From an uncultured delta proteobacterium (GTDB lineage Bacteria > Desulfobacterota > Syntrophorhabdia > Syntrophorhabdales > WCHB1-27), in NCBI GenBank assembly GCA_963810935.1, contig CAWEPK010000017.1:170484-234483 (forward strand): 64,000 bases of DNA. Reading direction: 5' to 3'. Under the pieces are notes generated by a model. The model searched no databases and was not told where the DNA came from. It worked only from the letters and a program-made list of their open reading frames with translations. The position numbers and the translations under genes are program-made. Position 1 is the stretch's first letter, and each line of letters opens with the position of its first letter. Below are positions 1 through 64,000 of this stretch, one piece after another.

Positions 1-493
1 GCGCATCCGCGTGCAGACTGCGAAGCTGCCTTCGCCGGAAACCACCGGGAGCAACATCGCCGACCTCCTGGAATACCGGGCGGCACGCATGCGCTCCGGC
101 GGGGAGGCGGGCACGCGCGCGGAGATGTGGCGCGGCCGCGCCGAGGCGGATGCGGGCGGCATGATGAACGCGACCCTGCCTTATCCGCTTTCCCCGGATG
201 ACGATTGTCCCACCCGCATATGGCAGACCCGCTGCCAGGGCGCCGCGGGCGATCCCGCGCAGCGGCCCGGAGGCGCCGGCCGGTGCAGGCAGCCCTGGGA
301 GAGGATGACGGTCCTCTGGAACGGGGACGTGGCGCTATGCACCGCGGACGTCGACGGCACGTACGTACTGGGAAGCCTGCGGAGACAATCGATCGCCGAC
401 ATATGGAACGGGGAACAGTTCTCCACTATCAGGGGCATGCACAAACGCTCCGAATTCAAGACGCTTCCCATATGCGCAGTCTGCGGCCGGTGA
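1..493 (+). CDS. Radical SAM/SPASM-domain protein, C-terminal part (5' end outside window)
   Basis: Frame is open from the window edge (RIRVQTAKLP...). C-terminus has the SPASM/twitch pattern CRQPWERMTVLWNGDVALCTAD...LGSL...IADIWNG...CAVC. Confidence 0.75.
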   Translation, partial: RIRVQTAKLPSPETTGSNIADLLEYRAARMRSGGEAGTRAEMWRGRAEADAGGMMNATLPYPLSPDDDCPTRIWQTRCQGAAGDPAQRPGGAGRCRQPWERMTVLWNGDVALCTADVDGTYVLGSLRRQSIADIWNGEQFSTIRGMHKRSEFKTLPICAVCGR

Positions 494-513
494 AAAAGAG
501 AAAAGAGGGGTAC

Positions 514-1768
514 ATGTCCAGAGGCAAAAGCGTCCTTTCATACTTCGCCGGTTCATTCAAGAGGCTGTTCGCGAGAAATGGGAAGGGCGACCGGAAGACC
601 GTATGCTTCGTCTATTACCAGCACTTCAACGCCCTCATTTACAGGGAGGCGAAGGCGCTTCTGGACCAGGGCCTGCAGACCGACATCATCATCCTGCGCA
701 GAACGCGGCGCGAAAAGATATTTCAGAGCTATGGCGGCATGAACATCTATGCCATCCAGGCAAGGTCTTCCGCCGAGCGCAGCGCGATATCGTATTTCTG
801 GCGTCTCTTGCTTTTCTACATCAAGGCGACGCTGCTGCTCACCTACCTCATGCCGGAGCGGCGCTACAGCGTGGTCCACGTCACCGCCCCGCCCGATGTA
901 ATGGTCTTTTCCGCCATCATCCCCAAGCTCCTGGGCGCCCGCATCATCCTCGACATCCACGATATAGGGCCGGAGCTTTTCATGAGGAAGCTGAACATAG
1001 GCGAGGACCGGTTCCTGGTGCGCGTCATCAAGCTGCTGGAGAGGCTCTCCGCCGCTTTTGCGGACCACGTGATAACCGTCACCGATTTCTGGAAAGACAA
1101 ACTGGCCGAAAGATCGGTAAGACCGTCCAAGCTGACAATGCTCCTGAACGTGCCCGACAACGAGTTATTCAGGCCGGTGGGGCCGCGCCATGCGCGCAGC
1201 TCATTCAACCTCTTCTACCACGGCTCGATCGAGGAGCATTTCGGCCTCGATACGCTTCTCGCGGCTATGCCCGCCATAAAGGACCATATCCCCCGCGTCC
1301 TGCTCCACCTTTATTGCGGCAAAAAAGGGAGGATCTACGCCGATTGCACGAGCCTGATAAAGAAGCTGAAGCTCGGCTCGTACGTGATGTTCCACGAAGC
1401 GGTCCCTTTTTACGAGCCTGCCCCGCACGCTCAGCAGCGCCGACTTGGGGATAGTCCCCACGAAAGGCTCGGTATTCTCCAACGAGGCGGTGAGCATGAA
1501 GGCGCTGGAGTACATCTCCATGGAGATACCGATTGTCATATCGAAGACAAAGGCCCACGCCTTTTACTACGACAACTCTATGGTCAAGTTCTTCGAGCCC
1601 TGCAACTCCGAGGAGCTGGCGAGGGCCGTGGTGGACCTCTTCGATAACGCGGAAGAAAGGGCCCTTCTCGTCAAGAACGCGTCGGCCTTCATGAAAGAAC
1701 ACGGCTGGAACAAGTCCAAAGAGGTCTATTCGAAAATAGTGAACGACCTGATCGCGGGCAAGCAATGA
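514..1768 (+). CDS. Glycosyltransferase family 4 (GT-B), split by an apparent +1 frameshift near 1417
   Basis: ATG 514 follows a GAGGGG RBS. N-half has HVTAPPD, DIHD and ADHVITV. Removing one C at 1417-1418 joins FHEAVPFYE to LPRTLSSADLGIVP...KALEY in ORF 1445-1768. Confidence 0.8.
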
Positions 1769-2970
1769 CCTCATTTCTGCTGTCTATCCCTCTCTTCGCC
1801 GTTTCCCTGTACGTTGCCTGCGTGACGGCATACCTCCTCGTCGTTACGTCGGCCGCCTATTTCTTCAAAAAGAAGGTGGACTACACCGGCCGCCCCTTGC
1901 GGCTCGCGGTAGTCATCCCGGCGCATAACGAAGAAACCCACATAGCGTACACGGTCGAGCGGCTCCACGCGTCGAGTTATCCGAGCGGATCGTATGGGAT
2001 ATTCGTTATTGCGGACAATTGCGAAGACAAGACCGAAGAGCTTGCCCGCCGCGCGGGGGCGCGCGTCTTTAAGCGCACGGACGCCGCCAGGCGCGGCAAG
2101 GGCCAGGCCCTCGACTGGTTCCTGCGCACCCGGCGTCAGGCTTACTCCGCGGCCGACGCTATCGTTATGATAGACGCGGACACGCAGGCCCATCCCGATT
2201 TCCTGAAAGAGATCGCTGCAAGCCTCAAGCACCCCGGCGTTCACGCGGCCCAGGGCTACTACGGGGTCTCCAACGCCTCGGCCCATTGGAGGAGCGGGCT
2301 CGTCTCCGCCGCCTTCCACGTGTTCAACCACTTGAGACCTGCGGGCCATAACTGCCTTGGCGGTACGGCAAGCCTGCGCGGCAACGGCATGGGGTTCAGG
2401 AAAAGCCTGCTGCGCCAGGGATGGCCGGCCCATTCCATAGTGGAAGACTACGAGTTCTCCCTGAGGCTGCTCCTCGACGGCATAGTCGTCCACTACAACC
2501 CCGACGCAATGGTCTTATCCGATATGCCGGTCGATGGGAAGGTCGCCGAAACGCAGCGGATGCGATGGGAAGGCGCGTCCCGCGGGATGAGGGGCACGTT
2601 CATACGCCTCATCTTCAAGCGGTTCATGAGGGAACCCCGCGCCTGCTACATTGACGCCCTCTTCAATTCCTTCGTGCCGCCCCTGGCGCTCCTCGTGATG
2701 GGCCAGGTCGGCTGTCTCGCTGCGGCGCTGGCCTTCCACTCGCGGCTCGCGCTCCCCCTTGCGTGCTGCTTCGCCGTGGACGTCTTTTACGTGCTTTCGG
2801 GGTTGGTCCTGAGGAGGGCCCGCGCAGTCGAATGGCGGAGCCTGCTCTGGGCGCCCTTTTACATCCTTTGGAAGATACCGCTTTATATCAAGATGAGGAA
2901 GGTAGACTCGACTGTCTGGAGACGGACGAAGAGACCGTCCGAGCTTACCGGGGAACAGCGGTCCTTATGA
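1765..2970 (+). CDS. Glycosyltransferase family 2, membrane-associated (cellulose synthase/IcaA-like catalytic domain)
   Basis: VVIPAHNEE, GKGQAL, DAD, VED and QRMRW motifs; N- and C-terminal TM segments; ATGA overlap with the upstream gene. Confidence 0.9.
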   Translation: MTSFLLSIPLFAVSLYVACVTAYLLVVTSAAYFFKKKVDYTGRPLRLAVVIPAHNEETHIAYTVERLHASSYPSGSYGIFVIADNCEDKTEELARRAGARVFKRTDAARRGKGQALDWFLRTRRQAYSAADAIVMIDADTQAHPDFLKEIAASLKHPGVHAAQGYYGVSNASAHWRSGLVSAAFHVFNHLRPAGHNCLGGTASLRGNGMGFRKSLLRQGWPAHSIVEDYEFSLRLLLDGIVVHYNPDAMVLSDMPVDGKVAETQRMRWEGASRGMRGTFIRLIFKRFMREPRACYIDALFNSFVPPLALLVMGQVGCLAAALAFHSRLALPLACCFAVDVFYVLSGLVLRRARAVEWRSLLWAPFYILWKIPLYIKMRKVDSTVWRRTKRPSELTGEQRSL

Positions 2971-3051
2971 GTATTCAACAAAATCGCGCCGCCCGGGCTG
3001 CTCGCCCGCGCCTGAGCCGGCCGACATGTCAACGCATCGGCGGAGGAACGC

Positions 3052-4470
3052 ATGGAAGCCCTGAAGCTCGTTGTCCCGATATATTTATTGATTTTCATTT
3101 TGGGCGGTTTCCGCAATATCAAGATGTTCCTCCTTCTCACCGGGATCGTAACGATGCCCTTCAGGACCACGTACACGATTCTCGATGTAGGGCCTTATAT
3201 CGGCTGGACGAACGGCATTAATATATCCCTCTCGGACGTCTCGTTCATCTGCCTCTTTGCGTACCTCGTTTTCAAGGGGGTAAAATTCGAGGGGGTATCG
3301 CGGAGGCTCACCGCAGCCTGCATGCTGTTCCTCGGCTCGGTGCTCCTCTCGACCATAAACTCGACCTGGATACGCCTCTCGTTCTTCGAGGCGATACTGC
3401 TCGTCCAGGTGTTCTTCCTTTATTATATCGTCCTGACCGCGGCCATCGAGACGGAGAAGGAGCTGCGCATGGTGATGGTCATGCTGATGCTCTCTCTGAT
3501 CCTCCAGGGGGCCCTCGGGACGGCCCAGTACCTTACGGGCAGGGACCTCGACGTGTTTGTCACGGGGACGCCCGTTACCGAGGAATCGGAGGAAGGGCTG
3601 GTCACGCGGGCCTTGGGGACGATAGGGAAACCTAACGGCCTGGCCATGTACGTAGCCCCCCTCATCCTGCTCGTAACGGCCATGATGATGAAAACAAGGG
3701 GCATTTACAGGAAACTGGGAATGTGTGCCGTGGCCCTCGGCGGATCCGCGCTGCTTTTCAGCTTTTCACGGGGCGGCTGGATGGCCTTTGCCATCGCCTT
3801 TCTCATGCTCCTTCTGGCCCTCTCGAAAGGAAAATACGTCAGGGCCAGGGGGCCGCTGCTGGCGCTGGCGGTCGGGGCGGTAGTGGTCTTCTTCTTTTTC
3901 AGCCAGATCGAGGGCCGCTTCGTCAGCCAGGAGGGCGCAGACGCTGCGCAGGACAGGATCTACCTCATCAAGATCGCATGGAACATGATAAAAGACAGCC
4001 CCATCCTGGGCGTCGGGGCGAACACGTTCATGTCGGTCATCGGCAGGTATACGCGCGGGCCCGACTTGCAGTACGTCTACCTGCATATGGTCCACAACCA
4101 GTACCTGCTCGTCTTCGCAGAGACGGGCCTCGTCGGCATACTCGCCTTCCTCTGGCTGATGCTCACCTGCTTCCGCGAGTCCCTCGACTGCACGCGCAGG
4201 AGGTCGAGCGAGCTGGCCCAGACGGTGGGCTTAAGCGCAGGTGCGGGCTTCATGGCGATGTCGATCCACATGATGGTCGACATGTACGCCTCTCCGCTGT
4301 GCCTGAGCCTGCTCTTCGTCTTTTGCAGCCTCTGCTCGGCAGTCAAGAAGATCAAATCGCCCCTTCCTGTCGAACAGCCCCGGACCGGCGGGCCGGCAAT
4401 GACGAACCTTGTGAGGCCTGCTCCGGAAACCGCTTTCGCGGGTGCCGACCCGATCCCGCACCTCTCTTAA
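3052..4470 (+). CDS. O-antigen ligase/Wzy-family membrane protein
   Basis: Multi-TM protein with RALGT..KPN, FSRGGW, PILGVG and HNQYL..AETG motifs; GGAGG RBS. Confidence 0.85.
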   Translation: MEALKLVVPIYLLIFILGGFRNIKMFLLLTGIVTMPFRTTYTILDVGPYIGWTNGINISLSDVSFICLFAYLVFKGVKFEGVSRRLTAACMLFLGSVLLSTINSTWIRLSFFEAILLVQVFFLYYIVLTAAIETEKELRMVMVMLMLSLILQGALGTAQYLTGRDLDVFVTGTPVTEESEEGLVTRALGTIGKPNGLAMYVAPLILLVTAMMMKTRGIYRKLGMCAVALGGSALLFSFSRGGWMAFAIAFLMLLLALSKGKYVRARGPLLALAVGAVVVFFFFSQIEGRFVSQEGADAAQDRIYLIKIAWNMIKDSPILGVGANTFMSVIGRYTRGPDLQYVYLHMVHNQYLLVFAETGLVGILAFLWLMLTCFRESLDCTRRRSSELAQTVGLSAGAGFMAMSIHMMVDMYASPLCLSLLFVFCSLCSAVKKIKSPLPVEQPRTGGPAMTNLVRPAPETAFAGADPIPHLS

Positions 4471-4538
4471 GGACCGCCCCGCCGACCCTTCCGCAGCGAA
4501 ATAATCTTTAATCCATCCTCCGATAACAGTACGAGATA

Positions 4539-5984
4539 ATGCACCAGAGCCACACCTATAACCTGGTCTATAAAAACTCCGCGGTACTCACGTTCCTGAG
4601 GCTCGTCGAGCCTGGCTTAGCCATGGTGGTGATAGTGGCGGTGTCGAGGGTGATGGGGACCGAGGTGATGGGGGGTTACGCCTTTATCGTCACCTTCATC
4701 TCCATGTTCAGCGTTGTCGGCCAGATGGGGCTGCAAGCCCTGCTCACGCGGGAAGTGGCGGCAGACAGGGACAAGTCGTCCTCTTATCTTTCGGCGGCGC
4801 TGCTCCTCGGCCTCGGCAGCTCTATCGTCCTCGCCGTTGCAATGAACGGCCTCAAAGGCTATTTCCACCTATCCCCTTCCGTCAGCCGCGGCGTCTTCCT
4901 GATGAGCCTCAACCTATTCCCCATCTTCGTCATTGCGACGTTCGAGGCCGTTTTCATGGGCTGGGAGCGGACCGACTACATCCTTTTCCAGAACGTGTCC
5001 GGCAACGTCCTTAGGGTGGCGCTCTCCCTTCTTTTCATCCACCTGGGCTTCGGCCTCGTCTCCCTCGTCGTCGCCATCGTCATCTCGACACTCTACTCGG
5101 CCGGGGTCTGCGCATTCACGTACGCGAGGCGCCTCGGGGCCTTGAGCCTCAAGGTGGACACGGGCGTCGCCATGCGCCTCCTCAAGGCGTCTCCGACCTT
5201 TCTCCTCATTACGGTAGTCGCCATACTCTCCGCACGCCTCGACGTGCTCATCCTGACGAAGCTGACGGACATGACCCAGGTTGCGCTGTACGCTGCCGCC
5301 TACAAGCTGTTCGAGGCGACGCTGATCGTCCCGCAGTCGTATATGAAGGCAAGCTTCCCGTACCTTTCCGCGCTCTTCCGGTCAACGCCGGAGGCCCTAA
5401 GCCGGACGAACCGCGACATGCTGAAACACGTCCTCCTCTACGTCTTCCCCACTGCGGCTGCGACGGTCGCCCTGGCGCCCCTTCTGGTCTCGGTCCTTTA
5501 CGGAGGCAAGTTCGCTTCTTCGGCGACGCTCCTGCGCATACTCGCGATAGGCCTCATACCCTGGACAATGGGCAGGACGACGGCCAACATACTGCTTGCC
5601 GTCAACCTCCAGAAATACGACCTCCTGTGCGGGGCCTTCGCCGCCCTTACGAGCATCGCCCTCAACCTCTGGATGATACCGCTATACGGGGCGACGGGCG
5701 CCGCCTTTTCGAGCGCCGCAGCCTGGTCGGTCTTCTTCCTCTGCGAATTATATTTTGCCGGGCGGGCGGGCTATCGCATAGCCGTGGCCGGCGCTTTAGG
5801 CCGTCCGGTCCTCGTGGGGGCCGGGGTCTTCGCGGTCGCGTGGATCGGCACGCTCGGATGGGGCTATGCAGCCTGCGAGTCAGCGTGCCTCGCCGCCGCT
5901 GCCCTGCTCTACCTCAAAGACAACACGCACAGGCAAAAGCTCGCAAAACCCGTCAATCTGTTTATCCAGATATTAAAGGCGTAG
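4539..5984 (+). CDS. Oligosaccharide flippase (Wzx/MOP family)
   Basis: About 12-14 TM segments, RLD..IL...VALYAAAYK and IPLYGATGAA motifs, polysaccharide-locus context. Confidence 0.85.
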   Translation: MHQSHTYNLVYKNSAVLTFLRLVEPGLAMVVIVAVSRVMGTEVMGGYAFIVTFISMFSVVGQMGLQALLTREVAADRDKSSSYLSAALLLGLGSSIVLAVAMNGLKGYFHLSPSVSRGVFLMSLNLFPIFVIATFEAVFMGWERTDYILFQNVSGNVLRVALSLLFIHLGFGLVSLVVAIVISTLYSAGVCAFTYARRLGALSLKVDTGVAMRLLKASPTFLLITVVAILSARLDVLILTKLTDMTQVALYAAAYKLFEATLIVPQSYMKASFPYLSALFRSTPEALSRTNRDMLKHVLLYVFPTAAATVALAPLLVSVLYGGKFASSATLLRILAIGLIPWTMGRTTANILLAVNLQKYDLLCGAFAALTSIALNLWMIPLYGATGAAFSSAAAWSVFFLCELYFAGRAGYRIAVAGALGRPVLVGAGVFAVAWIGTLGWGYAACESACLAAAALLYLKDNTHRQKLAKPVNLFIQILKA

Positions 5985-5990
5985 CATTCC

Positions 5991-7223
5991 GTGAAGCTCG
6001 CTTACCTCAGCAACTACTTCCCTTCCCTTACCGAGACCTTCATCTACCGCGAGGTCATCGAGCTTGCCCGCCGCGGCATCCCCGTCTCCATTTATTCCCT
6101 GCGCAAGCCGCCGCCCTCCTCGATCTCGCAGGAGTCCCGCGCACTGTCCGATGCCGCCTTCTACCTGCTGCCCGTTCCTTTACGCACGCTCGTCGCAAGC
6201 CATGCCCGGCTCTTCCTGCGCCACCCGCTCAGGTATACATCCACCCTTTTCAAGATGCTCGCCGGCAAACACGCCCGCGCCAGGGACCGCCTTCGCAGCC
6301 TCATGCATTTCGGCGAGGGCGCACCGCTGGCGGAAAAGATGCTCCGCGACGGGGTCGGCCACATACACGCGCATTTCGCCTCTCAATCCGCTTCCGTCGC
6401 CAGGGTGGTCCACCTCCTGACCCGCATCCCGTACAGCTTCACGGGGCACGCGCACGACATCTGGCAGGACCGCCTCCTGATGCCCGAAAAACTGGCCGAG
6501 GCGGCTTTTGTCGTCACGTGCTCGGACAATGCCAGGCGCTCGCTCCTGGCCGATGCGCCGCGCGACGCGCAACCGAAAGTGCACCTCGTCTACCACGGCC
6601 TCGATGTGGACAACTTCCCCCACTGCAATGGGGACGGACGGGAGAAAAACCTTATCCTCTCCATAGGCCGCCTCACACAGACAAAGGGCTTCCCCGACCT
6701 TATAGCTGCCTGCGGCCTCCTTGCGGCCGGGGGCTTGCCTTTCCGGTGCGTGATCGTCGGGGAGGGAGAGGAGCGGCCGCGCCTCGAAGCCATGATCGAC
6801 CAAAGCAATCTCTCCGGCAAGGTGAGTCTCGCGGGCGCCTTGCGACAGGAAGAGATACGCGCGTACTACAGGCGGGCCTGGGTCTTCGCTCTGCCCTGCG
6901 TTGACGCCCCCGACGGAAACCGCGACGGCATCCCGAACGTGCTCATGGAGGCCATGGCGAGCGGGGTGCCTGTAATCGCGACCGCAAATTCGGGACAGGC
7001 CGAGCTTATCAGGCACGGCACGGACGGCCTGCTCGTACCCGTCCATTCGCCGGACCGGCTCGCAGAAGCCATCGCAGCCGTCTGCTCCGGCGGCGGCTTG
7101 AGGGAGGCGCTTGCCGCATCCGCAAGGAAGCGCATCCTGGATGATTTCGACAACAGGATAACGATAGAACCGCTGGTTGCGCTCCTACGACGCTTCGTCT
7201 TCGACGGACGAATAAAGGTTTAG
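5991..7223 (+). CDS. Glycosyltransferase family 4 (WcaL-like)
   Basis: FPSLTETFI, HIHAHFA, HAHDI, GRL...KG and DGIPNVLMEAMASG motifs. Confidence 0.9.
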   Translation: MKLAYLSNYFPSLTETFIYREVIELARRGIPVSIYSLRKPPPSSISQESRALSDAAFYLLPVPLRTLVASHARLFLRHPLRYTSTLFKMLAGKHARARDRLRSLMHFGEGAPLAEKMLRDGVGHIHAHFASQSASVARVVHLLTRIPYSFTGHAHDIWQDRLLMPEKLAEAAFVVTCSDNARRSLLADAPRDAQPKVHLVYHGLDVDNFPHCNGDGREKNLILSIGRLTQTKGFPDLIAACGLLAAGGLPFRCVIVGEGEERPRLEAMIDQSNLSGKVSLAGALRQEEIRAYYRRAWVFALPCVDAPDGNRDGIPNVLMEAMASGVPVIATANSGQAELIRHGTDGLLVPVHSPDRLAEAIAAVCSGGGLREALAASARKRILDDFDNRITIEPLVALLRRFVFDGRIKV

Positions 7224-7263
7224 ATGGTAATGTAATTCAAGCCGGGAACAGTAAGACGCAGAT

Positions 7264-7296
7264 AAAAAAACAGGGGGCCTTTTCAGGCCCCCTGTT
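7264..7296. terminator. Intrinsic terminator between the convergent GT4 and porin genes, probably bidirectional
   Basis: Perfect 12-bp stem AACAGGGGGCCT-tttc-AGGCCCCCTGTT, with an A-run on the left (U-tail for the minus strand). Confidence 0.8.
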
Positions 7297-7327
7297 GTGT
7301 TGCAAGTGTTGCTGTCAGGCTCGCCTC

Positions 7328-8746
7328 TTAGAAGAAATAGAAGAGGGCTACCCTTGCCTGCTGTACGGAACCGACGTTGCTCAGAGGGACGCCATTGTAG
7401 CCGGTCATCTGGCCGTTGGCCGGTGCAGCGTTGCCGCCGTTGTTCAGGCCGTACTGGTCGAAGTTGGTCTTTATGTACGTATACTCGAAGGCCACCCTGA
7501 CCGCCGGGTTCACGTCATAGAAGAGGTTCCCGATATACTGCTGGTTAATCCTGATCTGGTTCGGGAACTGTCTCTGGTAAGCCTGGCTGACATAGTTATC
7601 CAGAATGCCGTATATGCCGTTGAAATAAAGCTTATCCGTGAAATAGTAGCTGATCTGGCCCCAGCCGCCGGCCGATACGGGCACTGCATAGTTTATAGGC
7701 GTAGTCGTTGAAGCAAGGCCGCCAATGTTCCCCTGGTTGTAGGAGATGAGGGAGCCGATGTTCCTGGCGCCGAGGAGCCAGTTGGAGAGGTTCTGGCCCG
7801 AAAAAACCTGGCCCGACACTGACAGAGCGCCGGCCTTGTTCAGGTTCTTCTCGGGAATGATGGGTATGTAGCCCTTGAAAACAGCCATCCACCTGTTAAC
7901 GTTGCCAGTGGCGTAGGTGTTCTTCGATGTGGGATCCAGATAGATGACCTTGTCCTGCCCCCACATGCCGCCGACGCCGAACTGCAGGGCATTTACGCCG
8001 ATCTTACCGCAGGCATCCGACTTGAAGCCGATCTCGCCTGTCACGTCGGGGATCTCGCTGGTCACCCTGACGGTCGCGGTATTCTGACCGACGGTGGTGT
8101 TTTGCGGGCCCTGGGCTGCGCCCAAGTTCGCGGAACCGCCTATCTGGTCCTTCATGTTGTACGGCTCCTGGATGCCGAACGAGGCATAGAAGCTCTTTGA
8201 GAAGTTCTGGATCAACGTGATCTGCGGGACGGTGTTGCCGCGGCCCGAGAGCAGCAGGTCATAGAGGCCTATGAAGTTGTAGGTAGGCAGGAAGCCCCAC
8301 GACTGCCAGTTCTGGCCGACGATCAACTTCGTGTTCGCCCATGTGAAGTCCGCATACGCATGGGTCAGAGTGAATGTGCCGTACCTCGTGCCAGAGTAAC
8401 CGTTGTTGTTCGTCTGGCCGACGAAGTTCCCCTGGATAAAAGCTGTGGTCTTGGCGCCCCACGTATCCGGGCCTTTGACCAGGAAGTTCAGCGCCGTCTG
8501 GCCGGTGGCCATGGCGAAGCTGCCGCCTTTGTTAGAGGCATTCTGGCTGCCCGTATTGTTGTTGCGGTCTGCGAAATACTCTTCGAGACCCGCCGGCGAC
8601 GGGCCTGCCGCCTGGCTCGTGTAACCCGCATCCACCTTTACGTAGCCGCCGATGGTCAGGTCCCATCTGCTCGTCGCGCTTCCGGCGAAGCTGATGGCAG
8701 GAACTGCCAAAAGTAAAACGAGAAAAAACAGTAACGCTTTCTTCAT
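7328..8746 (-). CDS. Outer-membrane beta-barrel porin (DcaP-like)
   Basis: Signal peptide, LTIGGYVKVD first strand, alternating amphipathic strands, C-terminal aromatic BAM signal (ALFYFF), AGGAGG RBS. Confidence 0.75.
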   Translation of the reverse strand: MKKALLFFLVLLLAVPAISFAGSATSRWDLTIGGYVKVDAGYTSQAAGPSPAGLEEYFADRNNNTGSQNASNKGGSFAMATGQTALNFLVKGPDTWGAKTTAFIQGNFVGQTNNNGYSGTRYGTFTLTHAYADFTWANTKLIVGQNWQSWGFLPTYNFIGLYDLLLSGRGNTVPQITLIQNFSKSFYASFGIQEPYNMKDQIGGSANLGAAQGPQNTTVGQNTATVRVTSEIPDVTGEIGFKSDACGKIGVNALQFGVGGMWGQDKVIYLDPTSKNTYATGNVNRWMAVFKGYIPIIPEKNLNKAGALSVSGQVFSGQNLSNWLLGARNIGSLISYNQGNIGGLASTTTPINYAVPVSAGGWGQISYYFTDKLYFNGIYGILDNYVSQAYQRQFPNQIRINQQYIGNLFYDVNPAVRVAFEYTYIKTNFDQYGLNNGGNAAPANGQMTGYNGVPLSNVGSVQQARVALFYFF

Positions 8747-8821
8747 GCTTCCCTCCTTGTCGATTGTTGTGAAACCTGTGCCTCCGCCAAAAAATAAGCC
8801 TCCTTTTCTTAACGGTTTTTA

Positions 8822-8851
8822 ATCTTACCGAGCATGTAAACCCCTTGTCAA
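8822..8851 (-). promoter_or_regulatory. Sigma70-type promoter for the porin
   Basis: Minus strand TTGACA (8851-8846), 18-nt spacer, TAAGAT (8827-8822) in an AT-rich intergenic region. Confidence 0.55.
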
Positions 8852-8960
8852 GAAAAAACGTTAAAAATTCTTAATCAGACTTAAAGTTTTTTAAGGCGCC
8901 TGAGGGCCGCTCTGCCGGGGGCTCCCCTCCGACAAGGCCAAGGTGAAGGCGGGCAGGGCC

Positions 8961-11153
8961 CTATTTACCCGGTGCCGGGCGTGTAAGCAGGCTCTTGGCC
9001 GGCTCGCTGCCGGCTGCTGCGGCCTGTCTCAGGTCATTAAGCATGCGGACCCCGTCGCCAAGGCATTTATAAGCCATCGCCCGGTTATAATAGGCGTCTG
9101 CGTATTGCGGGTCGATCTCGACGGCGCGATCGAAATCGGACACGGCCCGGGCGCAGTCGCCTGCCCCGCCGTAGGCCGCGCCCCTGCTGCCGTAAACATG
9201 GGCGTCCCCCGGATCGATCTCCAGGGCACGGCCATAATCGCCGATGGCCCCCTTATAATCACCCGCAAGGGCACGGACGAGTCCTCTATTATAGTAGGCC
9301 TTCGCGAATTGAGGGTTAAGCGAGACGGCGGCGGCGAGGTCTTCCATCGCCCCTTTGTAATCGCCCATCGCGCCACGGATAATGCCGCGATTGTTGTATG
9401 CGTCCTCGTATTGCGGGTTAATCCTGATAGCCTCGGTGAAATCGGCCATCGCCCGCGGGTAGTCGCCGAGGGCGTTATAGACCACCCCCCTGTTATACAA
9501 TGGGTCGGCGTATGCCGGGCTTATCTGTGCCGCCTTGTCGAAATCCTTCAGGGCGCGTTGGTAATCACCGCGTTTGCTGTATGCGCTGCCCCGATTGTTG
9601 AGGATCAGGCCGCTGGGGGCGGTGACGGCAAGGGCATGGTTATATACTGTTATATCATCCTTCCAGTACCCGACCTGCACCCACGTCGCGGCGAAGAAGC
9701 ACACCAGGACCCCCGCGGACGCCGCGGTCAGGGCCTGTTTCCGCCATCGCCACGTTTTGAGAGCGTCCGGCGCACCCCATGCGACGATAATGAACAGTCC
9801 GACCAGGGGTATATATGTGAACCTGTCCGCCCTCGCCTGCAAGCCTGCCTGCACTATACCGATCACAGGCACAAGCGTCCCGCAGTACCAGAACCATCCC
9901 GAAGGCAGGTAAGGCCATTTACGGCCTGCCCACATTACCGCAGCCGTTATAGCGACAAAGAGCAGCACGGCCGGGACAACGTAGTAAGCAGGCCATGACC
10001 CTGGGTGAGGGTAGAGGATGGCAAGACCGCTCGGCCAGAACATTTTGCCTATATAGACCGCATAGGAGATAAAACTATTGGCAAGGCGTGCGGAGAGCGA
10101 CAATACGTCGAGCGATTCGACCGCCCCTCCCTTCTGCTGGGCGACGTAAGTAATAATAGATGAAACCAGGGCTATCGCGAAAAGAGGGACTTTTTCACGG
10201 AGCAAGGGGATTACACGCGCCGGTCGAAAAGAATAACCGGCCCATGCTTCATGAGGCGGCTCGGTCTGCGGTGCAGCCCGACCGGCAGGTTTCCCTTTTT
10301 CCTTCCTATCCTTAGCGCTTTTGGGCTGCCGCTGCGGCATATCGACGGCCGGCCCTTCAGGGCGGAAGCGGCCCAACGGCCAGTAGTCGAGCAGGAGCAG
10401 GGCGAAGGGCAAGGTTACGAGCATCGGTTTCGACATAAGGCCCAGCGTAAAACAGGCGAGAAGGGCGAGGTACCTCGCGAGCCGGGGGCCTTCGACGTAG
10501 CGGGCGTAAGCCCAGATCGTGAGGAACCAGAAAAAAGTGGAGAGCACGTCTTTGCGCTCCGCCACCCAGGCGACGGACTCCACGTGGAGAGGGTGGAGGC
10601 CGAACAGGGCCGCCACGAACGCGCTTTGCCAGAACCCCTTCGTCATCCGCAACAGGACAAGAAAGAGCAGCACGGTATTGGCTATGTGGAGCAGTAGATT
10701 TGTGAGGTGATGCCATCCCGGGTTGAGGCCGAAGAGCTGGACGTCGAGCATGTGGGATATCCACGTAAGTGGATTCCAGTACATCCACGTCAGGGAGCGC
10801 CAATCCGCCCCGTAGCCGATCCTGAAAGCCCATCGCAGGCCCTCCGACGTAAGGCCGTTCCGGATATGGCTATTCCCGGTGACGTAGGACGGATCGTCCA
10901 GGTTGATAAAATCGCAAAAAAAGACCTGCCAGAGCGCGCACGCCACGACAACAGCCAGAAGAAGGCAGACCAGTATCGTCCGTTTCTTTCCCGGCGCGCC
11001 CGGCTCCACGGTCAACTTTTTCGCTCCCCGGCGTGTTTTCGCGCTCACGAAGCCCTGCTTATCGCCGCCCCCCGGGGCGGCTAATCGAAAGTCCGCAATC
11101 TTACAAACGGGGCTCGACGTTGTCAAGCGGTTCTTGAATAATAAGGTTTTCAT
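8961..11153 (-). CDS. TMTC-like membrane GT-C glycosyltransferase with C-terminal TPR array (true start possibly TTG at 11015)
   Basis: DD motif in the first loop (LDDPSYV), WNPLTW.SH, HPLHVESVAWVAERKDVL, SKPM and ADRFTY motifs, followed by about 6 TPR repeats (YNNRG...AI.DF..A). Confidence 0.8.
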   Translation of the reverse strand: MKTLLFKNRLTTSSPVCKIADFRLAAPGGGDKQGFVSAKTRRGAKKLTVEPGAPGKKRTILVCLLLAVVVACALWQVFFCDFINLDDPSYVTGNSHIRNGLTSEGLRWAFRIGYGADWRSLTWMYWNPLTWISHMLDVQLFGLNPGWHHLTNLLLHIANTVLLFLVLLRMTKGFWQSAFVAALFGLHPLHVESVAWVAERKDVLSTFFWFLTIWAYARYVEGPRLARYLALLACFTLGLMSKPMLVTLPFALLLLDYWPLGRFRPEGPAVDMPQRQPKSAKDRKEKGKPAGRAAPQTEPPHEAWAGYSFRPARVIPLLREKVPLFAIALVSSIITYVAQQKGGAVESLDVLSLSARLANSFISYAVYIGKMFWPSGLAILYPHPGSWPAYYVVPAVLLFVAITAAVMWAGRKWPYLPSGWFWYCGTLVPVIGIVQAGLQARADRFTYIPLVGLFIIVAWGAPDALKTWRWRKQALTAASAGVLVCFFAATWVQVGYWKDDITVYNHALAVTAPSGLILNNRGSAYSKRGDYQRALKDFDKAAQISPAYADPLYNRGVVYNALGDYPRAMADFTEAIRINPQYEDAYNNRGIIRGAMGDYKGAMEDLAAAVSLNPQFAKAYYNRGLVRALAGDYKGAIGDYGRALEIDPGDAHVYGSRGAAYGGAGDCARAVSDFDRAVEIDPQYADAYYNRAMAYKCLGDGVRMLNDLRQAAAAGSEPAKSLLTRPAPGK

Positions 11154-11182
11154 TTACTTGTCAAAGTGCTAATATAGGCCGC

Positions 11183-11893
11183 GTGGTGCTCTCCATTGTA
11201 ATACCCGTATATAATGAAGCCTCGACCATCGGCGATATTTGCGAGAAGATACGCAGCGTTCAACTGTCCGCCTCGATAGGAAAGGAGGTCATCATAGTCG
11301 ATGACGGCTCTACCGACGGGACCGAAGAGGCGGTCATCCGGTACACGGAGAGGCACAGCGATTTCCGCGCCGCGTATTTGAGGCATAGCGTAAACAAAGG
11401 CAAGGGCGCGGCGATCCGGACAGGCATAAATAGCGCTTCAGGGGACTTCCTGCTGATACAGGACGCGGACCTGGAATACGACCCCCGGGAGTACGACCTC
11501 CTGCTGAAACCTGCCCTCGAAGGTTTCGCCGATGTCGTTTACGGTTCGCGTTTCGTGGGCGGGAACCCTCATCGTGTCCTTTTCTTTTCGCATACGATAG
11601 GCAACCGGCTCCTCACTTTCTTCTCAAACCTCTTCACGGGGTTGAACCTCACGGACATGGAGACTTGTTATAAGCTTTTCCGGACGGACATAATAAAATC
11701 GATCCCCTTAAAGGAAAATCGTTTCGGCTTCGAGCCCGAAGTGACTGCAAAGATTGCAAGAATCCCGAATATACGTATCTACGAAGTCGGCATTTCTTAT
11801 CACGGGAGGACGTACCGGGAGGGTAAAAAGATCAACTGGAAAGACGGCTTCAAGGCAATTTATTGCATCGTGAAATATAATCTTTTCAGATGA
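11183..11893 (+). CDS. Glycosyltransferase family 2, polyprenol-phosphate glycosyltransferase (DPM1-like)
   Basis: SIVIPVYNE, VDDGSTDGT, NKGKGAA, QDADLEYDP, GSRF, DMETCYK and FGFEPE motifs. Confidence 0.88.
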   Translation: MVLSIVIPVYNEASTIGDICEKIRSVQLSASIGKEVIIVDDGSTDGTEEAVIRYTERHSDFRAAYLRHSVNKGKGAAIRTGINSASGDFLLIQDADLEYDPREYDLLLKPALEGFADVVYGSRFVGGNPHRVLFFSHTIGNRLLTFFSNLFTGLNLTDMETCYKLFRTDIIKSIPLKENRFGFEPEVTAKIARIPNIRIYEVGISYHGRTYREGKKINWKDGFKAIYCIVKYNLFR

Positions 11894-12348
11894 TCCGGAT
11901 TATCCGGACCCACCCCGGAAGCAGCGGAGTCATCCGCCCGGCAGCGGTTTTCCCGCGACGACGCACCGGTTGATATACAAGTTGACTTTCCATGTGTTGG
12001 GCTGCGCGGCAAGCCCGGTCGGGATATGACGTGGTATATTGTTGTTACCACAATATTACCTCATCTATTGTCGAATTTTGTTGACAGAATCAGCCCAATT
12101 GTTAAAAATAGAGTGTAAATAAACCAAAGATGCGTTTGCTTTGAGGGCCGCTGGGAGCTTGGGCCCCGCGCCTGCTCTCAGGAATTGTTGGGTTACGGGG
12201 GCGAAAAAGGAGGTGGGCTGTCGGCAGGATTGACCGGACAGAAGCATAGTTTCAAGGTTTCGCGCGAATAACGGCGAAGCCCGTCTCAAGCCCACGAACG
12301 ACACGTGGCAAATGCGGTACAAGCGAAAAAGGAGGAGGAGGAGAAAAA

Positions 12349-14172
12349 ATGTACCACCAGAACTACAACCCTCTGGGTAATGTACTGCTCTCTACTATTG
12401 CGGCGGCAATTCCGATTCTGGTCCTTCTTTACTTCATAGCGCTCCATCCCCACAGGGATAAGACAGGCGTGAAGCACCTGGGCATAAGCGCCCCATATGC
12501 GGCCTTCTACGGCGTGATAGCGGCATTCGTTGTATCCTGCGTGGTCTTTGCCATGCCCTTCAAGTCTGCTATCTCGGCGTTCGCCTATGGGTCTCTCTCG
12601 GGCTTCCTGGGGATCATATGGATCGTTCTGGCAGCCATGTTCCTTTACACGATGACGGTCATAACGGGCAAGTTTGAGATCGTCAAGGAATCGATCATCC
12701 ATATCTCGTTCGACCGGCGCTTGCAGGTGCTGCTCATCGCGTTCTCCTTCGGCGCCATCATCGAGGGCACGTCAGGCTTCGGCACGCCCGTCGCCATCGC
12801 CGGCGCGGTCATGGTGGGCCTCGGGTTCGCGCCCTTCGAGGCGTGCGTGCTCAACCTGATTGCCAACACGGCGCCGGTCGCCTTCGGCGCTATCGGCACA
12901 CCCATCGTCACGCTCGCGCAGGTCAGCGGCCTCGACCAGTTGACCCTGTCGTCGATGGCCGGGCGGCAGCTTCCCTTCGTCTCTGTTATCGTGCCCTTCT
13001 GGCTCGTGGCTACCTTTGTATTCATGCACAAGGGCAAATGGAAAGATGTCTGGGAGGTCTGGCCTGCCACGCTCTGCTCCGGCCTTTCCTTCGCCCTCAT
13101 GCAGTTTGCGGCGTCGCAGACGAACGCATTCCACCTGATGACGGACGTCGTCGCGGGCGTCTTCTCGGTTGTCTGCACCGCCCTCTTCCTGCGCTTCGTC
13201 TGGCGTCCGAAGACGCGCTTCCTCCTTGCCGGGGAAAAAGACGTTGAAGTCCCCGCGGCCGCTGCTCCGGGCGCGAAAAAGACCCCGGTGAAGGCGCCGG
13301 TCGGCGAGTGGAAGTATCCTTACACCATCGGCCAGACGGCATATGCCTGGGTACCTTGGGGCATCCTCATCTGCTGCTGCGCCGTCTGGGGTATGCCGGC
13401 CTGGAAGGCGTACCTCGATCAGCTTCTAAACGGCATAAAGATCCAGACGACTTTCCTCGGCTCGACCTTCGCCGGGACGCTCTCTCTGCCTAAATGGAGC
13501 ATGCCCGCGCTCCATCAGATGGTCCAGAGGATGCCGCCGGTAGCTCCTATCAACGCGAAGCCGGAAGGCGCCATATTCGCGATCAACTGGCTGTCCGCCG
13601 CAGGCACGGGCGTTTTCGTGGCGGCGCTTTTGACGGGTATCACCCTCGGTCTTGGCGGCAAACAGTGGGGCGAGGCCATAGCCCGGACCTTCAGGCGTAT
13701 GAAGATCCCCGTACTGGTTATCGGGCAGGTGCTCGGCCTCGGATACCTTACCCGTTACGCCGGGACAGACGCTGTACTCGGCCTTGCCTTTACGGGGGCC
13801 GGCGTCCTTTACCCGTTCTTCTCGCCCTTTCTCGGCTGGCTGGGCGTCTTTTTGACCGGCTCGGACACGGCGGCGAACGCCCTGTTCGGCAGCCTCCAGA
13901 GGATTACGGCGCAGCAGTTGCACCTGAACGAGGTACTGATCGTGGCGTCGAACTCGACGGGCGGCGTCATGGGCAAGATGATCGACGCCCAGTCCATTAT
14001 GGTCGCCTGCGCGGCCTGCTACGAAGACCCGTACGAGCGCAGCCATGCGCTCGGGCCTATCTTCAGGAAGGTCTTCTGGCACTCCATTGCGCTGGCTGCC
14101 ATCATGGGCATTATAGTGATATTGCAGGCATACGTCTTCCCGTGGATGATACCCAGTCTGCCTCCGAAGTGA
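12349..14172 (+). CDS. lctP: L-lactate/glycolate permease (LctP/GlcA family)
   Basis: DRRLQVLLIAFSFGAIIEG..GFGTP, ANTAPVAFGAIG, FLTGSDT..NALFG and GGVMGKMIDAQS motifs; strong RBS. Confidence 0.92.
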   Translation: MYHQNYNPLGNVLLSTIAAAIPILVLLYFIALHPHRDKTGVKHLGISAPYAAFYGVIAAFVVSCVVFAMPFKSAISAFAYGSLSGFLGIIWIVLAAMFLYTMTVITGKFEIVKESIIHISFDRRLQVLLIAFSFGAIIEGTSGFGTPVAIAGAVMVGLGFAPFEACVLNLIANTAPVAFGAIGTPIVTLAQVSGLDQLTLSSMAGRQLPFVSVIVPFWLVATFVFMHKGKWKDVWEVWPATLCSGLSFALMQFAASQTNAFHLMTDVVAGVFSVVCTALFLRFVWRPKTRFLLAGEKDVEVPAAAAPGAKKTPVKAPVGEWKYPYTIGQTAYAWVPWGILICCCAVWGMPAWKAYLDQLLNGIKIQTTFLGSTFAGTLSLPKWSMPALHQMVQRMPPVAPINAKPEGAIFAINWLSAAGTGVFVAALLTGITLGLGGKQWGEAIARTFRRMKIPVLVIGQVLGLGYLTRYAGTDAVLGLAFTGAGVLYPFFSPFLGWLGVFLTGSDTAANALFGSLQRITAQQLHLNEVLIVASNSTGGVMGKMIDAQSIMVACAACYEDPYERSHALGPIFRKVFWHSIALAAIMGIIVILQAYVFPWMIPSLPPK

Positions 14173-14265
14173 GTCTGACTGTATAGCAAGCAATGAAGGG
14201 GAGGAAGGGCTTGCAGCAATGCCCGACTTCCCCTTCTTAATTCTTACCTGAAGGAGGCTTGAGGC

Positions 14266-15666
14266 ATGAACGGAAAGATGGAGCAGCTCATCGGCCAATA
14301 CCGCGCATTTTTGAAAGACGAGCAGATCGTGACGGACAAGGAAGGTATGGCCCACTATTGTTATGACGCCACGGAGATGCGGTTCATGCCGGATGTGGTC
14401 GTCCTGCCCTTCTCGACTGAAGAGGTCTCCCGGATTATGAAGCCGGCCTACGAGGCCGACATACCACTCACTCCGCAGGGAGGGCGAACGGGCCTGTCAG
14501 GAGGCGCGCTCCCTGTTGCCGGGGGCGTTCTCCTCTCCCTGATGCGGATGAACAAGGTGCTCGAGATCGACGAGAAAAACATGCAGGTGGTCGTCGAACC
14601 GGGCGTCGTGGCGGCAGACCTGCAGGCAACGTTGACAAAGCATAACCTCTTCTTCCCGCCCGACCCTTCGAGCACCATCGAGAGCACCCTGGGCGGCAAC
14701 GTGGCTGAAAACGCCGGCTATACCCGCGCCGTGAAATACGGCGTGACCAGGGACTATATCCTGGGCCTGGAGGCGGTCCTGCCCAACGGCGACATCATAA
14801 ACGTGGGCGGCAGGACGGTGAAGAACGTCACGGGGTACGACCTCGTCTCCCTTATCGTAGGGTCCGAAGGCACGCTGGCGGTAGTGACGAAGATCATCGC
14901 GAAGCTGCTGCCGAAACCGGCGCTGCGCCGAACCTGCATCTTCTACCTGGACGACCTCGTCGCGGCGGCAGACCTCGTCGTCGGCATCTTCGGAAGCGGC
15001 ATCGTGCCGTGCGCAATCGAGTTCATGGATAATACGAGCATCAACTGCGTGGCCGACTACCTCTCCGCCTCGGCGGACCTCCGCAGAGACGCCGCCGTCA
15101 TGGTGCTCGTGGAAGTTGACGGAAACCACCAGGCAGCGGTAGACGGGGACGTGAACAATGTGTTCGAGCTGGCCCGGAAGTCCAAAGGCGTCATCGAGTC
15201 GAAGCTCGCCAAAGACGACGAGGAGGCGGACCGCCTGTGGCGCATCAGGCGGGAGACGCTGCCCGCGCTCAAGGCACTCGGCAAGGACCACCTGGAGGCC
15301 GACGTCGTTGTACCCCGGTACAGGCTGCCCTACCTGGCGGGCTCGATAAAAGAGAGCGGGGAAGGAAAGAAGGTCAACATAGCGACTTACGGCCACGCGG
15401 GCGACGGCAACCTGCACGTCACCATCCAGTACAGGAGGCGCAACTTCGCGGAAACGTCAGAGGCCCACGAGCTGCTCGGCGAGATATACAAGAAGGCCGT
15501 CGAGATGCAGGGCAAGCTATCGGGCGAGCACGGGATCGGCCTTACTGCCAAAGATTATATGTTCATGCAGATGGGGCCCATCGAGATAGCGCTGATGAAG
15601 CGGGTCAAGCAGGCATTCGATCCGAAGGGGCTACTAAACCCAGGCAAAATCTTCCCCTCCGAATAG
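14266..15666 (+). CDS. FAD-linked 2-hydroxy-acid oxidoreductase (GlcD/D-lactate dehydrogenase family)
   Basis: GGRTGLSGG, FPPDPSS, GGNVAENAG, GSEGTL, GHAGDGNLH, SGEHGIG and LNPGK motifs. Confidence 0.9.
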   Translation: MNGKMEQLIGQYRAFLKDEQIVTDKEGMAHYCYDATEMRFMPDVVVLPFSTEEVSRIMKPAYEADIPLTPQGGRTGLSGGALPVAGGVLLSLMRMNKVLEIDEKNMQVVVEPGVVAADLQATLTKHNLFFPPDPSSTIESTLGGNVAENAGYTRAVKYGVTRDYILGLEAVLPNGDIINVGGRTVKNVTGYDLVSLIVGSEGTLAVVTKIIAKLLPKPALRRTCIFYLDDLVAAADLVVGIFGSGIVPCAIEFMDNTSINCVADYLSASADLRRDAAVMVLVEVDGNHQAAVDGDVNNVFELARKSKGVIESKLAKDDEEADRLWRIRRETLPALKALGKDHLEADVVVPRYRLPYLAGSIKESGEGKKVNIATYGHAGDGNLHVTIQYRRRNFAETSEAHELLGEIYKKAVEMQGKLSGEHGIGLTAKDYMFMQMGPIEIALMKRVKQAFDPKGLLNPGKIFPSE

Positions 15667-15917
15667 GAGGGTGGTTGGGGCCGTCGAAAATCTCCCGGCC
15701 CCTTTCCATACGCGTTTAATGTTTCTTGGGACAGAAGGCTACGTTCACATCCCTGAAAGCGTAGTTAGTTATAAGAAAAATGTCCACATAATCCGGCCAG
15801 CCAGTTATTATTGGCGTACTTCTTCAGGCTGGCCTTGCTCAGCAGGCGTTCGCCGATTATAATTAGGCAACAGGCGAAATCGAATCGTCCGCCATTACCG
15901 GTTCACAGGAGGACTCC

Positions 15918-16457
15918 ATGAAATATGCTGCACTGCTGTTTACTGTTTGTTCTCTTTTGATTCTTGGACCGGCACAATCATTCGGCCAGGCTGCAGGCGG
16001 CCAGCAGGCAACAAAGGCCGTTGCGGTCCTCAACCCCGTTTCCGGTAGCTCGGTTACCGGCGTTGTAACATTCACCCGGGTCGATAACGGCATCAAGGTG
16101 GTTGCCGACGTGCAAGGCTTAACTCCCGGCAAGCACGGTTTCCACGTACACCAGTACGGGGATTGCACAGCGACGAACGGGGATTCCGCAGGCGGCCACT
16201 TCAACCCGGAAGGCAAACCGCACGGGGCGCCCATCAGCGGTGAGCGCCACGCGGGCGATTTTGGCAACATTACGGCAGGCGCCGACGGTAAGGCCCACTA
16301 CGAGTGGACGGACCCGATGATCGCCTTCGAAGGACGCGATTCCATCATGGGCCGGGGACTTATCGTCCACGCGAACGCCGACGATCTTACGTCGCAGCCG
16401 GCCGGTAATTCAGGCCCCAAGGTGGCCTGCGGCGTGATCGGCATCGCCGCAAAGTAA
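15918..16457 (+). CDS. sodC: Periplasmic Cu/Zn superoxide dismutase
   Basis: Signal peptide; HGFHVH, GGHFNP, RHAGD, IVHA..DD and ACGVIG motifs. Confidence 0.9.
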   Translation: MKYAALLFTVCSLLILGPAQSFGQAAGGQQATKAVAVLNPVSGSSVTGVVTFTRVDNGIKVVADVQGLTPGKHGFHVHQYGDCTATNGDSAGGHFNPEGKPHGAPISGERHAGDFGNITAGADGKAHYEWTDPMIAFEGRDSIMGRGLIVHANADDLTSQPAGNSGPKVACGVIGIAAK

Positions 16458-16473
16458 GCGCCCTTGGATCAGC

Positions 16474-16513
16474 AATAGAAAAGGGGAGCCGGTTTCGGCT
16501 CCCCTTTTCTATT
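16474..16513. terminator. Bidirectional intrinsic terminator
   Basis: Perfect 18-bp inverted repeat AATAGAAAAGGGGAGCCG-gttt-CGGCTCCCCTTTTCTATT between the convergent sodC and glcF. Confidence 0.85.
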
Positions 16514-16693
16514 ATTCGATCACTTAACCGGCAGGCTGGGTGTCATCCACGGGAAGACATGCGCCTGCAACAGCAATATCAATCCCACGACACCGGCCGG
16601 CACTATCGAGTGCCAGAAACGGCCGGGATGCCAGGCGCCACGGTCCGGACCACGCCGGAGACAATGCGCCAAATATCCCGGCCGCCCTTCGCC

Positions 16694-17956
16694 TTACTTG
16701 CTTGCTTCCTTTATCAGCTCACTGATGTGGATCACCTTTGTGGACAGGCCGGCCTTCTTTACGCCGTAGGTCAACTGTATCACGCAGCCCGGACATTCCG
16801 TCGTCAGTATGTCGGCCCCTGTTTTCTTGAGAAACTCCATCTTCTTTTCAAGGACCTTCATCGACTGCTCGTAGTGCATGATGTTGTAGCTGCCCGCCGC
16901 GCCGCAGCACCGGTCCGCTTCCTGCATCTCCACGAAGTTTATGCCGGGTATCTTCTTTATAAGCTCCCTGGGCTGCTTCGTAATATTCTGGTAGCGGCTC
17001 ATGTGGCACGGGTCGTGATACGTAACTTTCTTCCCGGCCAGGCTCTTACCGTTAAGCTCTCCGATCTGGGTCACCATGAACTCGCTGAAGGCCTTTACCT
17101 TTTTGGCGATGTCCTGCGCGCGCTTCTTCCAAACCGGGTCCTCTTCGAATAGCTCCGGGTACTCTTTCAGGAATGCAGAGCAGCTACCGCACTCCGTGAC
17201 TATCACGGGGGTATCCAGCTTCTCCAGCACCTCGATGTTCTTGCGCGCCATCTTACGCGCCGCCTCGACGTCGCCGTAGCCGAAGGCCGGAAGCCCGCAG
17301 CAGCAGTTGTCTGCGATCTTGACCTTTGCCCCCTGGCTGACCAGGACGCCGACCGTCGACTCGCTCACCTGCGGCAGCATATAATTGAAGCCGCAGCCGA
17401 CGAAGTAGCTGACTTCCGTCTTCACTTTTGTCGGCTCCAGGCGAAGGTTGCGGACCCTCTCACGGAAGAAAGGCGTCGGTATCTTCTCTATGAGACCTTC
17501 GGCCTTGTCCATGTCTTTGCCGAACCAGCTTAAGATGCCCATGGCCCTGGCGAGCTTTGAGAGGCCCGTGTTCTTGCCGATGGCGAGCAGGCGGACATAC
17601 TTGCCCATCTTCTGCGGGTTGGGCAGCAGGTCGTTGAAGAGCATCTTCATCACCTTCGGCTGCCCCACGCGCTTCATATACTCGGCCCTTCCTGCGACTA
17701 CGGCCTTGTCCGTGCGCACTGCGGGAAAGCAGTTGGCCACGCACGCCTTGCAGAGCAGGCACTCGAAGAGCGGGTCCTTGAAGTCCGCGCTGATCTCCAT
17801 CTTGCCTTCGGCCAGGCCGCGCACGTGGGCATTGTGCCCGCGCGCCACGTTCTTCTCGACGCCGGTGACCGCGAATATCGGGCAGTGCGCCTGACAGAAG
17901 CCGCAACGGTTGCATTTTGAGACTTCTTCGTATACTTGCTTATATTGTTCGTTCAT
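16694..17956 (-). CDS. glcF: Glycolate oxidase Fe-S subunit (GlcF-like; 2x[4Fe-4S] plus two CCG domains)
   Basis: CNRCGFCQAHCP, CLLCKACVANC, CCCG, YHDPCH and CCGAAG motifs; lies in an operon with glcD and glcE homologues. Confidence 0.85.
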   Translation of the reverse strand: MNEQYKQVYEEVSKCNRCGFCQAHCPIFAVTGVEKNVARGHNAHVRGLAEGKMEISADFKDPLFECLLCKACVANCFPAVRTDKAVVAGRAEYMKRVGQPKVMKMLFNDLLPNPQKMGKYVRLLAIGKNTGLSKLARAMGILSWFGKDMDKAEGLIEKIPTPFFRERVRNLRLEPTKVKTEVSYFVGCGFNYMLPQVSESTVGVLVSQGAKVKIADNCCCGLPAFGYGDVEAARKMARKNIEVLEKLDTPVIVTECGSCSAFLKEYPELFEEDPVWKKRAQDIAKKVKAFSEFMVTQIGELNGKSLAGKKVTYHDPCHMSRYQNITKQPRELIKKIPGINFVEMQEADRCCGAAGSYNIMHYEQSMKVLEKKMEFLKKTGADILTTECPGCVIQLTYGVKKAGLSTKVIHISELIKEASK

Positions 17957-17968
17957 TGTTATTCCCCT

Positions 17969-19172
17969 CTATATGATCGGCGGAAAGACCCCGGTCGGGT
18001 CAAGCTGCTCCTTGACAGGCCGCAGCACTAGCTGCTCGATGGTGCCGTTCACTCTCGGCCCCCACTTCGCAAGCAGCGTCCGGTTGAGATTCAAGGGGAG
18101 CTGCGAAGCCGTTTGCAGCCAGGCTCTTTGCCCCTTCGATGATCCGCTCGTCCGCCCCGTACACCAAGACTACGCCGTTCCCCGCAAAGAGTACGGTCTT
18201 CGCAGACCCTGCAAGCGCGGTCAGGCCGGCCAGCACGCGGGGCCCTTCCGAAATAGGCACCGTGACCTTTATCGCCATGGCCTCTCCCTGGGGCTCGATT
18301 GCAGCCCGGATCGCCTGCCGCATGGCCTCCCGGCCCATCTTCGCGTCCCCTTTGCCGCCGAAGTTGCCCGCCAACACCATAAGGTCCTTGTTCTCGCGCT
18401 CTACTGCGAGCGGATGGCCTTCGAATGCCGCCAGGACTTTGAAGCCGCTTTTTGCAGGCTCGACAGTCACAGCCGTGGGGACAAGCACCGACGACCGCAG
18501 CGCCTGGAGGAACTTCTCAAGCTCACTTAAGCCCGGGATTGCGACCTCACAGACCGAAGAGGCCTCGGGCAGCGGAAAGATGCGCATGACGGCAGCCGTG
18601 ATGAGAGCGAGGCTGCCCGCCGAGCCAATGAGGAACTTCGTCATGTCGTATCCGGAGACGTTCTTGACCGTCTTGCCTCCGAAAGCTACTAAGGCCCCCT
18701 TCGCGTCGATGCCCCGCACGCCCAGGGCCTGGTCGCGCACGGTGCCGTAACGGAGACGGCACGGGCCGCTCCCGTTCGCGGCAAAGACGCCTCCCATGGT
18801 AGCCCTGTTCGAGAACGGCGGATCGAGCGGAAGGAAGAAGCCCTTACCCTTGCCCGCCAGGACATCGTTGACGCTGTCTATCGTCGTTCCCGCGAGGACC
18901 ACCATGTTAAGGTTGGATATGTCCAATTCGTTGATGCCCGACATCCCCGTCATATCAAGTAAGATATCGACCCGCTCGGGCAGTGTGCCGGCCGATGGTG
19001 TGGTTGCGGCGCCCATAGGCAGTACGGTCAGCTTTTCCTTGAAGGCCCCGGCGAGTACCTGCTGCGCCTCGCTCTCCTTCGTAGGCCGCTCCACGTGCTT
19101 CGCGGCAACTCCAAGGGACTCTACGGTCCGAAGGGGCGCGCCGTCATTGCTACCTGTCTGCTTGTCCATCAC
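17969..19172 (-). CDS. glcE: Glycolate oxidase FAD-binding subunit (GlcE-like), with an apparent frameshift near 18096
   Basis: LDPP...ATMGG..A.N.SGP.R.RYG..RD, GGKTVKNVSGYD and GSAGSL motifs. Deleting one C of the CCCC run (18095-18098) restores the family C-terminus ...VKEQLDPTGVFPPII* ending at 17969, just before the glcF RBS. Confidence 0.8.
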
Positions 19173-20560
19173 GCCCTCGCCTCCTCTTTAGGTATGACCT
19201 TCCCAGGATTGCAGAGCGCCTTGGGGTCGATACCCTGCTTGACGCCGCGCATCATCCTGACATCGCCTTCCTTGAACACGAAAAACATCTCGCGGAGCTT
19301 CTCCGTACCGATGCCGTGCTCGCCGCTGATCGTGCCGCCTAAATCGGCGCAGACCTGCAATATCTCGCTTCCCGCCTTGTGCACGCGGGCAAGCTCGTCC
19401 GGGTCGCGGTCATCGAACATGATGAGGGGGTGGAGGTTGCCGTCTCCCGCGTGGAAGACGTTGCCGATGGGCACGTTGTATTTCTTGCTTATCCTCTTGA
19501 CCTCCGACAGCGCTTTAGGCAGCTCCGTGCGGGGCACGGTGCCGTCGCAGACGAGGTAGGCCGGCCTTACCCTGGCGACCGCGCCGAACGCGCCCCTGCG
19601 CCCTGCCCAGAGGATATTGCGCTCGTTCGCGTCCTTCGCCAGCCTGTGGCTCGTCGCCCCGTCCTTCTCGCAGACCTCGCTGATCCGCTTCGCCTGCTCG
19701 TCCATGCCGTCGGTGAGGCCGTCGAGCTCGATAAGGAGGACCGCTTCGGCGTCGAGGGGATAGCCCGCGTGCACCGAATCCTCGACCGCCCTTATGACGG
19801 CGTTGTCCATGATCTCGAGCGTTGCGGGGATGATGCCCTCCGCTATGATGTCGGAAACAGTCTGTCCCGCCGCCTCGACGGAGTTATAGATGGCAAGCAT
19901 CGTGACGACCCGCTCGGGGCTTTTCATGATGCGGCAGATAATTTTCGTGACGATCCCTAGCGTGCCTTCCGCGCCGACGAGAAGTCCCATCAGGTCGGGA
20001 CCGGGCGCGTCGAGCGCCTTGCCGCCTATCCAGGTCACTTCCCCGTTCGGAAGCACGACCTCGGCGCCGAGCACGTGGTTGCTGGTCACGCCGTATTTAA
20101 GGCAATGGGGGCCCCCCGCGTTCTCGCCGAGGTTGCCCCCCATCGAGGCAGCCTTCTGGCTGGCGGGGTCCGGCGCGTAGTAGTAGCCCTTTTCTGCGAG
20201 GGCGGACTGGACCGTAAGATTATAGATACCCGGCTCCACCGTGATCCTCTCGTTTTCGAGGTCGATCTCCAGGATGTGGTTCATGCGCGCGAACTCTATG
20301 ACGACGCCGCCGTCCATGGGTACCGTGCCCCCGGTAAGGTTCGTACCGGAGCCTCGCGCAACGTAGCTCATCCCTTCCTTGTAAAGGAGCTTGACGATCT
20401 GCGCAACCTGGTCGACGTTGTCGACGAAGGCGACCATGCCCGCCCTCCCCTTGACCAGCCCTGCGTCGTAGCTGTAGACCGTCAGGTCGACGTCTTTCCA
20501 GAGGACGTTGTCTTTCCCCACGATGCGCTGCAGGGCGTCACGGACTTGCTCTTTCTCCAT
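19169..20560 (-). CDS. glcD: Glycolate oxidase FAD-binding subunit GlcD
   Basis: RGSGTNLTGG, APDPASQ, ENAGGPHCLKYGVT, FHAGDGNLHP, GEHGIG and NPGK motifs. Confidence 0.9.
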   Translation of the reverse strand: MEKEQVRDALQRIVGKDNVLWKDVDLTVYSYDAGLVKGRAGMVAFVDNVDQVAQIVKLLYKEGMSYVARGSGTNLTGGTVPMDGGVVIEFARMNHILEIDLENERITVEPGIYNLTVQSALAEKGYYYAPDPASQKAASMGGNLGENAGGPHCLKYGVTSNHVLGAEVVLPNGEVTWIGGKALDAPGPDLMGLLVGAEGTLGIVTKIICRIMKSPERVVTMLAIYNSVEAAGQTVSDIIAEGIIPATLEIMDNAVIRAVEDSVHAGYPLDAEAVLLIELDGLTDGMDEQAKRISEVCEKDGATSHRLAKDANERNILWAGRRGAFGAVARVRPAYLVCDGTVPRTELPKALSEVKRISKKYNVPIGNVFHAGDGNLHPLIMFDDRDPDELARVHKAGSEILQVCADLGGTISGEHGIGTEKLREMFFVFKEGDVRMMRGVKQGIDPKALCNPGKVIPKEEARA

Positions 20561-20598
20561 AAATACCTCCCGTCTTTAGAGCATCCTCTTTCTATTCC

Positions 20599-23500
20599 CT
20601 AGCCCTTCGGGGACCAGGCAGCCAGATGCTTCAAGTACTTCCATCTTCTCGTGACCGCTTCTTCCGCTTGCTTCAGCAACTCAGCCGCCACCTGCGGATT
20701 GCTCCTTTTGAGCGACTTGAACCGGTTTTCCCTGTATAGAAACTCGGCATAGGGTATGCTCGGGTCCTGACAATCGAGGGTAACCGGGTTTTTGCCCTCA
20801 TCCTCGAGCATCGGGTTATAACGGAAGAGCGGCCAGTGGCCCGAGGCCACCGCCTTCTTTTGCTCCTCCAACCCGAGCGACATGTCATCGATGCCCTGGC
20901 CGATGCAGTGCGAGTACGCGACGATCAATGAAGGCCCGTTGAAGGCCTCCGCCTCCTGGAAGGCCCTTACCGTCTGCGCCGGGTTTGCGGCGAACGCGAC
21001 GTGGGCCACGTAGACGTGCCCGTACGGTATCATCATCGAGGCGATATTCTTCTTGGGCATATGCTTCCCGGCCGCCGCGAACTGCGCTACGGCGCCGAGC
21101 GGCGTCGATTTCGACATTTGCCCGCCCGTATTGGAGTAAACTTCCGTATCGAGGATCAACAAATTGACGTTCTGGCCGGAGGCCATGACCTGATCGACCC
21201 CGCCGTAGCCGATATCGTATCCCCATCCGTCGCCGCCCAGGCCGAACACCGCCTTTTTTACGAGGTAATCGGCGAAGGAGGCGAGGTCGACCGCATCGGC
21301 CGACTTATCGGCGGCGAGCAGCTTCTTCAGCTCCTCCACACGGGCGCGCTGCTGCTCGATGCCGCCCTGGTTGGACTGATCGGCGCTCACGAGCGCCTCG
21401 AACAGTACAGCAGCCCCTGCGTACTTCTCCTGTTTGGAGAGGCGCTCAACGATCTCGCGGGCCTGCGCGTTGAACTTATCCACCGTCTGCCTCATGCCGA
21501 AGGCAAACTCCGCCGCATCCTCGAACAGGGAGTTGGACCAGGCAGGGCCCCTCCCGTCAGCCCGCTTCGCATACGGCGTAGTCGGCAGGTTGCCTCCATA
21601 AATGGAGGAGCAGCCCGTAGCGTTGCCGACGAGGAGCCTGTCGCCGAAAAGCTGCGTGAGGAGCTTCACGTAAGGCGTCTCGCCGCAGCCCGCGCACGCG
21701 CCGCTATATTCGAAAAGCGGCCTCACGAACTGGCTCCCCTTTACGCTCATGCGGTTGTATCTGGCAGGGTCCGTGTCCGGCAGGTCGAGGAAGAACGCGT
21801 AGTTCTCCGCCTCCTGGCTGCGAAGCGGCTCCTGTAGGTGCATGTTGATGGCCTTTTCGCCGGTCTTGTTCCCTTCCGCGTCTTTTTTCTGCGCAGGGCA
21901 CATATTGACGCAGAGCTTGCAGCCCGTGCAGTCTTCCGGTGCGACCTGCACGGTGAACTTAAGGCCTTTAAGCTCCTTGGCGCCCTTCGCATCGGCCGAC
22001 TTGAACGTCCCCGGCGCGCCTTTAAGCAACTCCGGCTCGTAAGCCTTGATCCTGATCGAGGCGTGGGGACAAACGAAGGAGCACGAGCCGCACTGGATGC
22101 AGACATCCGGCTCCCAGACAGGGATGTGCACCGCTATGTTCCGTTTCTCGTACTGGGTAGTCGCGGTAGGCCACGTGCCGTCGTCAGGCATCGCCGAGAC
22201 CGGCAGCGAATCGCCCTTCCCTTCTATCATGACCGCTGTGACGTCCTTGACGAACGCCGGCGCGTAATCGGGGACCGGCGGGCGCATGTCCAGGCTTGAC
22301 GTGGCTTTCGCAGGTATCGGCACCTCAACCAGGTTTTGGAGGGCCGTATCGACTGCGGCGTAGTTCATTCGCAGGACCTCATCGCCCTTCTTGCCGTATG
22401 TCTTCAGTATTTCCTTCTTGATCGCCTTGACCGCCTCGTCCTTCCCGACGATGCCCGATATGACGAAGAAGGCCGTCTGCATGATCATGTTTATGCGGGC
22501 GCCCAGGCCGATTTCCTCGGCCAGAGAGATGGCGTCGATGATATAGAGGCGCATCTTCTTGGCTATAAGCTGTTTCTGGACGGCTGCGGGCAGGGCATCC
22601 CACACCTCGTCCTTGCCTTTAGCCGTCGTGAGCAGGAAGACGGCGCCTTCTTCCGCCTGGGCGAGCATGTCGTATTTTTCGAGGAACGTCTCGTTGTGGC
22701 AGGCAACGAAGTTCGCGTCCGACAGCAAATACGGGCTGCGTATCGCGTCCTTGCCGAACCGCAGGTGCGAGACCGTCATCGAGCCCGATTTCTTCGAATC
22801 GTAAGCGAAGTAGCCCTGCGCGTAATTCTCCGTCTCTCCGCCGATGATCTTGATCGTGTTCTTGTTGGCCCCGACCGTACCGTCCGCCCCGAGGCCGTAA
22901 AAGAGGGCGCGGAACGCCTTGTCGTGCAGCCTGAACGATTCGTCTACCGGCAGGCTCGCGCCGGTCACGTCATCGTTGATGCCTACCGTGAAATGGTTCT
23001 TCGGGGCAGCGGAAGAGAGGTTGTCGAAAACCGCCTTCACCATGGCAGGGGTGAAATCTTTGGAGCCGAGACCATAGCGGCCGCCTACGACCTTAGGATA
23101 GGAGCCCCAGTGCGCGAGGCCCGTATCATGCGCCTCGCCGAGCGCTGCCCGCACGTCGAGATAGAGCGGCTCGCCGATTGCGCCGGGCTCCTTCGTGCGG
23201 TCGAGGACCGCGATCGATTTGACCGTCGAAGGCAGCGCCTTTGCAAAAGCCTCTACGTCGAACGGCCTGTAAAGAACGACCTGGAGAAGGCCTACCTTCT
23301 CGCCCGTGGCGTTGAGGGCATCGATCGTGGAGAGGACCGTTTCTCCGCCCGATGCCATGACGACGACGACACGCTCGGCGTCGGCCGGACCGAAGTAGTC
23401 GAAAAGCTTGTACCTGCGTCCCGTAAGACCGGCGAACTTCTCCATCGCCTTCTCTAATATGGCCGGGATCGCCAGGTAGTACTTGTTCACTGTCTCCCTT

Positions 23501-24183
23501 CCCTGAAAGTAAACATCGGGGTTCTGGGAGGTGCCGCGGATCATGGGACGGTCAGGGGTGAGACCCCTCTTCCGGTGGGCCATGATGAGCCCGTTGTCGA
23601 TCATCGCCCGCATGTCGTCGAAGCTAAGCTCTTCGATCTTCTGGATCTCGTGAGACGTCCTGAAGCCGTCGAAAAAGTGGAGGAAAGGCACCCTCGCCTC
23701 GAAGGTGGCTGCCTGGGCGATAAGGGCAAAATCCATTGCCTCCTGTACGTTTTTCGACGCGAGCATCGCAAACCCGGTCTGGCGGACGGCCATTACGTCG
23801 CCGTGGTCCCCGAAGATGGAAAGCGCCTGTGCGGCCAGCGCCCTCGCGGTAACGTGAAAAACCGTGGGTATCAGCTCGCCGGCAATCTTATACATGTTCG
23901 GGATGAAGAGAAGCAGCCCCTGTGAAGCGGTAATGGTGCTCGTCACGGCGCCTGTGGTCAGCGACCCATGGACGGCCCCTGCTGCCCCTGCTTCCGACTG
24001 CATCTGCCCTATCATCGGCACGGAGCCCCAGATGTTCTTCTGTCCCGCGGCCGATTTGGCGTCGCAAATCTCCGCTATGGGCGAAGAAGGCGTTATAGGG
24101 TAGATAGTGATGATCTCATTTGTCGCATGGACAACGTGCGCGCATGCCGTACATCCGTCGACCGTTACCATTTTTCTGCTCAC
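20599..24183 (-). CDS. nifJ: Pyruvate:ferredoxin (flavodoxin) oxidoreductase, single-chain type
   Basis: YPITPSS, QSEAGAAG, DGFRTSHE, GRYGLGSKDF, two ferredoxin motifs, GACAGCGETPY, GGDGW.YDIG and VYSNTGGQ; 1194 aa. Confidence 0.96.
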   Translation of the reverse strand: MSRKMVTVDGCTACAHVVHATNEIITIYPITPSSPIAEICDAKSAAGQKNIWGSVPMIGQMQSEAGAAGAVHGSLTTGAVTSTITASQGLLLFIPNMYKIAGELIPTVFHVTARALAAQALSIFGDHGDVMAVRQTGFAMLASKNVQEAMDFALIAQAATFEARVPFLHFFDGFRTSHEIQKIEELSFDDMRAMIDNGLIMAHRKRGLTPDRPMIRGTSQNPDVYFQGRETVNKYYLAIPAILEKAMEKFAGLTGRRYKLFDYFGPADAERVVVVMASGGETVLSTIDALNATGEKVGLLQVVLYRPFDVEAFAKALPSTVKSIAVLDRTKEPGAIGEPLYLDVRAALGEAHDTGLAHWGSYPKVVGGRYGLGSKDFTPAMVKAVFDNLSSAAPKNHFTVGINDDVTGASLPVDESFRLHDKAFRALFYGLGADGTVGANKNTIKIIGGETENYAQGYFAYDSKKSGSMTVSHLRFGKDAIRSPYLLSDANFVACHNETFLEKYDMLAQAEEGAVFLLTTAKGKDEVWDALPAAVQKQLIAKKMRLYIIDAISLAEEIGLGARINMIMQTAFFVISGIVGKDEAVKAIKKEILKTYGKKGDEVLRMNYAAVDTALQNLVEVPIPAKATSSLDMRPPVPDYAPAFVKDVTAVMIEGKGDSLPVSAMPDDGTWPTATTQYEKRNIAVHIPVWEPDVCIQCGSCSFVCPHASIRIKAYEPELLKGAPGTFKSADAKGAKELKGLKFTVQVAPEDCTGCKLCVNMCPAQKKDAEGNKTGEKAINMHLQEPLRSQEAENYAFFLDLPDTDPARYNRMSVKGSQFVRPLFEYSGACAGCGETPYVKLLTQLFGDRLLVGNATGCSSIYGGNLPTTPYAKRADGRGPAWSNSLFEDAAEFAFGMRQTVDKFNAQAREIVERLSKQEKYAGAAVLFEALVSADQSNQGGIEQQRARVEELKKLLAADKSADAVDLASFADYLVKKAVFGLGGDGWGYDIGYGGVDQVMASGQNVNLLILDTEVYSNTGGQMSKSTPLGAVAQFAAAGKHMPKKNIASMMIPYGHVYVAHVAFAANPAQTVRAFQEAEAFNGPSLIVAYSHCIGQGIDDMSLGLEEQKKAVASGHWPLFRYNPMLEDEGKNPVTLDCQDPSIPYAEFLYRENRFKSLKRSNPQVAAELLKQAEEAVTRRWKYLKHLAAWSPKG

Positions 24184-24275
24184 GGGTCCTTTCCTCCTGA
24201 TACTGAAGTTTCAAAACAGACGGTGGGGTGCTCTCCCGAAAGAGGCGTACCCCACCGCTCTTTCGTCATATAGTT

Positions 24276-25172
24276 CTACTTGCCTTTGCGCGCCTTGTCA
24301 AAGGCTTCTATCTCGGCAAGGGTCAAAAGAATAGTCCTTGCGTTGTCGTAAACCGGCGTATCGACCATCTTGCCCTTATAGGAGACGGCCGCCTTACCCT
24401 TGGCGAGGCCCTCTTCCTCGAAGGTCTTGACTACGCCGCGCGCCCACTCCACGTCGTCGGGCGCCGGGGCATAGAGCCTGTTGGAGGGCTCGATCTGGCT
24501 CGGATGGATGAGCATCCTGCCCTCATAGCCCATCTGCCTGCCCTGCTGGACGCTCTTCTCGAAGCCTACCGTATCCTGGAATGCTACATACGGGCAGTCG
24601 ATGGCGATCTTGCCGGCCGCCCTCGCTGCGCATGCGATATGGAAACGGGCATAAAGCTGCTCGTCGCCTTCGCTCGTGATCTTTACCCGCATATCCTTCG
24701 TATAGTCGACTGCGCCGAAGATGAGGGAGTTGACCCTGGGTGACGCCATGGCCGAATAATACGCGTTGATGGCGCCTTTCGCCGTCTCGCAGAGAAGCTG
24801 GATGGCGACGGTGCCGACGGGGATGCCGCGCCGTCTTTCGAGCTCTTCGAGCTTCCAGTCGAGGCGTTTCACGTCGTCCGGGTGGCCGGCCTTCGCGAGG
24901 CAGACGCCTGAGAGGCCCGGGTGGACGATGGCTTCGAGGTCATCGTTGGTCATCAGGGTTTCCCAGTTGTTGATGCGAGAATAGACCACCGAGCCGCCCG
25001 ATCCGGCCAGCTTCAAGTTTTGCCGGACCAGCTCACGCGCTTTTTCCTTCTCGGCCGGGGGGACGGAATCCTCGAGGTCGAGGGTAACGATGTCAGCCGG
25101 CAGCGAAGGCGCTTTGTCGATAAAGCTCTGGTTGTTTCCCGGAACGTAAAACACCGATCTCATTACAGGCAT
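24276..25172 (-). CDS. CitE/malyl-CoA lyase family CoA-ester lyase
   Basis: RSVFYVPG, LDLEDSV, RIN, ETAKG, FGAVDY, IHPSQI and GKMVD.P motifs. Confidence 0.88.
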   Translation of the reverse strand: MPVMRSVFYVPGNNQSFIDKAPSLPADIVTLDLEDSVPPAEKEKARELVRQNLKLAGSGGSVVYSRINNWETLMTNDDLEAIVHPGLSGVCLAKAGHPDDVKRLDWKLEELERRRGIPVGTVAIQLLCETAKGAINAYYSAMASPRVNSLIFGAVDYTKDMRVKITSEGDEQLYARFHIACAARAAGKIAIDCPYVAFQDTVGFEKSVQQGRQMGYEGRMLIHPSQIEPSNRLYAPAPDDVEWARGVVKTFEEEGLAKGKAAVSYKGKMVDTPVYDNARTILLTLAEIEAFDKARKGK

Positions 25173-25183
25173 GTCGTACCTCC

Positions 25184-26083
25184 TTAGTGGTTTTCGATTA
25201 ACCGTTTAATCGTGGGCGCCAGCTCGTCGGGCCGGTCGACCACGTGCACTCCCGCTTCCTTGAGTGACTCCACCTTGCTCTTCGCGGAGCCTTTACCCCT
25301 TTCGATGATGCTGCTCGCGTGGGAGAAACGCATCCCTTCCGGCGCCCATGCGCCCGCCACGAAGATTACGAGGGGCTTGGTGAACTGGCCCTTCCGGACG
25401 CAGTCGGCAGCCTCTTCCTCATGGGGCCCGCCTATCTCGCCGAAGACGGCCACGCCCTTCGTTTCGGCGTCCTTCTCGAAAAGGGGCAGTATCTCCCCCA
25501 TCGATATGCCGGTCACGGGCTCGGTGCCTACGTGGACGACCGTGCTCATGCCGAGGCCGGCGCAGTTAAGCGCCCACGGCACCGTCGCCGACTGGCCGCC
25601 GCTTCTCGAAATAACGCCGACCGGGCCGGGTATGAAGACTTTCCGCGCAAAATCCGGGGTCCCGCCCAGCCAGCCTGCCGCCGCTATGCCCGGGCTGATG
25701 ATGCCTATGGAGCCGGGGCCTAAGATGCGGGCGCCGTTCAGCTTCGCGTAGGCCACCATCTCCATAATGTCGTACAGGGGGACGCGCTCGACGGGGCTGA
25801 CAATAAACTTGATCCCCGAATCGATCGCCTCGTAGACTGCGTCCTTGAGGCCGGGGCCGGGTACGAAGGTGACGCTCGCGGCGATAGGGCCTTTGGCACG
25901 GACCGCCTCCGCCACCGTGTTATAGACCGGAATGCCGGAGACTTCCTCGCCTCCCCTGCCGGGTGTTACCCCTGCCAGGACTTTCGTCCCATATCCCTTC
26001 ATGAAAGCGGCGCGGGCAGACCCCTCTCGACCGGTGATCCCTTGCACCACAATCGTCGTATCTTTCGTCAAAAGAATTGCCAT
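25184..26083 (-). CDS. ADP-forming acyl-CoA synthetase alpha subunit (SucD/MtkB-like, divergent)
   Basis: VQGITGREG, GVTPGRGG, SRSGG and GEIGG motifs; phospho-His loop GMRFSHASSI. Confidence 0.85.
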   Translation of the reverse strand: MAILLTKDTTIVVQGITGREGSARAAFMKGYGTKVLAGVTPGRGGEEVSGIPVYNTVAEAVRAKGPIAASVTFVPGPGLKDAVYEAIDSGIKFIVSPVERVPLYDIMEMVAYAKLNGARILGPGSIGIISPGIAAAGWLGGTPDFARKVFIPGPVGVISRSGGQSATVPWALNCAGLGMSTVVHVGTEPVTGISMGEILPLFEKDAETKGVAVFGEIGGPHEEEAADCVRKGQFTKPLVIFVAGAWAPEGMRFSHASSIIERGKGSAKSKVESLKEAGVHVVDRPDELAPTIKRLIENH

Positions 26084-26101
26084 ATGCTCACCGCCTTTTC
26101 G

Positions 26102-26386
26102 TTATGCTATTCCGCGTTTCTTCTTGTACTCTTCCAGGCCGGGGATCGGCGCCTCTATGTTAATGGCGCTGTTGCCCCGGAACCAACACTCATACTCGCA
26201 CGCAAGGCACTCGGTGCCGCGGAGCTTCGCGAATTCCGCGTCGCCCCCAAGGGCCGGCTTGCCGTCCTTCAACACCAGGATGCCCCTTGCGAATTTCTTG
26301 CACGCGTCAACGCATGCGTGCGTCTTGCACCCAAGGCACTTCTCGTCATCTATAATGACCTTGATGGTCCTCTCGTCGAACTCCAT
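26102..26386 (-). CDS. Small ferredoxin-like Fe-S protein
   Basis: CLGCKTHACVDAC and GTECLACEYEC Cys clusters; AGGAGG RBS overlapping the end of the upstream gene. Confidence 0.75.
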   Translation of the reverse strand: MEFDERTIKVIIDDEKCLGCKTHACVDACKKFARGILVLKDGKPALGGDAEFAKLRGTECLACEYECWFRGNSAINIEAPIPGLEEYKKKRGIA

Positions 26387-27649
26387 CTATCCCTCCTTTA
26401 TGCCCCTCTTCGCCCTGTAGTCCATGATCATCGCCTTGAGCCGCGTGGCCAAGAACGTCGTCTCATAAACCTTGTCGCCGCCGTAAATCTCGATGGGCGA
26501 CTTCGCGCTGAGGTCCTTCGTCCCTTCGTGGAGGATCTTCAGCGACTCCTCCTCCTTGTTGCCGCAAAGCAGCAGCAGGCATGGGAAGTCGGGCCTCTTG
26601 GGCAGCTCCTCACGCAGGATCTTCACGATGCCGTGGGCATGGTGCCATTGCTCCTGGTTGGCGTACATGAACCCGCCCAGGAAATAGGCCTCAATGCCGG
26701 GCTGGGCAAAAATGACCTTTGCCGCCCTGTAGACCTTGGAGGCAGGCGGGTTGCCGCTGGTGTCCGCATAGTTTGCGATCTTGAGGCCCTGGCGCGTGAT
26801 GGCGTCTACGCCCAAAATGGCGCCGCCGCCGCCTAAGCCGTGGTAGCCCACGTAGCCGAGCCCCTTGATCTCCGGGACCATCTGGGCAATGTACGCTGTG
26901 CCGCGCAGGTCCCCTTCCTCGATGCCCCATGCGATCTTGTCGAGCTCCGTAGGCGCCGTCGTTGCCTCACGGGCGACTTCGATGCCGAACTCGGGATGGC
27001 GGAAAACGGAGGAATCGTCTATGGCGATGCGGCAGTCGGCCGCCAGTACCTTGCCTTCCTTGGTAAGTACCAGGGGGTTGATCTCGGCGATCCTGCAATG
27101 GTACTTCACGAAGGTCTGGTACAGACCCATGATGGCCTGTCCGACGGCGGGGAGTATCTTGGTCGGCACATTCAGGCCGACAGCGAGGTTGTAAGCATCA
27201 AAAAGCTTGAAGCCCCGCAGGACGTCCACCTTTACCGTCCTGATCTTGTCCTCGGGCACCGATTCGATGTCCATACCGCCTTCCGTGCTGAACATGACGA
27301 CCGGACACCGGGAATCCTTGGACGGGTCGATGATGATGCCGACGTAGTATTCCGTCTCGATGGCCAGCTTTTCCTCGACCAGGACCTTCTCGACCTTCCA
27401 CGACTTCAGCTCCGTGCCCAGAAGGCCCGCTGCAGCGCCTTCCGCATCCTTCGGGCTGTCGGCGAACTTGATGCCGCCCGCCTTGCCCCTGCCGCCGGCC
27501 CACACCTGGGCCTTCACGGCCACGGGCTTGCCGATCGTCCCGGCGATGCGGCCCGCCTCTTCGGCGGACGTAGCGACCTCGCCTTTCGGCGTCGCCACCT
27601 TGGCCTCCCTGAGGATCTGCTTGCCCTGAAATTCATATAACCGAGCCAT
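26387..27649 (-). CDS. ADP-forming acyl-CoA synthetase beta subunit (SucC/MtkA-like, divergent)
   Basis: ATG 27649 follows GGAGGT; LYEFQGK, KAQVWAGGRGKAGGI, GGMDIE and EINPL ATP-grasp motifs. Confidence 0.87.
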   Translation of the reverse strand: MARLYEFQGKQILREAKVATPKGEVATSAEEAGRIAGTIGKPVAVKAQVWAGGRGKAGGIKFADSPKDAEGAAAGLLGTELKSWKVEKVLVEEKLAIETEYYVGIIIDPSKDSRCPVVMFSTEGGMDIESVPEDKIRTVKVDVLRGFKLFDAYNLAVGLNVPTKILPAVGQAIMGLYQTFVKYHCRIAEINPLVLTKEGKVLAADCRIAIDDSSVFRHPEFGIEVAREATTAPTELDKIAWGIEEGDLRGTAYIAQMVPEIKGLGYVGYHGLGGGGAILGVDAITRQGLKIANYADTSGNPPASKVYRAAKVIFAQPGIEAYFLGGFMYANQEQWHHAHGIVKILREELPKRPDFPCLLLLCGNKEEESLKILHEGTKDLSAKSPIEIYGGDKVYETTFLATRLKAMIMDYRAKRGIKEG

Positions 27650-27757
27650 TATCACCTCCTGAATGGTGTCACACGTCTTTATGAGAACGCAGGACGGACC
27701 GACACGGCCCCGAAACGCCGGCCAAATCATCGGTCCCGAAACATCTCGCTAATGTTA

Positions 27758-27860
27758 TTGTATAAGTATACCAAACCATAGGGGGGGCCTGTCAAGCACA
27801 ATCTCTACAGCCTTTTGTTAATTTAATATTGACATAAAGTTGTAAGGTTGTTATATAAAT
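27758..27860. promoter_or_regulatory. Divergent sigma70 promoters with candidate FadR/GntR operators
   Basis: Plus strand: TTGACA 27829-27834, 17 nt, TATATA 27852-27857 with an upstream TG. Minus strand: TTGACA 27795-27790 and extended -10 TG-G-TATACT (27770-27765). Quasi-palindrome TTGTATAAGTATACCAA. Confidence 0.6.
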
Positions 27861-27870
27861 TAGGCACAAC

Positions 27871-28614
27871 ATGTTCAGACAAATCAAGATACGCCACGTA
27901 GCGGAAGAAGTCTTCGACCAGATCAAGTCCGCCATCGAGACCGGCAAGCTGAAACCGGGCGAGAAGCTGCCTGCCGAGAGGGAGCTTATGGGCCAGCTCG
28001 GGGTCAGCCGCGTTCCGATCCGGGAGGCCCTGAAGCTGCTTTCGAACATGGGCCTGATCGAGACGAGGCAGGGCGGGGGCAGCTACGTCCGCGCGCTCCT
28101 CTCGGACCGCTTGCTCGACCCTCTGGGCGCCATCATAGCCGACAGCGCGGAGAAGCTCTTCGAGCTGGTCGAGGTGCGCAGGGAAATCGAGACATGGTCG
28201 GCATGCTACGCCGCGAAAGAGGCGAGCCCGGTGGAAATCGCCGACATCGGCCGCGTGCTCCGGGAAATGAAGATGCATGTCGATTCCGGCTCCAGGGTGC
28301 CGGTCAGCCTCGATATAGAATTTCACCGCGCCATTGCCCAGGCCAGCTCCAATACGATACGGGCGCACCTGTTCCATACCATCCTGGCCATATTTTCCGA
28401 TTATTTCAGGCTTACCATAGAGACCATCTGCCCGCACGAAGACGACCAGCGCCGCCTCTACGATCAGCACGTGGAGATATTCAACGCCATTAAAGACCGC
28501 GACGCCAAGCAGGCCCGCGACGCCATAACCCAGCACCTTACGTTCGTTGCGGAGGAATTGAAAAAACAGATGCCGATGGCCGGCCTGAAAACGGTTGCGC
28601 CGGCAGAAGAGTAA
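27871..28614 (+). CDS. FadR/GntR-family transcriptional regulator (LldR/GlcC/PdhR-like)
   Basis: wHTH LKPGEKLPAEREL...GVSR.PIREAL; FCD domain D.EFH..IA.AS.N. Confidence 0.92.
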   Translation: MFRQIKIRHVAEEVFDQIKSAIETGKLKPGEKLPAERELMGQLGVSRVPIREALKLLSNMGLIETRQGGGSYVRALLSDRLLDPLGAIIADSAEKLFELVEVRREIETWSACYAAKEASPVEIADIGRVLREMKMHVDSGSRVPVSLDIEFHRAIAQASSNTIRAHLFHTILAIFSDYFRLTIETICPHEDDQRRLYDQHVEIFNAIKDRDAKQARDAITQHLTFVAEELKKQMPMAGLKTVAPAEE

Positions 28615-28718
28615 GACTTAAAAAAAACACGCCAGGGAGCCTTTCCGGGCCGGCCCGGCTCCCGCTTCAGCTACCATGGGGCGGCGAAAACGATAAAAAA
28701 GCCGCAGGAAAAAAATCC

Positions 28719-28747
28719 TTGACAGGATGATCCTCTTATCCTAATCT
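28719..28747 (+). promoter_or_regulatory. Sigma70 promoter of the second GntR-ABC operon, with a palindrome in the spacer
   Basis: TTGACA, 17 nt, TAATCT; palindrome AGGAT-G-ATCCT at 28724-28734; ATG only 9 nt after the -10 element. Confidence 0.55.
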
Positions 28748-28756
28748 GCATATCAT

Positions 28757-29452
28757 ATGAAGATTATAAGATCGAGCGACGTCGTGGTGAAACGACTGCT
28801 CGAGCTGATAATGAAAGGCGAGATAACGCCCGGCGATAAGCTTCCCGCGACCGAGAACCTGGCAAAGACGATGGGGACCAGCGTCATATCCGCCAGGGAA
28901 GCGATGAAGAACCTCGAGGTGATCGGGATCGTCGAGATCAGCCACGGCAGGGGCATTTTCCTGACGAGGGGCGCGCCGGTCATGGAGGAGCTGCTGGAGG
29001 CCCGGAAGGTGATCGAGTCCTACAGCGCGGTTGCGGCTGCGCAGAAGAAGGACGCCTGCGCCATCGGCCGGATAGAGCAGCTTTTGCGCGAGATGGACAG
29101 GGCGAGCGCCGAGGGCGACATCGATTCGTACAGCGAGATGGACTACGAGTTCCATCTGGCCATAGGCAAGGCGGCCGGGAATCGCATCATGTTCAAGATG
29201 CTGGAGAACATCAGGGAGCTGCTGCGGTACCAGCAAACGACCGTCAACAGGATCCCGGACATCATGCACACCTCCTCGGTGCGCCATCACGAGATATTCA
29301 AGGCCATCGCGAAGGGGGACGGCGCAAAAGCCGGCTCCATAATGGAGAAGCACCTCAGCGAAGTCATCGATTCCTGGAAAAAGCATATACGCCCGCAAGG
29401 GCAGAAGACTGTGAACAAGAATCCCATCGATCAAGGAGGACGATATGCGTAG
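28757..29452 (+). CDS. FadR/GntR-family transcriptional regulator
   Basis: PGDKLP..E.LA...GTS...AREA wHTH; DYEFHLAI..AAGN FCD domain. Confidence 0.9.
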   Translation: MKIIRSSDVVVKRLLELIMKGEITPGDKLPATENLAKTMGTSVISAREAMKNLEVIGIVEISHGRGIFLTRGAPVMEELLEARKVIESYSAVAAAQKKDACAIGRIEQLLREMDRASAEGDIDSYSEMDYEFHLAIGKAAGNRIMFKMLENIRELLRYQQTTVNRIPDIMHTSSVRHHEIFKAIAKGDGAKAGSIMEKHLSEVIDSWKKHIRPQGQKTVNKNPIDQGGRYA

Positions 29453-30713
29453 CGGGCGACTCTCCATTGTCTGTGCGGCTTTTCTGGTTGTGCTTCTGGC
29501 GTTGAGCGGCGCGGCCTTCGCGCAGCAGAAGGTTATAAAAATAGGGGCGGTCTATCCGCTCACGGGCAATATCGCGTCTACGGGGCTTGATTGCAGGCGC
29601 GGCGCGGAGCTAGCCGTAGATATCATAAACGGCAAGTACAACCTCAGCCTGCCGCTTGCAAAAGAGGAAGGCCTGCCCAACCTCGGAGGGGCAAAGCTGG
29701 AGCTTATCTTCGCCGACACCAAGGGAGACCCGAAGAACGGCATGTCGGAGGCGGAGAGGCTCGTGTCGCAGGAAAAGGTGGTCGCCATGATCGGGGCGTA
29801 CCAGAGCTCCGTGACGAAGACCGCAAGCCAGGCAACGGAAAGGCTGAAGATCCCGTACGTTTGCTCCGACTCTTCTTCCCCCACCCTGACCGAGAGGAAT
29901 TTCAAGTACTTCTTCAGGGTCAGCCCGCATGACGGCGGCTTTGCGATGGACCAGTTCCAGTTCCTTAGGGACCTCGAAAAGAAGAAGGGCCAGAAGGTGT
30001 CGACCATCGCCCTCCTCTATGAGAACACCGAGTTCGGCTCGAACGTGGGCAAGGCGGCCAACCAGTACGCCAAAGAGTTCCGCTACAAGGTCGTAGCGGA
30101 CATCTCGTACGCGGCCAACGCGACGGACGTGACGAGCGAGGTGGGCGCCCTCATCAAGGCGAAGCCCGACGTACTGATGCACGCATCGTATATCACCGAC
30201 GCGATCCTTTTCACGAAGACCTTCAAAGAGATGAACTTCGCACCCAAGGGCATCATGACGTTTGCCGGCTACATTGAGCCGGGCTACCTGCCGGCAGTTA
30301 AGGCGGACGGCAATGATATCATCGTAAGATCGACTTTCGCCCTCGACCTTGCCAAGGGGAAGCCTTTAGTCGGGCAGGTCAACGAGCTGTTCAAAAAGAA
30401 ATACGGCATCGAGATGAGCGAGAACGCGGCCCGCAGCTTCGCGGCGCCTTTCGTGCTCGCGGACGCGATCAACAGGGCCAAATCGACGAAGAGCGAAGAC
30501 ATAGTCAAGGCGCTTCTGGCAACGAATATCCCCGGCGACCAGATGATCTACCCGTGGAAAGGCATCAAGTTCGATCCGAAGACGCACCAGAACATATACG
30601 CCAGGGGCACGCTCGTGCAGATACAGAACCAGGAGTATTCGACTATCTGGCCCTTCGACGCAGCCGCGAAGGACGTCATATGGCCGTTCCCCGGATGGCA
30701 GGGGAGGAAATAA
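29445..30713 (+). CDS. ABC transporter substrate-binding protein (LivJ/K-like)
   Basis: Signal peptide, IKIGAVYPLTG, GAYQSSVT and YENTEFG motifs; first gene of a liv-type cluster. Confidence 0.9.
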   Translation: MRSGRLSIVCAAFLVVLLALSGAAFAQQKVIKIGAVYPLTGNIASTGLDCRRGAELAVDIINGKYNLSLPLAKEEGLPNLGGAKLELIFADTKGDPKNGMSEAERLVSQEKVVAMIGAYQSSVTKTASQATERLKIPYVCSDSSSPTLTERNFKYFFRVSPHDGGFAMDQFQFLRDLEKKKGQKVSTIALLYENTEFGSNVGKAANQYAKEFRYKVVADISYAANATDVTSEVGALIKAKPDVLMHASYITDAILFTKTFKEMNFAPKGIMTFAGYIEPGYLPAVKADGNDIIVRSTFALDLAKGKPLVGQVNELFKKKYGIEMSENAARSFAAPFVLADAINRAKSTKSEDIVKALLATNIPGDQMIYPWKGIKFDPKTHQNIYARGTLVQIQNQEYSTIWPFDAAAKDVIWPFPGWQGRK

Positions 30714-31574
30714 GTGCCTGAGCAGCTACTCCAGCAAATCATAAACGGCCTCCTGATCGGGTTCATGTACTCCCTGATCGCGATCGGGCTGACCCTCATA
30801 TGGGGCGTCATGAACATCATCAATTTCGCGCACGGCGATTTCCTGATGGTGGGCATGTTCGCCTCTTTCTGGCTCTATACGCTCTACGGTATAGACCCCC
30901 TCTTCTCGATCCCCCTCTGCGCCTTGCTGCTGTTCGTAATGGGGGTCATCATCTATCGTTTCGTCGTGAGCAAGGTAATGCGCGGGCCGATGCTGGCGCA
31001 GCTCGTCGTCACGTTCGGCATCAGCATCTTTATCGCCAACCTCGCCGTCTACCTGTGGACGCCCGACTTCCGGCTCATCGACAAGACGCTGCTTTCCGGC
31101 ACCTGGCACATCGGCAACATACAGTTGAGCATCCCGAAAACGGTCGCCTCCATCGGCAGCATCATCACCTCCGGCGCCCTTTTCCTCTTTTTGAAGAAGA
31201 CGCGCACCGGCAAGGCAATCCTCGCGACGGAGATGGACAGGGAGGCGGCCCTCCTCATGGGCATCAACACCGAGCGCATAAATTCTTTTTCCTTCGGGTT
31301 GGGCGCGTCCCTGGTCGGCATAGCGGGGGCGTTCCTCTCCACCTACTATTACATCTATCCGCAGGTAGGGGGCCTTTTCGGCACCATCGCCTTTTCCATA
31401 GTGGCTTTAGGCGGCTTCGGCAGCATATCGGGTGCCTTCATCGCGGGCATCCTCGTCGGTCTCGTTCAAACCCTGGGCGGGTTCTTTTTCGACCCCGCTT
31501 ACAAATACGCCATCGTGTTCATGATCTACCTTATCACCGTATGGATCAGACCACAGGGGCTTTTAGGCTGGTAG
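30714..31574 (+). CDS. ABC permease, LivH-like
   Basis: LIAIGLTLIWGVMNIINFAHG, A.LMGIN, LGGFGS and RPQGLLG motifs. Confidence 0.92.
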   Translation: MPEQLLQQIINGLLIGFMYSLIAIGLTLIWGVMNIINFAHGDFLMVGMFASFWLYTLYGIDPLFSIPLCALLLFVMGVIIYRFVVSKVMRGPMLAQLVVTFGISIFIANLAVYLWTPDFRLIDKTLLSGTWHIGNIQLSIPKTVASIGSIITSGALFLFLKKTRTGKAILATEMDREAALLMGINTERINSFSFGLGASLVGIAGAFLSTYYYIYPQVGGLFGTIAFSIVALGGFGSISGAFIAGILVGLVQTLGGFFFDPAYKYAIVFMIYLITVWIRPQGLLGW

Positions 31575-31578
31575 CGGC

Positions 31579-32544
31579 ATGAGAGGCTTCACTCATAGGC
31601 AAATCCTGATCGGCGCGCTCGCGCTGGCCTTCCTTATCGCGCTGCCCCTGTTCATGACGAATACCTTCTTCCAGCACATTATGATCCTCGTCTTCATGTT
31701 CGGCGTAATGGGCGTGGCGTGGAACATCATGGGCGGATACGCGGGCATGTTCTCCTTCGGCCAGGTCGCCTTCTTCGGCATAGGGGCGTATACGTCGTCC
31801 TTCCTTCTGATCACCTACGGCGTCAACCCCTGGATAGGGCTCGTCGCCGGGGGGCTCGTCTCGGCAGGCGTTGCCGCGGCCTTAGGGTATCCCTGCTCGA
31901 ACCTGCGGGGCCATTACTTCGCGATAGCGAGCATAGCCTTCGGCGAGATCGTCCGTACGCATTTCAACAACTGGAAGCTCGTGGGAGCGGCGGAGGGGCT
32001 GTCGCTGCCCATGCTCGAAGGGGGCATGAAAAACTTCATGTTCCACACCTCTAAGCTCCCCTATTATTACATAATACTGGCGTTCCTGGTCCTCGCCGTC
32101 GTTGTCTGCCGGCTGGTGAGCACGTCGAAGATGGGGTACTATTTCCGCGCCATCAAGGAGAGCCACGAGGTGGCGCAGGTCCTCGGCATCAACGTCGCCT
32201 GGTACCGGCTGATCGCCATTATGGTGAGCGCCTTCCTGACCGCCATGGCAGGCACCTTCTACGCCCAGTATATCCTTTACATCGACCCGGACAGCGTTAT
32301 GATCCTGCCCGTCTCCGTGCAGGTCGTCCTCATATCGATGCTCGGCGGCGCAGGCACGGTGATAGGCCCGGTCATAGGCGCGCTGATCCTGGTCCCTATC
32401 TCCGAGGTGACGCGCGTCTGGCTCGGCAATAAAGGGACAGGCATCGACATGCTCGTTTACGGGTTCCTCATCACCATGATATCGGTTTACCAGCCGAAGG
32501 GCGTCTGGGGGTTTTTAGTAAGCACGGGGAAGAGGGTGCGATGA
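31579..32544 (+). CDS. ABC permease, LivM-like
   Basis: WNI.GGYAG.FSFG..AFFGIGAY, LRG.YFAI, LGGAGT and P.G motifs. Confidence 0.92.
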   Translation: MRGFTHRQILIGALALAFLIALPLFMTNTFFQHIMILVFMFGVMGVAWNIMGGYAGMFSFGQVAFFGIGAYTSSFLLITYGVNPWIGLVAGGLVSAGVAAALGYPCSNLRGHYFAIASIAFGEIVRTHFNNWKLVGAAEGLSLPMLEGGMKNFMFHTSKLPYYYIILAFLVLAVVVCRLVSTSKMGYYFRAIKESHEVAQVLGINVAWYRLIAIMVSAFLTAMAGTFYAQYILYIDPDSVMILPVSVQVVLISMLGGAGTVIGPVIGALILVPISEVTRVWLGNKGTGIDMLVYGFLITMISVYQPKGVWGFLVSTGKRVR

Positions 32545-33281
32545 GTAAAGCGGTCTGTCTGGACGTGCGGGGCGTAACGAAGCTGTTCGGCGGCCTGAAG
32601 GCCAACGAAGACGTCAGCTTCTCCGTTGAGGAAGGTGAGATAGTCAGCGTCATCGGGCCGAACGGCGCGGGGAAATCGACGCTCTTCAACTGCATCACGG
32701 GCTTCTATAAGCCGAGCGCGGGCACCGTCCTTTTCTTCGGCAAGAATATAACACGCTTCCGGGCGGACAAAGTGGTCGCGATGGGGATAGCGCGCACCTT
32801 CCAGGTTGTCCAGGTGATCGGTGAGATGACCGTCCTCGAAAACGTTATGACGGGGGCGCTCCTCCATTACGTCAAGGTAGCCGGCGCCAGGGAGAAGGCC
32901 GAAGAGGTGCTCTCCTTCACGGGCCTTCTCGAAAAGAAGGACCGCCTGGGCGCCGAGCTTACCATAGCAGACAAAAAGCGGCTGGAAGTCTCGATGGCGC
33001 TCGCCACCAAGCCCAGGCTGCTCATGCTCGACGAATCGATGGCCGGGCTGACCGTCGTGGAGCTGCGGGGCATGATCGATCTTATCAAGGCCGTCAGGGG
33101 AAGCGGGATTACACTCGTGGTCGTCGAACACGTCATGGAGGCGGTCATGGAGATCTCCGACCGCGTCGTCGTGCTCAACTCGGGCAAAAAAATCATGGAG
33201 GGGGCGCCCAAAGAGGTCGTCTCACATCCGGAAGTCATACAGGCATATCTGGGGGACAGGTACCGTGCTGTCGGTCGATAA
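32541..33281 (+). CDS. ABC ATP-binding protein, LivG-like
   Basis: FGGL.A, GPNGAGKST, ARTFQ, LDE..AGL, VEH and AYLG motifs. Confidence 0.93.
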   Translation: MSKAVCLDVRGVTKLFGGLKANEDVSFSVEEGEIVSVIGPNGAGKSTLFNCITGFYKPSAGTVLFFGKNITRFRADKVVAMGIARTFQVVQVIGEMTVLENVMTGALLHYVKVAGAREKAEEVLSFTGLLEKKDRLGAELTIADKKRLEVSMALATKPRLLMLDESMAGLTVVELRGMIDLIKAVRGSGITLVVVEHVMEAVMEISDRVVVLNSGKKIMEGAPKEVVSHPEVIQAYLGDRYRAVGR

Positions 33282-33969
33282 CATAACCGTAGGATACAGG
33301 GGCCTCATGGCAGTGCAGGACGTCTCCTTCCACGTCGAGAAGGGTGAAATCGTCAGTCTGGTCGGCTCCAACGGGGCCGGAAAATCAACGTTGCTGAAGA
33401 CGATTGCGGGCCTCATCCATCCGCAGGCAGGCCATATCACCTTCGACGGCAAGGCCATCGGCCATACGCCAGCCTACGACATAGTCAAGAAGGGCATATC
33501 GATGATACCGGAGGGCAGGCGGCTTTTCGGGAGGCTCTCCGTCCTCGACAACCTCCTCCTCGGCGCGTACGTCGCAGGCGGAAAAGCCGAGGTCGCACAG
33601 AGGCTCGAAAGCGTCTTCTCACTCTTCCCGATCCTCGCGGACAGGAAGGGACAGAGAGCCGATACCTTCAGCGGCGGGGAACAGCAGCAGCTCGCCATCG
33701 CGCGCGGCCTTATGTCGGGGCCGTCGCTTCTTATGCTCGACGAGCCTTCGCTCGGGCTCATGCCCAAGCTCGTTTCCGAGATATTCAAGGTCATCCGGGA
33801 GATCGCCAAAAAGGGCGTAACCGTGCTGCTCGTCGAGCAGAACGTCTTCGAGGCCTTAGAGACATCGGACCGCGCCTACGTGCTCCAGACGGGACGCATC
33901 GTCCTAGAAGGCAAAGGCGCGGAGCTTATTCAATCGGACCTGGTGCGCAAGGCCTATCTCGGCATGTAG
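33265..33969 (+). CDS. ABC ATP-binding protein, LivF-like
   Basis: GSNGAGKST, PEGRRLF, SGGEQQ, LDEPSLGL, VEQN and AYLG motifs. Confidence 0.93.
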   Translation: MLSVDNITVGYRGLMAVQDVSFHVEKGEIVSLVGSNGAGKSTLLKTIAGLIHPQAGHITFDGKAIGHTPAYDIVKKGISMIPEGRRLFGRLSVLDNLLLGAYVAGGKAEVAQRLESVFSLFPILADRKGQRADTFSGGEQQQLAIARGLMSGPSLLMLDEPSLGLMPKLVSEIFKVIREIAKKGVTVLLVEQNVFEALETSDRAYVLQTGRIVLEGKGAELIQSDLVRKAYLGM

Positions 33970-33972
33970 CCA

Positions 33973-33981
33973 TGGTATAAT
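33973..33981 (+). promoter_or_regulatory. Extended -10 promoter upstream of the larA-like gene
   Basis: TG-G-TATAAT in the 47-bp intergenic gap, followed by AGGAGG. Confidence 0.5.
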
Positions 33982-34016
33982 AACCTGAGGGACCACAGGC
34001 CGGACAGGAGGTACAT

Positions 34017-35294
34017 ATGCGCGTTGCCATGAGGTACGGGAAGAAGGGGCTGGAACTTGATCTGCCCGACGACATCGAGGCAACGGTCATACACAAGAAG
34101 CATATGCCGGTTGCCCCTGACAAAGAGGGGGCCGTGCGTGAGGCGCTCTCCAACCCCGTCGGGTGCAGGCCGCTTTCCGAAGAGGCCAAAGGCTGCAAAA
34201 ATGTCTGCATCTGCATCTGCGACGTGACGCGGCCCGTCCCGAACGGCATCGTGCTGCCCCCGCTCGTGGACCAGTTGATTGAGGCAGGCGTGGCGCCTGA
34301 GGCGATCACCATCCTCGTCGCCACCGGACTGCACAGGCCGAACGAAGGCAGCGAGCTGCGTGAGATCGTGGGGAGCGACCGGGTCCTTGAGACGGTGCAG
34401 GCGGTCAACCATTTCGCAAAGAACGACGCGGACCACGTTTTTCTCGGCACTACCTCGTGCGGCATGCCGGTCAGGCTCGACAGGCGCTTCGTCGCCGCTG
34501 ACATGCGCATAGTGGTCGGCCTTGTAGAGCCCCATTTCATGGCGGGTTACTCCGGCGGCAGGAAGGTCGTGATCCCCGGCGTCGCCCACGAAAAGACCAT
34601 AGGGAACCTCCACTCTACGCGTATGCTGCTCCAGGACATGGTCGACAATACAATCGTGGACAGCAACCCGCTGCATCAGGCGCAGATCGAGGGGACGCGC
34701 ATGGTCGGACGGATCTACGCAGTCAATACAGTCATCGACGAGGAGCGCCGCCTCTCTTACGTCACTTTCGGCGACATGGAGCAAAGCCACCTCAAGGCGG
34801 TCGCCTTCGCGCGGCCGTACTTCGAGATATCGATGGACCGCCGCTTCACCACGGTCGTCACTACCTCCGCCGGCTACCCGCTGGACAGGAACTATTACCA
34901 GACGGTCAAGGGGATGGTCGGCGTTACGGGCATAACCGCGCCCGGCGGCGATATCTTCATCGCCTCCGAGTGCTCGGAAGGGCTGGGCGCGCCCGAGTTC
35001 GCCGTCTCTCAGAAGCGCTTCATAGCCGAGGGCGCCAAGGCGTTCGTCGACGCCACGATGAAGCAGCCCTGCGCGGCAGTCGATGAATGGGAAACGATAA
35101 TGCTTATTAAGGCGATGAACGCGGGCGCCGTCCACCTGTACAGCGACCGCCTCAGTGCCGAAGACAAGGCCCTCACCGGCGTCGACTGCGTGAAGTCCCT
35201 TTCGGAAGCCGTAATTGCTTGCCTCCGGAAGAAGGGCGACAAGCAGATAGCCATCGTGCCGGAAGGGCCTTACGTGATACCGAAGGCCGGATAG
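34017..35294 (+). CDS. larA: Nickel-pincer-dependent lactate racemase family protein (LarA homologue)
   Basis: DVTRP, ATGLHR, NH, EPHFMAGYSGGRK, YQTVKG and ECSEG motifs. Confidence 0.88.
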   Translation: MRVAMRYGKKGLELDLPDDIEATVIHKKHMPVAPDKEGAVREALSNPVGCRPLSEEAKGCKNVCICICDVTRPVPNGIVLPPLVDQLIEAGVAPEAITILVATGLHRPNEGSELREIVGSDRVLETVQAVNHFAKNDADHVFLGTTSCGMPVRLDRRFVAADMRIVVGLVEPHFMAGYSGGRKVVIPGVAHEKTIGNLHSTRMLLQDMVDNTIVDSNPLHQAQIEGTRMVGRIYAVNTVIDEERRLSYVTFGDMEQSHLKAVAFARPYFEISMDRRFTTVVTTSAGYPLDRNYYQTVKGMVGVTGITAPGGDIFIASECSEGLGAPEFAVSQKRFIAEGAKAFVDATMKQPCAAVDEWETIMLIKAMNAGAVHLYSDRLSAEDKALTGVDCVKSLSEAVIACLRKKGDKQIAIVPEGPYVIPKAG

Positions 35295-35311
35295 GCCCCG
35301 CCTTCTATCAA

Positions 35312-36103
35312 ATGGCCGCCTCTCTGCCCGTCTACGAGATATATGCGCTCAAGTACGCCGGCCCCTTCACCGGCAAGCTCGCAATGCTGCTCTGGATGGA
35401 AGGGTGGGATGAGGAGATCGAGCGCAATTATTACATCTGGGCGATCAAGGGACAGAAGGAAGTGATTGTCGTAGATGCGGGGATGCGCGTCGCCCTCGCG
35501 GAAGAAAGGAAGCTCGCCAACTTTGAAGACCCGGTAGTCCTATTGGAGCGTGTCGGCGGCTTCGCGGCCAATATCAGGAAAGTGGTCCTGACGCACCTCC
35601 ACGTGGACCACGCGGGATGCGTAGAGCGCTTTTCGCAAACTTTCCCCGATGCCCGATTCTTCGTCCAGCAAAGAGAGATGGACTTCTGGTTCCATAACCC
35701 CATCGCGAAACGGCCCGCCTTCGCAAGATGGAGCGACGGGCAGGCAAACCGCGACCTTGCGCGGCTGCGTGAATTGGGGCGCGTAACTGCCGTGGCGGGC
35801 GACGCCGCGATCGCACCGGGCATAGAGCTGCTTCTCGCCCCCGGCCACACGCCGGGGCTCCAGGCGGTCGCAGTCAACACAGCGGGCGGTACGGCCATCC
35901 TCGGCTCCGATTGCGCACACCTTTTTAGAAGCTACAGGGAGGATACGCCCAGCGCCTTCATCACCGATATGGCGGCATGGCTCGAAAGCTACGACAAGCT
36001 GCGCGCTCGCGCCTCGTCCATCGACCTTATCTTTCCCGGCCATGACGCCTTAATGCTGAGTGCGTACCCCAAGGTCGCAGACAACGTCACCAGGCTGGCA
36101 TAG
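35312..36103 (+). CDS. Metallo-beta-lactamase-fold hydrolase (AHL-lactonase-like)
   Basis: VDAG, THLHVDHAG (HxHxDH), PGHTPG, SD and PGHD motifs; start taken at ATG 35312. Confidence 0.85.
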   Translation: MAASLPVYEIYALKYAGPFTGKLAMLLWMEGWDEEIERNYYIWAIKGQKEVIVVDAGMRVALAEERKLANFEDPVVLLERVGGFAANIRKVVLTHLHVDHAGCVERFSQTFPDARFFVQQREMDFWFHNPIAKRPAFARWSDGQANRDLARLRELGRVTAVAGDAAIAPGIELLLAPGHTPGLQAVAVNTAGGTAILGSDCAHLFRSYREDTPSAFITDMAAWLESYDKLRARASSIDLIFPGHDALMLSAYPKVADNVTRLA

Positions 36104-36132
36104 CGGGCACAGGCAAAAACAGCGCCGACAAG

Positions 36133-36933
36133 TTACGACCTGATAACGATAAAGGCCATTATGAGGACGGCAAGGCCCACGCGGTAGTAAGCGAACACGT
36201 CGAGGGTGTGTTTCTTCAGGTAGTGGATCAGGAAGGTCAGGCTCGCCAGGCCCGCAATGAAGGCTGAAAACGTCCCCGCCGCAAAGACCGTGCTCTCGTC
36301 CCCCTCGAAGAGGGGCATGTGGTGCATCTCCAGCAGCGCAACGCCGATGACGACGGGTATGGACAAAAGAAAAGCAAAATCCACCGCCTCCCTCCTCCGC
36401 AGGCCCAGCATTATGCCCATCGTTATCGTGATGCCGCTGCGCGATACTCCGGGGACAAGGGCGACGGCCTGGGCCAGGCCGATAGCGAGAGCGAAGGTGT
36501 AGGTTATTTTGTGCTCGCCCAGGTGAAGCCTCTCCGCGAGGATCATAAAGATGGAGACGACCACCAGGCTGAAGACGGAGACAAGCGGCGTCCTCACATA
36601 ATACTCGATGAGGTCTTTGAAAAGGAGCCCGAAGACGACCGCAGGCACGGTCCCGAGCGCAATCTTCATCACCATTGAATCGCGCAGCGAGCGCGACTCC
36701 GTTACCTTGCGCAAGTCCTCCCGGCACATCTGGACGATCTTCCCCGTGTATATAGAGAGAAGGGCGAAGGCCGTGCCGAAGTGGACCATCACGTCATAAT
36801 CGAGCTTGTCCACGTTGCCCGAGCTGACTTTGAAGAGCCACGGCACGGCTATCAGGTGGGCGCTCGAGCTTACAGGCAGGAACTCCGTAACACCCTGCAT
36901 CGCTCCCACAAGGACGCTCTCTACTACGGTCAT
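36133..36933 (-). CDS. uppP: Undecaprenyl-diphosphate phosphatase
   Basis: QGVTEFLPVSSSAH, PGVSRSGITI and F..YR motifs. Confidence 0.93.
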   Translation of the reverse strand: MTVVESVLVGAMQGVTEFLPVSSSAHLIAVPWLFKVSSGNVDKLDYDVMVHFGTAFALLSIYTGKIVQMCREDLRKVTESRSLRDSMVMKIALGTVPAVVFGLLFKDLIEYYVRTPLVSVFSLVVVSIFMILAERLHLGEHKITYTFALAIGLAQAVALVPGVSRSGITITMGIMLGLRRREAVDFAFLLSIPVVIGVALLEMHHMPLFEGDESTVFAAGTFSAFIAGLASLTFLIHYLKKHTLDVFAYYRVGLAVLIMAFIVIRS

Positions 36934-37115
36934 CTTGTAACATTACCTCCGTGGAGACGCGAGCCGGCAGCCGATCCGCAAGCCGGCACGGTCAGAGTAT
37001 ATCGCCGTTCGAAACGGCAATCAACCGTTGCGGCGCAGGCCGCCTCGCAGACGTGTAAATCCTGTCGTTCCGTGGTAATATTACTTACGGACATGGACTC
37101 AAGGAGAGACAGGCC

Positions 37116-37388
37116 ATGACATTGAAGGAAAGGATCGAGCAGACCCTGACAGGCCTCAATCCGAGGCTCGAAAGCCTGGCAAACGGGTACGTCGAGCTGA
37201 TGGACACCGACGAGGCCAAAAAAACGGTCACCCTGAAATCGTTCGGCGGCAGGCTTCACTGATGCGGGATGAACGCCCTCAGTTTGTGGGCGGAAAAGCT
37301 GCTCAAGGAAGAGGTGCCGGAGATCGCGGAGGTCAATATCGTCGACGTCTGCCAGTGCGGCGTCGATGAGCCCTTGCGCCCGGCTTGA
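37116..37388 (+). CDS. NifU/NfuA C-terminal-domain-like protein, 90 aa, with an in-frame UGA (putative selenocysteine at codon 49)
   Basis: AGGAGA RBS and ATG 37116. Translation: MTLKERIEQTLTGLNPRLESLANGYVELMDTDEAKKTVTLKSFGGRLH-U-CGMNALSLWAEKLLKEEVPEIAEVNIVDVCQCGVDEPLRPA. NifU-C resemblance continues on both sides of TGA 37260-37262; hairpin 11 nt downstream. Confidence 0.7.
37274..37292 (+). promoter_or_regulatory. Putative bacterial SECIS element of the NifU-like gene
   Basis: CGCCC-t-CA-[GTT]-TG-t-GGGCG stem starting 11 nt after the UGA; apical loop begins with GU. Confidence 0.6.
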
Positions 37389-37450
37389 TTTCCCACAACT
37401 TCATTTAATAAGCAAACTTTGCCGGGTGGGATATATGGCTCGCCCATCTG

Positions 37451-38053
37451 CTATGGACGGTTGATTAGCTCCGCAAGCGCCTCGTAAGGCTGAAAGCCGA
37501 CAAGCTTGCGATTGCCAAAGATGAAGGTCGGAACTGCTTCTATGCCCAAGGCGCGGGACCGTGTCCAATCGGCATCCACGGCCTGTTTGAATCTCCTGGA
37601 TAAGATAACTTGTCCGGCTTCCTCCTCAGGGAGACCGACGGATTCAGCAAGACGTATAAGTTCGCTCACCATGGCAATGTTCTTTCCTTCAACGAAATAG
37701 GCCCTGAAAACAGCGTGGTGGAACTCTTCTCCTTTGCCTTCCGACTCCGCCCACTTCGCAAGCTCCTGGGCGAGGCGGCTGTTGAATGTCATTGTGCGGC
37801 CGGATAAAGGCAGGGAGAGGTATTCCGCCACTTCCCTGAGGCGTTTCTGCATGGCGGAGATGTCCACATCCCTGCCGGCGAAGAGCTCTTCAAGGGCCAG
37901 TCCTCTTTCCGGCGTTTCAGGATGCAGAGGAAAGGCAAGCCATTTTACTTCTACGTCGTATTCCTTGATCAAGCGATCGGTACGGACCGTACTGAAATAG
38001 CACCACGGTCAGACGTAGTCGGAGAATACTTCAAGAATCGGGCGTTTTTCCAT
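37451..38053 (-). CDS. DsbA/FrnE-family thiol-disulfide oxidoreductase, selenoprotein (UPWC motif)
   Basis: ATG 38053 gives MEKRPILEVFSDYV-U-PWCYFSTVRTDRLIKEYDVEVKWLAFPLHPETP..., in frame with ORF 37451-37972. TGA 38011-38009 occupies the first Cys of the family motif SDxxCPWCY; cis-Pro motif AVPTF is present. Confidence 0.88.
37977..37995 (-). promoter_or_regulatory. Putative bacterial SECIS element of the DsbA-like gene
   Basis: Minus strand TC-a-GTACG-[GTC]-CGTAC-c-GA, starting 13 nt after the UGA; loop begins with GU. Confidence 0.65.
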
Positions 38054-38063
38054 ATGTCCCTGC

Positions 38064-38492
38064 CTATCCTATCCTGATCTCGCCTTTGTCCGCGTCGACC
38101 GTCACGTGGTCTCCATCCGACAGAAGGGCCAGCGAGTCGCCGTCTATGTTGTCGACCACCGGTATCGTGGTCCGGTAGAACTTCTCAGCCAGTATCGCCC
38201 CGGTGGCCAGTATCGGCTCCGTGAGCCGGTTGACGATTGCGGCAGGGGCTGTACCGCACCGCGCAAGCTCCAGCATGTAGACGGCGCCGCCGGTGGAGCC
38301 TCTCCCCTCGGGAAAGACCAGGACGGCGCCCGCTATCTTTCTGCCGTACAACTCGTGCCTCTTGTCGCTCACGATGCCCGTCCGGGGGTCGACTGCCCCG
38401 TAAAAGCCGAACGCCGATTTTGACACAACCGCCGGGCCGCTCGCCTTCCCGCGGGTGATGCCCCTTCCTTTCAAGACCCTTTGCCGTGGCAC
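38064..38492 (-). CDS. Aconitase X small (swivel) subunit, DUF126
   Basis: GTG 38492 follows GGAGG; F.FYG.VDP.TG, H.L.G..IAG.VLVFP.GRGST, APAAI and IPVVD motifs. Confidence 0.85.
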   Translation of the reverse strand: MPRQRVLKGRGITRGKASGPAVVSKSAFGFYGAVDPRTGIVSDKRHELYGRKIAGAVLVFPEGRGSTGGAVYMLELARCGTAPAAIVNRLTEPILATGAILAEKFYRTTIPVVDNIDGDSLALLSDGDHVTVDADKGEIRIG

Positions 38493-38515
38493 GGGACCGC
38501 CTCCGTTATGCAGCT

Positions 38516-39742
38516 TTACTTGGACGCCCGGGCCGCTGCGTCCACGCATTCCTGTATCGACCCGAAGATCACGTCCGATTGCACTTGCGACGGGGCATAG
38601 TAGGCGAACTTGCCCGAGTCCGTCATGATCGTCCTGAACTGCCATAGCTCCGTCGGGGATATCATCATGCACGTGTCGGAGGTGATCGTGGCCCCGGCAG
38701 CTTCTATGATCGATTTGTACCCCATCCGCCCGGCGAGCAGCTCCACGCTCTTATACGTGTATATCCAGAAATGGACGCCGTCTTTGACCCGCTTTCCTTC
38801 AAGCAGCTCCGCGACCCTTTTTACGTCCGTGATGCTGTAGTGGGGACAGCCCACCATGACCGCCTCGACATCGCCGCCGGCCACCGTGCACATCTCCCCC
38901 TTCGTCAGGTCCCTCTCCTCCCCGGAGAAGCTGAACGTTTCTTCCGGCGTATTCCCTCCGAACGCCTGCTCCACCGTCTGCGCTTCCGGCGTGATGCCCG
39001 CTATGTGATAAAGGGCGACGCCTCCGCTGGCTGCTGCGGCCGCACCCATGGCGATATAATCTTCTACGACGGCCGTCTTCCTGAGCCCCGTTATCACAGG
39101 GATCCTCGTCCCCGCCCGCTTGCCCAGGAAATAGCCGAAGATGCGATAATCTTCGGGGGTCATCTTCTCCATCCGGACCTCAACGAGGATATTCCCCCTC
39201 CTGTTCTCAGAGACGTGGAGGCCGTGATAGGGCGTCCGTCCGCAGATAGCGGCAGCGAGATCGATGAAGGCCGTCTCCCTGTTGGACCTTGCCCCGAGAA
39301 TCGAATTGGCAAAGACCACTGCCGACGATTCGGTCCATGCCAGATGGTCGCCCTTCCGTGGCAGCAGGCCGCACAGGTAAGGCGTGCACGTCCAGCACGG
39401 TATCAGGCCGAGGTCGTTGACCGCCTTCACGATGCGGAACTGTTTCGCGGCGTATGCTTCCGGGACCTTGAACTCCCGCCACCTTTCGAGGTCCATGCCC
39501 GCGGGGTCGGTCGTAGTGGGGACGGACACTTTTGCCCCGAGGCCCGCAAACCGTTCCAGCACCTCGACGCCTGCATCGAGGATACCCTTGTATGTCGAAA
39601 GAATGGTGTGGCCGCTCTGGACAGGCACCATCCGCTCGGCCCGGAAGGCCTCCCCCACCGCCACGAGGATCTCCATCGCGAGCTTGCAACCCTCCCCCTG
39701 TTTCCCGTCCAGCATCCGCTGTTCTTCTTCGCTCAGGTACAT
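38516..39742 (-). CDS. Aconitase X large (catalytic Fe-S) subunit, DUF521
   Basis: MYLSEEEQRMLDG, TCTPY, W.ESSAV.FANS..GARSNRE, H..GITPEA, GCPH, DTCM and TDSGK motifs. Confidence 0.88.
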   Translation of the reverse strand: MYLSEEEQRMLDGKQGEGCKLAMEILVAVGEAFRAERMVPVQSGHTILSTYKGILDAGVEVLERFAGLGAKVSVPTTTDPAGMDLERWREFKVPEAYAAKQFRIVKAVNDLGLIPCWTCTPYLCGLLPRKGDHLAWTESSAVVFANSILGARSNRETAFIDLAAAICGRTPYHGLHVSENRRGNILVEVRMEKMTPEDYRIFGYFLGKRAGTRIPVITGLRKTAVVEDYIAMGAAAAASGGVALYHIAGITPEAQTVEQAFGGNTPEETFSFSGEERDLTKGEMCTVAGGDVEAVMVGCPHYSITDVKRVAELLEGKRVKDGVHFWIYTYKSVELLAGRMGYKSIIEAAGATITSDTCMMISPTELWQFRTIMTDSGKFAYYAPSQVQSDVIFGSIQECVDAAARASK

Positions 39743-39984
39743 TGCAGCCTCGCTTGTCCGTTCAAATGGAATGCTATACGTCGCGCACGTGGTTGTCAAG
39801 GAGTGGGGTCTATACTCACACGATAAGGCAGACGGTTTCTCCCCATCGGCCCATCACATTTTGAATTATTCCATCGGGAAGTAAATAATCGTCAAATAAT
39901 CACCGAAAATTTCAGTTGACAAAAAAGACGGTACTGAGGTACTGAATACCGTAGGGTACAAAGGTAAACGACCAAGGAGAGGAC

Positions 39985-40680
39985 ATGACCGGGCACCTGA
40001 AAAATTTTGTTATAGAAAACCCTACGCTTATCAGGGGCCAGGTATACGAAAGGGTTAAGCAGCAAATCCTTTCCGGCGGGATACCTCCCGGCTCCCGGCT
40101 CCTTGAGGGACGGCTGGCCGAAGAGCTCAAGGTTTCACGGACGCCTGTCAGGGAAGCTATGCACGTGCTGGAAATGGAAGGTTTTCTGGAATCGTTTCCC
40201 AGGATAGGCTACCGCGTGCGGCGCATCACGTGGGAAGAAGCAGTGGAGATCCACGAGATCAGGGCCGTCCTCGATCCTCTGGCCGCCCGCAAGGCTATGG
40301 AAAACAAAAACCACGCCTATCTTGTCCTTTTAGAGGAGGTCATCAGGCAATCGGAGAAGGCCGCCAGAGAGGACAGGCCGGGCTCCTTCCATCACTATGA
40401 CGCGGCGTTTGATGAGGCCATAGTCAAGGCTGCGGGCATAAAGACGCTCCTTGATGTCTGGGCCACGCTTCGGCAGCGGTTGAGTCTTTACAGGATGCAG
40501 GCCCAGTATTCCCTCGATTCAAAATTCCGGGCCATCAGGGGGCACCGCGCAATACTGGCGTGCCTCAGAGATAAGGACAAGAACGGCGTGGAGACCGCCA
40601 TAAAGCACCACCTGGCGGATTCAAGGAAGGACATAAAGCGCATTGCGTTCGACCGGATGAAAAACGGCATCATAGCATAA
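39985..40680 (+). CDS. GntR-family transcriptional regulator (FCD)
   Basis: PGSRL.E..LAEEL.VSRTPVREA wHTH motif. Confidence 0.9.
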   Translation: MTGHLKNFVIENPTLIRGQVYERVKQQILSGGIPPGSRLLEGRLAEELKVSRTPVREAMHVLEMEGFLESFPRIGYRVRRITWEEAVEIHEIRAVLDPLAARKAMENKNHAYLVLLEEVIRQSEKAAREDRPGSFHHYDAAFDEAIVKAAGIKTLLDVWATLRQRLSLYRMQAQYSLDSKFRAIRGHRAILACLRDKDKNGVETAIKHHLADSRKDIKRIAFDRMKNGIIA

Positions 40681-40693
40681 GACAGGAGGCATT

Positions 40694-41176
40694 ATGAGAC
40701 GGTTCGTTGCCCTGACGCTCCGCCTTAGCGGGTGGTTGGGCGGAGTGGGCGGAGTCATTCTCGTTTCCCTTATGCTCATCACGGTATTCGACATCTTCAT
40801 GCGCTGCATCGGGAAGCCCATGTCGGGCGTGTACGATATTGTGGCCCTCGGCGGAGCCCTCGTCATCGGTCTATCCGTCCCCTACACCACAATGAAGAAG
40901 GGGCACATCCTCGTTGACGTGCTTGTCCAGAGCCTTTCAAAAAAATGGCAGAGAGTCTTCAACGTATCCACCCGCGCGATCTGCGTGGGCATCTGTTTTA
41001 TGATCGCCTGGCACTTGATAAAACTGGGGTTCGATTATTACGATAAGCATGAAGGCTCGCAGACGCTCCAGTTGTCGTATTACCCCATTGTTTTCGCGCT
41101 GGCCCTTGGGTTCTTCATTCAGTGCATGGCCAATATAGCGGAAATTTTCCAGGCCTTCCTGGGAGGCGAGAAATGA
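40694..41176 (+). CDS. TRAP transporter small permease (DctQ)
   Basis: 4 TM segments, GHI.VD motif, upstream of the large permease. Confidence 0.88.
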   Translation: MRRFVALTLRLSGWLGGVGGVILVSLMLITVFDIFMRCIGKPMSGVYDIVALGGALVIGLSVPYTTMKKGHILVDVLVQSLSKKWQRVFNVSTRAICVGICFMIAWHLIKLGFDYYDKHEGSQTLQLSYYPIVFALALGFFIQCMANIAEIFQAFLGGEK

Positions 41177-42474
41177 GCGAAATCCTCGTCGGGGTCATCG
41201 GTCTTACCGTCCTGCTGCTATTCTTCCTGACCGGAATCGAGCTTGCTTTCGCCATGATCCTGGTCGGGTTTTTCGGGTTCGGCTACCTCGTTTCCTTTGA
41301 AGCCGCTTACAACATGACGGCGAAAGACGTCTTCGACACCTTCGAGTCATACGGCCTCACGGTGGTGCCTCTCTTTATCCTGATGGGCCAGGTCGCATTC
41401 AACGCGGGGATAGCACGGAGGCTCTACGATGCAGCGCACAAGTTCGTCGGCCATATCCCCGGCGGCCTCGCCATCGCCACCGTTGCCGGCGCCACCATCT
41501 TCAAGGCTATTTCCGGCTCGACCGTTGCAACGGCAGTCACGTTCGCCAGCGTCGCGGTCCCCGAGATGGACCGGTTCGGCTACAGTAAGAAGCTGTCGAC
41601 GGGCATCGTCGCGACCGTCGGGACACTCGGCATCCTTCTCCCGCCGAGCGTCGTGCTGATCATCTTCGGCGTAATCACCCAGCAATCCATCGGAAAGCTG
41701 TTCATTGCCGGCATCGTCCCCGGGCTGCTGATCGCGTTCTTTTTTGTCCTTATTATCGTAGGGTGGTGCAAAATCGACCCGTCGGTCGGGCCGGTGGGAG
41801 AAAGGTTCTCCTGGAAGGCGAGGTTCGCGGCCCTGCCCGAGGTCATCTGGCCCGTCGTCATTTTCCTCGTAATCATCGTCGGGCTTCTGAAGGGTTTCTT
41901 CACGCCGACCGAAGCGGGCAGCGTAGGGACGTTCGCCGTAATCGTGCTCTCCTTCGCGAAGAAAGACATCGACCTGAAGAAAATGGCCAAATCGGTGATG
42001 GAGAGCCTTGTAACCGCCACGATGGTCCTCCTGCTGCTCGCCGGCTCTGCCGTCCTGGGCCACTTTCTCGCAGTGACGAAGATCCCGATGATGGTGTCCG
42101 ACTGGGTGGTCCAACTGCCCGTCAACCGGTCGGTGATAATGCTCTTTATCACCTTCGTCTACCTGCTCGGCGGGTCGTTTATCGACGACCTCGCCTTTAT
42201 GATCCTGGCGACCCCCGTGTTCTACCCGGCAGTGCTGAAGCTTGGCTACGATCCCTTATGGTTCGGCATGATGATAGCGGTCACGGTCATGATCGGCGTC
42301 GTAATCCCGCCCGTCGCGATCAATGTCTTCGTCGTCAAGAATATTACAAAGGTCCCGATAGGAGTTGTCTATAAGGGTGTTTATCCGTTCCTTATCTCGC
42401 TTGTGTTCTGCGGGGCCCTTTTATTTATCTTCCCGCAGCTCGCCACGTACGTGCCGAGTCTTTTTTACAGGTGA
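41173..42474 (+). CDS. TRAP transporter large permease (DctM)
   Basis: Start ATG 41173 (ATGA overlap); VPLFILMG, GGLA.A, GTLGILLPPS, FTPTEA and PPVA.N motifs. Confidence 0.92.
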   Translation: MSEILVGVIGLTVLLLFFLTGIELAFAMILVGFFGFGYLVSFEAAYNMTAKDVFDTFESYGLTVVPLFILMGQVAFNAGIARRLYDAAHKFVGHIPGGLAIATVAGATIFKAISGSTVATAVTFASVAVPEMDRFGYSKKLSTGIVATVGTLGILLPPSVVLIIFGVITQQSIGKLFIAGIVPGLLIAFFFVLIIVGWCKIDPSVGPVGERFSWKARFAALPEVIWPVVIFLVIIVGLLKGFFTPTEAGSVGTFAVIVLSFAKKDIDLKKMAKSVMESLVTATMVLLLLAGSAVLGHFLAVTKIPMMVSDWVVQLPVNRSVIMLFITFVYLLGGSFIDDLAFMILATPVFYPAVLKLGYDPLWFGMMIAVTVMIGVVIPPVAINVFVVKNITKVPIGVVYKGVYPFLISLVFCGALLFIFPQLATYVPSLFYR

Positions 42475-42519
42475 TCGCGTGCAAAGAAAGACATGTCAGA
42501 CCGAACAAGGAGGATCCGA

Positions 42520-43548
42520 ATGAAAGGTCAGGCAAGGTTTGCGGCTTTTGTCGTCGCGGTGGCGCTCGTCGTCGTTTTCACATCGCCTGCCCGCGCCACT
42601 TCGCAGAAGACGTTCAACCTCAATTATGCGGATTACTTCCCTGCTACCCACAAACAGGCCGTCCTCGCGGAGCAGTGGTGCAAGGAGCTGGAGAAAAGGA
42701 CGGGCGGAAGGATCAAGGTCACGTCTTTTCATGGCTCCACGCTGACGCCTGCGCATATGATTTATGACAGCGTCACCAAGGGGATAGCCGCTATAGGGAT
42801 GGGCACCCTGGGCTACAGCAGGGGCAGGTTCCCGTTAAGCGAGTTCACCGACCATCCCCTCGGTTACCCCAGCTCCCGCGTAGCGACAAAACTCTTTAAC
42901 GAGTACTACAGGAAATTCAAGCCGAAGGAGCTGGATGAGGTAAAGGTCCTCTACCTGCAGGGGATCGGTCCCGCCCTGCTTCACATGGCCAAAAAACCCG
43001 TCTCGAAGCTGGAAGACATCAAAGGGATGAAGATACGTGCGAGCGGGCTCCAGGTCGCGCCTGCCCGGGCCCTGGGCGCTGCTCCTGTGGGTATGCCTAT
43101 CAGCGACGTCTACGATTCCCTGTCCAAGGGAGTGGCGGACGGCGGCTTCTTTCCGTATGAGGCCCTGGACGGATGGAAATTGGGAGAAGTAGTGAAGTAC
43201 ACCACCGAGTCGTACCCCAGCGCCATGTCGAGCGGGTTGTTCGTCGTCATGAATAAGAAGGTGTGGGAGTCCCTGCCCCCCGACCTTCAGAAGATCGTGG
43301 ATGGGCTGGACCAGGAATGGGTAGACAAAGTGGCATATACCTGGGACGAGGTCGACAAAGAAGGAAAAGAGTTCGCGATGAAGAGAGGGAACAAAACTAT
43401 TCCCCTGTCAAAAGAAGAGGGGGAGCGCTGGAAGAAGGCCGTCCAGCCCGTGCTCGACAATTACGTAAAGATGACGAAGGAAAAAGGACTGCCGGGCGAC
43501 CAAGTGCTCAAATTTGCTCAGGACTACCTGAAGGAACATCAGAAATAG
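42520..43548 (+). CDS. TRAP transporter substrate-binding protein (DctP)
   Basis: Signal peptide, GRFPL, GMKIR and YDSL.KGV.DG motifs. Confidence 0.9.
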   Translation: MKGQARFAAFVVAVALVVVFTSPARATSQKTFNLNYADYFPATHKQAVLAEQWCKELEKRTGGRIKVTSFHGSTLTPAHMIYDSVTKGIAAIGMGTLGYSRGRFPLSEFTDHPLGYPSSRVATKLFNEYYRKFKPKELDEVKVLYLQGIGPALLHMAKKPVSKLEDIKGMKIRASGLQVAPARALGAAPVGMPISDVYDSLSKGVADGGFFPYEALDGWKLGEVVKYTTESYPSAMSSGLFVVMNKKVWESLPPDLQKIVDGLDQEWVDKVAYTWDEVDKEGKEFAMKRGNKTIPLSKEEGERWKKAVQPVLDNYVKMTKEKGLPGDQVLKFAQDYLKEHQK

Positions 43549-43606
43549 CGGCCTGAGGCGAAGGACCGGGGGCGGGTTTTGCTTTACTGCCCAAGGGGGT
43601 GGTGTT

Positions 43607-44389
43607 TTGAAGCTCAAACATAAAGTGGCGATTGTCACCGGCGGCGGCAAAGGCATAGGCAAGGCCATCTCACTCGCCTTCGCCAAGGAAGGGGCGGTCG
43701 TCGTAATGGCCGCCAGGGACACGGCAAGCATGGAGGCGACGGCCGCGGAGATAAAAGCCGCCGGAGGCGCAGCCGACTGCGTGCAGACGGACATGCTCCG
43801 CCCGGACCAGATCGGGCGCATGGCGACATATACCATAGATAAGTACGGCAAGATCGATATACTGGTGAACAACGCCGCCGTCGGGGGACCGACCGCCGGC
43901 CTGACGGACATCGACCTCGAAACCTGGAACGAAGTGATCGCGACAAACCTCACGGGCCCGATGCTCTGCCTGAAGGAGGTGCTGAAGCCGATGACGGCCG
44001 CCCGGCAAGGCGTAGTCATCAATATCAGCTCCGAAGGAGGCAGGTCGGGTTTTCCGATGAGAAGCCCTTACGCAGTCACGAAGCGGGCAATCATAGCCCT
44101 TACTGAAACGATAGCGATAGAGGCCGGGCCGTATGGCGTCCGGGTCAACTGCATCAGCCCGGGAAGGGTCCGGGGAGAGCGCGTAGAGAACGTGGCCCGG
44201 GACAAAGCGAAGGCGCTGGGCCTTGCGTACGCGGACGTAATGGGGTCGATGACCGCCGACTGCTCGCTTGGAAGGTTCGTGGAGGCGGCAGAGGTGGCCG
44301 CCGCAGCGGTTTTCCTGGCATCGGACGATGCGAGCGGCATAACCGGCGAGACCCTTGTGGTAAGCTGCGGCAAGCACATCATGCATTGA
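43607..44389 (+). CDS. Short-chain dehydrogenase/reductase
   Basis: TGGGKGIG, NNA, catalytic S and YAVTK, RVNCISPG. Confidence 0.92.
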   Translation: MKLKHKVAIVTGGGKGIGKAISLAFAKEGAVVVMAARDTASMEATAAEIKAAGGAADCVQTDMLRPDQIGRMATYTIDKYGKIDILVNNAAVGGPTAGLTDIDLETWNEVIATNLTGPMLCLKEVLKPMTAARQGVVINISSEGGRSGFPMRSPYAVTKRAIIALTETIAIEAGPYGVRVNCISPGRVRGERVENVARDKAKALGLAYADVMGSMTADCSLGRFVEAAEVAAAAVFLASDDASGITGETLVVSCGKHIMH

Positions 44390-44440
44390 GGCATAGCCTT
44401 TAGATTTGGGAAAAATCTCTTATAGATAAAGGAGTCTGCC

Positions 44441-45658
44441 ATGAAAAAACTGCTCTTTGTTCTATCACTTGCGGTTGGCCTGTGTCCCTTCCTCTTTTCC
44501 CATTCATCGTATGCGGGGAACACGATCAAGGTGGGCATCGTCGATACGTACTCCGGCCCAGCCGCAACCATGAGCCAGGACGTCCTCGACGGGTTCAAGA
44601 TGGTGGTTGCCGAGATCAATGCAAAGGGCGGCATCAAGGGAAAGAAGATCGAGTTCTTAACGCGTGACGAAAAGTTCCGGGCGGACATAGGGCTGAGCAT
44701 GGCCAAAGAGCTGGTCATGAAAGAGAAGGTCGATATCCTGATGGGCACCATAAGCAGCTCCACGGCCCTGGCCATATCGGACTACGCCAGAAAGGAAAAA
44801 ATCCCCTTCATCTGCTCGAATTCGAGAAGCGAGAAACTGACCGGGGAGAAAGGGCACCGCTACATCTTCACTCTGGCGGAAAGCACGCTGATGGCGGGCA
44901 GAGCGGCAGCCGTGGCACTGGCGAAAAAGCCCTACGTCAAATACTGGATTGCAGGGGACGACTACGAATACGGCCATTCGATAGCGGACGCGGTCTGGCA
45001 CAACCTTAAAAAAGCGCGTCCGGACGTCCAGCTTGTTGGGCAGTCCTGGTGGAAGGTCGGCGAGGCCGATTTCACGCCCTATATCACACAGGTCATGACC
45101 GCGAAGCCCGATTTTCTCATAGCGGCGACCGGCGGGGCCAGCATGATAACCTTTGCGAAGGCGGCGAAGGCAACGGGGTTGATCTCGAAGGTCCCGGTTT
45201 ACCAGCATACGGTGATCGACTACGGCATACTCGGTCCTCTCGGGTTGGACGGCCCTGCAGGTGTCTACGGGACCGCGCCCTACCTCTTTTACTATCCCGA
45301 GACGCCCGCGAACACGGAATACGTTAACAATTTCAGGAAGACCTATGGAAGGTACCCGCAGATGTTCGCCCTTTTCGGCTACTCGGCGGGCCGTCTGATC
45401 GAAAAGGCCTATGAGAAGGCAGGGTCATTCGATACGGAGAAGTTCGTGACTGCGATGGAGGGCCTCGTGATCGACAGCCCGGTCGGCAAGCTGGAAATGC
45501 GCGCCTGCGACCACCAGCTCCAGGTGCCGATGATGTGGGGCGTGGTAGGTAAGAGCCCTAAGTTCAAGGACTTTCTTGTCGCGAACGATATAGTAACCAT
45601 CCCTTCGAAGGACTATATGCCCTCTTGCGAAGAGGTGCTGAAGACGCGCAAGAAATAG
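44441..45658 (+). CDS. Orphan ABC substrate-binding protein (LivJ/K-like)
   Basis: Signal peptide, INAKGGI.G, DYEYG and MRACDHQ motifs; no permease adjacent. Confidence 0.88.
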   Translation: MKKLLFVLSLAVGLCPFLFSHSSYAGNTIKVGIVDTYSGPAATMSQDVLDGFKMVVAEINAKGGIKGKKIEFLTRDEKFRADIGLSMAKELVMKEKVDILMGTISSSTALAISDYARKEKIPFICSNSRSEKLTGEKGHRYIFTLAESTLMAGRAAAVALAKKPYVKYWIAGDDYEYGHSIADAVWHNLKKARPDVQLVGQSWWKVGEADFTPYITQVMTAKPDFLIAATGGASMITFAKAAKATGLISKVPVYQHTVIDYGILGPLGLDGPAGVYGTAPYLFYYPETPANTEYVNNFRKTYGRYPQMFALFGYSAGRLIEKAYEKAGSFDTEKFVTAMEGLVIDSPVGKLEMRACDHQLQVPMMWGVVGKSPKFKDFLVANDIVTIPSKDYMPSCEEVLKTRKK

Positions 45659-45895
45659 GTCCGGCGGAGATCGCCCGGCGCATAAGTTACCACAGGAGGG
45701 TTGCTGTGCCTGGGCGATCTCTGCCGAGCAACCCGGCCTTCTGCAACACGGAAGGCCGGCCGGTCAACTTCACACCACTATAGCCTCCGAACGAACGTGT
45801 GCCCAACCGGGTTATCACAAATTTACACAACGAGGCAGCGACGCGCCGGACTTTTCGACGTTAAAACCGCGGAAATATGTTGATATTACTTAGAA

Positions 45896-45977
45896 TGCGA
45901 GAGAGGGGACTCGAACCCCTATGGTTTAACCCGCTGGATCCTAAGTCCAGTGCGTCTGCCAGTTCCGCCACTCTCGC
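45896..45977 (-). tRNA. tRNA-Leu (anticodon UAG), CCA not encoded
   Basis: GCGAGAG/CTCTCGC acceptor stem, TGGCGGAACTGGCAGACGC D-arm, CTGGA-CTTAGGA-TCCAG anticodon arm, long variable arm, GGGG-TTCGAGT-CCCC T-arm. Confidence 0.96.
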
Positions 45978-46137
45978 ATGCCTTATTTTACAAGGGTATT
46001 TGATCGGGTGTCAAACCTTCAGTGACATTGTTGCGGCAAAATCCGCACCGCCGGCATGGAATTTCCCTCCAAATCTTTGTATACTGCCCGGACAGAATAA
46101 CATGGTATGCAAAACGGGTCGCCGGGATGAAAACAGC

Positions 46138-47328
46138 ATGAAGGCAGGGCCAAAAACCGGCGCGGTCTATCCGGTCCTTGCGTCGACCGGTCTGTGCCAT
46201 CTGCTCAATGACTCCATGGCGTCGCTCCTGCCTGCGGTCTACCCCATGTTTAAGTCCCTGCTCCATCTGAATTTCACCCAGGTAGGACTGATGGCGCTCA
46301 CCTTTCAGCTTTCCGCCTCCCTTCTGCAGCCGGTCGTCGGCCTTTACACGGACCGCCATCCAAAGCCTTTTTCCCTGCCCGCAGGGTTCGCGTCGAGCTT
46401 TTTCGGGCTGCTCCTGCTTGCCTCTTCGCACAGCTTCCTCTCGGTCATCGTTGCCATCGCCCTCATCGGAGTAGGCTCCTCCGTTTTCCATCCGGAAGGG
46501 TCCAGAGTGGCCAGGATGGCCGCGGGCGGCCGCTACGGCCTTGCCCAGTCGATCTTCCAGGTCGGCGGGAACATCGGTATGTCTACCGGGCCCCTGGTCG
46601 TTGCCTTTATCGTCCTGTCGAGGGGGCAGTGGGCCATAGCCTGGTACGGCGTCGTCCCCCTTGTGGCGACGGGCCTCATCATCCCCGTAAGCCTCTGGTA
46701 CAAATCGCACCTGCGGCCGAGGTCGGCTGCCGGCCCCGTTCACCTCGACGGCTCGTCCGTATCGCCCGCGAAAGTCAGGCTCTCCATAGCGGTGCTGGTC
46801 GCGCTCGTCTTCTCCAAGTACCTCTACATATCGAGCATCCAGAACTACCTGATCTTCTACCTGATCGGCAAGTTTCACATCTCGATCAGGGACGCCCAGA
46901 TACATCTCTTCCTGTTCCTCGTCTCCGTCGCCCTCGGCACGGTCCTCGGCGGCCCCATAGGCGACCGTGTCGGCCGCAAGTACGTGATATGGGTCTCCAT
47001 CCTCGGGGTCCTGCCGTTTACGCTGCTTTTACCCCACGCGGACCTTTATTGGAGCACCGTTCTCATCGTCATCATCGGCACGGTCCTCGCATCGGCCTTT
47101 TCGGCGATCGTCGTTTACGCGCAGGAGCTGCTGCCCGGCAAGGTCGGCATGATCGCCGGTCTCTTTTTCGGCCTCGCTTTCGGGACAGCCGGACTGGGCG
47201 CCGCCGTCTTCGGCCGGCTCGCCGACGTGACGAGCATCGATTTCGTTTACAACCTGTGCGCTTACCTGCCGGCAATGGGCCTTTTGACGGTCTTCCTGCC
47301 AAATCTCCAGGAAAAAAGGGTCAGATGA
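46138..47328 (+). CDS. fsr: MFS transporter, fosmidomycin-resistance (Fsr) family
   Basis: HLLND, SLLQP.VG, GSSVFHPE, GG.IGDR.GRK and VVYAQEL.PG.VG motifs; start estimated at ATG 46138. Confidence 0.85.
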   Translation: MKAGPKTGAVYPVLASTGLCHLLNDSMASLLPAVYPMFKSLLHLNFTQVGLMALTFQLSASLLQPVVGLYTDRHPKPFSLPAGFASSFFGLLLLASSHSFLSVIVAIALIGVGSSVFHPEGSRVARMAAGGRYGLAQSIFQVGGNIGMSTGPLVVAFIVLSRGQWAIAWYGVVPLVATGLIIPVSLWYKSHLRPRSAAGPVHLDGSSVSPAKVRLSIAVLVALVFSKYLYISSIQNYLIFYLIGKFHISIRDAQIHLFLFLVSVALGTVLGGPIGDRVGRKYVIWVSILGVLPFTLLLPHADLYWSTVLIVIIGTVLASAFSAIVVYAQELLPGKVGMIAGLFFGLAFGTAGLGAAVFGRLADVTSIDFVYNLCAYLPAMGLLTVFLPNLQEKRVR

Positions 47329-47512
47329 CCTGCTGCCTGTAACATTTTGACACGCATCGGCGACTTATGCTGTAATGGGGTTCGTAAGTGGCGCAGGCCG
47401 TCCGTGACGCCAACCGACAAACAAATGTAATTTTAATGCCTTTTCCTTTTTATGAGGGGGAGGCTCGACGAGCTTCGCTCGTGGAGGGGGCGACGATAGC
47501 CCCGGTAATTGT

Positions 47513-48796
47513 ATGCGACGAACAAGCGTACTCGTGATCGTGATCCTCGCCGTGCTGGCCGCAAGCGCGGGCGCCTGGTCCTTTTGGCACGGGGCGGAGA
47601 AGGCCTCAAGCCTGCGCTCGGCCCCTATCAAACGGGGGGATCTGGTCGCGACCATCAACGCCACGGGGACGCTGGAGCCCGTAGCCGCAATCGACATCGG
47701 CGCGCAGGTAGCCGGCATGATCGTCTCCTTCGGCACGGATACGCTGGGCAAGCTCGTCAACTGGAGCTCACCGGTCGATAAAGGCACCATACTGGCAAAG
47801 ATCGACGATTCACTCTATATAGCAGCCGTCAAAAGCGCCGAGGGGCAGGTCCAGCAAGCGGAGGCGTCCGTGGTGGTAAGCAAAGCAAACGTGCTCCAAC
47901 AAAAGGCAAGCCTTCTTCTGGCCACGCAGAACTGGGAAAGGGCAAAAAGGCTCGGCCCCAGCGACGCCCTCTCCCAGAGCGCCTACGATCAGTACAGGGA
48001 GACCTTCAATGCGGCCACCGCAAATCTGGCGTCGGCGGAAGCCTCCGTCGAGCAGGCGCTCGCCTCCGTGGACGCGGCCCGTGCGACCCTTCACACAGCC
48101 AGGCTGAACCTCGACTACTGCACGATCAGGTCCCCCGTCAGGGGCATTGTGATCGACAGGCGGGTAAACATAGGACAGACGGTCATGGCCACAGTGACCG
48201 CCCCCAGCCTCTTCCTCGTCGCGGACGACGTGAGGCGCATACAGGCATGGATCAATGTATATGAATCGGACGTCGGGAATATCGCCGTTGGACAACCCGT
48301 CAAGTTCACGGTGGACGCGTACCCCGGCCGCATCTTCCAGGGCGTGGTGCGCGAAGTCCGCCTCAACGCGACGATGACGCAGAACGTCGTCACTTATACA
48401 ATAGCGGTTGACGTCGATAATTCGGACGGCAAGCTCCTGCCCTACCTGACGACCCACGCACAGTTCGAGGTAGGCCGCCGCAAGGGGGTTCTCCTGGTAC
48501 CGAACGCGGCCTTGCGCTTCAGGCCGCGCTCAAATGAGATCGCGCCCGACGCAAGGCAAGGGCCGCGCGAAGGCGGCGGCGGCCGGGCGGGCGGCAACGG
48601 GAAGGGCGAGAAGCGCGCTGTGATCTGGATAGAGGAAGGCGGCTCGGTGCGGCCGATGCCTGTGACGCTCGGTCTTACGGACGGCTCCTTTACCGAAATC
48701 GACGGCAAGGGGCTCACCGAGGGCCTGCGTGTAGCCATGGGTAACGGCGCCGCCGCGGCAGGAGCAGGCCAGGCGGGCCCCGCCAACGGAAGATAG
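47513..48796 (+). CDS. Efflux membrane-fusion protein (MacA-like), copy 1
   Basis: ATGTLEPV, GAQVAG, I.SPV.G, ESDVG, FTVDAYP and VPNAALRF motifs. Confidence 0.9.
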   Translation: MRRTSVLVIVILAVLAASAGAWSFWHGAEKASSLRSAPIKRGDLVATINATGTLEPVAAIDIGAQVAGMIVSFGTDTLGKLVNWSSPVDKGTILAKIDDSLYIAAVKSAEGQVQQAEASVVVSKANVLQQKASLLLATQNWERAKRLGPSDALSQSAYDQYRETFNAATANLASAEASVEQALASVDAARATLHTARLNLDYCTIRSPVRGIVIDRRVNIGQTVMATVTAPSLFLVADDVRRIQAWINVYESDVGNIAVGQPVKFTVDAYPGRIFQGVVREVRLNATMTQNVVTYTIAVDVDNSDGKLLPYLTTHAQFEVGRRKGVLLVPNAALRFRPRSNEIAPDARQGPREGGGGRAGGNGKGEKRAVIWIEEGGSVRPMPVTLGLTDGSFTEIDGKGLTEGLRVAMGNGAAAAGAGQAGPANGR

Positions 48797-48806
48797 GGGG
48801 AGACCG

Positions 48807-49496
48807 GTGATGGAGAACCTCATCCGACTGCGCGACATCAACAAAACGTACCACCTGGGCGAGATCGACCTCCCCGTGCTCAAGGGCATATCCATGGAGA
48901 TCGAAAAGGGCGAGATGGTAGCGCTCATGGGAGCTAGCGGCTCGGGGAAGAGCACACTCATGAATATCCTCGGGTGTCTCGACCGCCCAACGTCGGGTGA
49001 GTACTGGCTGGAAGGGCGGGACATATCCCGGTTCGATGCAAAGGGGCGGGCCAGGCTGCGGAATCGCACCCTCGGGTTCGTCTTCCAGAATTTCAACCTT
49101 CTGCCCAGGACGAGCGCCCTGGACAACGTGATGATGCCATTAAACTACGGCAAGGAGGGTCTCACGGAGCACCAGAAGAAAGAACGGGCCGTCTCGATGC
49201 TGGAGAAAGTCGGCCTGGTGGACAGATCGGATCACCATCCCAGCCAGCTCTCGGGCGGCGAACAGCAGCGCGTTGCCATAGCGCGCTCCCTCATCAACCG
49301 CCCACAGGTGCTTTTCGCCGACGAGCCGACGGGGAACCTCGATTCGCGCACCAGCGAGGAGATCCTTCAAATGTTCCAGGGGCTCAACAAGGAGGAGGGC
49401 ATCACGATCATCCTCGTCACGCACGATCCGGGCGTGGGGCGCCACGCGGACCGGGTCGTCCGGATCAAGGACGGCCTCGTCGATGGGCCGGCATAG
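48807..49496 (+). CDS. ABC ATP-binding protein (MacB/LolD-like)
   Basis: [29 protein letters not shown] and [10 protein letters not shown] motifs. Confidence 0.93.
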
Positions 49497-49505
49497 GGGT
49501 ACGGC

Positions 49506-50879
49506 ATGAGAATGGCAGGCATACTTAATACTGCATCCGGCGCCCTCAGGCGCAACGTCATGCGCACGCTGCTCACGACGCTCGGCATCGTAATCGGCGT
49601 AGGGGCGGTGATAACGATGATGGAGATAGGCAACGGCGCGACCCTCGCAATCCAGCGCACCCTGACCGCGATCGGCGCAAACACGCTCGTGGTCATACCC
49701 GGCGCCCAGTTCGTCGGAGGGATTAACTACGGCATAGGCAGCATGACAACCCTCACTCCGCAGGATGCGGACGCTATTTCAAGGGAGTGCCCGGCTGTCG
49801 CCAGTGTCGCCCCGATCGTGCGCGCCCGGACCCAGATCGTCTACGGGAACCGGAACTGGGTCCCCACGTACGTGTACGGCTCCACGCCGTCTTTCCTCCA
49901 GGTGCGCGACTGGGCCGAGATGGCCGAGGGCGACGCGTTCACCGAGCACGACGTCCGCAACGCCAGCAAGGTCTGCGTCGTGGGCAAAACCATCGTTAGA
50001 GAGCTTTTTTCCGGGCAATCGCCCATCGGCAAGGAGATCCGCGTCCGGAACGTCGCGTTCAAGGTGATAGGCGTCCTGCAGCAGAAAGGGGCGAACATGA
50101 TGGGTCAGGACCAGGATGACATCGTGCTGGCCCCTTGGACGACGGTCAAGTACCGCGTGGTGGCCACCTTCCTTTCAGGCGGCAACCAGAGCACAACCAA
50201 CACGTCGAACGTGACCGAGGTCAACTCCCTCACCATGGCGTATCCCAACATCTCGACGAACCTCTATCCGACCCAGTCGACTAACGAGGCGGCGGACCTG
50301 CCCCAGCCGATCAGGTTCGCCAACGTCGATCAGATCCTCACTGCGGCGCGGGGACCGGAATTCATACAACCGGCCATCGACCAGATCACCGAAGTGATTC
50401 GGGAGAACCATCACCTCCGGCCTACTGCGCCGAACGATTTCACCGTCCGGGATATGACCGAGATCACGAAGGCGATGAGCTCGACCACCGACCTCATAAC
50501 GAGGCTGCTCCTTTACGTGGCCATGATCTCCCTGATGGTCGGCGGCGTAGGCATCATGAACATCATGCTTGTCTCCGTGACGGAGAGGACGCGCGAGATC
50601 GGCCTGCGGATGGCGGTAGGCGCAGAGCCGAACGATATCCTCCGCCAGTTCCTCACGGAGGCGATAGTGCTCTGCCTGGCGGGAGGCATCATGGGAATCA
50701 TAGTCGGGCGCGGGGCGTCCATGATCGTATCGAAGGTGCTCCACTGGCCTACAGCGCCTTCGTTGGGCGCCGTTATAGCGGCGGTCGTCGTATCGGCAAG
50801 CGTTGGCGTCATCTTCGGTTTCTATCCGGCATGGAAGGGGTCGCGCCTCGACCCCATCGACGCCCTCAGGTATGAGTGA
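49506..50879 (+). CDS. ABC permease (MacB-like)
   Basis: LTTLGIVIGVGAVI, VGGVGIMNIMLVSVTERTREIG and DPIDALRYE motifs. Confidence 0.93.
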   Translation: MRMAGILNTASGALRRNVMRTLLTTLGIVIGVGAVITMMEIGNGATLAIQRTLTAIGANTLVVIPGAQFVGGINYGIGSMTTLTPQDADAISRECPAVASVAPIVRARTQIVYGNRNWVPTYVYGSTPSFLQVRDWAEMAEGDAFTEHDVRNASKVCVVGKTIVRELFSGQSPIGKEIRVRNVAFKVIGVLQQKGANMMGQDQDDIVLAPWTTVKYRVVATFLSGGNQSTTNTSNVTEVNSLTMAYPNISTNLYPTQSTNEAADLPQPIRFANVDQILTAARGPEFIQPAIDQITEVIRENHHLRPTAPNDFTVRDMTEITKAMSSTTDLITRLLLYVAMISLMVGGVGIMNIMLVSVTERTREIGLRMAVGAEPNDILRQFLTEAIVLCLAGGIMGIIVGRGASMIVSKVLHWPTAPSLGAVIAAVVVSASVGVIFGFYPAWKGSRLDPIDALRYE

Positions 50880-50882
50880 GGC

Positions 50883-52304
50883 GTGATGAAGGTAAGCGCG
50901 CTCGCCTGTCTGCTGTTCATCCTCGCCAGCGGCTGCATGGTCGGCCCCGATTTCAAACGCCCGGAGCCGCCTATGCCGGATTCCTTCCTCGGCGTCAAGG
51001 AGGCAAAGCAGCCGAACGCAAAATCGGTCGCGACGGACCGGTCCGCCAACCTCGCTTTATGGTGGCGGCAGTTCGAGGACCCGATGCTGAACAGGCTGGT
51101 CGACGAGGCGCTGAAAGCGAACCTGAGCCTCGCCCTGGCGGAGGCCAACCTGCGGCAGGCCAGGGCGCTGCGGGGCATCGCTGTCGCGGGCCTCTTTCCG
51201 TCCGCGACCGCCTCGGGCGCTTACCAACGCCAGTCAGGCCCGTTATACGGCACGAACGGGAACCCCCGCAACTTCTACCTGGCGACAGTGGACGCGGCCT
51301 GGGAGCTCGACTTTTTCGGCGGCGTCCGGAGGAACGTTGAATCGGCAACCGCCAACGTCCTCGCTGCCGTCGAAAACCTCCGGGACGTTCAGGTGAGCCT
51401 CATCGCCGAGGTAGCGCTCTATTATGTGCAGCTCCGGGGATACCAGCAGCAGATAGTCACCGCGAACAACAACCTGAAAGTGCAGCTGCATACGGCCGAC
51501 ATAACCCGCAAGCTCTACAAGGCGGGGTTCGACTCCGGCCTGGATGTGGCGAACGCGGAAAGCGTAGTTGCCTCGACGGAGGCCCAGATACCCGTCTACG
51601 AGACGGGCGCGCGCCAATCGATCTATGCCCTGAGCGTGCTCCTCGGCCGCCACCCGGAAGACCTCGTCGAGCTTCTGTCCCCGACCGGCGATTTCCCCGC
51701 CGTGCCGACAGACATACCCGCGGGGCTTCCCTCCGAGCTGCTCCGGCGCAGGCCTGACATCCGCATGGCGGAGGCACAGCTCCACAGCGCCACCGCGCAG
51801 ATAGGCGTGGCGACCGCCCAGCTTTTTCCTCAATTCTCCCTGACGGGCGGGGCGAACTGGCAGAGCGGCATGTCGAGCATGTGGCTCCATAATATGAGCC
51901 GCTCGCTCTTCATCGGACCCGCGGCCTCCTGGCCCATCTTCCAGGGCGGCGCCATCATTTCGAACATTCACGCGCAGGAGGCCCTGCGCGACCAGGCGTT
52001 CGTTGTATACAAGCAGACTGTGCTGACGGCCCTACAGGACGTGGAGAACGCCCTAGTCGCCTTTACTAAGGAGCAGCAGCACCATAAGTCATTGAGCGAA
52101 GCCGTCAAGTACGACCGCAGGGCCGTGGAGCTTTCATCAAAGCTCTTTCAGGAAGGGCAGACGGACTTCCTGAGCGTGCTCGTCGCGGAGCGCCAGCAAT
52201 ATACGGACGAAAGCGCCCTTACCGCGAGCAAGCAGAACATAGCGGCCGACCTCATCGCCCTTTACAAGGCACTGGGGGGCGGCTGGGAGGTAGGCAAGCA
52301 ATGA
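50883..52304 (+). CDS. Outer-membrane efflux lipoprotein (NodT/OprM family)
   Basis: Lipobox LASGC-MVGPDF; WELDFFG, LLRRRPDI and LYKALGGGW motifs. Confidence 0.92.
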   Translation: MMKVSALACLLFILASGCMVGPDFKRPEPPMPDSFLGVKEAKQPNAKSVATDRSANLALWWRQFEDPMLNRLVDEALKANLSLALAEANLRQARALRGIAVAGLFPSATASGAYQRQSGPLYGTNGNPRNFYLATVDAAWELDFFGGVRRNVESATANVLAAVENLRDVQVSLIAEVALYYVQLRGYQQQIVTANNNLKVQLHTADITRKLYKAGFDSGLDVANAESVVASTEAQIPVYETGARQSIYALSVLLGRHPEDLVELLSPTGDFPAVPTDIPAGLPSELLRRRPDIRMAEAQLHSATAQIGVATAQLFPQFSLTGGANWQSGMSSMWLHNMSRSLFIGPAASWPIFQGGAIISNIHAQEALRDQAFVVYKQTVLTALQDVENALVAFTKEQQHHKSLSEAVKYDRRAVELSSKLFQEGQTDFLSVLVAERQQYTDESALTASKQNIAADLIALYKALGGGWEVGKQ

Positions 52305-53713
52305 CGGTCGCGAACAAATTGGGGTCATTTTTTATGAGACGATTTATCATAGCCGCAATCGTCGTTGCCGCCGCGCTGGCCGTAGGCGCGGTCGTCTGGG
52401 CCGTGCGGTCCGGGGTGGACAAAGGCCCGGCGTTACGCACCGCGCAGGTGAAACGGGGCGACCTGGTTGCGACGATCACGGCAACGGGCGTAACCGAGCC
52501 GGTGGCGGTGGTCCAGATAGGCGCACAGGTTGCGGGCATCGTCGTAGCCTTCGGCACGGATAAGGAAGGCCGGGAAATCCGCTGGGGCTCCGAGGTGGAG
52601 AAAGGCATGGTCCTGGCGAAGATCGACGATTCCCTGTATGTGGCTGCTGTGAAGACCGCGGAGGGCCAGTTGAAGCAGGCCGAGGCCACCGTTGTCGTAG
52701 CCAGGGCCAACGTGGCCCAGCAAAAGGCAAACCTCACCCTGGCCACGCAAAACTGGGAAAGGGCGAAAAAGCTCGGGCCCAGCGATGCCCTTGCCCAGAG
52801 CACATATGACCAGTACAAGCAGGCTTTCGAGGCGGCAACCGCGAACCTTGCTTCCGCCGAGGCGGCTGTCGAACAAGCCCTCGCCTCGGTGGCGCAAAAC
52901 AAGGCCACCCTCCTCACTGCGCAAATAAACCTCAATTACTGCACGATCAAGTCTCCGGTGAAGGGCGTCATCGTCGACAGGCAGGTGAACATAGGACAGA
53001 CAGTAGTCTCCTCCCTCTCCGCCCCCAGCCTATTCCTCATCGCAAACGACCTCAAGCACATCCAGGCATGGGTGAGCGTCAACGAGGCGGACGTGGGGCA
53101 CATAGTCGAGGGGCAGCCGGTGGCCTTCACGGTCGACGCCTACCCCGGCCGCACCTTCCATGGCGTAGTCGGCCAGGTGCGCCTCAACGCTACCATGACG
53201 CAGAACGTAGTCACCTATACCATAGCGGTAGACGTCGATAACCGGGACGGCAAGCTGCTGCCCTACCTGACCACCAACGCGCAATTCGAGATAGGTAAGC
53301 GTAAGGGCGTGCTCCTTGTGCCGAACGCGGCCCTGCGCTTTACACCTAAGTCCGCCGACGTCGCCCCGGGGGCGAGGCAGAAGACGGGCGAAAAGATATC
53401 CCGCCGGGCGCGCGCGGCAGAGGGAGGCGAAAAGCCCGTGGTCGTCTGGGTGGAGGAAGGCAGGTTCGTCAAACCCGTGCCTGTCACGGTGGGGCTTACG
53501 GACGGCTCCTTTACGGAGGTAGAGGGAAAGGGCCTCGCGGAAGGCCTGCGCGTGGCAATCGGCGCGGGCGCTCAGGCGCAGGCCGCAACCCCGGCCGAGG
53601 AGCGCAATCCTTTCCAGCCGCAAATGCCTTTCAGGGGCAACCGGCCGGGCGCAGGACAAGGCCAGGGCCAGGAATCAGGCGGCCGGTCAGGACCCCCCGG
53701 CGGCGCACGGTAG
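52301..53713 (+). CDS. Efflux membrane-fusion protein (MacA-like), copy 2
   Basis: Close paralogue of 47513-48796; alternative start at ATG 52334. Confidence 0.9.
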   Translation: MTVANKLGSFFMRRFIIAAIVVAAALAVGAVVWAVRSGVDKGPALRTAQVKRGDLVATITATGVTEPVAVVQIGAQVAGIVVAFGTDKEGREIRWGSEVEKGMVLAKIDDSLYVAAVKTAEGQLKQAEATVVVARANVAQQKANLTLATQNWERAKKLGPSDALAQSTYDQYKQAFEAATANLASAEAAVEQALASVAQNKATLLTAQINLNYCTIKSPVKGVIVDRQVNIGQTVVSSLSAPSLFLIANDLKHIQAWVSVNEADVGHIVEGQPVAFTVDAYPGRTFHGVVGQVRLNATMTQNVVTYTIAVDVDNRDGKLLPYLTTNAQFEIGKRKGVLLVPNAALRFTPKSADVAPGARQKTGEKISRRARAAEGGEKPVVVWVEEGRFVKPVPVTVGLTDGSFTEVEGKGLAEGLRVAIGAGAQAQAATPAEERNPFQPQMPFRGNRPGAGQGQGQESGGRSGPPGGAR

Positions 53714-53741
53714 AAGAAGGGGCGCGGCCCCGTTTTCTGAG

Positions 53742-55007
53742 TTATTCCTTTGTGCGCTTCGCCTTTTGCATCGCCTCGTAGGACAACTGCACGGACTGTC
53801 CTAAAAGGTTGAGGGTCTGGGGCGCGTTGTGGAAGCCCATGCCGTTCTCGGCAGCGACGAAGTCCCAGTACCACTGGGCCTTTCTCAGAAGCTCCCTTGC
53901 GGCTTCGATATCCGCCCGGCCGGCAGACCCGGAAGCGGCCGCGAGCGCCTGGTGCGCCTCTGCGACTGCCTTGCCCGCCGTCCGTTGCATCTGCCAGACT
54001 TTGCCCTGCGTCGATTTGACCGACTGGAGGAGCCATGCGCTCCCCTGGTCGTGGCAGGCCCCGCATGAGATATCTATCTGCCGCATCGGGCTTGTGACCC
54101 AATGGGACGTATATTTCTGCCCGTTCTGCCGCTTATACGGCATGTGGCAATCGGCGCACGAGACACCCGCCCGGCCGTGCACGCCCGATTGCCACGTCTC
54201 GAAGTCGGGGTGCTGCGCCTTGAGCAGCTTCACGCCCGAGTCGGGATGCACCCAGTCAGCCTCGAAGCCGGAAGGCTCGCCCGCGTAATAGGCATACATC
54301 TGTTCCGGGTCGAGCCCCTTGTCCCAGGGCAGGACCACCCTGCTCGACCCCGGCTCGAAGTAGTATTCAACGTGGCACTGCCCGCACACATATGAGCGCA
54401 TATCCTCCCGTGAAGCGGCGCTCGTATCGATGCCCCTCTTCTTCATCGCCTCGATGAAGGCGGGGTTCACCACCCGCAGCTTCATCGTTGCCGGGTCATG
54501 GCAGTTGGCGCACGAGATCGAGTGCTTGAGTCTCGGGAAAAGCTCGACTACCGGGACCTTCGCATATCCCCAGCCCATTTCTTTGAATATGTCGATCAGC
54601 TCGGGGGTTTTGCACGTCATGCAGGAGCCTGAGGTCTGCGGCGTGACGCGCTTCGTCTTCTTGATATCTTCGAGGGCGTAGGGGTGTCCCCTGTCCTCCG
54701 CGTAATCCTTGCTGAACGGCATGCCCTTGAAGTTGACCAGTATCTCCGGCTCCTTCACCGATTTCTGGACAGGGACGCTGCCGCCGAAGCCCGTGGGTGA
54801 TTCCTTCATCTCCAGGTTTTGCTGGAAGCTCTTATATTCGAGCGGGTACTTCTTGCCCCAGTGCCAGATGTCGTGGAGGCCCACCCTGGCTTTGTAGAAG
54901 ACCCTTACCGCAGTATTGGACGGCGGGCAGGTGGCACACTCGATCAGGAACGCCATAGAGAGCATCCCGGCGATTACGGCAGCGACGAGCGTCACTTTCT
55001 TAAGCAT
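53742..55007 (-). CDS. nrfA: Ammonia-forming cytochrome c nitrite reductase catalytic subunit (pentaheme)
   Basis: CMTCK (Lys-ligated heme 1), CANCH, CGQCHVEYYF, KAQHP.FE, CADCHMP, CGACH and AENGMGFH motifs; start probably ATG 55007. Confidence 0.92.
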   Translation of the reverse strand: MLKKVTLVAAVIAGMLSMAFLIECATCPPSNTAVRVFYKARVGLHDIWHWGKKYPLEYKSFQQNLEMKESPTGFGGSVPVQKSVKEPEILVNFKGMPFSKDYAEDRGHPYALEDIKKTKRVTPQTSGSCMTCKTPELIDIFKEMGWGYAKVPVVELFPRLKHSISCANCHDPATMKLRVVNPAFIEAMKKRGIDTSAASREDMRSYVCGQCHVEYYFEPGSSRVVLPWDKGLDPEQMYAYYAGEPSGFEADWVHPDSGVKLLKAQHPDFETWQSGVHGRAGVSCADCHMPYKRQNGQKYTSHWVTSPMRQIDISCGACHDQGSAWLLQSVKSTQGKVWQMQRTAGKAVAEAHQALAAASGSAGRADIEAARELLRKAQWYWDFVAAENGMGFHNAPQTLNLLGQSVQLSYEAMQKAKRTKE

Positions 55008-55155
55008 AAGCGGAGTATCGCACACGGCCACACCTGTTTGCAAGAAAGAATAATATTAATAATAACGCCCGTCGGGGCCGATTATTGCCATTGCGAAAAG
55101 GCGTAACCATTCTTTAAATAATAGGGCCTCGCACATAAAATTGAAGGAGGGCGCC

Positions 55156-55500
55156 GTGATCAGGATCAAAAGAATATACGATTCTCCCAAACCTTCGTCG
55201 GGCGACGGCAAGCGCGTGCTGGTCGACCGCCTGTGGCCGAGGGGGCTGCGAAAAGACGATGTCGTCATCGATGAATGGGTGAAGGACGTAGCGCCGAGCA
55301 CCGAGCTGCGGAAGTGGTTCGGCCACGACCCGGCCAGATGGGAGGAATTCAAAAAGCGGTACAGGAAGGAGCTGGAAGAGAAAAAAGAATGCGTCGAGGC
55401 GCTTAAGGAAGATGCAAGGCGCGGGACGCTGACGATCCTCTATTCAGCGAAAGACACGGAGCACAACAATGCGACGGTACTAAAAGAACTCATCCGCTGA
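55156..55500 (+). CDS. DUF488/YeaO-family protein
   Basis: IKRIYD, DG.RVLVDRLWPRG, APSTELRKWFGH and NNA.VL motifs; GTG start follows AGGAGG. Confidence 0.88.
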   Translation: MIRIKRIYDSPKPSSGDGKRVLVDRLWPRGLRKDDVVIDEWVKDVAPSTELRKWFGHDPARWEEFKKRYRKELEEKKECVEALKEDARRGTLTILYSAKDTEHNNATVLKELIR

Positions 55501-55645
55501 CCGGCAAGGCATCCCGAAAGAAAAATGTGTTACCATATCGTAACGTAGAACCGCGCACTTTTGCCGTAATGACGCTCGCGCGCAGGATGCGGAAAGGACG
55601 GTCCGCCGCACCTGAAGGAAGGGGGTAGCGGACCGGGGTATCTCT

Positions 55646-55654
55646 TGCTATAAT
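55646..55654 (+). promoter_or_regulatory. Extended -10 promoter for the aminotransferase operon
   Basis: TG-C-TATAAT 36 nt upstream of the ATG, with an AAGGAGG RBS in between. Confidence 0.55.
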
Positions 55655-55690
55655 GAGGGCACAAGCGCCACGACGAATAAGGAGGCAACC

Positions 55691-56863
55691 ATGGACTATC
55701 CTTCAGGCCGTCATTTTCTTCAAATCCCCGGGCCTACGAACGTGCCGGACAGCGTATTGCGGGCAATGGCTAAGCCGACCATCGACCACCGCGGGCCGGA
55801 GTTCTCCCGGATGACGAAAGAGATCCTCGAAGGTCTTGCGCGCGTCTGCAAGACGGCAGGCCCCGTGGTGATCTACCCTTCGTCGGGGACGGGGGCGTGG
55901 GAAGCATCCCTTGTCAATACGCTGTCGCCGGGCGACCGGGTCCTCATGGTCGAGACGGGCCACTTCGCCACCATGTGGAAAGGCGTAGCGGTAAAACTCG
56001 GCCTCAATGTCGATTTCATCCCTACGGACTGGCGGCGCGGGCCTGACCCGGCCGAGATCGAGGCACGCCTTGCTGCCGATAAGGATAGATCGATCAAGGC
56101 AGTCGCCATCGTCCACAACGAGACATCGACGGGCGTAGCGAGCCGCGTGGCGGACGTGCGCAAAGCCATCGACGCAACCGGCCACCCGGCGCTCTTCATG
56201 GTCGATACGATCTCATCCCTCGCCTCCATCGACTACAGGCACGACGAATGGGGCGTAGACGTCACAATCGGCTGCTCGCAAAAGGGCCTGATGCTGCCGC
56301 CCGGCATGGGCCTGAACGCAGTCAGCCAGAAGGCCCTCGCCGCTGCGAAGGGCGCAACGCTGCCTAAGTCTTACTGGGATTGGGAGCCGATGTTCCCCCT
56401 CAACAAACAGGGCTTCTTCCCCTACACGCCGCCGACGAACCTCCTTTTCGGCCTTCAGGAATCACTCAGAATGCTGGAAGAGGAGGGCCTGACAAATGTC
56501 TTTGCGCGGCACAACCGCCACGCGGAGGCGACGCGCAGGGCCGTCCGGGCGTGGGGGTTGGAGCTGCTCTGCCAGGCGCCGGAAGAATACAGCAGCTCCC
56601 TCACTGCCGTGCTTCTGCCGGAGGCGGACGCGCTGCGGAAGGTGATACTCGAGCATTTTAATATGTCCCTCGGCAACGGCCTGGGGAAGGTGGCAGGCAA
56701 GGTCTTCCGCATAGGCCACCTTGGCGACTTTAACGACCTCATGCTTGCGGGCACTTTGAGCGGCATAGAGATGGGCCTGGAGCTTGCCGGTGTCGCCCAC
56801 AAAAAAGGCGGCGTTGCGGCGGCCCTCGATTACCTGGCGGAGGAAAGAAAGAGACATGGATAA
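55691..56863 (+). CDS. Serine/alanine-glyoxylate aminotransferase (class V PLP)
   Basis: GRHFLQIPGPTNVP, HNETSTG, VDTISS, SQKGLMLPPG, FPYTP and FRIGHLG motifs; close to SgaA-type enzymes. Confidence 0.9.
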   Translation: MDYPSGRHFLQIPGPTNVPDSVLRAMAKPTIDHRGPEFSRMTKEILEGLARVCKTAGPVVIYPSSGTGAWEASLVNTLSPGDRVLMVETGHFATMWKGVAVKLGLNVDFIPTDWRRGPDPAEIEARLAADKDRSIKAVAIVHNETSTGVASRVADVRKAIDATGHPALFMVDTISSLASIDYRHDEWGVDVTIGCSQKGLMLPPGMGLNAVSQKALAAAKGATLPKSYWDWEPMFPLNKQGFFPYTPPTNLLFGLQESLRMLEEEGLTNVFARHNRHAEATRRAVRAWGLELLCQAPEEYSSSLTAVLLPEADALRKVILEHFNMSLGNGLGKVAGKVFRIGHLGDFNDLMLAGTLSGIEMGLELAGVAHKKGGVAAALDYLAEERKRHG

Positions 56864-59711
56864 AAAGAAGATTTTCCGTGGCATATCCCGGACGATAGAA
56901 GGGGACCTCCTTTACGACGACCTGACCCTGACGCTTTACAGCAGCGGGGCCTGCCTGTTCCGGGTAAAGCCGCTGGCCGTAGTCCGGCCGAAGAATAAGG
57001 ACGACGTAGTCAAGCTCGTGCGGTTTGCAGCGGAGCAAAAGATACCTCTCACGGCGAGGGGTGGAGGGACGAGCCGCGTAGGCAACGAGCTTGGCGAGGG
57101 GATAATCGTCGATTTCTCCCGTTACATGAACCGGCTGCTGGACGTGAACCCCAAAAGCATGTGGGCCCGCGTCGAGCCGGGCATCATGCAGGGCAGCCTG
57201 AACAAGGCGGTAAAGGCCCACGGCATCTTCTATCCAATCGACCCCTCGACGAAGGAGCACTGCACTATCGGCGGGATGGTCGCGAACAATTCAAGCGGTC
57301 CCCACGCAGTCAGGTACGGGGCGACCCGCGACACGGTCCTCTCCCTGGAGGTCGTCCTCGCAAGCGGCGACATCATAGCGACCGGCCCCGTAAAACCGCA
57401 AGATGCAGAAACAGCGCCCGGCGATATATACCGCAGGATGGACGACATCCTCGACCGCTACAAGGGCCCCCTGGAAGACGAGAAGCCTTTCACGGTCAAG
57501 AACTCGTCGGGCTACGACCTGTGGCGCTTGAGGACAGGTGGCGGGATCGACCTTACATCGCTCTTCGTCGGCTCCGAAGGGACTTTGGGGCTGATAACCG
57601 AGGCGACCCTCAAGCTCTCGCCCCTTCCCGGCCGCACCCTTGGCGGCCTCGTCTATTTCAACGATCTGGAAAAGGTCGGTCCGGCCACCTTGCGGATACT
57701 CGAATCTACGCCGACGATGCTGGAGATCATAGAGAGGCGCGTCCTCGACCTGGCAAGGCAGCAGAAGGCAGAGCTAAGGCCCTACCTGCCGGACGGCATC
57801 GAGGCAGTTCTGTTTATCGAGTTCGAGGGCGGAAGCGCGGAGGAGCTGAGGTCGAAATTCACCGCTGTCGAAAAAGACCTCCTGGGCGCGGGACTCGCAA
57901 CCGAGATGAGGGTAGCCAGGGACGCTGGTGACATGGCCATGCTGGAGAAGGTCAGGTCCGTCTCCGGTCCGATCCTGAATAAGACGAAAGGCCCCAGGCG
58001 GCCCGTCGCATTCATCGAGGACGCGGCTGTCCATCCGAGCCGCCTTCCGCAGTACATAAAGGGTCTGCGCGACATCTTCAGGCGGTTTGACGTGGACGCG
58101 GGCATTTACGGCCACGCGGGCGACGGCAACATGCACCTCATGGTCTTCCTCGACTTAAAGCGCGAGGAAGAGGTGAAAAAAATGGTCGCCCTGGCGGACG
58201 CAGCCTACGAGCTCGTCCTTTCCCTGAAAGGGACGATAAGCGGCGAGCACGGGGACGGGCGCTTGCGGACCTACTATACGAAGCGCCAATATCCACGCCT
58301 CTATCCGGCATTCAGGGAGATAAAGACGCTGCTCGACCCGGATTCCATCCTCAACCCCGGCTCGATTATAGGAGGGGATGAGAACCCGCTGCCCCGTTTC
58401 CTGAAGTTCAAAAAAGATAAAGGTGTCCCGGTGGATATTATCGGCAGGCAGTCGGTCAGGGACGCGGTCGAGGCGTGCTCCGGCTGCGGGAAATGCCGCT
58501 CTTACTGCCCTATCGCGATGGAAGTAATGGAAGAATGGGTCATGGGCAGGGCGAAGGCGAGCCTGATAAGGGAATACCTCGCAGGCACCCTCGACGAGAA
58601 GATCGTCTCATCCCCGAGGTTCAGGGAGGTGCTCGATTCGTGCGTCAACTGCAAGCGGTGCCTGACAGACTGCCCCTCCGGCTCTGACGTCCCCTGGATA
58701 GCCCTTTCCGGTCGCGCCTTAGTAGCAGAGCGGCAGGGCGAGCCCCTTTCGAGGAAGATCATGGGCAACACACGTTTACTCTGTGAAACGGGAAGCGCCT
58801 TCGCCCCACTCGCGAATGCAGCGGGCGGCCTCGCGCCGCTGCGCTGGGGGATCGAGCTGTTCACGGGACTCGACAGGAGGCGCCGCCTGCCGCCGTTCCA
58901 GAGAAAGACGCTGCGGAAGTGGATGGAGGAGCGCCCACGGCGGACCGGCGGCAAAAAGGTCGCCTATTTCTTAAGCTGCTACTCGAACTTCAACGACCCG
59001 GAAGGCGACGGGCTCGCGACTGTCGAGGCCCTCGAAAGAAACGGCTTCGAGGTAATGCTGCCCGATTTCCGGTGCTGCGGCGTCGCCAGGCTCAGCTCTG
59101 GCGCGATAAACGCCGTAAGCGAGGACGTCCGCTTCAATGTCCGCCTGCTCGCCGGGCTTGCTAAAGAAGGCATACCCGTAGTCTTCAGCGAGCCGAGCTG
59201 CGCCCTTGCGGTCAAGATGGAATATCCGCTGGTCGAAGCGTCGGACGAGACGTTAAAGGCAGGCCGGAACTGTTACGAGATCCACGATTTCCTCATCAGC
59301 CTGCACAGAAGGGGAGAGCTCGACACGCACCTCGGCAGGCTGGACATCAAGGTTGGCTATCATAATCCCTGCCACCTGCGCGCACTCGGCGTCACGAAAG
59401 AGCCTGTCGAGCTGTTACGGCTTATCCCCGGCGTGGACGTCCAGGTTTACAGCGACCGGTGCTGCGGCATAGCGGGCACGTTCGGCCTCAAGAAGAAGAA
59501 TTACGATCTTTCTATGGCTATCGGCAAGAGGCTCTTCAAGGAGATCAAGGACTCGAAAGTGGACGAGGTGGCGACGAGCTGCGGCGCCTGCTCCATGCAG
59601 ATATTGCAGGGGACAGGCATAAAGGCCGCTACACCCGTTGCGCTTCTCGCGCGGGCATACAGGCTCGAAGAGAGCCCCGCAAAGGAAACAGACGAAGCAA
59701 ACCGTGCGTAA
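56856..59711 (+). CDS. FAD-binding plus Fe-S (GlcD-GlcF fusion, YdiJ/Dld-II-like) 2-hydroxy-acid dehydrogenase
   Basis: RGGGTS, GGMVANNSSG, GSEGTLG, GHAGDGN.H, SGEHGDG, CSGCGKC...CP, CVNCKRC..DCP and CCG domains; start ATG 56856. Confidence 0.9.
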   Translation: MDKKKIFRGISRTIEGDLLYDDLTLTLYSSGACLFRVKPLAVVRPKNKDDVVKLVRFAAEQKIPLTARGGGTSRVGNELGEGIIVDFSRYMNRLLDVNPKSMWARVEPGIMQGSLNKAVKAHGIFYPIDPSTKEHCTIGGMVANNSSGPHAVRYGATRDTVLSLEVVLASGDIIATGPVKPQDAETAPGDIYRRMDDILDRYKGPLEDEKPFTVKNSSGYDLWRLRTGGGIDLTSLFVGSEGTLGLITEATLKLSPLPGRTLGGLVYFNDLEKVGPATLRILESTPTMLEIIERRVLDLARQQKAELRPYLPDGIEAVLFIEFEGGSAEELRSKFTAVEKDLLGAGLATEMRVARDAGDMAMLEKVRSVSGPILNKTKGPRRPVAFIEDAAVHPSRLPQYIKGLRDIFRRFDVDAGIYGHAGDGNMHLMVFLDLKREEEVKKMVALADAAYELVLSLKGTISGEHGDGRLRTYYTKRQYPRLYPAFREIKTLLDPDSILNPGSIIGGDENPLPRFLKFKKDKGVPVDIIGRQSVRDAVEACSGCGKCRSYCPIAMEVMEEWVMGRAKASLIREYLAGTLDEKIVSSPRFREVLDSCVNCKRCLTDCPSGSDVPWIALSGRALVAERQGEPLSRKIMGNTRLLCETGSAFAPLANAAGGLAPLRWGIELFTGLDRRRRLPPFQRKTLRKWMEERPRRTGGKKVAYFLSCYSNFNDPEGDGLATVEALERNGFEVMLPDFRCCGVARLSSGAINAVSEDVRFNVRLLAGLAKEGIPVVFSEPSCALAVKMEYPLVEASDETLKAGRNCYEIHDFLISLHRRGELDTHLGRLDIKVGYHNPCHLRALGVTKEPVELLRLIPGVDVQVYSDRCCGIAGTFGLKKKNYDLSMAIGKRLFKEIKDSKVDEVATSCGACSMQILQGTGIKAATPVALLARAYRLEESPAKETDEANRA

Positions 59712-59738
59712 AAGCAAAGAGAAGAGGAGGACAGGCTG

Positions 59739-61001
59739 ATGAGCGTACCGATGATGTCCCTGATCGCCCTGCTGATCGCAATCATAGTGAGCTGCTTCAC
59801 GTCGCTCAATATAGGCACGCTCGCCATCGGGCTGTCGCTGATCGTCGGCTATTACCTGGGCGGGCTCAAAATCACCGAGATCGTCAAAGGTTATCCGACG
59901 AACCTCTTTATCCTGCTGGCGGGCACCACCTATCTTTTCTCCATTGCCCAGGCGAACGGCACGCTCGAAAAAATCTCCAAATACGCTGTGAAGGCAGTGC
60001 GGGGGAACATCGCCCTCCTGCCCGTCGTCCTCTTCTTCCTCGCCTTCGGCCTCTCTTCGATGGGGCCGGGCCAGATCACCGTATCCGCCCTGCTGGCAGG
60101 GCCCGCAATGACGCTCGCCGAGCAGGTGGGCATGTCGCCCCTTCTCATGGCCCTTGTCGTAGGCAACGGCGCCCTCGCCGGGTCGATGTCCCCCATCGCG
60201 CCGCCCGGCATCATTGCAACGGCCATATTGAAGAATATGGGCTTGACGGGAGTGACGGTAAGACTCTGGATGAACATGCTCCTCTGCCAGTCGGCAGTCT
60301 CATGCCTGGCCTATGTCCTGTTCGGCGGCATAAAGCTTTTACGCAACAGGGACAAGGGGCAGCAGGAGGCGCTCAAAAACATCGCGGTCGAGCGCTTTAC
60401 GGGGTCCCAGATCGCCACGATATGCGGCATCGGCGTGCTTATCGTAGGGGCGATATTCTTCAAGGTGGACATCGGCTTCGGCGCCTTTATGATAGGCGCG
60501 ATCCTCTCCCTCTTCAGGACGGTCGACGAGGGCAAGGCCATCAAGGGCATGCCGTGGGGCACGATACTCATGGTCACGGGAGTGACGGTCCTCGTCGAAT
60601 TGATGAGCAAGGTCGGCGGCCTCGACCTCTTCGCGAGGATGATGGCGGCCATGTCCAACTCCTATACGGTCACCATGGTCGCCGGCTTCTGGGCGGGCGT
60701 CGTCTCCGCCTACGCGAGCACTACGGGCGTGATACTTCCAGCCTTCCTGCCCATGGCGCCGAATCTCCTCAAGCTCGTCGGCGGCACGGACCTCATGGCG
60801 CTGATATCGTCCATGATAGTCTGCGGCTTCCTCGTGGACCTAAGTCCCCTCTCGACCATAGGCGCAGTCTTCATCGCAAACGCGGGGCCGAGCGCGGACA
60901 AGCCGAAGCTATTCAGGAACATGCTTATCTGGGGCCTTTCGATGTCGGTGGTCGGTGCGGTCATAAGCTGGCTCGCCTTCACGGTCCTCCGGCTGCCTTA
61001 G
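59739..61001 (+). CDS. Di/tricarboxylate carrier (MatC/SLC13-like, IT superfamily)
   Basis: About 12 TM segments; NIG.LA, AQANGTLEK, SP, W.TIL..GV, ASTTGV and DLSPLST.GA motifs. Confidence 0.8.
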   Translation: MSVPMMSLIALLIAIIVSCFTSLNIGTLAIGLSLIVGYYLGGLKITEIVKGYPTNLFILLAGTTYLFSIAQANGTLEKISKYAVKAVRGNIALLPVVLFFLAFGLSSMGPGQITVSALLAGPAMTLAEQVGMSPLLMALVVGNGALAGSMSPIAPPGIIATAILKNMGLTGVTVRLWMNMLLCQSAVSCLAYVLFGGIKLLRNRDKGQQEALKNIAVERFTGSQIATICGIGVLIVGAIFFKVDIGFGAFMIGAILSLFRTVDEGKAIKGMPWGTILMVTGVTVLVELMSKVGGLDLFARMMAAMSNSYTVTMVAGFWAGVVSAYASTTGVILPAFLPMAPNLLKLVGGTDLMALISSMIVCGFLVDLSPLSTIGAVFIANAGPSADKPKLFRNMLIWGLSMSVVGAVISWLAFTVLRLP

Positions 61002-61044
61002 AAAAAGCCGGGAAAACAACCGAAATGGCGGCCAAGTAAAGGCG

Positions 61045-61587
61045 CTACGCGGGATGGTCTGCGGTCTTCGGCACAACCTGAGGGTGCAGCTTGACGAAAG
61101 CATCCAGGGCCAGCCAGACGAAGAATACCCCCGGAATTTTCTCCAGGCCCAGCCCCCCTTTGAGAATCGACCAGACCCCCGCCCCCAGGAAGGCAAGGGG
61201 CGTCAAAAGCCTCAAGTCGACGGGGACGCCCGCAACGTGCAAGCGCCGGTTGAGGTCGTTTACGGCCTCCGCCAGGCTGCGGCAGCTCCCGTCCGGGCCG
61301 CTAACGCCGCCGGCTTCGCCTGCCACGTATGAAACGAGGACGTCGATGTCGCGCAGTGCATCGAAGACCCCCGCCTCGTGCATCTTCTGCCTGTCGTACC
61401 TGACGGTTACGCTCCCCGTCGTGTGGTTGACCTGCACGTCGCTCACACCGGCCTGAGCCTCGAGGTGGTCCTTGATCTTTTGCAGTGCGTGGCTGCGGCG
61501 GGCGTGGGGGTCGAGCCGCACGCGAATGCGCCCGGGAATGCGGCTGGCCACGGTCGCGTGGTAATTATGTCGTTCCCCTGTCTTCAT
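61045..61587 (-). CDS. HMA2-domain protein
   Basis: IPGRIRVRL and GV..V.VN..TGSV.V.YD motifs, with C-terminal hydrophobic segments; start taken at ATG 61587. Confidence 0.7.
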   Translation of the reverse strand: MKTGERHNYHATVASRIPGRIRVRLDPHARRSHALQKIKDHLEAQAGVSDVQVNHTTGSVTVRYDRQKMHEAGVFDALRDIDVLVSYVAGEAGGVSGPDGSCRSLAEAVNDLNRRLHVAGVPVDLRLLTPLAFLGAGVWSILKGGLGLEKIPGVFFVWLALDAFVKLHPQVVPKTADHPA

Positions 61588-61778
61588 GGGCGCTCCGTGA
61601 TCCAACAAAATCCTCCAACAAAATCTAAGCGTCGCGCGGGGACTTGTCAACGCAGACGGGCGCGTCGGCAAAAAGCCCGGTGGTTTTTGCTCGATTTTTA
61701 CCAGGGGGCCGCTTATAGTATACGCGGTAAAAGCACGATCCTGAGGGCACCGGCCGTCTGGAAGAAAAGGGAGGCAAC

Positions 61779-62673
61779 ATGAAGACATCACGGCAGCGGA
61801 TCACGGCACGGTCAAAGGGCGGGGCATGCGTACTGGCAGCGGCCCTGATCGCCCTTTCGCTCGTTTGTCCGGCCCGGCAGGCGGCTTTCGCGCAGGCGGG
61901 CCTCGGGCGGGCTTCAGCCGCACCAGGGGCGGTACTTCAAGTGGTCGGCCCCTTCAGGCTGGCGCGTCAGCGAAACGAACGCGGGCGTCACCCTTACGTC
62001 CGCCGACGGCAAGTACTCCGCCTTCCTGGCGACCATCGCCAGGTCGAGAGGCAGCAGGACACCCAGGGATTTCCTCCAGTGGGTGCTCGCGAGCACCGGC
62101 TGCACGAACGTGCGCGTCCTCTCATCGAAGCAGCTCCCGGCCCAGCGCATGTCCTACCAGGAATGGCGGTTCATCGGGGTAACCGTCGTCGTTCACGTCC
62201 CACGGTGTGCCGATGACAGGCGTCATCACGTCCGGCGTGGCCAACTACGGCGGGATGAATGATGCGATGGTGGTCGGCTATCAAGCGGCCGACCTCCGAG
62301 TTCGAGCAAGCCCGCTCCTTCATGCCGAAGATCGCGAAGAGCATCGTCCTTACAAACGCGGCCCAGGCAAACGGCAACGACACTGATCATACGGCCGAAA
62401 AACAATCCTCTGGACAACACGCCTACGATAAAATCATGGGAGAACAGGCAAAAAGGCGTAGACGAGGCGATGCGCAACGGCTCGAACGCCAGAAGGGGCG
62501 CCGTAGACCTTTACGACCCGTCCACGGGCGAGAAACTGAACACATCGACCCAGAACACCCCCTACTACTGGAGGAAACCGGGCACCAATGAAGTCGTGGG
62601 GACGAACACATACAACCCGCCGGGTGTCGGATACGTGCCGCTTCAGACGCAGCCGCCCCAGCAGGGACGTTAG
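61779..62673 (+). pseudogene. Secreted hypothetical protein broken by about 4 frameshifts (pseudogene or sequencing errors)
   Basis: GGAGG RBS and signal peptide, then protein-like segments in successive frames: QGRYFKWSAPSGWRVSETNAGVTLTS..., GVITSGVANYGGMNDAMVVGYQ, PTSEFEQARSFMPKIAKSI, RPKNNPLDN...DLYDPSTGE...YYWRKPGTNEVVG. Confidence 0.55.
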
Positions 62674-62699
62674 TCGGCGAGACCGCAAAACGGCGGTCC

Positions 62700-63293
62700 T
62701 CAGCGCAGGAATCCGCAGCGCTTCCATCCCCTGTCGAAGAACGGGTTTTTCCCCGTCGCGGACAGGGGGATCGCCATGATGACGTCCGAATCGAGAAGCC
62801 CCAGGGCCTTTGCTGCGGCCCCGGCCGTGTACATGATACGGTTGTCGATGCCCATCTCCGCAGCCAGTTTTACGGCAGAGCCAAGGGCGACGCCGATGTC
62901 GATCGCCTGGAAAACGCACGTAGGCCCCGCAAAGTCCTCCCCCTGCCTGGGTCCGGCCGCCTCAAGCCCGCGGCATGTACCGTAGCCGCAGGCCCCGCAG
63001 TTGAAAGGCATATCTATTTTTTTAGGGTCCCTGTTGACCCCGACCAGCAGGACGGCCGCCGCTTTCCGCACGCTGCCCGCGTCTCTCTTAAAAATCGGCA
63101 GCTCGGTCGATTTTTCCCCGCCCTTCTTTTCCATCATTGCCGCCAGAGCTTCGAGGTCGTCCCCCGAGACAACGGCGGTCTTGAGGGAGTCCGTTCCCCG
63201 CGTCTTCGGCGCGGTCCGCATGGCAAGCGCCATCATCGCGGCCCCTGTCCGGACGGCATCATTCTCCATTGCTTCATTTTTTACGATGGTCAT
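62700..63293 (-). CDS. DUF2148/ferredoxin-domain protein
   Basis: RTAPKTRG, F.RDA, NCGACGY.TC, C....D.G.A.GSA, DNRIMY..G and PLSATGKNPFFDR motifs. Confidence 0.8.
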   Translation of the reverse strand: MTIVKNEAMENDAVRTGAAMMALAMRTAPKTRGTDSLKTAVVSGDDLEALAAMMEKKGGEKSTELPIFKRDAGSVRKAAAVLLVGVNRDPKKIDMPFNCGACGYGTCRGLEAAGPRQGEDFAGPTCVFQAIDIGVALGSAVKLAAEMGIDNRIMYTAGAAAKALGLLDSDVIMAIPLSATGKNPFFDRGWKRCGFLR

Positions 63294-63439
63294 CGGTCCC
63301 CCCCTGCCTGCAAGGTATGGACGAAGCGCACGATCATTATTGGGGCTCAGCGCCCCCTCCACGAGCAAAGCCGCATGGGGCCTCCGTGCTCGGCGCTTCG
63401 CATACGCTCGCTTTACTGCCGCTGGGGGCCAGCGCACAA

Positions 63440-64000
63440 TCACCGCATCTGGTATCCGCCGGCAGGGCCGCTGCCGGGCCCGCCGGGTATACCTCCGCCG
63501 CGTCCCCCCCGCCCGCCGCCGGACCGCCTGCCCTGCCCGCCCGAACTTTTCTTGCACTCCCCGACCGACCCCTCCCCGCATATCCTCCCGTCCGTCCAGT
63601 ATGCGCCCGACAAGTCCGCACCTGTCAGGTTGGCGCCTGTCAATTTGGCCCCCGACAACTCGGTCCCGGCGAGCTTCGCATTCTCCAGAGAGGCATTGGT
63701 AAGGTCTGCGTTGGAGAGGTCCGCACCTGTCAGGTCGGTCTTCGACAGGTTCGCGTTCTTAAGGTTGGCCTTGCGCATGACGGCGTTCCGCAGGTTCGTT
63801 TCGGATAAATTTGCGAGGGAAAGGTCCGCACCGGAGAGTCTCACCCCCGGCAGCCTGCCTTTCGAGAGGTCGGCGCCGGGAAGCTCCGCCGCGGTCAGGT
63901 CGCAGAAAGGACATTGTTTGGTCGAGGACAACTTATCAACGTCTTCCTGCTTAAAAGCGAACACCGCCTGTGGGAAGGCGAATAACGGGACAAGGACCAG
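63440..64000 (-). CDS. Exported pentapeptide-repeat protein (5' end outside window)
   Basis: End of a signal peptide, CPFCDL, many A(D/N)L(S/T)X repeats, ICGEGSVGEC and a Gly-rich tail. Confidence 0.88.
   Translation of the reverse strand: MVLVPLFAFPQAVFAFKQEDVDKLSSTKQCPFCDLTAAELPGADLSKGRLPGVRLSGADLSLANLSETNLRNAVMRKANLKNANLSKTDLTGADLSNADLTNASLENAKLAGTELSGAKLTGANLTGADLSGAYWTDGRICGEGSVGECKKSSGGQGRRSGGGRGGRGGGIPGGPGSGPAGGYQMR

Follow-up and report, generated by a model that had tools for sequence, protein, structure and literature searches.

We identified, within the 64,000-nt stretch of DNA analyzed here (hereafter the window), an eight-gene operon that probably encodes a malyl-CoA cycle in which glycolate (or glyoxylate) would be oxidized anaerobically with substrate-level phosphorylation. 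Its gene content and the gene neighborhoods of its relatives suggest that an oxygen-avoiding soil bacterium most likely uses the cluster to oxidize glycolate to CO2 with direct ATP formation, and it appears that the cluster would supply gene names for a pathway known only via enzyme assays. Excerpts of published accounts describe the malyl-CoA pathway for glycolate/glyoxylate in Syntrophobotulus glycolicus, Moorella sp. HUC22-1, and Moorella thermoacetica (PMC6313629, PMC8092247); our literature search found no paper assigning these genes to it.

Gene content and arrangement

Eight minus-strand genes fill positions 16694–27649, with intergenic gaps in the ORF list of at most 92 nt (0, 18, 11, 92, 38, −4 (an overlap), and 43 nt from the sucC-like to the glcF-like gene). 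These encode a SucC-like ATP-grasp ligase beta subunit (420 aa; 26387–27649; matches in Pfam, NCBIfam, and PDB), a ferredoxin-fold Fe-S protein of 94 aa (26102–26386) that begins right at the sucC-like stop, a SucD-like ligase alpha subunit (299 aa; 25184–26083; Pfam CoA_binding and Ligase_CoA), a CitE/HpcH-family CoA-ester lyase (298 aa; 24276–25172), a single-chain pyruvate:ferredoxin oxidoreductase (PFOR, 1194 aa; 20599–24183; Pfam POR_N/POR/EKR/TPP_enzyme_C), and three dehydrogenase subunits, namely a GlcD-like FAD subunit of glycolate/D-2-hydroxyacid dehydrogenase type (19169–20560; FAD_binding_4 and FAD-oxidase_C), a GlcE-like FAD-binding subunit (18000–19172; FAD_binding_4) with a 4-nt overlap with the glcD stop, and a GlcF-like Fe-S subunit (16694–17956; Fer4_8 and CCG) with a 2×[4Fe-4S] motif and two CCG domains. 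The first ORF was listed as 26387–27730 (minus strand), and its true start is the ATG at 27649, with AGGAGG just 5′ of it. A preliminary description had recognized this operon from the sequence, and the ORF coordinates confirmed it, with every family named there present in Pfam and NCBIfam searches. It had also named a divergent GlcC/LldR-type regulator and a nearby LctP/GlcA permease, and a GntR/FCD gene and an LctP-family gene were both found.

The regulator (27871–28614, plus strand; Pfam GntR and FCD) is LldR/PdhR/GlcC-like, scoring below the NCBIfam cut-offs for all three (LldR 153, PdhR 132, and GlcC 122 bits), and a homologue occupies the equivalent place in 30 of the 80 related loci that we took from public genomes as our comparison set. 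Between it and the operon lies a 221-nt intergenic region (27650–27870), a presumed promoter/operator, in which TTGACA ... TATACT with a long spacer can be seen by eye and in which one AT-rich palindrome occurs (27818–27837). A consensus promoter/terminator scan returned sites no more numerous than in shuffled sequences and no match in 27650–27870, and transcript boundaries were therefore drawn from gene spacing alone. A search for RNA runs containing this stretch returned none.

The permease gene (12349–14172, plus strand; Lactate_perm 461 bits) exceeds the cut-off of the lactate/glycolate-type model TIGR00795 (458 vs. 341), scores equally well as L-lactate permease (460) and as GlcA (456) without reaching the equivalog cut-off in either case, and adjoins the module in 8/80 loci. 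It is followed 3′ by a second, stand-alone GlcD-like FAD dehydrogenase gene (14266–15666, plus strand; Pfam; TIGR00387 444 vs. 567.9), possibly a D-lactate dehydrogenase, and the window also holds a LarA homologue (34017–35294). All three would also fit lactate use.

A ligase, an Fe-S protein, and a lyase form the core

The ligase beta subunit matched Pfam ATP-grasp_2 (179 bits) and reached 26.7 bits against the 26.8 cut-off of Citrate_bind, while falling under the NCBIfam cut-offs for SucC (242.5 vs. 370) and MtkA (175.8 vs. 604). Its PDB matches were Thermus SCS-beta (200 bits) and, at 147 bits, the large subunit of citryl-CoA synthetase (6hxq_B), to which it aligns over residues 4–390 (E 4.5e-42). 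NCBI/UniRef names orthologues from several Moorella/Neomoorella species and from S. glycolicus DSM 8271; the window protein shares 51% identity with that of S. glycolicus and 54% with that of M. thermoacetica, two species to which papers attribute the malyl-CoA pathway. In the tree, the window ligase beta and the S. glycolicus/Moorella orthologues formed one clade (support 94/93), nested in a clade linked to the Fe-S gene (fdx; support 100/100) and standing apart from canonical SucC; the same genome carries a separate canonical SucCD (491 vs. 370 bits). The alpha subunit scored 272 against an NCBIfam cut-off of 336, and its invariant H255 in ‘FSHA’ corresponds in the alignment to the ‘GHAG’ histidine of the solved SCS alpha chains 2yv2_A and 2yv1_A, so that the catalytic histidine is conserved and H255 is the predicted phospho-histidine site. 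We regard the ligase as a candidate malate-CoA ligase/malyl-CoA synthetase (ADP-forming).

The 94-aa gene sits between sucC and sucD in all 68 loci carrying both ligase genes. Its product weakly matched Fer4_2 (21.5 bits, under the 24.5 cut-off of Pfam), had otherwise only weak ferredoxin-fold matches, and was predicted with a pLDDT of 86; seven cysteines (C17, C20, C25, C29, C60, C63, and C67) are invariant in 21 sequences, and its Atlas clusters are without a name and without a Pfam family. Earlier called a ferredoxin, it does appear to be a ferredoxin-fold Fe-S protein, but one more likely to be a ligase partner than a free carrier; it is probably bound to, or working with, the ligase as a candidate third partner. 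Because the ligase is always accompanied by this unnamed protein, the three genes appear to make up a hitherto undescribed branch of the SucCD/citryl-CoA-synthetase superfamily.

The lyase, the sole copy found in a search of its own genome, matched HpcH_HpaI (Pfam, 129.7 bits) and remained under the NCBIfam cut-offs for citE (199.5 vs. 443.4), RipC (123 vs. 375), and haloarchaeal Mcl (77 vs. 500), the last being the only curated Mcl model tried. PDB matches were 1sgj (131.7 bits), Mcl 5ugr (128.2), and CLYBL 5vxc (120.8). It is 64–75% identical to Bacillota_B copies located 5′ of malic enzyme, and we consider it a candidate malyl-CoA lyase (glyoxylate + acetyl-CoA = malyl-CoA).

Conservation of the module in other genomes

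The order sucC-fdx-sucD-lyase was kept in 68/68 loci with both ligase genes, and with this four-gene core kept across related loci, the operon arrangement is no chance juxtaposition. Where 3 kb or more of downstream sequence was available (60 loci), a glcD-like gene lay 3′ of the lyase in 47 loci and was missing downstream in 13; in five of these 13 (L008, L012, L028, L015, and L032), genes of GlcD or GlcF type lie upstream, and in the other eight (L009, L010, L013, L018, L038, L042, L044, and L068) the available sequence contains none. Malic enzyme follows the lyase directly in 23 of 26 Bacillota_B loci (sucC-fdx-sucD-lyase-malic enzyme), ten of the 26 having glcF-glcE-glcD directly upstream, and a Nitrospirota MAG (L006) combines the parts as sucC-fdx-sucD-lyase-glcD-glcE-glcF-malic enzyme-porC-(porD)-porA-porB.

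Apart from the window, L002 and, in fragments, L001 are alone among the 80 loci in having a single-chain PFOR at the operon position, and four-subunit POR genes adjoin the module in L003, L004, L006, and L064; the presence of POR of two architectures beside the module in different lineages supports the malyl-CoA reading. An Fmt-like formyltransferase paralogue between lyase and glcD in 37/80 loci is left without explanation by that pathway.

Proposed pathway and alternatives

In the proposed cycle, the GlcDEF-like flavo/Fe-S dehydrogenase would oxidize glycolate to glyoxylate, the CitE-type lyase would condense glyoxylate with acetyl-CoA to malyl-CoA, and the SucCD-like ligase, working in reverse via the phospho-histidine, would convert malyl-CoA + ADP + Pi to malate + CoA + ATP. 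Malate would then go to pyruvate + CO2 through a malic enzyme whose gene lies at another place in the genome, and from the pyruvate the operon PFOR (above its equivalog cut-off, TIGR02176, 1778.7 vs. 911.35) would regenerate acetyl-CoA with release of CO2 and reduced ferredoxin, giving a net conversion of glycolate to 2 CO2 + 6 [H] + 1 ATP. LctP is the likely importer and the GntR/FCD protein likely a regulator answering 2-hydroxyacids. We infer these substrates, the direction, the regulation, and the Fe-S protein role from families and gene context.

The genome is a draft MAG with an estimated contamination of 7.06%. It has two malic-enzyme loci outside the operon, the closest malic-enzyme gene being frameshift-split in the draft assembly, and no match to malate synthase was found in it. 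This Desulfobacterota-type host has dsrA and NiFe hydrogenases, and electrons could therefore be passed on to sulfate/sulfite or taken up by a partner organism. The earlier proposal that the operon covers every step of the malyl-CoA route but malate to pyruvate is thus supported, as the families are present and the context in relatives fits. Weighed against it, the ligase and lyase score higher on the SucC and CitE models than on MtkA and Mcl, and all three dehydrogenase subunits fall under the curated glycolate-oxidase cut-offs (GlcD, TIGR00387, 515 vs. 567.9; GlcE, NF008439, 121 vs. 284; GlcF, 158 vs. 333).

The last of these subunits (CCG 126 bits in Pfam) has as its best NCBIfam match the C-terminal half of the L-lactate dehydrogenase subunit LdhH (286 vs. 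800, below cut-off), and the best match of the regulator is LldR. Together with lctP and the second glcD-like gene 1–4 kb from the operon and the LarA homologue, this would suit a lactate-oxidation island, in which LctP imports lactate, LarA racemizes it, the GlcDEF-like enzyme and the second GlcD act as D-lactate dehydrogenases, PFOR consumes pyruvate, and the ligase and lyase have a separate, unrelated purpose. E. coli GlcDEF oxidizes D-lactate too, and Desulfovibrio lactate operons include PFOR. We nevertheless think this unlikely: it gives no role to the conserved ligase-Fe-S-lyase core that co-occurs with glcDEF, it leaves malic enzyme right after the lyase in Bacillota_B and L006 unexplained, and PFOR lies within the operon only in the closest relatives of the window.

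The preliminary description had offered citramalate or a related hydroxy-dicarboxylate as an alternative substrate. In such a module, the ligase would activate citramalate (or citrate), the CitE-type lyase would split the thioester to acetyl-CoA + pyruvate (or oxaloacetate), and PFOR would consume the pyruvate. CitE is indeed the best curated model for the lyase, albeit with a score far under cut-off, and the ligase beta resembles 6hxq_B and almost reaches the Citrate_bind threshold. In a sister clade (L103/L104), sucC-fdx-sucD is accompanied by a citryl-CoA lyase of the Ccl type (277 vs. 212 bits), with methylaspartate ammonia-lyase and class-I fumarase-like genes as neighbors, the gene set that would be expected for a citramalate branch. 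The alternative fits this more distant clade and not that of the window, which adjoins GlcDEF, malic enzyme, and POR rather than mesaconase/methylaspartate genes, and whose member S. glycolicus uses only glyoxylate/glycolate according to its genome paper (PMC3156405). The context in relatives points to malate/glyoxylate over citramalate or citrate, and we hold the latter improbable for the window.

In methylotrophs, MtkAB and Mcl run malate to acetyl-CoA + glyoxylate. That the window enzymes, whose reactions are reversible, would likewise spend ATP on malate → malyl-CoA → acetyl-CoA + glyoxylate, with glyoxylate assimilated or reduced to glycolate as S. glycolicus does in glyoxylate fermentation (PMC3156405, in excerpt), seems very improbable, since we saw no genes of the serine cycle in the window, the link with malic enzyme and POR suits malate removal and not supply, and such a split has no obvious benefit to an anaerobe.

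Comparison with known systems

The citryl-CoA synthetase/lyase of Hydrogenobacter thermophilus (6hxq) and ATP-citrate lyase likewise pair an ADP-forming hydroxy-acid-CoA ligase with a C-C lyase; the window module differs from them in its CitE-type rather than citrate-synthase-type lyase, its malate-pointing neighbors, and its extra Fe-S protein. With MtkAB and Mcl of the serine cycle it has in common two superfamilies (SucCD-type ligase and HpcH/CitE-type lyase) and two reactions, whose physiological direction there is opposite to that proposed here; the window ligase lies far below the MtkA cut-off, the lyase scores no better against the solved Mcl 5ugr (128 bits) than against a protein of CitE-like type (132 bits), and we know of no Fe-S partner of MtkAB. 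Like the window genes, the E. coli GlcDEF/GlcC/GlcA set combines a dehydrogenase of three subunits with a GntR/FCD regulator and a permease of the LctP family, although all window counterparts fall under the curated E. coli-type cut-offs and the electron acceptor must be another in an anaerobe.

The ‘malate cycle’ of Cupriavidus necator reportedly oxidizes glycolate fully to CO2 through glyoxylate + acetyl-CoA → malate → pyruvate → acetyl-CoA, the sequence also proposed here, but is said to be aerobic, with malate synthase and pyruvate dehydrogenase and no ATP conserved at the thioester, whereas in the window genome, lacking a malate synthase match, lyase and ligase would conserve that energy. 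A further counterpart is the malyl-CoA pathway reportedly described by Friedrich and Schink and said to operate in S. glycolicus, Desulfofustis glycolicus, Moorella sp. HUC22-1, and M. thermoacetica. That pathway was defined by enzyme assays; the window differs in its dsrA-bearing host, the PFOR within the operon, and the unlinked malic enzyme. Yet the ligase beta has orthologues in S. glycolicus and Moorella, close relatives of these orthologues lie in sucC-fdx-sucD-lyase-malic enzyme operons, and the predicted reaction sequence is identical.

Operon organization and the proposed malyl-CoA cycle

The preliminary description had placed a compact eight-gene, minus-strand operon at 16694-27649, and both this layout and its domain content are upheld by open reading frames and Pfam matches. 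Read from the 27649 end, the genes encode a SucC-like ATP-grasp protein (ligase beta subunit; 26387-27649), a 94-aa cysteine-rich Fe-S protein identified as an open reading frame (26102-26386), a SucD-like protein (ligase alpha subunit; 25184-26083), an HpcH/CitE-type lyase (24276-25172), a 1194-aa PFOR (20599-24183), and GlcD-, GlcE-, and GlcF-like proteins (19169-20560, 18000-19172, and 16694-17956), with intergenic gaps of 0, 18, 11, 92, 38, -4, and 43 nt in that order. The sucC-like gene starts with the ATG at 27649, and a longer start at 27730 given by the ORF finder is unlikely, since AGGAGG lies ahead of that ATG. A GntR/FCD regulator (27871-28614; Pfam) is divergent from the operon across a 221-nt spacer, in which an inverted-repeat search found one AT-rich palindrome and nothing else; a promoter/terminator consensus scan stayed at chance level, and the sequencing runs listed for the stretch are seven of DNA and none of RNA.

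The best reading of this operon is a malyl-CoA cycle. GlcDEF would oxidize glycolate to glyoxylate, which the lyase would join with acetyl-CoA to form malyl-CoA; the ligase, running in the synthetase-reverse direction, would convert malyl-CoA, ADP, and Pi to malate, CoA, and ATP; malic enzyme, unlinked in this genome, would yield pyruvate and CO2 from malate; and PFOR would turn pyruvate into acetyl-CoA, CO2, and reduced ferredoxin. The earlier claim that the operon encodes every step except malate to pyruvate agrees with what we found, in that four of the five activities have predicted candidates in the operon, and malic-enzyme genes lie outside it at two loci on contig C12 (about 19100-20400, L107, and about 150300-153900, L108). 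The malic-enzyme gene closest to the operon-linked ones of relatives is split between two frames near L107:1456-1473 in this draft assembly (4.06 Mb, 21 contigs, 93.5% completeness, 7.06% contamination). In L001, a 99%-identical MAG contig, PFOR and glcD are in pieces, and these breaks and the frameshift may be assembly errors in these MAGs.

The same genome holds one CitE-type lyase and a second PFOR copy, and no malate synthase match was found in it. Its dsrA matches over cut-off and its NiFe hydrogenase matches (no FeFe hydrogenase match was found in this genome) make sulfate/sulfite respiration and interspecies electron transfer both possible sinks. Two dsrA matches with an identical 566.6 bits (C8:663471-664640 and C10:306073-307242) could represent a duplication or two strains binned together.

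Around the operon, an LctP-family permease (12349-14172) and a stand-alone GlcD-like gene (14266-15666) lie on the other side from the regulator, and a periplasmic-type Cu/Zn superoxide dismutase gene (15918-16457, plus strand) sits between the two 2-hydroxy-acid modules. Beyond the regulator are a second GntR/FCD gene, a Liv-type ABC transporter (29445-33969), and, directly after it, a homolog of LarA of the lactate racemase family (34017-35294, plus strand). Aconitase X small and large subunits and a divergent set with a third GntR/FCD regulator, a TRAP transporter (DctQ, DctM, DctP), and a short-chain dehydrogenase occupy 38064-39799 (minus strand) and 39985-44389 (plus strand), and an NrfA-type cytochrome c552 is encoded at 53742-55043 (minus strand) in this dsrA-bearing genome. 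At 56784-59711 (plus strand), a 975-aa protein of YdiJ-like architecture fuses GlcD-like FAD domains with 4Fe-4S and a CCG domain; genes for a class-V aminotransferase and a MatC/CitMHS dicarboxylate carrier lie on either side of it (55691-56863 and 59739-61001), and the set is a further 2-hydroxy-acid oxidation unit.

Family assignments of the operon proteins

Among the operon proteins and LctP, curated cut-offs were passed only by the single-chain PFOR (TIGR02176, 1778.7 vs 911.35 bits) and by the permease on the LctP subfamily model (458 vs 341). The ligase belongs to the SucCD superfamily of ADP-forming acyl-CoA ligases, with ATP-grasp_2 at 179 bits in the beta subunit and CoA_binding and Ligase_CoA in the alpha subunit, whose catalytic phospho-histidine, H255, does not vary across 20 sequences and lines up with the GHAG histidine of two solved SCS alpha chains. 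Both subunits fall below the SucCD equivalog cut-offs (beta 242.5 vs 370, NF001913; alpha 272.3 vs 336, NF004230), and the beta subunit also falls below that of the malate-CoA ligase subunit MtkA (NF010647, 175.8 vs 604), a model on which its Syntrophobotulus glycolicus ortholog likewise scores 176 bits. The beta subunit reaches 26.7 on Citrate_bind (PF16114; cut-off 26.8), and its nearest solved structure is Thermus SCS (200 bits), followed by 6hxq_B, the large subunit of Hydrogenobacter citryl-CoA synthetase (147 bits, E 4.5e-42). Elsewhere in the genome, contig C10 carries a canonical SucCD pair that clears both cut-offs (491 and 429 bits), and C8 carries another pair that is borderline; since these are about 32% identical to the operon beta subunit, the operon ligase is an extra, divergent paralog.

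The lyase lies within the HpcH/CitE CoA-ester lyase superfamily (HpcH_HpaI TIM-barrel domain, 129.7 vs 25) and scores below cut-off on the haloarchaeal malyl-CoA lyase (Mcl) model NF041626 (77.3 vs 500; no bacterial Mcl model is among its curated-model matches), the CitE model TIGR01588 (199.5 vs 443.4), and the RipC/Ccl model (123 vs 375). No citD- or citF-like gene is among the annotated neighbors in the window. Solved structures score alike (CitE-like 1sgj 132, Methylobacterium Mcl 5ugr 128, and human CLYBL 121 bits), so that the scores show no preference for Mcl. By domain content and order the operon encodes a three-subunit GlcDEF-type set, with GlcD (FAD), GlcE (FAD-binding), and GlcF (Fe-S/CCG), all three below their curated equivalog cut-offs (515 vs 567.9, 121 vs 284, and 158 vs 333), and the GlcF-like protein matches the C-terminal half of the lactate-dehydrogenase subunit LdhH better than it does GlcF (286 vs 800). 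As the curated-model and structure scores of ligase and lyase point nowhere clearly, the substrates cannot be assigned by sequence similarity alone.

Conservation in Desulfobacterota and Nitrospirota

A scan with the lyase, one genome per species, returned 293 encoding stretches, from which the best 80 (74-99% identity) were kept; these are labeled mostly as Syntrophales, Syntrophaceae, Syntrophorhabdales, "delta proteobacterium," and Thermodesulfobacteriota MAGs, with five Nitrospirota-type and one Clostridia. Within these best 80 of 293 loci, many of which are cut at contig ends, tblastn with the window's proteins as queries detected the lyase in 80, sucD in 73, the Fe-S protein gene (fdx) in 72, sucC in 68, glcD in 55, and glcF in 43. 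Every locus with both ligase genes (68/68) has the order sucC-fdx-sucD-lyase, with fdx between the ligase genes. A glcD-like gene follows the lyase on the same strand within 5 kb in 47 of the 60 loci that extend at least 3 kb downstream; GlcD- or GlcF-like genes are upstream instead in five of the remaining 13 (L008, L012, L028, L015, L032), and none was found in the available stretch of the other eight (L009, L010, L013, L018, L038, L042, L044, L068). The placing of PFOR within the operon is local, being found in the window, L002, and (in pieces) L001; in L003, L004, L006, and L064 the module has four-subunit POR genes next to it. In L006, a Nitrospirota MAG, the array reads sucC-fdx-sucD-lyase-glcD-glcE-glcF-malic enzyme-porC-(porD)-porA-porB, which as predicted from gene content is the entire proposed cycle in one place.

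Recurrent neighbors among the best 80 of 293 loci include TRAP transporters (24) and a D-2-hydroxyacid-dehydrogenase/glyoxylate-reductase-like gene (9). An Fmt-like formyltransferase paralog (Formyl_trans_N+C, about 305 aa), absent from the window, lies between lyase and glcD in 37 of these 80; examples at L047:11157-12068 and L042:10942-11880 score 168 and 153 against an fmt cut-off of 201.5. It follows the lyase in the Nitrospirota loci L042 and L044, which are without glcDEF, and the malyl-CoA pathway as written gives it no role. Separately, in a Syntrophorhabdaceae MAG (L009:2712-7324), sucC-fdx-sucD-lyase comes immediately after three M24/creatinase-like genes and a D-2-hydroxyacid dehydrogenase gene, again without glcDEF, and these upstream genes may be a different feeder route into glyoxylate. 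Internal stops interrupt the sucC-like gene at L099:6022-7275 (an in-frame TAG; genome G062) and L074:7524-8789, and could be pseudogenes, errors, or recoding.

The LarA homolog, lctP, and the second glcD-like gene suggest that the window neighborhood also handles lactate or other 2-hydroxy acids, and with the LdhH-like score of GlcF they would favor a reading of the neighborhood as purely lactate-oxidizing, but this leaves the conserved ligase-Fe-S-lyase core unexplained. GlcDEF could well accept both glycolate and lactate.

Bacillota relatives and linkage to malic enzyme

A protein-collection search with the beta subunit of the Clostridia-labeled locus L057 returned Neomoorella/Moorella orthologs 87-93% identical to the query, M. 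thermoacetica included, as well as Desulfosporosinus species and S. glycolicus DSM 8271 (69%); the window beta subunit shares 51% identity with the S. glycolicus protein and 54% with that of M. thermoacetica. A maximum-likelihood tree gathered all 20 of the Fe-S-linked beta subunits into one clade (100/100) apart from three ordinary SucC paralogs; within it the 18 members paired with a CitE-type lyase grouped together (94/93), and the Bacillota members, including the S. glycolicus and M. thermoacetica proteins, formed a subclade (100/99); the interrupted L074 and L099 genes were left out of the alignment. The preliminary description had suggested placing the ligase against MtkAB and SucCD, and this tree, built without authentic MtkA, CcsA, or ACL sequences, answers for ordinary SucC. 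It had also suggested looking for the same cluster in known glycolate users, and beta orthologs named from S. glycolicus and Moorella were found; the best match to the S. glycolicus-named protein P0186 in 401 sampled Bacillota_B genomes and 69 of one family was 90% identical, with none identical, so that the S. glycolicus locus itself was not encountered.

Beta-subunit matches at E ≤ 1e-60 occurred in 21 of the 401 Bacillota_B genomes, 16 of them with at least 69% identity, and matches at E ≤ 1e-150 in 40 of the 69 genomes of the single family. From behind the strong matches in these two sets, 26 loci were taken, of which 23 have sucC-fdx-sucD-lyase-malic enzyme (the malic enzyme confirmed by Pfam in three of the 26), one ends with its contig right after the lyase, and two lack a lyase in the available stretch. 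In 10 of the 26, glcF-glcE-glcD lies immediately upstream in the same orientation, and a LutB/CCG-type gene follows malic enzyme in six. In two Bacillota loci, L117 and L123 (genomes G446 and G428), sucC-fdx-sucD is present at about 86% identity to the S. glycolicus-named protein, with no lyase or malic enzyme in the available 14 kb. Lyase and ligase genes are thus linked to malic enzyme in one phylum and to GlcDEF and POR genes in others, a pattern that fits the predicted malyl-CoA cycle and is hard to explain otherwise; the support for the operon ligase as a candidate malate-CoA ligase is its genomic linkage to malic enzyme in 23 of 26 loci.

Activation and cleavage of citramalate or a related hydroxy-dicarboxylate, the alternative raised in the preliminary description, fits a more distant sister clade and has no fit to the window's own. 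Members of that sister clade are L103 (2410-15288) and L104, from Bacillota_B genomes G121 and G159. Their three-gene ligase (40-45% identity, with an eight-Cys Fe-S protein) precedes a citryl-CoA lyase of the Ccl type (277 vs 212 bits), and genes for methylaspartate ammonia-lyase and class-I fumarase-like subunits lie alongside; PrpR-like activator, amidohydrolase, OYE/FlpD fusion, and MTHFR genes are further neighbors. The set resembles a citramalyl-CoA branch belonging to the methylaspartate pathway. Ligase and lyase running in the serine-cycle direction would be chemically possible but have no supporting neighbors.

An Fe-S protein fixed between the ligase genes

The 94-aa protein has seven invariant cysteines in an alignment, in the motifs CxxCxxxxCxxxC and CxxCxxxC, which is not the pattern of a bacterial-type 2x[4Fe-4S] ferredoxin (two CxxCxxCxxxCP motifs), and no Pfam family scored over cut-off (Fer4_2, 21.5 vs 24.5). 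Its structure model is confident (pLDDT 86) and ferredoxin-like; Foldseek against the PDB yielded nothing at E ≤ 0.001 and weak ferredoxin-fold matches only (best E 7e-3). The modeled fold resembles ferredoxin, and a protein Atlas search returned unnamed clusters only. Its gene stays between the ligase genes even in L009 and L042, which are without GlcDEF or POR, and likewise in L103/L104, where the eighth cysteine completes the second motif. This fixed place suggests that the protein works with the ligase and not as a general electron carrier. A search for natural fusions to longer proteins gave one candidate cluster, P0244, which joins SucC-like residues 1-313 to Fe-S residues 43-94 and was therefore rejected as a deletion chimera.

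Significance and relation to known systems

Anaerobic glycolate oxidation via malyl-CoA is known through enzyme assays of a few isolates. The gene set described here seems to be common among Desulfobacterota of the Syntrophales and Syntrophorhabdales types, in some Nitrospirota, and among Desulfitobacteriia/Moorella-type Bacillota, its putative malyl-CoA branch being found in Syntrophales-, Syntrophorhabdales-, and Nitrospirota-labeled MAGs in addition to the Bacillota family. The operon and its relatives offer a testable gene set for the entire cycle, which would make the capacity recognizable in metagenomes, and an ATP-yielding candidate malyl-CoA synthetase with an unexplained Fe-S partner would interest enzymologists. 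Synthetic carbon-conserving pathways reportedly employ malate thiokinase and malyl-CoA lyase, and the candidate ligase may thus serve engineering.

Anaerobic glycolate conversion is reported for S. glycolicus, Desulfofustis glycolicus, Moorella sp. HUC22-1, M. thermoacetica, and a Lachnospiraceae strain, which are said to "use the malyl-CoA pathway" (PMC6313629), and this route of glyoxylate metabolism in S. glycolicus is described as proposed from physiological and enzymatic evidence (PMC8092247). A term search of the S. glycolicus genome paper text gave no mention of malyl-CoA or malate, and the paper names glycolate as a major product of photorespiration and algal excretion (PMC3156405). 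In the searchable full-text literature, with subscription journals outside this scope, we found no assignment of genes to the thioester steps of the pathway, no description of a SucCD-type ligase with an Fe-S partner, and no report of the pathway in Syntrophales, Syntrophorhabdales, or Nitrospirota.

We tentatively suggest, with rather more doubt than conviction, a broader reading in which the ligase would be the first example of a new family, sister to citryl-CoA synthetase, of ADP-forming hydroxy-dicarboxylyl-CoA synthetases with three components: alpha, beta, and an obligatory seven- or eight-Cys ferredoxin-fold subunit. The branch with a CitE-type lyase would gain ATP from malyl-CoA and that with a Ccl-type lyase would act on citramalyl- or citryl-CoA, the Fe-S subunit would couple substrate-level phosphorylation to redox state or oxygen, and the wide spread of the malyl-CoA branch would mean that glycolate has been overlooked as an electron donor in anoxic soils, peat, and sediments. 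The pathway itself is known; the enzyme sub-family proposed to underlie it is undescribed in the literature searched, and the lineages carrying it are new. The partner lyase of the operon ligase is of the CitE type, not of the Ccl type.

Follow-up and report, generated by a model that had tools for sequence, protein, structure and literature searches.

We identified, in the genome of an uncultured delta proteobacterium, a short gene whose product is predicted to be a selenocysteine (Sec)-containing variant of the Nfu family, and sequence comparison indicates that this variant is conserved in the Syntrophorhabdales and in a few other Desulfobacterota. The gene, referred to below as the Nfu-like Sec gene, lies in the window (the whole stretch of 64,000 nucleotides that was analyzed) and carries an in-frame UGA as codon 49. 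Judging from the comparative evidence, it is very probably a real gene for an Nfu-type selenoprotein in which this codon is decoded as Sec. As in known bacterial Sec insertion, SelB bound to Sec-tRNA(Sec) would bind a hairpin just downstream of the UGA, and the UGA would be read as Sec instead of terminating translation. In the encoded protein, the canonical cluster-binding G-A-C-x-x-C loop of Nfu is remodelled to G-G-R-L-H-U-C, so that Arg46 occupies the position of the first Cys and Sec49 that of the second.

An earlier reading of this DNA, made from the letters alone (the sequence-only reading), had proposed that a 90-codon gene with a ribosome-binding site is missing from the open reading frame (ORF) track. 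Both the sequence and the table 11 ORF listing bear this out, since the listing shows only a 48-codon piece at 37116 to 37262; the gene is hidden from the track because table 11 calling ends at the internal TGA, which is codon 49, whereas the terminal stop is the TGA at 37386 to 37388. The AGGAG within the putative ribosome-binding site lies 9 nt before the ATG at 37116, and 20-nt upstream strings of most orthologues contain a purine-rich GGAG-type motif at the same position. A promoter and terminator scan of 36850 to 37520 returned no terminator and one promoter-like site, which is on the minus strand. The features of the locus are as follows.

37101..37109, plus strand: ribosome-binding site AAGGAGAGA, read from the window sequence.
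37116..37388, plus strand: coding sequence of the predicted Nfu-like selenoprotein, from ATG to the terminal TGA, 90 residues.
37260..37262, plus strand: in-frame UGA, predicted Sec49; this column is TGA in 48 of 48 distinct DNA versions.
37263..37265, plus strand: Cys50, vicinal to Sec and invariant in the U-C sub-form.
37274..37292, plus strand: SECIS-like hairpin, overlapping codons 53 to 59 (N-A-L-S-L-W-A).
37350..37358, plus strand: C-terminal C-Q-C (residues 79 to 81), a lineage-specific tail; C-x-C occurs in family f1 relatives only.

A six-frame search took in 96 genomes of the GTDB order to which the window belongs, and 39 of them gave a match with the in-frame TGA at an E value of 4e-14 or lower. 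One further, weaker partial match was found in genome G049, and the weaker matches without a stop that occur in most genomes of the order represent canonical Nfu. U-C-G was located at one and the same column in all 30 loci that were fetched, Sec being residue 49 in 28 of them and residue 50 or 53 in the other two. Besides, 35 loci were obtained from a pattern scan in which each GTDB species was represented by a single genome; every one has TGA (33 with U-C and 2 with C-U), and the titles of these records name Syntrophorhabdales, Syntrophorhabdaceae, Syntrophorhabdus, "delta proteobacterium" or Thermodesulfobacteriota. The related records bearing the gene are all metagenome-assembled genomes (MAGs). 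Of 401 genomes sampled evenly from the phylum, 13 carry a Sec form, and 8 of these lie outside the order; the C-U form was found in eight genomes from three other families of the phylum.

Altogether, 48 distinct DNA versions were obtained from Syntrophorhabdales and other Desulfobacterota, and the TGA occupies the same column in all of them. The protein alignment of 30 orthologues (alignment A1) has a mean column identity of 55%, and Ala-54, Leu-55, Leu-57, Trp-58, Lys-61, and Leu-62, all of which lie beyond the UGA, are invariant in it. Thus, the prediction that homologues would share the UGA and continue as conserved coding sequence beyond it was confirmed by the matches in 39 of the 96 genomes, by the 48 versions, and by alignment A1. 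The same 30 orthologues end in TGA (16), TAA (7) or TAG (7), and because 16 of them terminate with TGA, this codon evidently remains an ordinary stop in these organisms.

The family is divided into two sub-forms that differ in the position of the Cys next to Sec. The U-C sub-form of the Syntrophorhabdales reads G-G-R-L-H-U-C-G-x-N/F-A-L-S-L-W, whereas the C-U sub-form of the other families reads G-G-R-L-C-U-G-G-P-D-V-A-L-S-L-W and is one residue longer; the partner Cys stands at +1 in the former and at -1 in the latter. The codon for Cys50 is TGC or TGT in all 39 U-C sequences. Two details that the sequence-only reading had emphasized turned out not to be general: the His of H-U-C, common as it is before Sec, is replaced by Leu, Ile, Asn, Met or Thr in some relatives, and the C-terminal C-x-C (C-Q-C, C-E-C or C-T-C) is confined to family f1, the GTDB family of the window. 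Even within this family, one locus (L029) has D-D in place of the last two residues of the C-x-C.

Several copies related to the Nfu-like Sec gene were also observed. In two genomes, a tandem paralogue is located directly upstream of the Sec gene (L036, 1807-2067, minus strand; L039, 2133-2399, minus strand), and the same paralogue genes are contained in loci L099 and L096. Its motif is R-G-L-L-I-A-N-G-I-N-A-C-C/S-L-W, with A-N where U-C would be expected; at the active-site column the paralogue thus lacks both Sec and Cys, and it has new Cys residues in helix 2. In L035 (about 3031-3175, plus strand) and likewise in L093, the Sec gene is followed at a distance of about 1.3 kb by a partial second copy, which corresponds to the C-terminal half. 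It reads H-Y-U-L-P-A-F-S-L-W-A-D-K-L-L, again with a TGA just before the helix, and looks like a duplication remnant. In one genome (L116, 5701-6440, plus strand), the N-terminal half of the Sec gene is out of frame with the remainder, and this apparent frameshift is due either to misassembly or to decay of the copy.

The read-through protein matched the Pfam NifU family (PF01106) over residues 7 to 73 with a borderline score of 27.1 bits against a cut-off of 27, and the rest of the Pfam scan of this protein gave two weak, unrelated families. The match accords with the proposal that the NifU pattern continues past the TGA at 37260 to 37262. Among the 30 orthologues, 27 matched NifU at an E value of 0.01 or lower, again across the stop, and 3 had no match. 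Because the match crosses the UGA, the Nfu domain would be incomplete without the downstream part.

We then considered which residues of canonical Nfu correspond to the Sec-Cys pair, using an alignment (A3) of the Sec forms with canonical Nfu proteins of the same phylum and with the canonical copy of the window genome itself. Sec falls on the second Cys of canonical G-A-C-x-x-C-P and Arg on the first, which upholds the alignment originally drawn for G-G-R-L-H-U-C, including the gain of a vicinal Cys. The canonical C-x-x-C motif is absent from the Sec forms, whose loop is R-L-H-U-C or R-L-C-U-G, and nearly all members of alignment A1 have Arg or Lys where the first cluster-ligand Cys would stand. 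The window genome keeps a canonical CxxC Nfu at G000:C10:271315-271515 (104 bits). In a maximum-likelihood tree of 45 rows, which leaves out the two A-N paralogue rows, the 36 Sec rows were separated from the 9 CxxC rows with a branch support of 95/87.

Two placements in this tree do not follow the taxonomy of the genomes: the Sec genes of L031 (G085, genus g1) and L033 (G079, family f1) group with family f4 sequences and not with their own family. Both are on short or fragmented contigs, and their placement could come from horizontal transfer or from a binning error.

An AlphaFold2 model computed with alignment A1 as input had a mean pLDDT of 79 and consisted of a helix (residues 3 to 22), two strands (24 to 32 and 37 to 44), a second helix (54 to 66), and a third strand (72 to 78), that is, an alpha-beta-beta-alpha-beta order. 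In the model, Sec49 and Cys50 are positioned in the loop between strand 2 and helix 2, just before the helix, and the pLDDT falls below 50 at residues 81 to 89, immediately after the C-terminal C-Q-C. The top Foldseek matches in the PDB were Arabidopsis CnfU (2z51), rice NifU-like C-terminal domains (1th5 and 2jnv), and the C-terminal domain of human NFU1 (2m5o), and 1xhj and 1veh were further best matches. From the sequence matches and the predicted model, the protein is best explained as a free-standing, single-domain Nfu/NifU C-terminal fold.

The sequence-only reading had also described a hairpin that begins 11 nt after the UGA and has a GU-starting loop, and we located it between C37274 and G37292 with the loop at G37282-U-U. 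Its stem is CGCCC/GGGCG, followed by a U.U mismatch, the inner pairs C-G and A-U, and the loop GUU. A distance of 11 nt is also that between the UGA and the SECIS of E. coli fdhF. The RNAalifold consensus of the 48 versions is a six-pair hairpin (GCCC / U.U mismatch / C-R ... U-G / GGGC) with an apical G-U-Y triloop; its distance from the UGA is 11 nt in the U-C form and 14 nt in the C-U form. All six core pairs are formed in each of the 48 sequences; one of them shows compensatory double changes (C-G to U-A twice and C-G to G-C once), and two toggle with G-U. A seventh, outer pair is formed in 30 of the 48 sequences only, where it appears as five different pair types. The covariation score was higher than those of 500 of 500 shuffles and of all slid registers.

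Because the hairpin overlaps conserved amino acids, synonymous sites were compared. The third-position entropy is 0 at Ala-54 (GCC in 39 of 39), Leu-55 (CTC in 39 of 39), and Leu-57 (always YTG), whereas it is 1.2 to 2.0 bits at twelve other conserved codons with 4- or 6-fold degeneracy. These frozen synonymous sites point to a constraint on the RNA and not on the protein alone, although part of the nucleotide conservation is at the protein level, since A-L-S-L-W is itself conserved. The single-sequence folding energy of the region was no better than that of shuffles (z = -0.69 and -0.64), and the case for an RNA element therefore rests on comparison rather than on energy. An Rfam scan of 36900 to 38200 at an E value of up to 10 gave no hit overlapping the hairpin and two chance-level hits elsewhere. 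The hairpin proved to be conserved among the homologues in its six pairs, in the compensatory changes, and at the synonymous sites.

We further searched the window genome for the Sec machinery, the presence of which had been named as a check on the selenoprotein. The components selA, selD, and tRNA-Sec are present, whereas selB is split over three frames in this assembly. selA was detected with 568 bits. Two selD genes are found at G000:C9:199342-200256 (minus strand) and at C8:20204-21109 (plus strand), one of which has an in-frame TGA (Sec form). Three tRNA-Sec genes (L014 to L016) lie at G000:C4:30323-30414, C6:4921-5012, and C11:126664-126755; ARAGORN called them tRNA-SeC with the anticodon tca, and their scores are near-identical at 71 bits. 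One of the three is at the very end of a contig, and the unusual number of copies may reflect a repeated region or contamination of the bin. selB (G000:C5:224288-226169; L002, L005, and L008) is in three pieces in three frames, with ORFs of 212, 283, and 144 residues. Since selB is a single open frame in the same-genus genomes G086 and G087, the split arises either from indels introduced by assembly or from a recent loss of selB in this strain. Across the order, 91 of the 96 genomes have selA; among the 39 carriers of the Nfu-like Sec gene it was found in 36, and the three carriers that gave no selA match are G071 (95% complete), G082 (80%), and G091 (73%).

The TGA at 37260 was also checked in other data. 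Three further samples from a single study (runs X2, X3, and X4) yielded contigs that read TGA, unchanged at 37260 to 37262; the sole difference nearby, at 37268, stems from short fragments belonging to related organisms.

Two explanations other than a Sec-decoded gene were weighed. A pseudogene, or a TGA that is an assembly or sequencing error, might be suspected from the fact that the window genome is a MAG with an estimated contamination of 7% and apparent frameshifts in selB. Against this, the frame is otherwise intact, the same codon is present in the 48 distinct versions from independent assemblies, and the contigs of the three other samples are unchanged at this codon. We regard this explanation as effectively refuted by the 48 versions together with the contigs of the other samples, and its remaining probability as negligible. 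The second explanation is that the UGA is not Sec, being either a genuine stop, with a peptide of 48 residues as the product, or a codon suppressed as Trp, Cys or Gly through near-cognate read-through or a variant code. Gene callers do terminate the protein at the UGA, the residue preceding it is the last one in at least 22 database representatives, two callers read W, and selB is fragmented in this assembly. Nevertheless, a true stop would leave the Nfu domain incomplete and accords poorly with the strong in-frame conservation downstream of the UGA; a structured element, the synonymous sites of which are frozen, is found at the SECIS spacing; the UGA aligns with a catalytic or ligand Cys; and Sec machinery is present in the window genome and, across the order, in 91 genomes out of 96. 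Besides, 16 of the 30 orthologues terminate in TGA. Thus, we consider a UGA that is not Sec to be very unlikely, and prefer the Nfu-type selenoprotein.

A profile search over 1.84 billion representative proteins gave 118 hits, of which 80 were canonical CxxC Nfu proteins and at least 22 were fragments ending one residue before the UGA. Two hits were full-length or near-full-length with W at the UGA and two others were C-terminal fragments; the hits also included one A-N paralogue (P0005) and a few unrelated long repeat proteins. Most selenoprotein families have an orthologue with Cys for Sec, whereas no such orthologue was found among the 118 hits from the 1.84 billion representatives. A search for homologous proteins with the read-through sequence returned a single fragment of 68 residues. 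The database fragments of the family have lengths of about 48 residues or slightly more and are called "hypothetical protein" wherever they are named.

In an NCBIfam scan of the window protein at an E value of up to 10, the only match was TIGR03341 (NfuA), with 21 bits against a cut-off of 269. The selenoprotein models of NCBIfam release 20.0 gave none for the Sec forms, which matched generic NfuA/NifU models only, far below the cut-offs. A 2026 review (PMC13188914, Table 1) lists 119 selenoprotein families or subfamilies, none with a NifU/PF01106 domain. Neither NifU nor Nfu occurs as a term in the texts of PMC9312934, PMC1794560, PMC1976440, and bioRxiv 10.1101/2022.07.06.499078, or in those of PMC12013277 and its four supplements. 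Searches of the non-subscription literature returned nothing relevant on a NifU or Nfu selenoprotein. The Nfu-like Sec family is therefore probably unrecognized so far.

We compared the protein with known systems. It resembles canonical Nfu (PF01106; 2z51 and 2m5o) in its length of about 75 to 90 residues, its alpha-beta-beta-alpha-beta fold, and its recognizable homology, but the C-x-x-C is gone, with Arg, Sec, and an added vicinal Cys instead, and helix 2 bears an A-L-S-L-W-A-E-K-L-L signature with an invariant Trp. Mammalian thioredoxin reductase has a C-terminal G-C-U-G redox centre, in which the vicinal Cys and Sec form a selenenylsulfide. The C-U-G-G sub-form resembles this centre at the level of a four-residue motif only: thioredoxin reductase is another protein, with another fold and from another domain of life, and its motif is C-terminal, whereas that of the present family is internal. 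The HesB-like selenoprotein (TIGR01911; related to IscA and A-type carriers) is likewise a small homologue of Fe-S assembly proteins and a listed selenoprotein (PMC13188914), and it occurs in Deltaproteobacteria, according to PMC1794560. Its fold and family are unrelated, however, and its motif is UxGP rather than U-C; no TIGR01911 match to the window protein appeared in the NCBIfam scan at an E value of up to 10. Finally, forms 1 (GxUC) and 2 (CU) of the '(2Fe-2S)-binding protein (CopZ family)' also have Sec adjoining Cys in a small protein with a metal- or Fe-S-related name (PMC13188914), but their domain is the BFD-like cd10141 and not NifU.

To describe the gene neighbourhood, ORFs were clustered in the 35 loci and the window, and 11 recurring clusters were annotated with Pfam. 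No neighbour common to the whole family was found among these ORFs. The recurring neighbours that could be annotated were ftsA, ftsZ, a radical SAM protein, an ABC transporter, a sigma-54 regulator, and, as a weak match, a ribosomal-L3-like protein. Pfam gave no match for three clusters, and two of the recurring clusters were antisense shadow ORFs of the Nfu-like gene itself. Because the neighbours differ between lineages, the neighbourhood gives no clue to function.

In the window, the convergent neighbour (37451-38053, minus strand) encodes a 200-residue DsbA-like protein (PF01323) with an in-frame TGA at codon 15. Its motif is D-Y-V-U-P-W-C (UxxC), only a 173-residue piece is present as a table 11 ORF, and the UGA is directly followed by a strong hairpin with a folding energy of -15.5 kcal/mol (z = -2.1). 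The protein agrees with the selenoprotein family published as 'DsbA-like protein form 1.' This gene adjoins the Nfu-like gene in the genome of the window only.

What the Sec-Cys pair might do can be considered on the assumption that the protein is a selenoprotein. In a redox role, the adjacent Sec and Cys would cycle between a selenolate/thiolate and a vicinal selenenylsulfide, and the pair would have a part in Fe-S or sulfur/selenium trafficking, where its substrate or cargo would be persulfide, perselenide or sulfide, which it would either reduce or carry. On sequence grounds, we regard such a redox centre as plausible, if somewhat short of probable. It is favoured because the partner Cys swaps between +1 and -1, for which adjacency of the two residues is a better fit than a fixed ligand geometry. 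In canonical Nfu, the CxxC motifs of two chains bridge a cluster, and the protein may instead be an Nfu-type Fe-S carrier, the homodimer of which would bridge a [4Fe-4S] or [2Fe-2S] cluster via Sec49 and Cys50 of each chain, resulting in a selenolate-ligated transfer cluster. The Nfu fold and homology are in keeping with such a carrier, as are the location of Sec exactly at the second cluster-ligand Cys, the retention of two chalcogen ligands per chain, and the listing of other small Fe-S-related Sec proteins in PMC13188914 (HesB-like, UxGP; '(2Fe-2S)-binding protein,' GxUC and CU). Yet the first ligand Cys has given way to Arg or Lys in nearly all members, the shift of the partner Cys from +1 to -1 with a one-residue insertion would change the ligand geometry, and a canonical CxxC Nfu is kept elsewhere in the genome; a cluster carrier thus seems possible and rather unlikely.

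Alternatively, the vicinal Cys and Sec could form a binding site for soft metals or metalloids (Hg, As, Cu or selenide itself), in which case the Nfu scaffold would serve a chaperone or a factor of detoxification. The C-U-G-G sub-form of this family and several families with a CU motif that are listed under metal-related names in PMC13188914 (MerB-like SaoL, HgcA, and metal-binding MbdU) are compatible with this, but no metal-resistance or transport gene recurs among the Pfam-annotated clusters in the 6-kb flanks of the 35 loci. We take soft-metal binding to be improbable, and the redox centre remains the reading that we favour for the Sec-Cys pair.

The genes for selenoproteins are routinely shortened by annotation, and this family is public only as fragments. 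Its recognition would be an addition to the prokaryotic selenoproteome, specifically to the toolkit of Fe-S biogenesis. Since no Cys orthologue was found and the partner Cys follows Sec in one sub-form and precedes it in the other, the family may serve as a clean system in which to compare selenium with sulfur on an Fe-S carrier scaffold. In addition, the predicted SECIS, a compact and well-conserved natural element of 17 to 19 nt with a GUY triloop, may be useful in studies of SelB recognition outside the Enterobacteria. More tentatively, and as an idea that we hold to be doubtful, the family may be an obligate-selenium branch of Nfu that lacks a Cys counterpart, in which an Fe-S (or Fe-Se) cluster would be held or handed on by a selenolate ligand, or which would act as a dedicated selenium/sulfur relay for the assembly of clusters or cofactors in these anaerobic, syntrophic bacteria. 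If this is true, the branch would provide Fe-S trafficking with its first component on the Nfu scaffold that depends on selenium.
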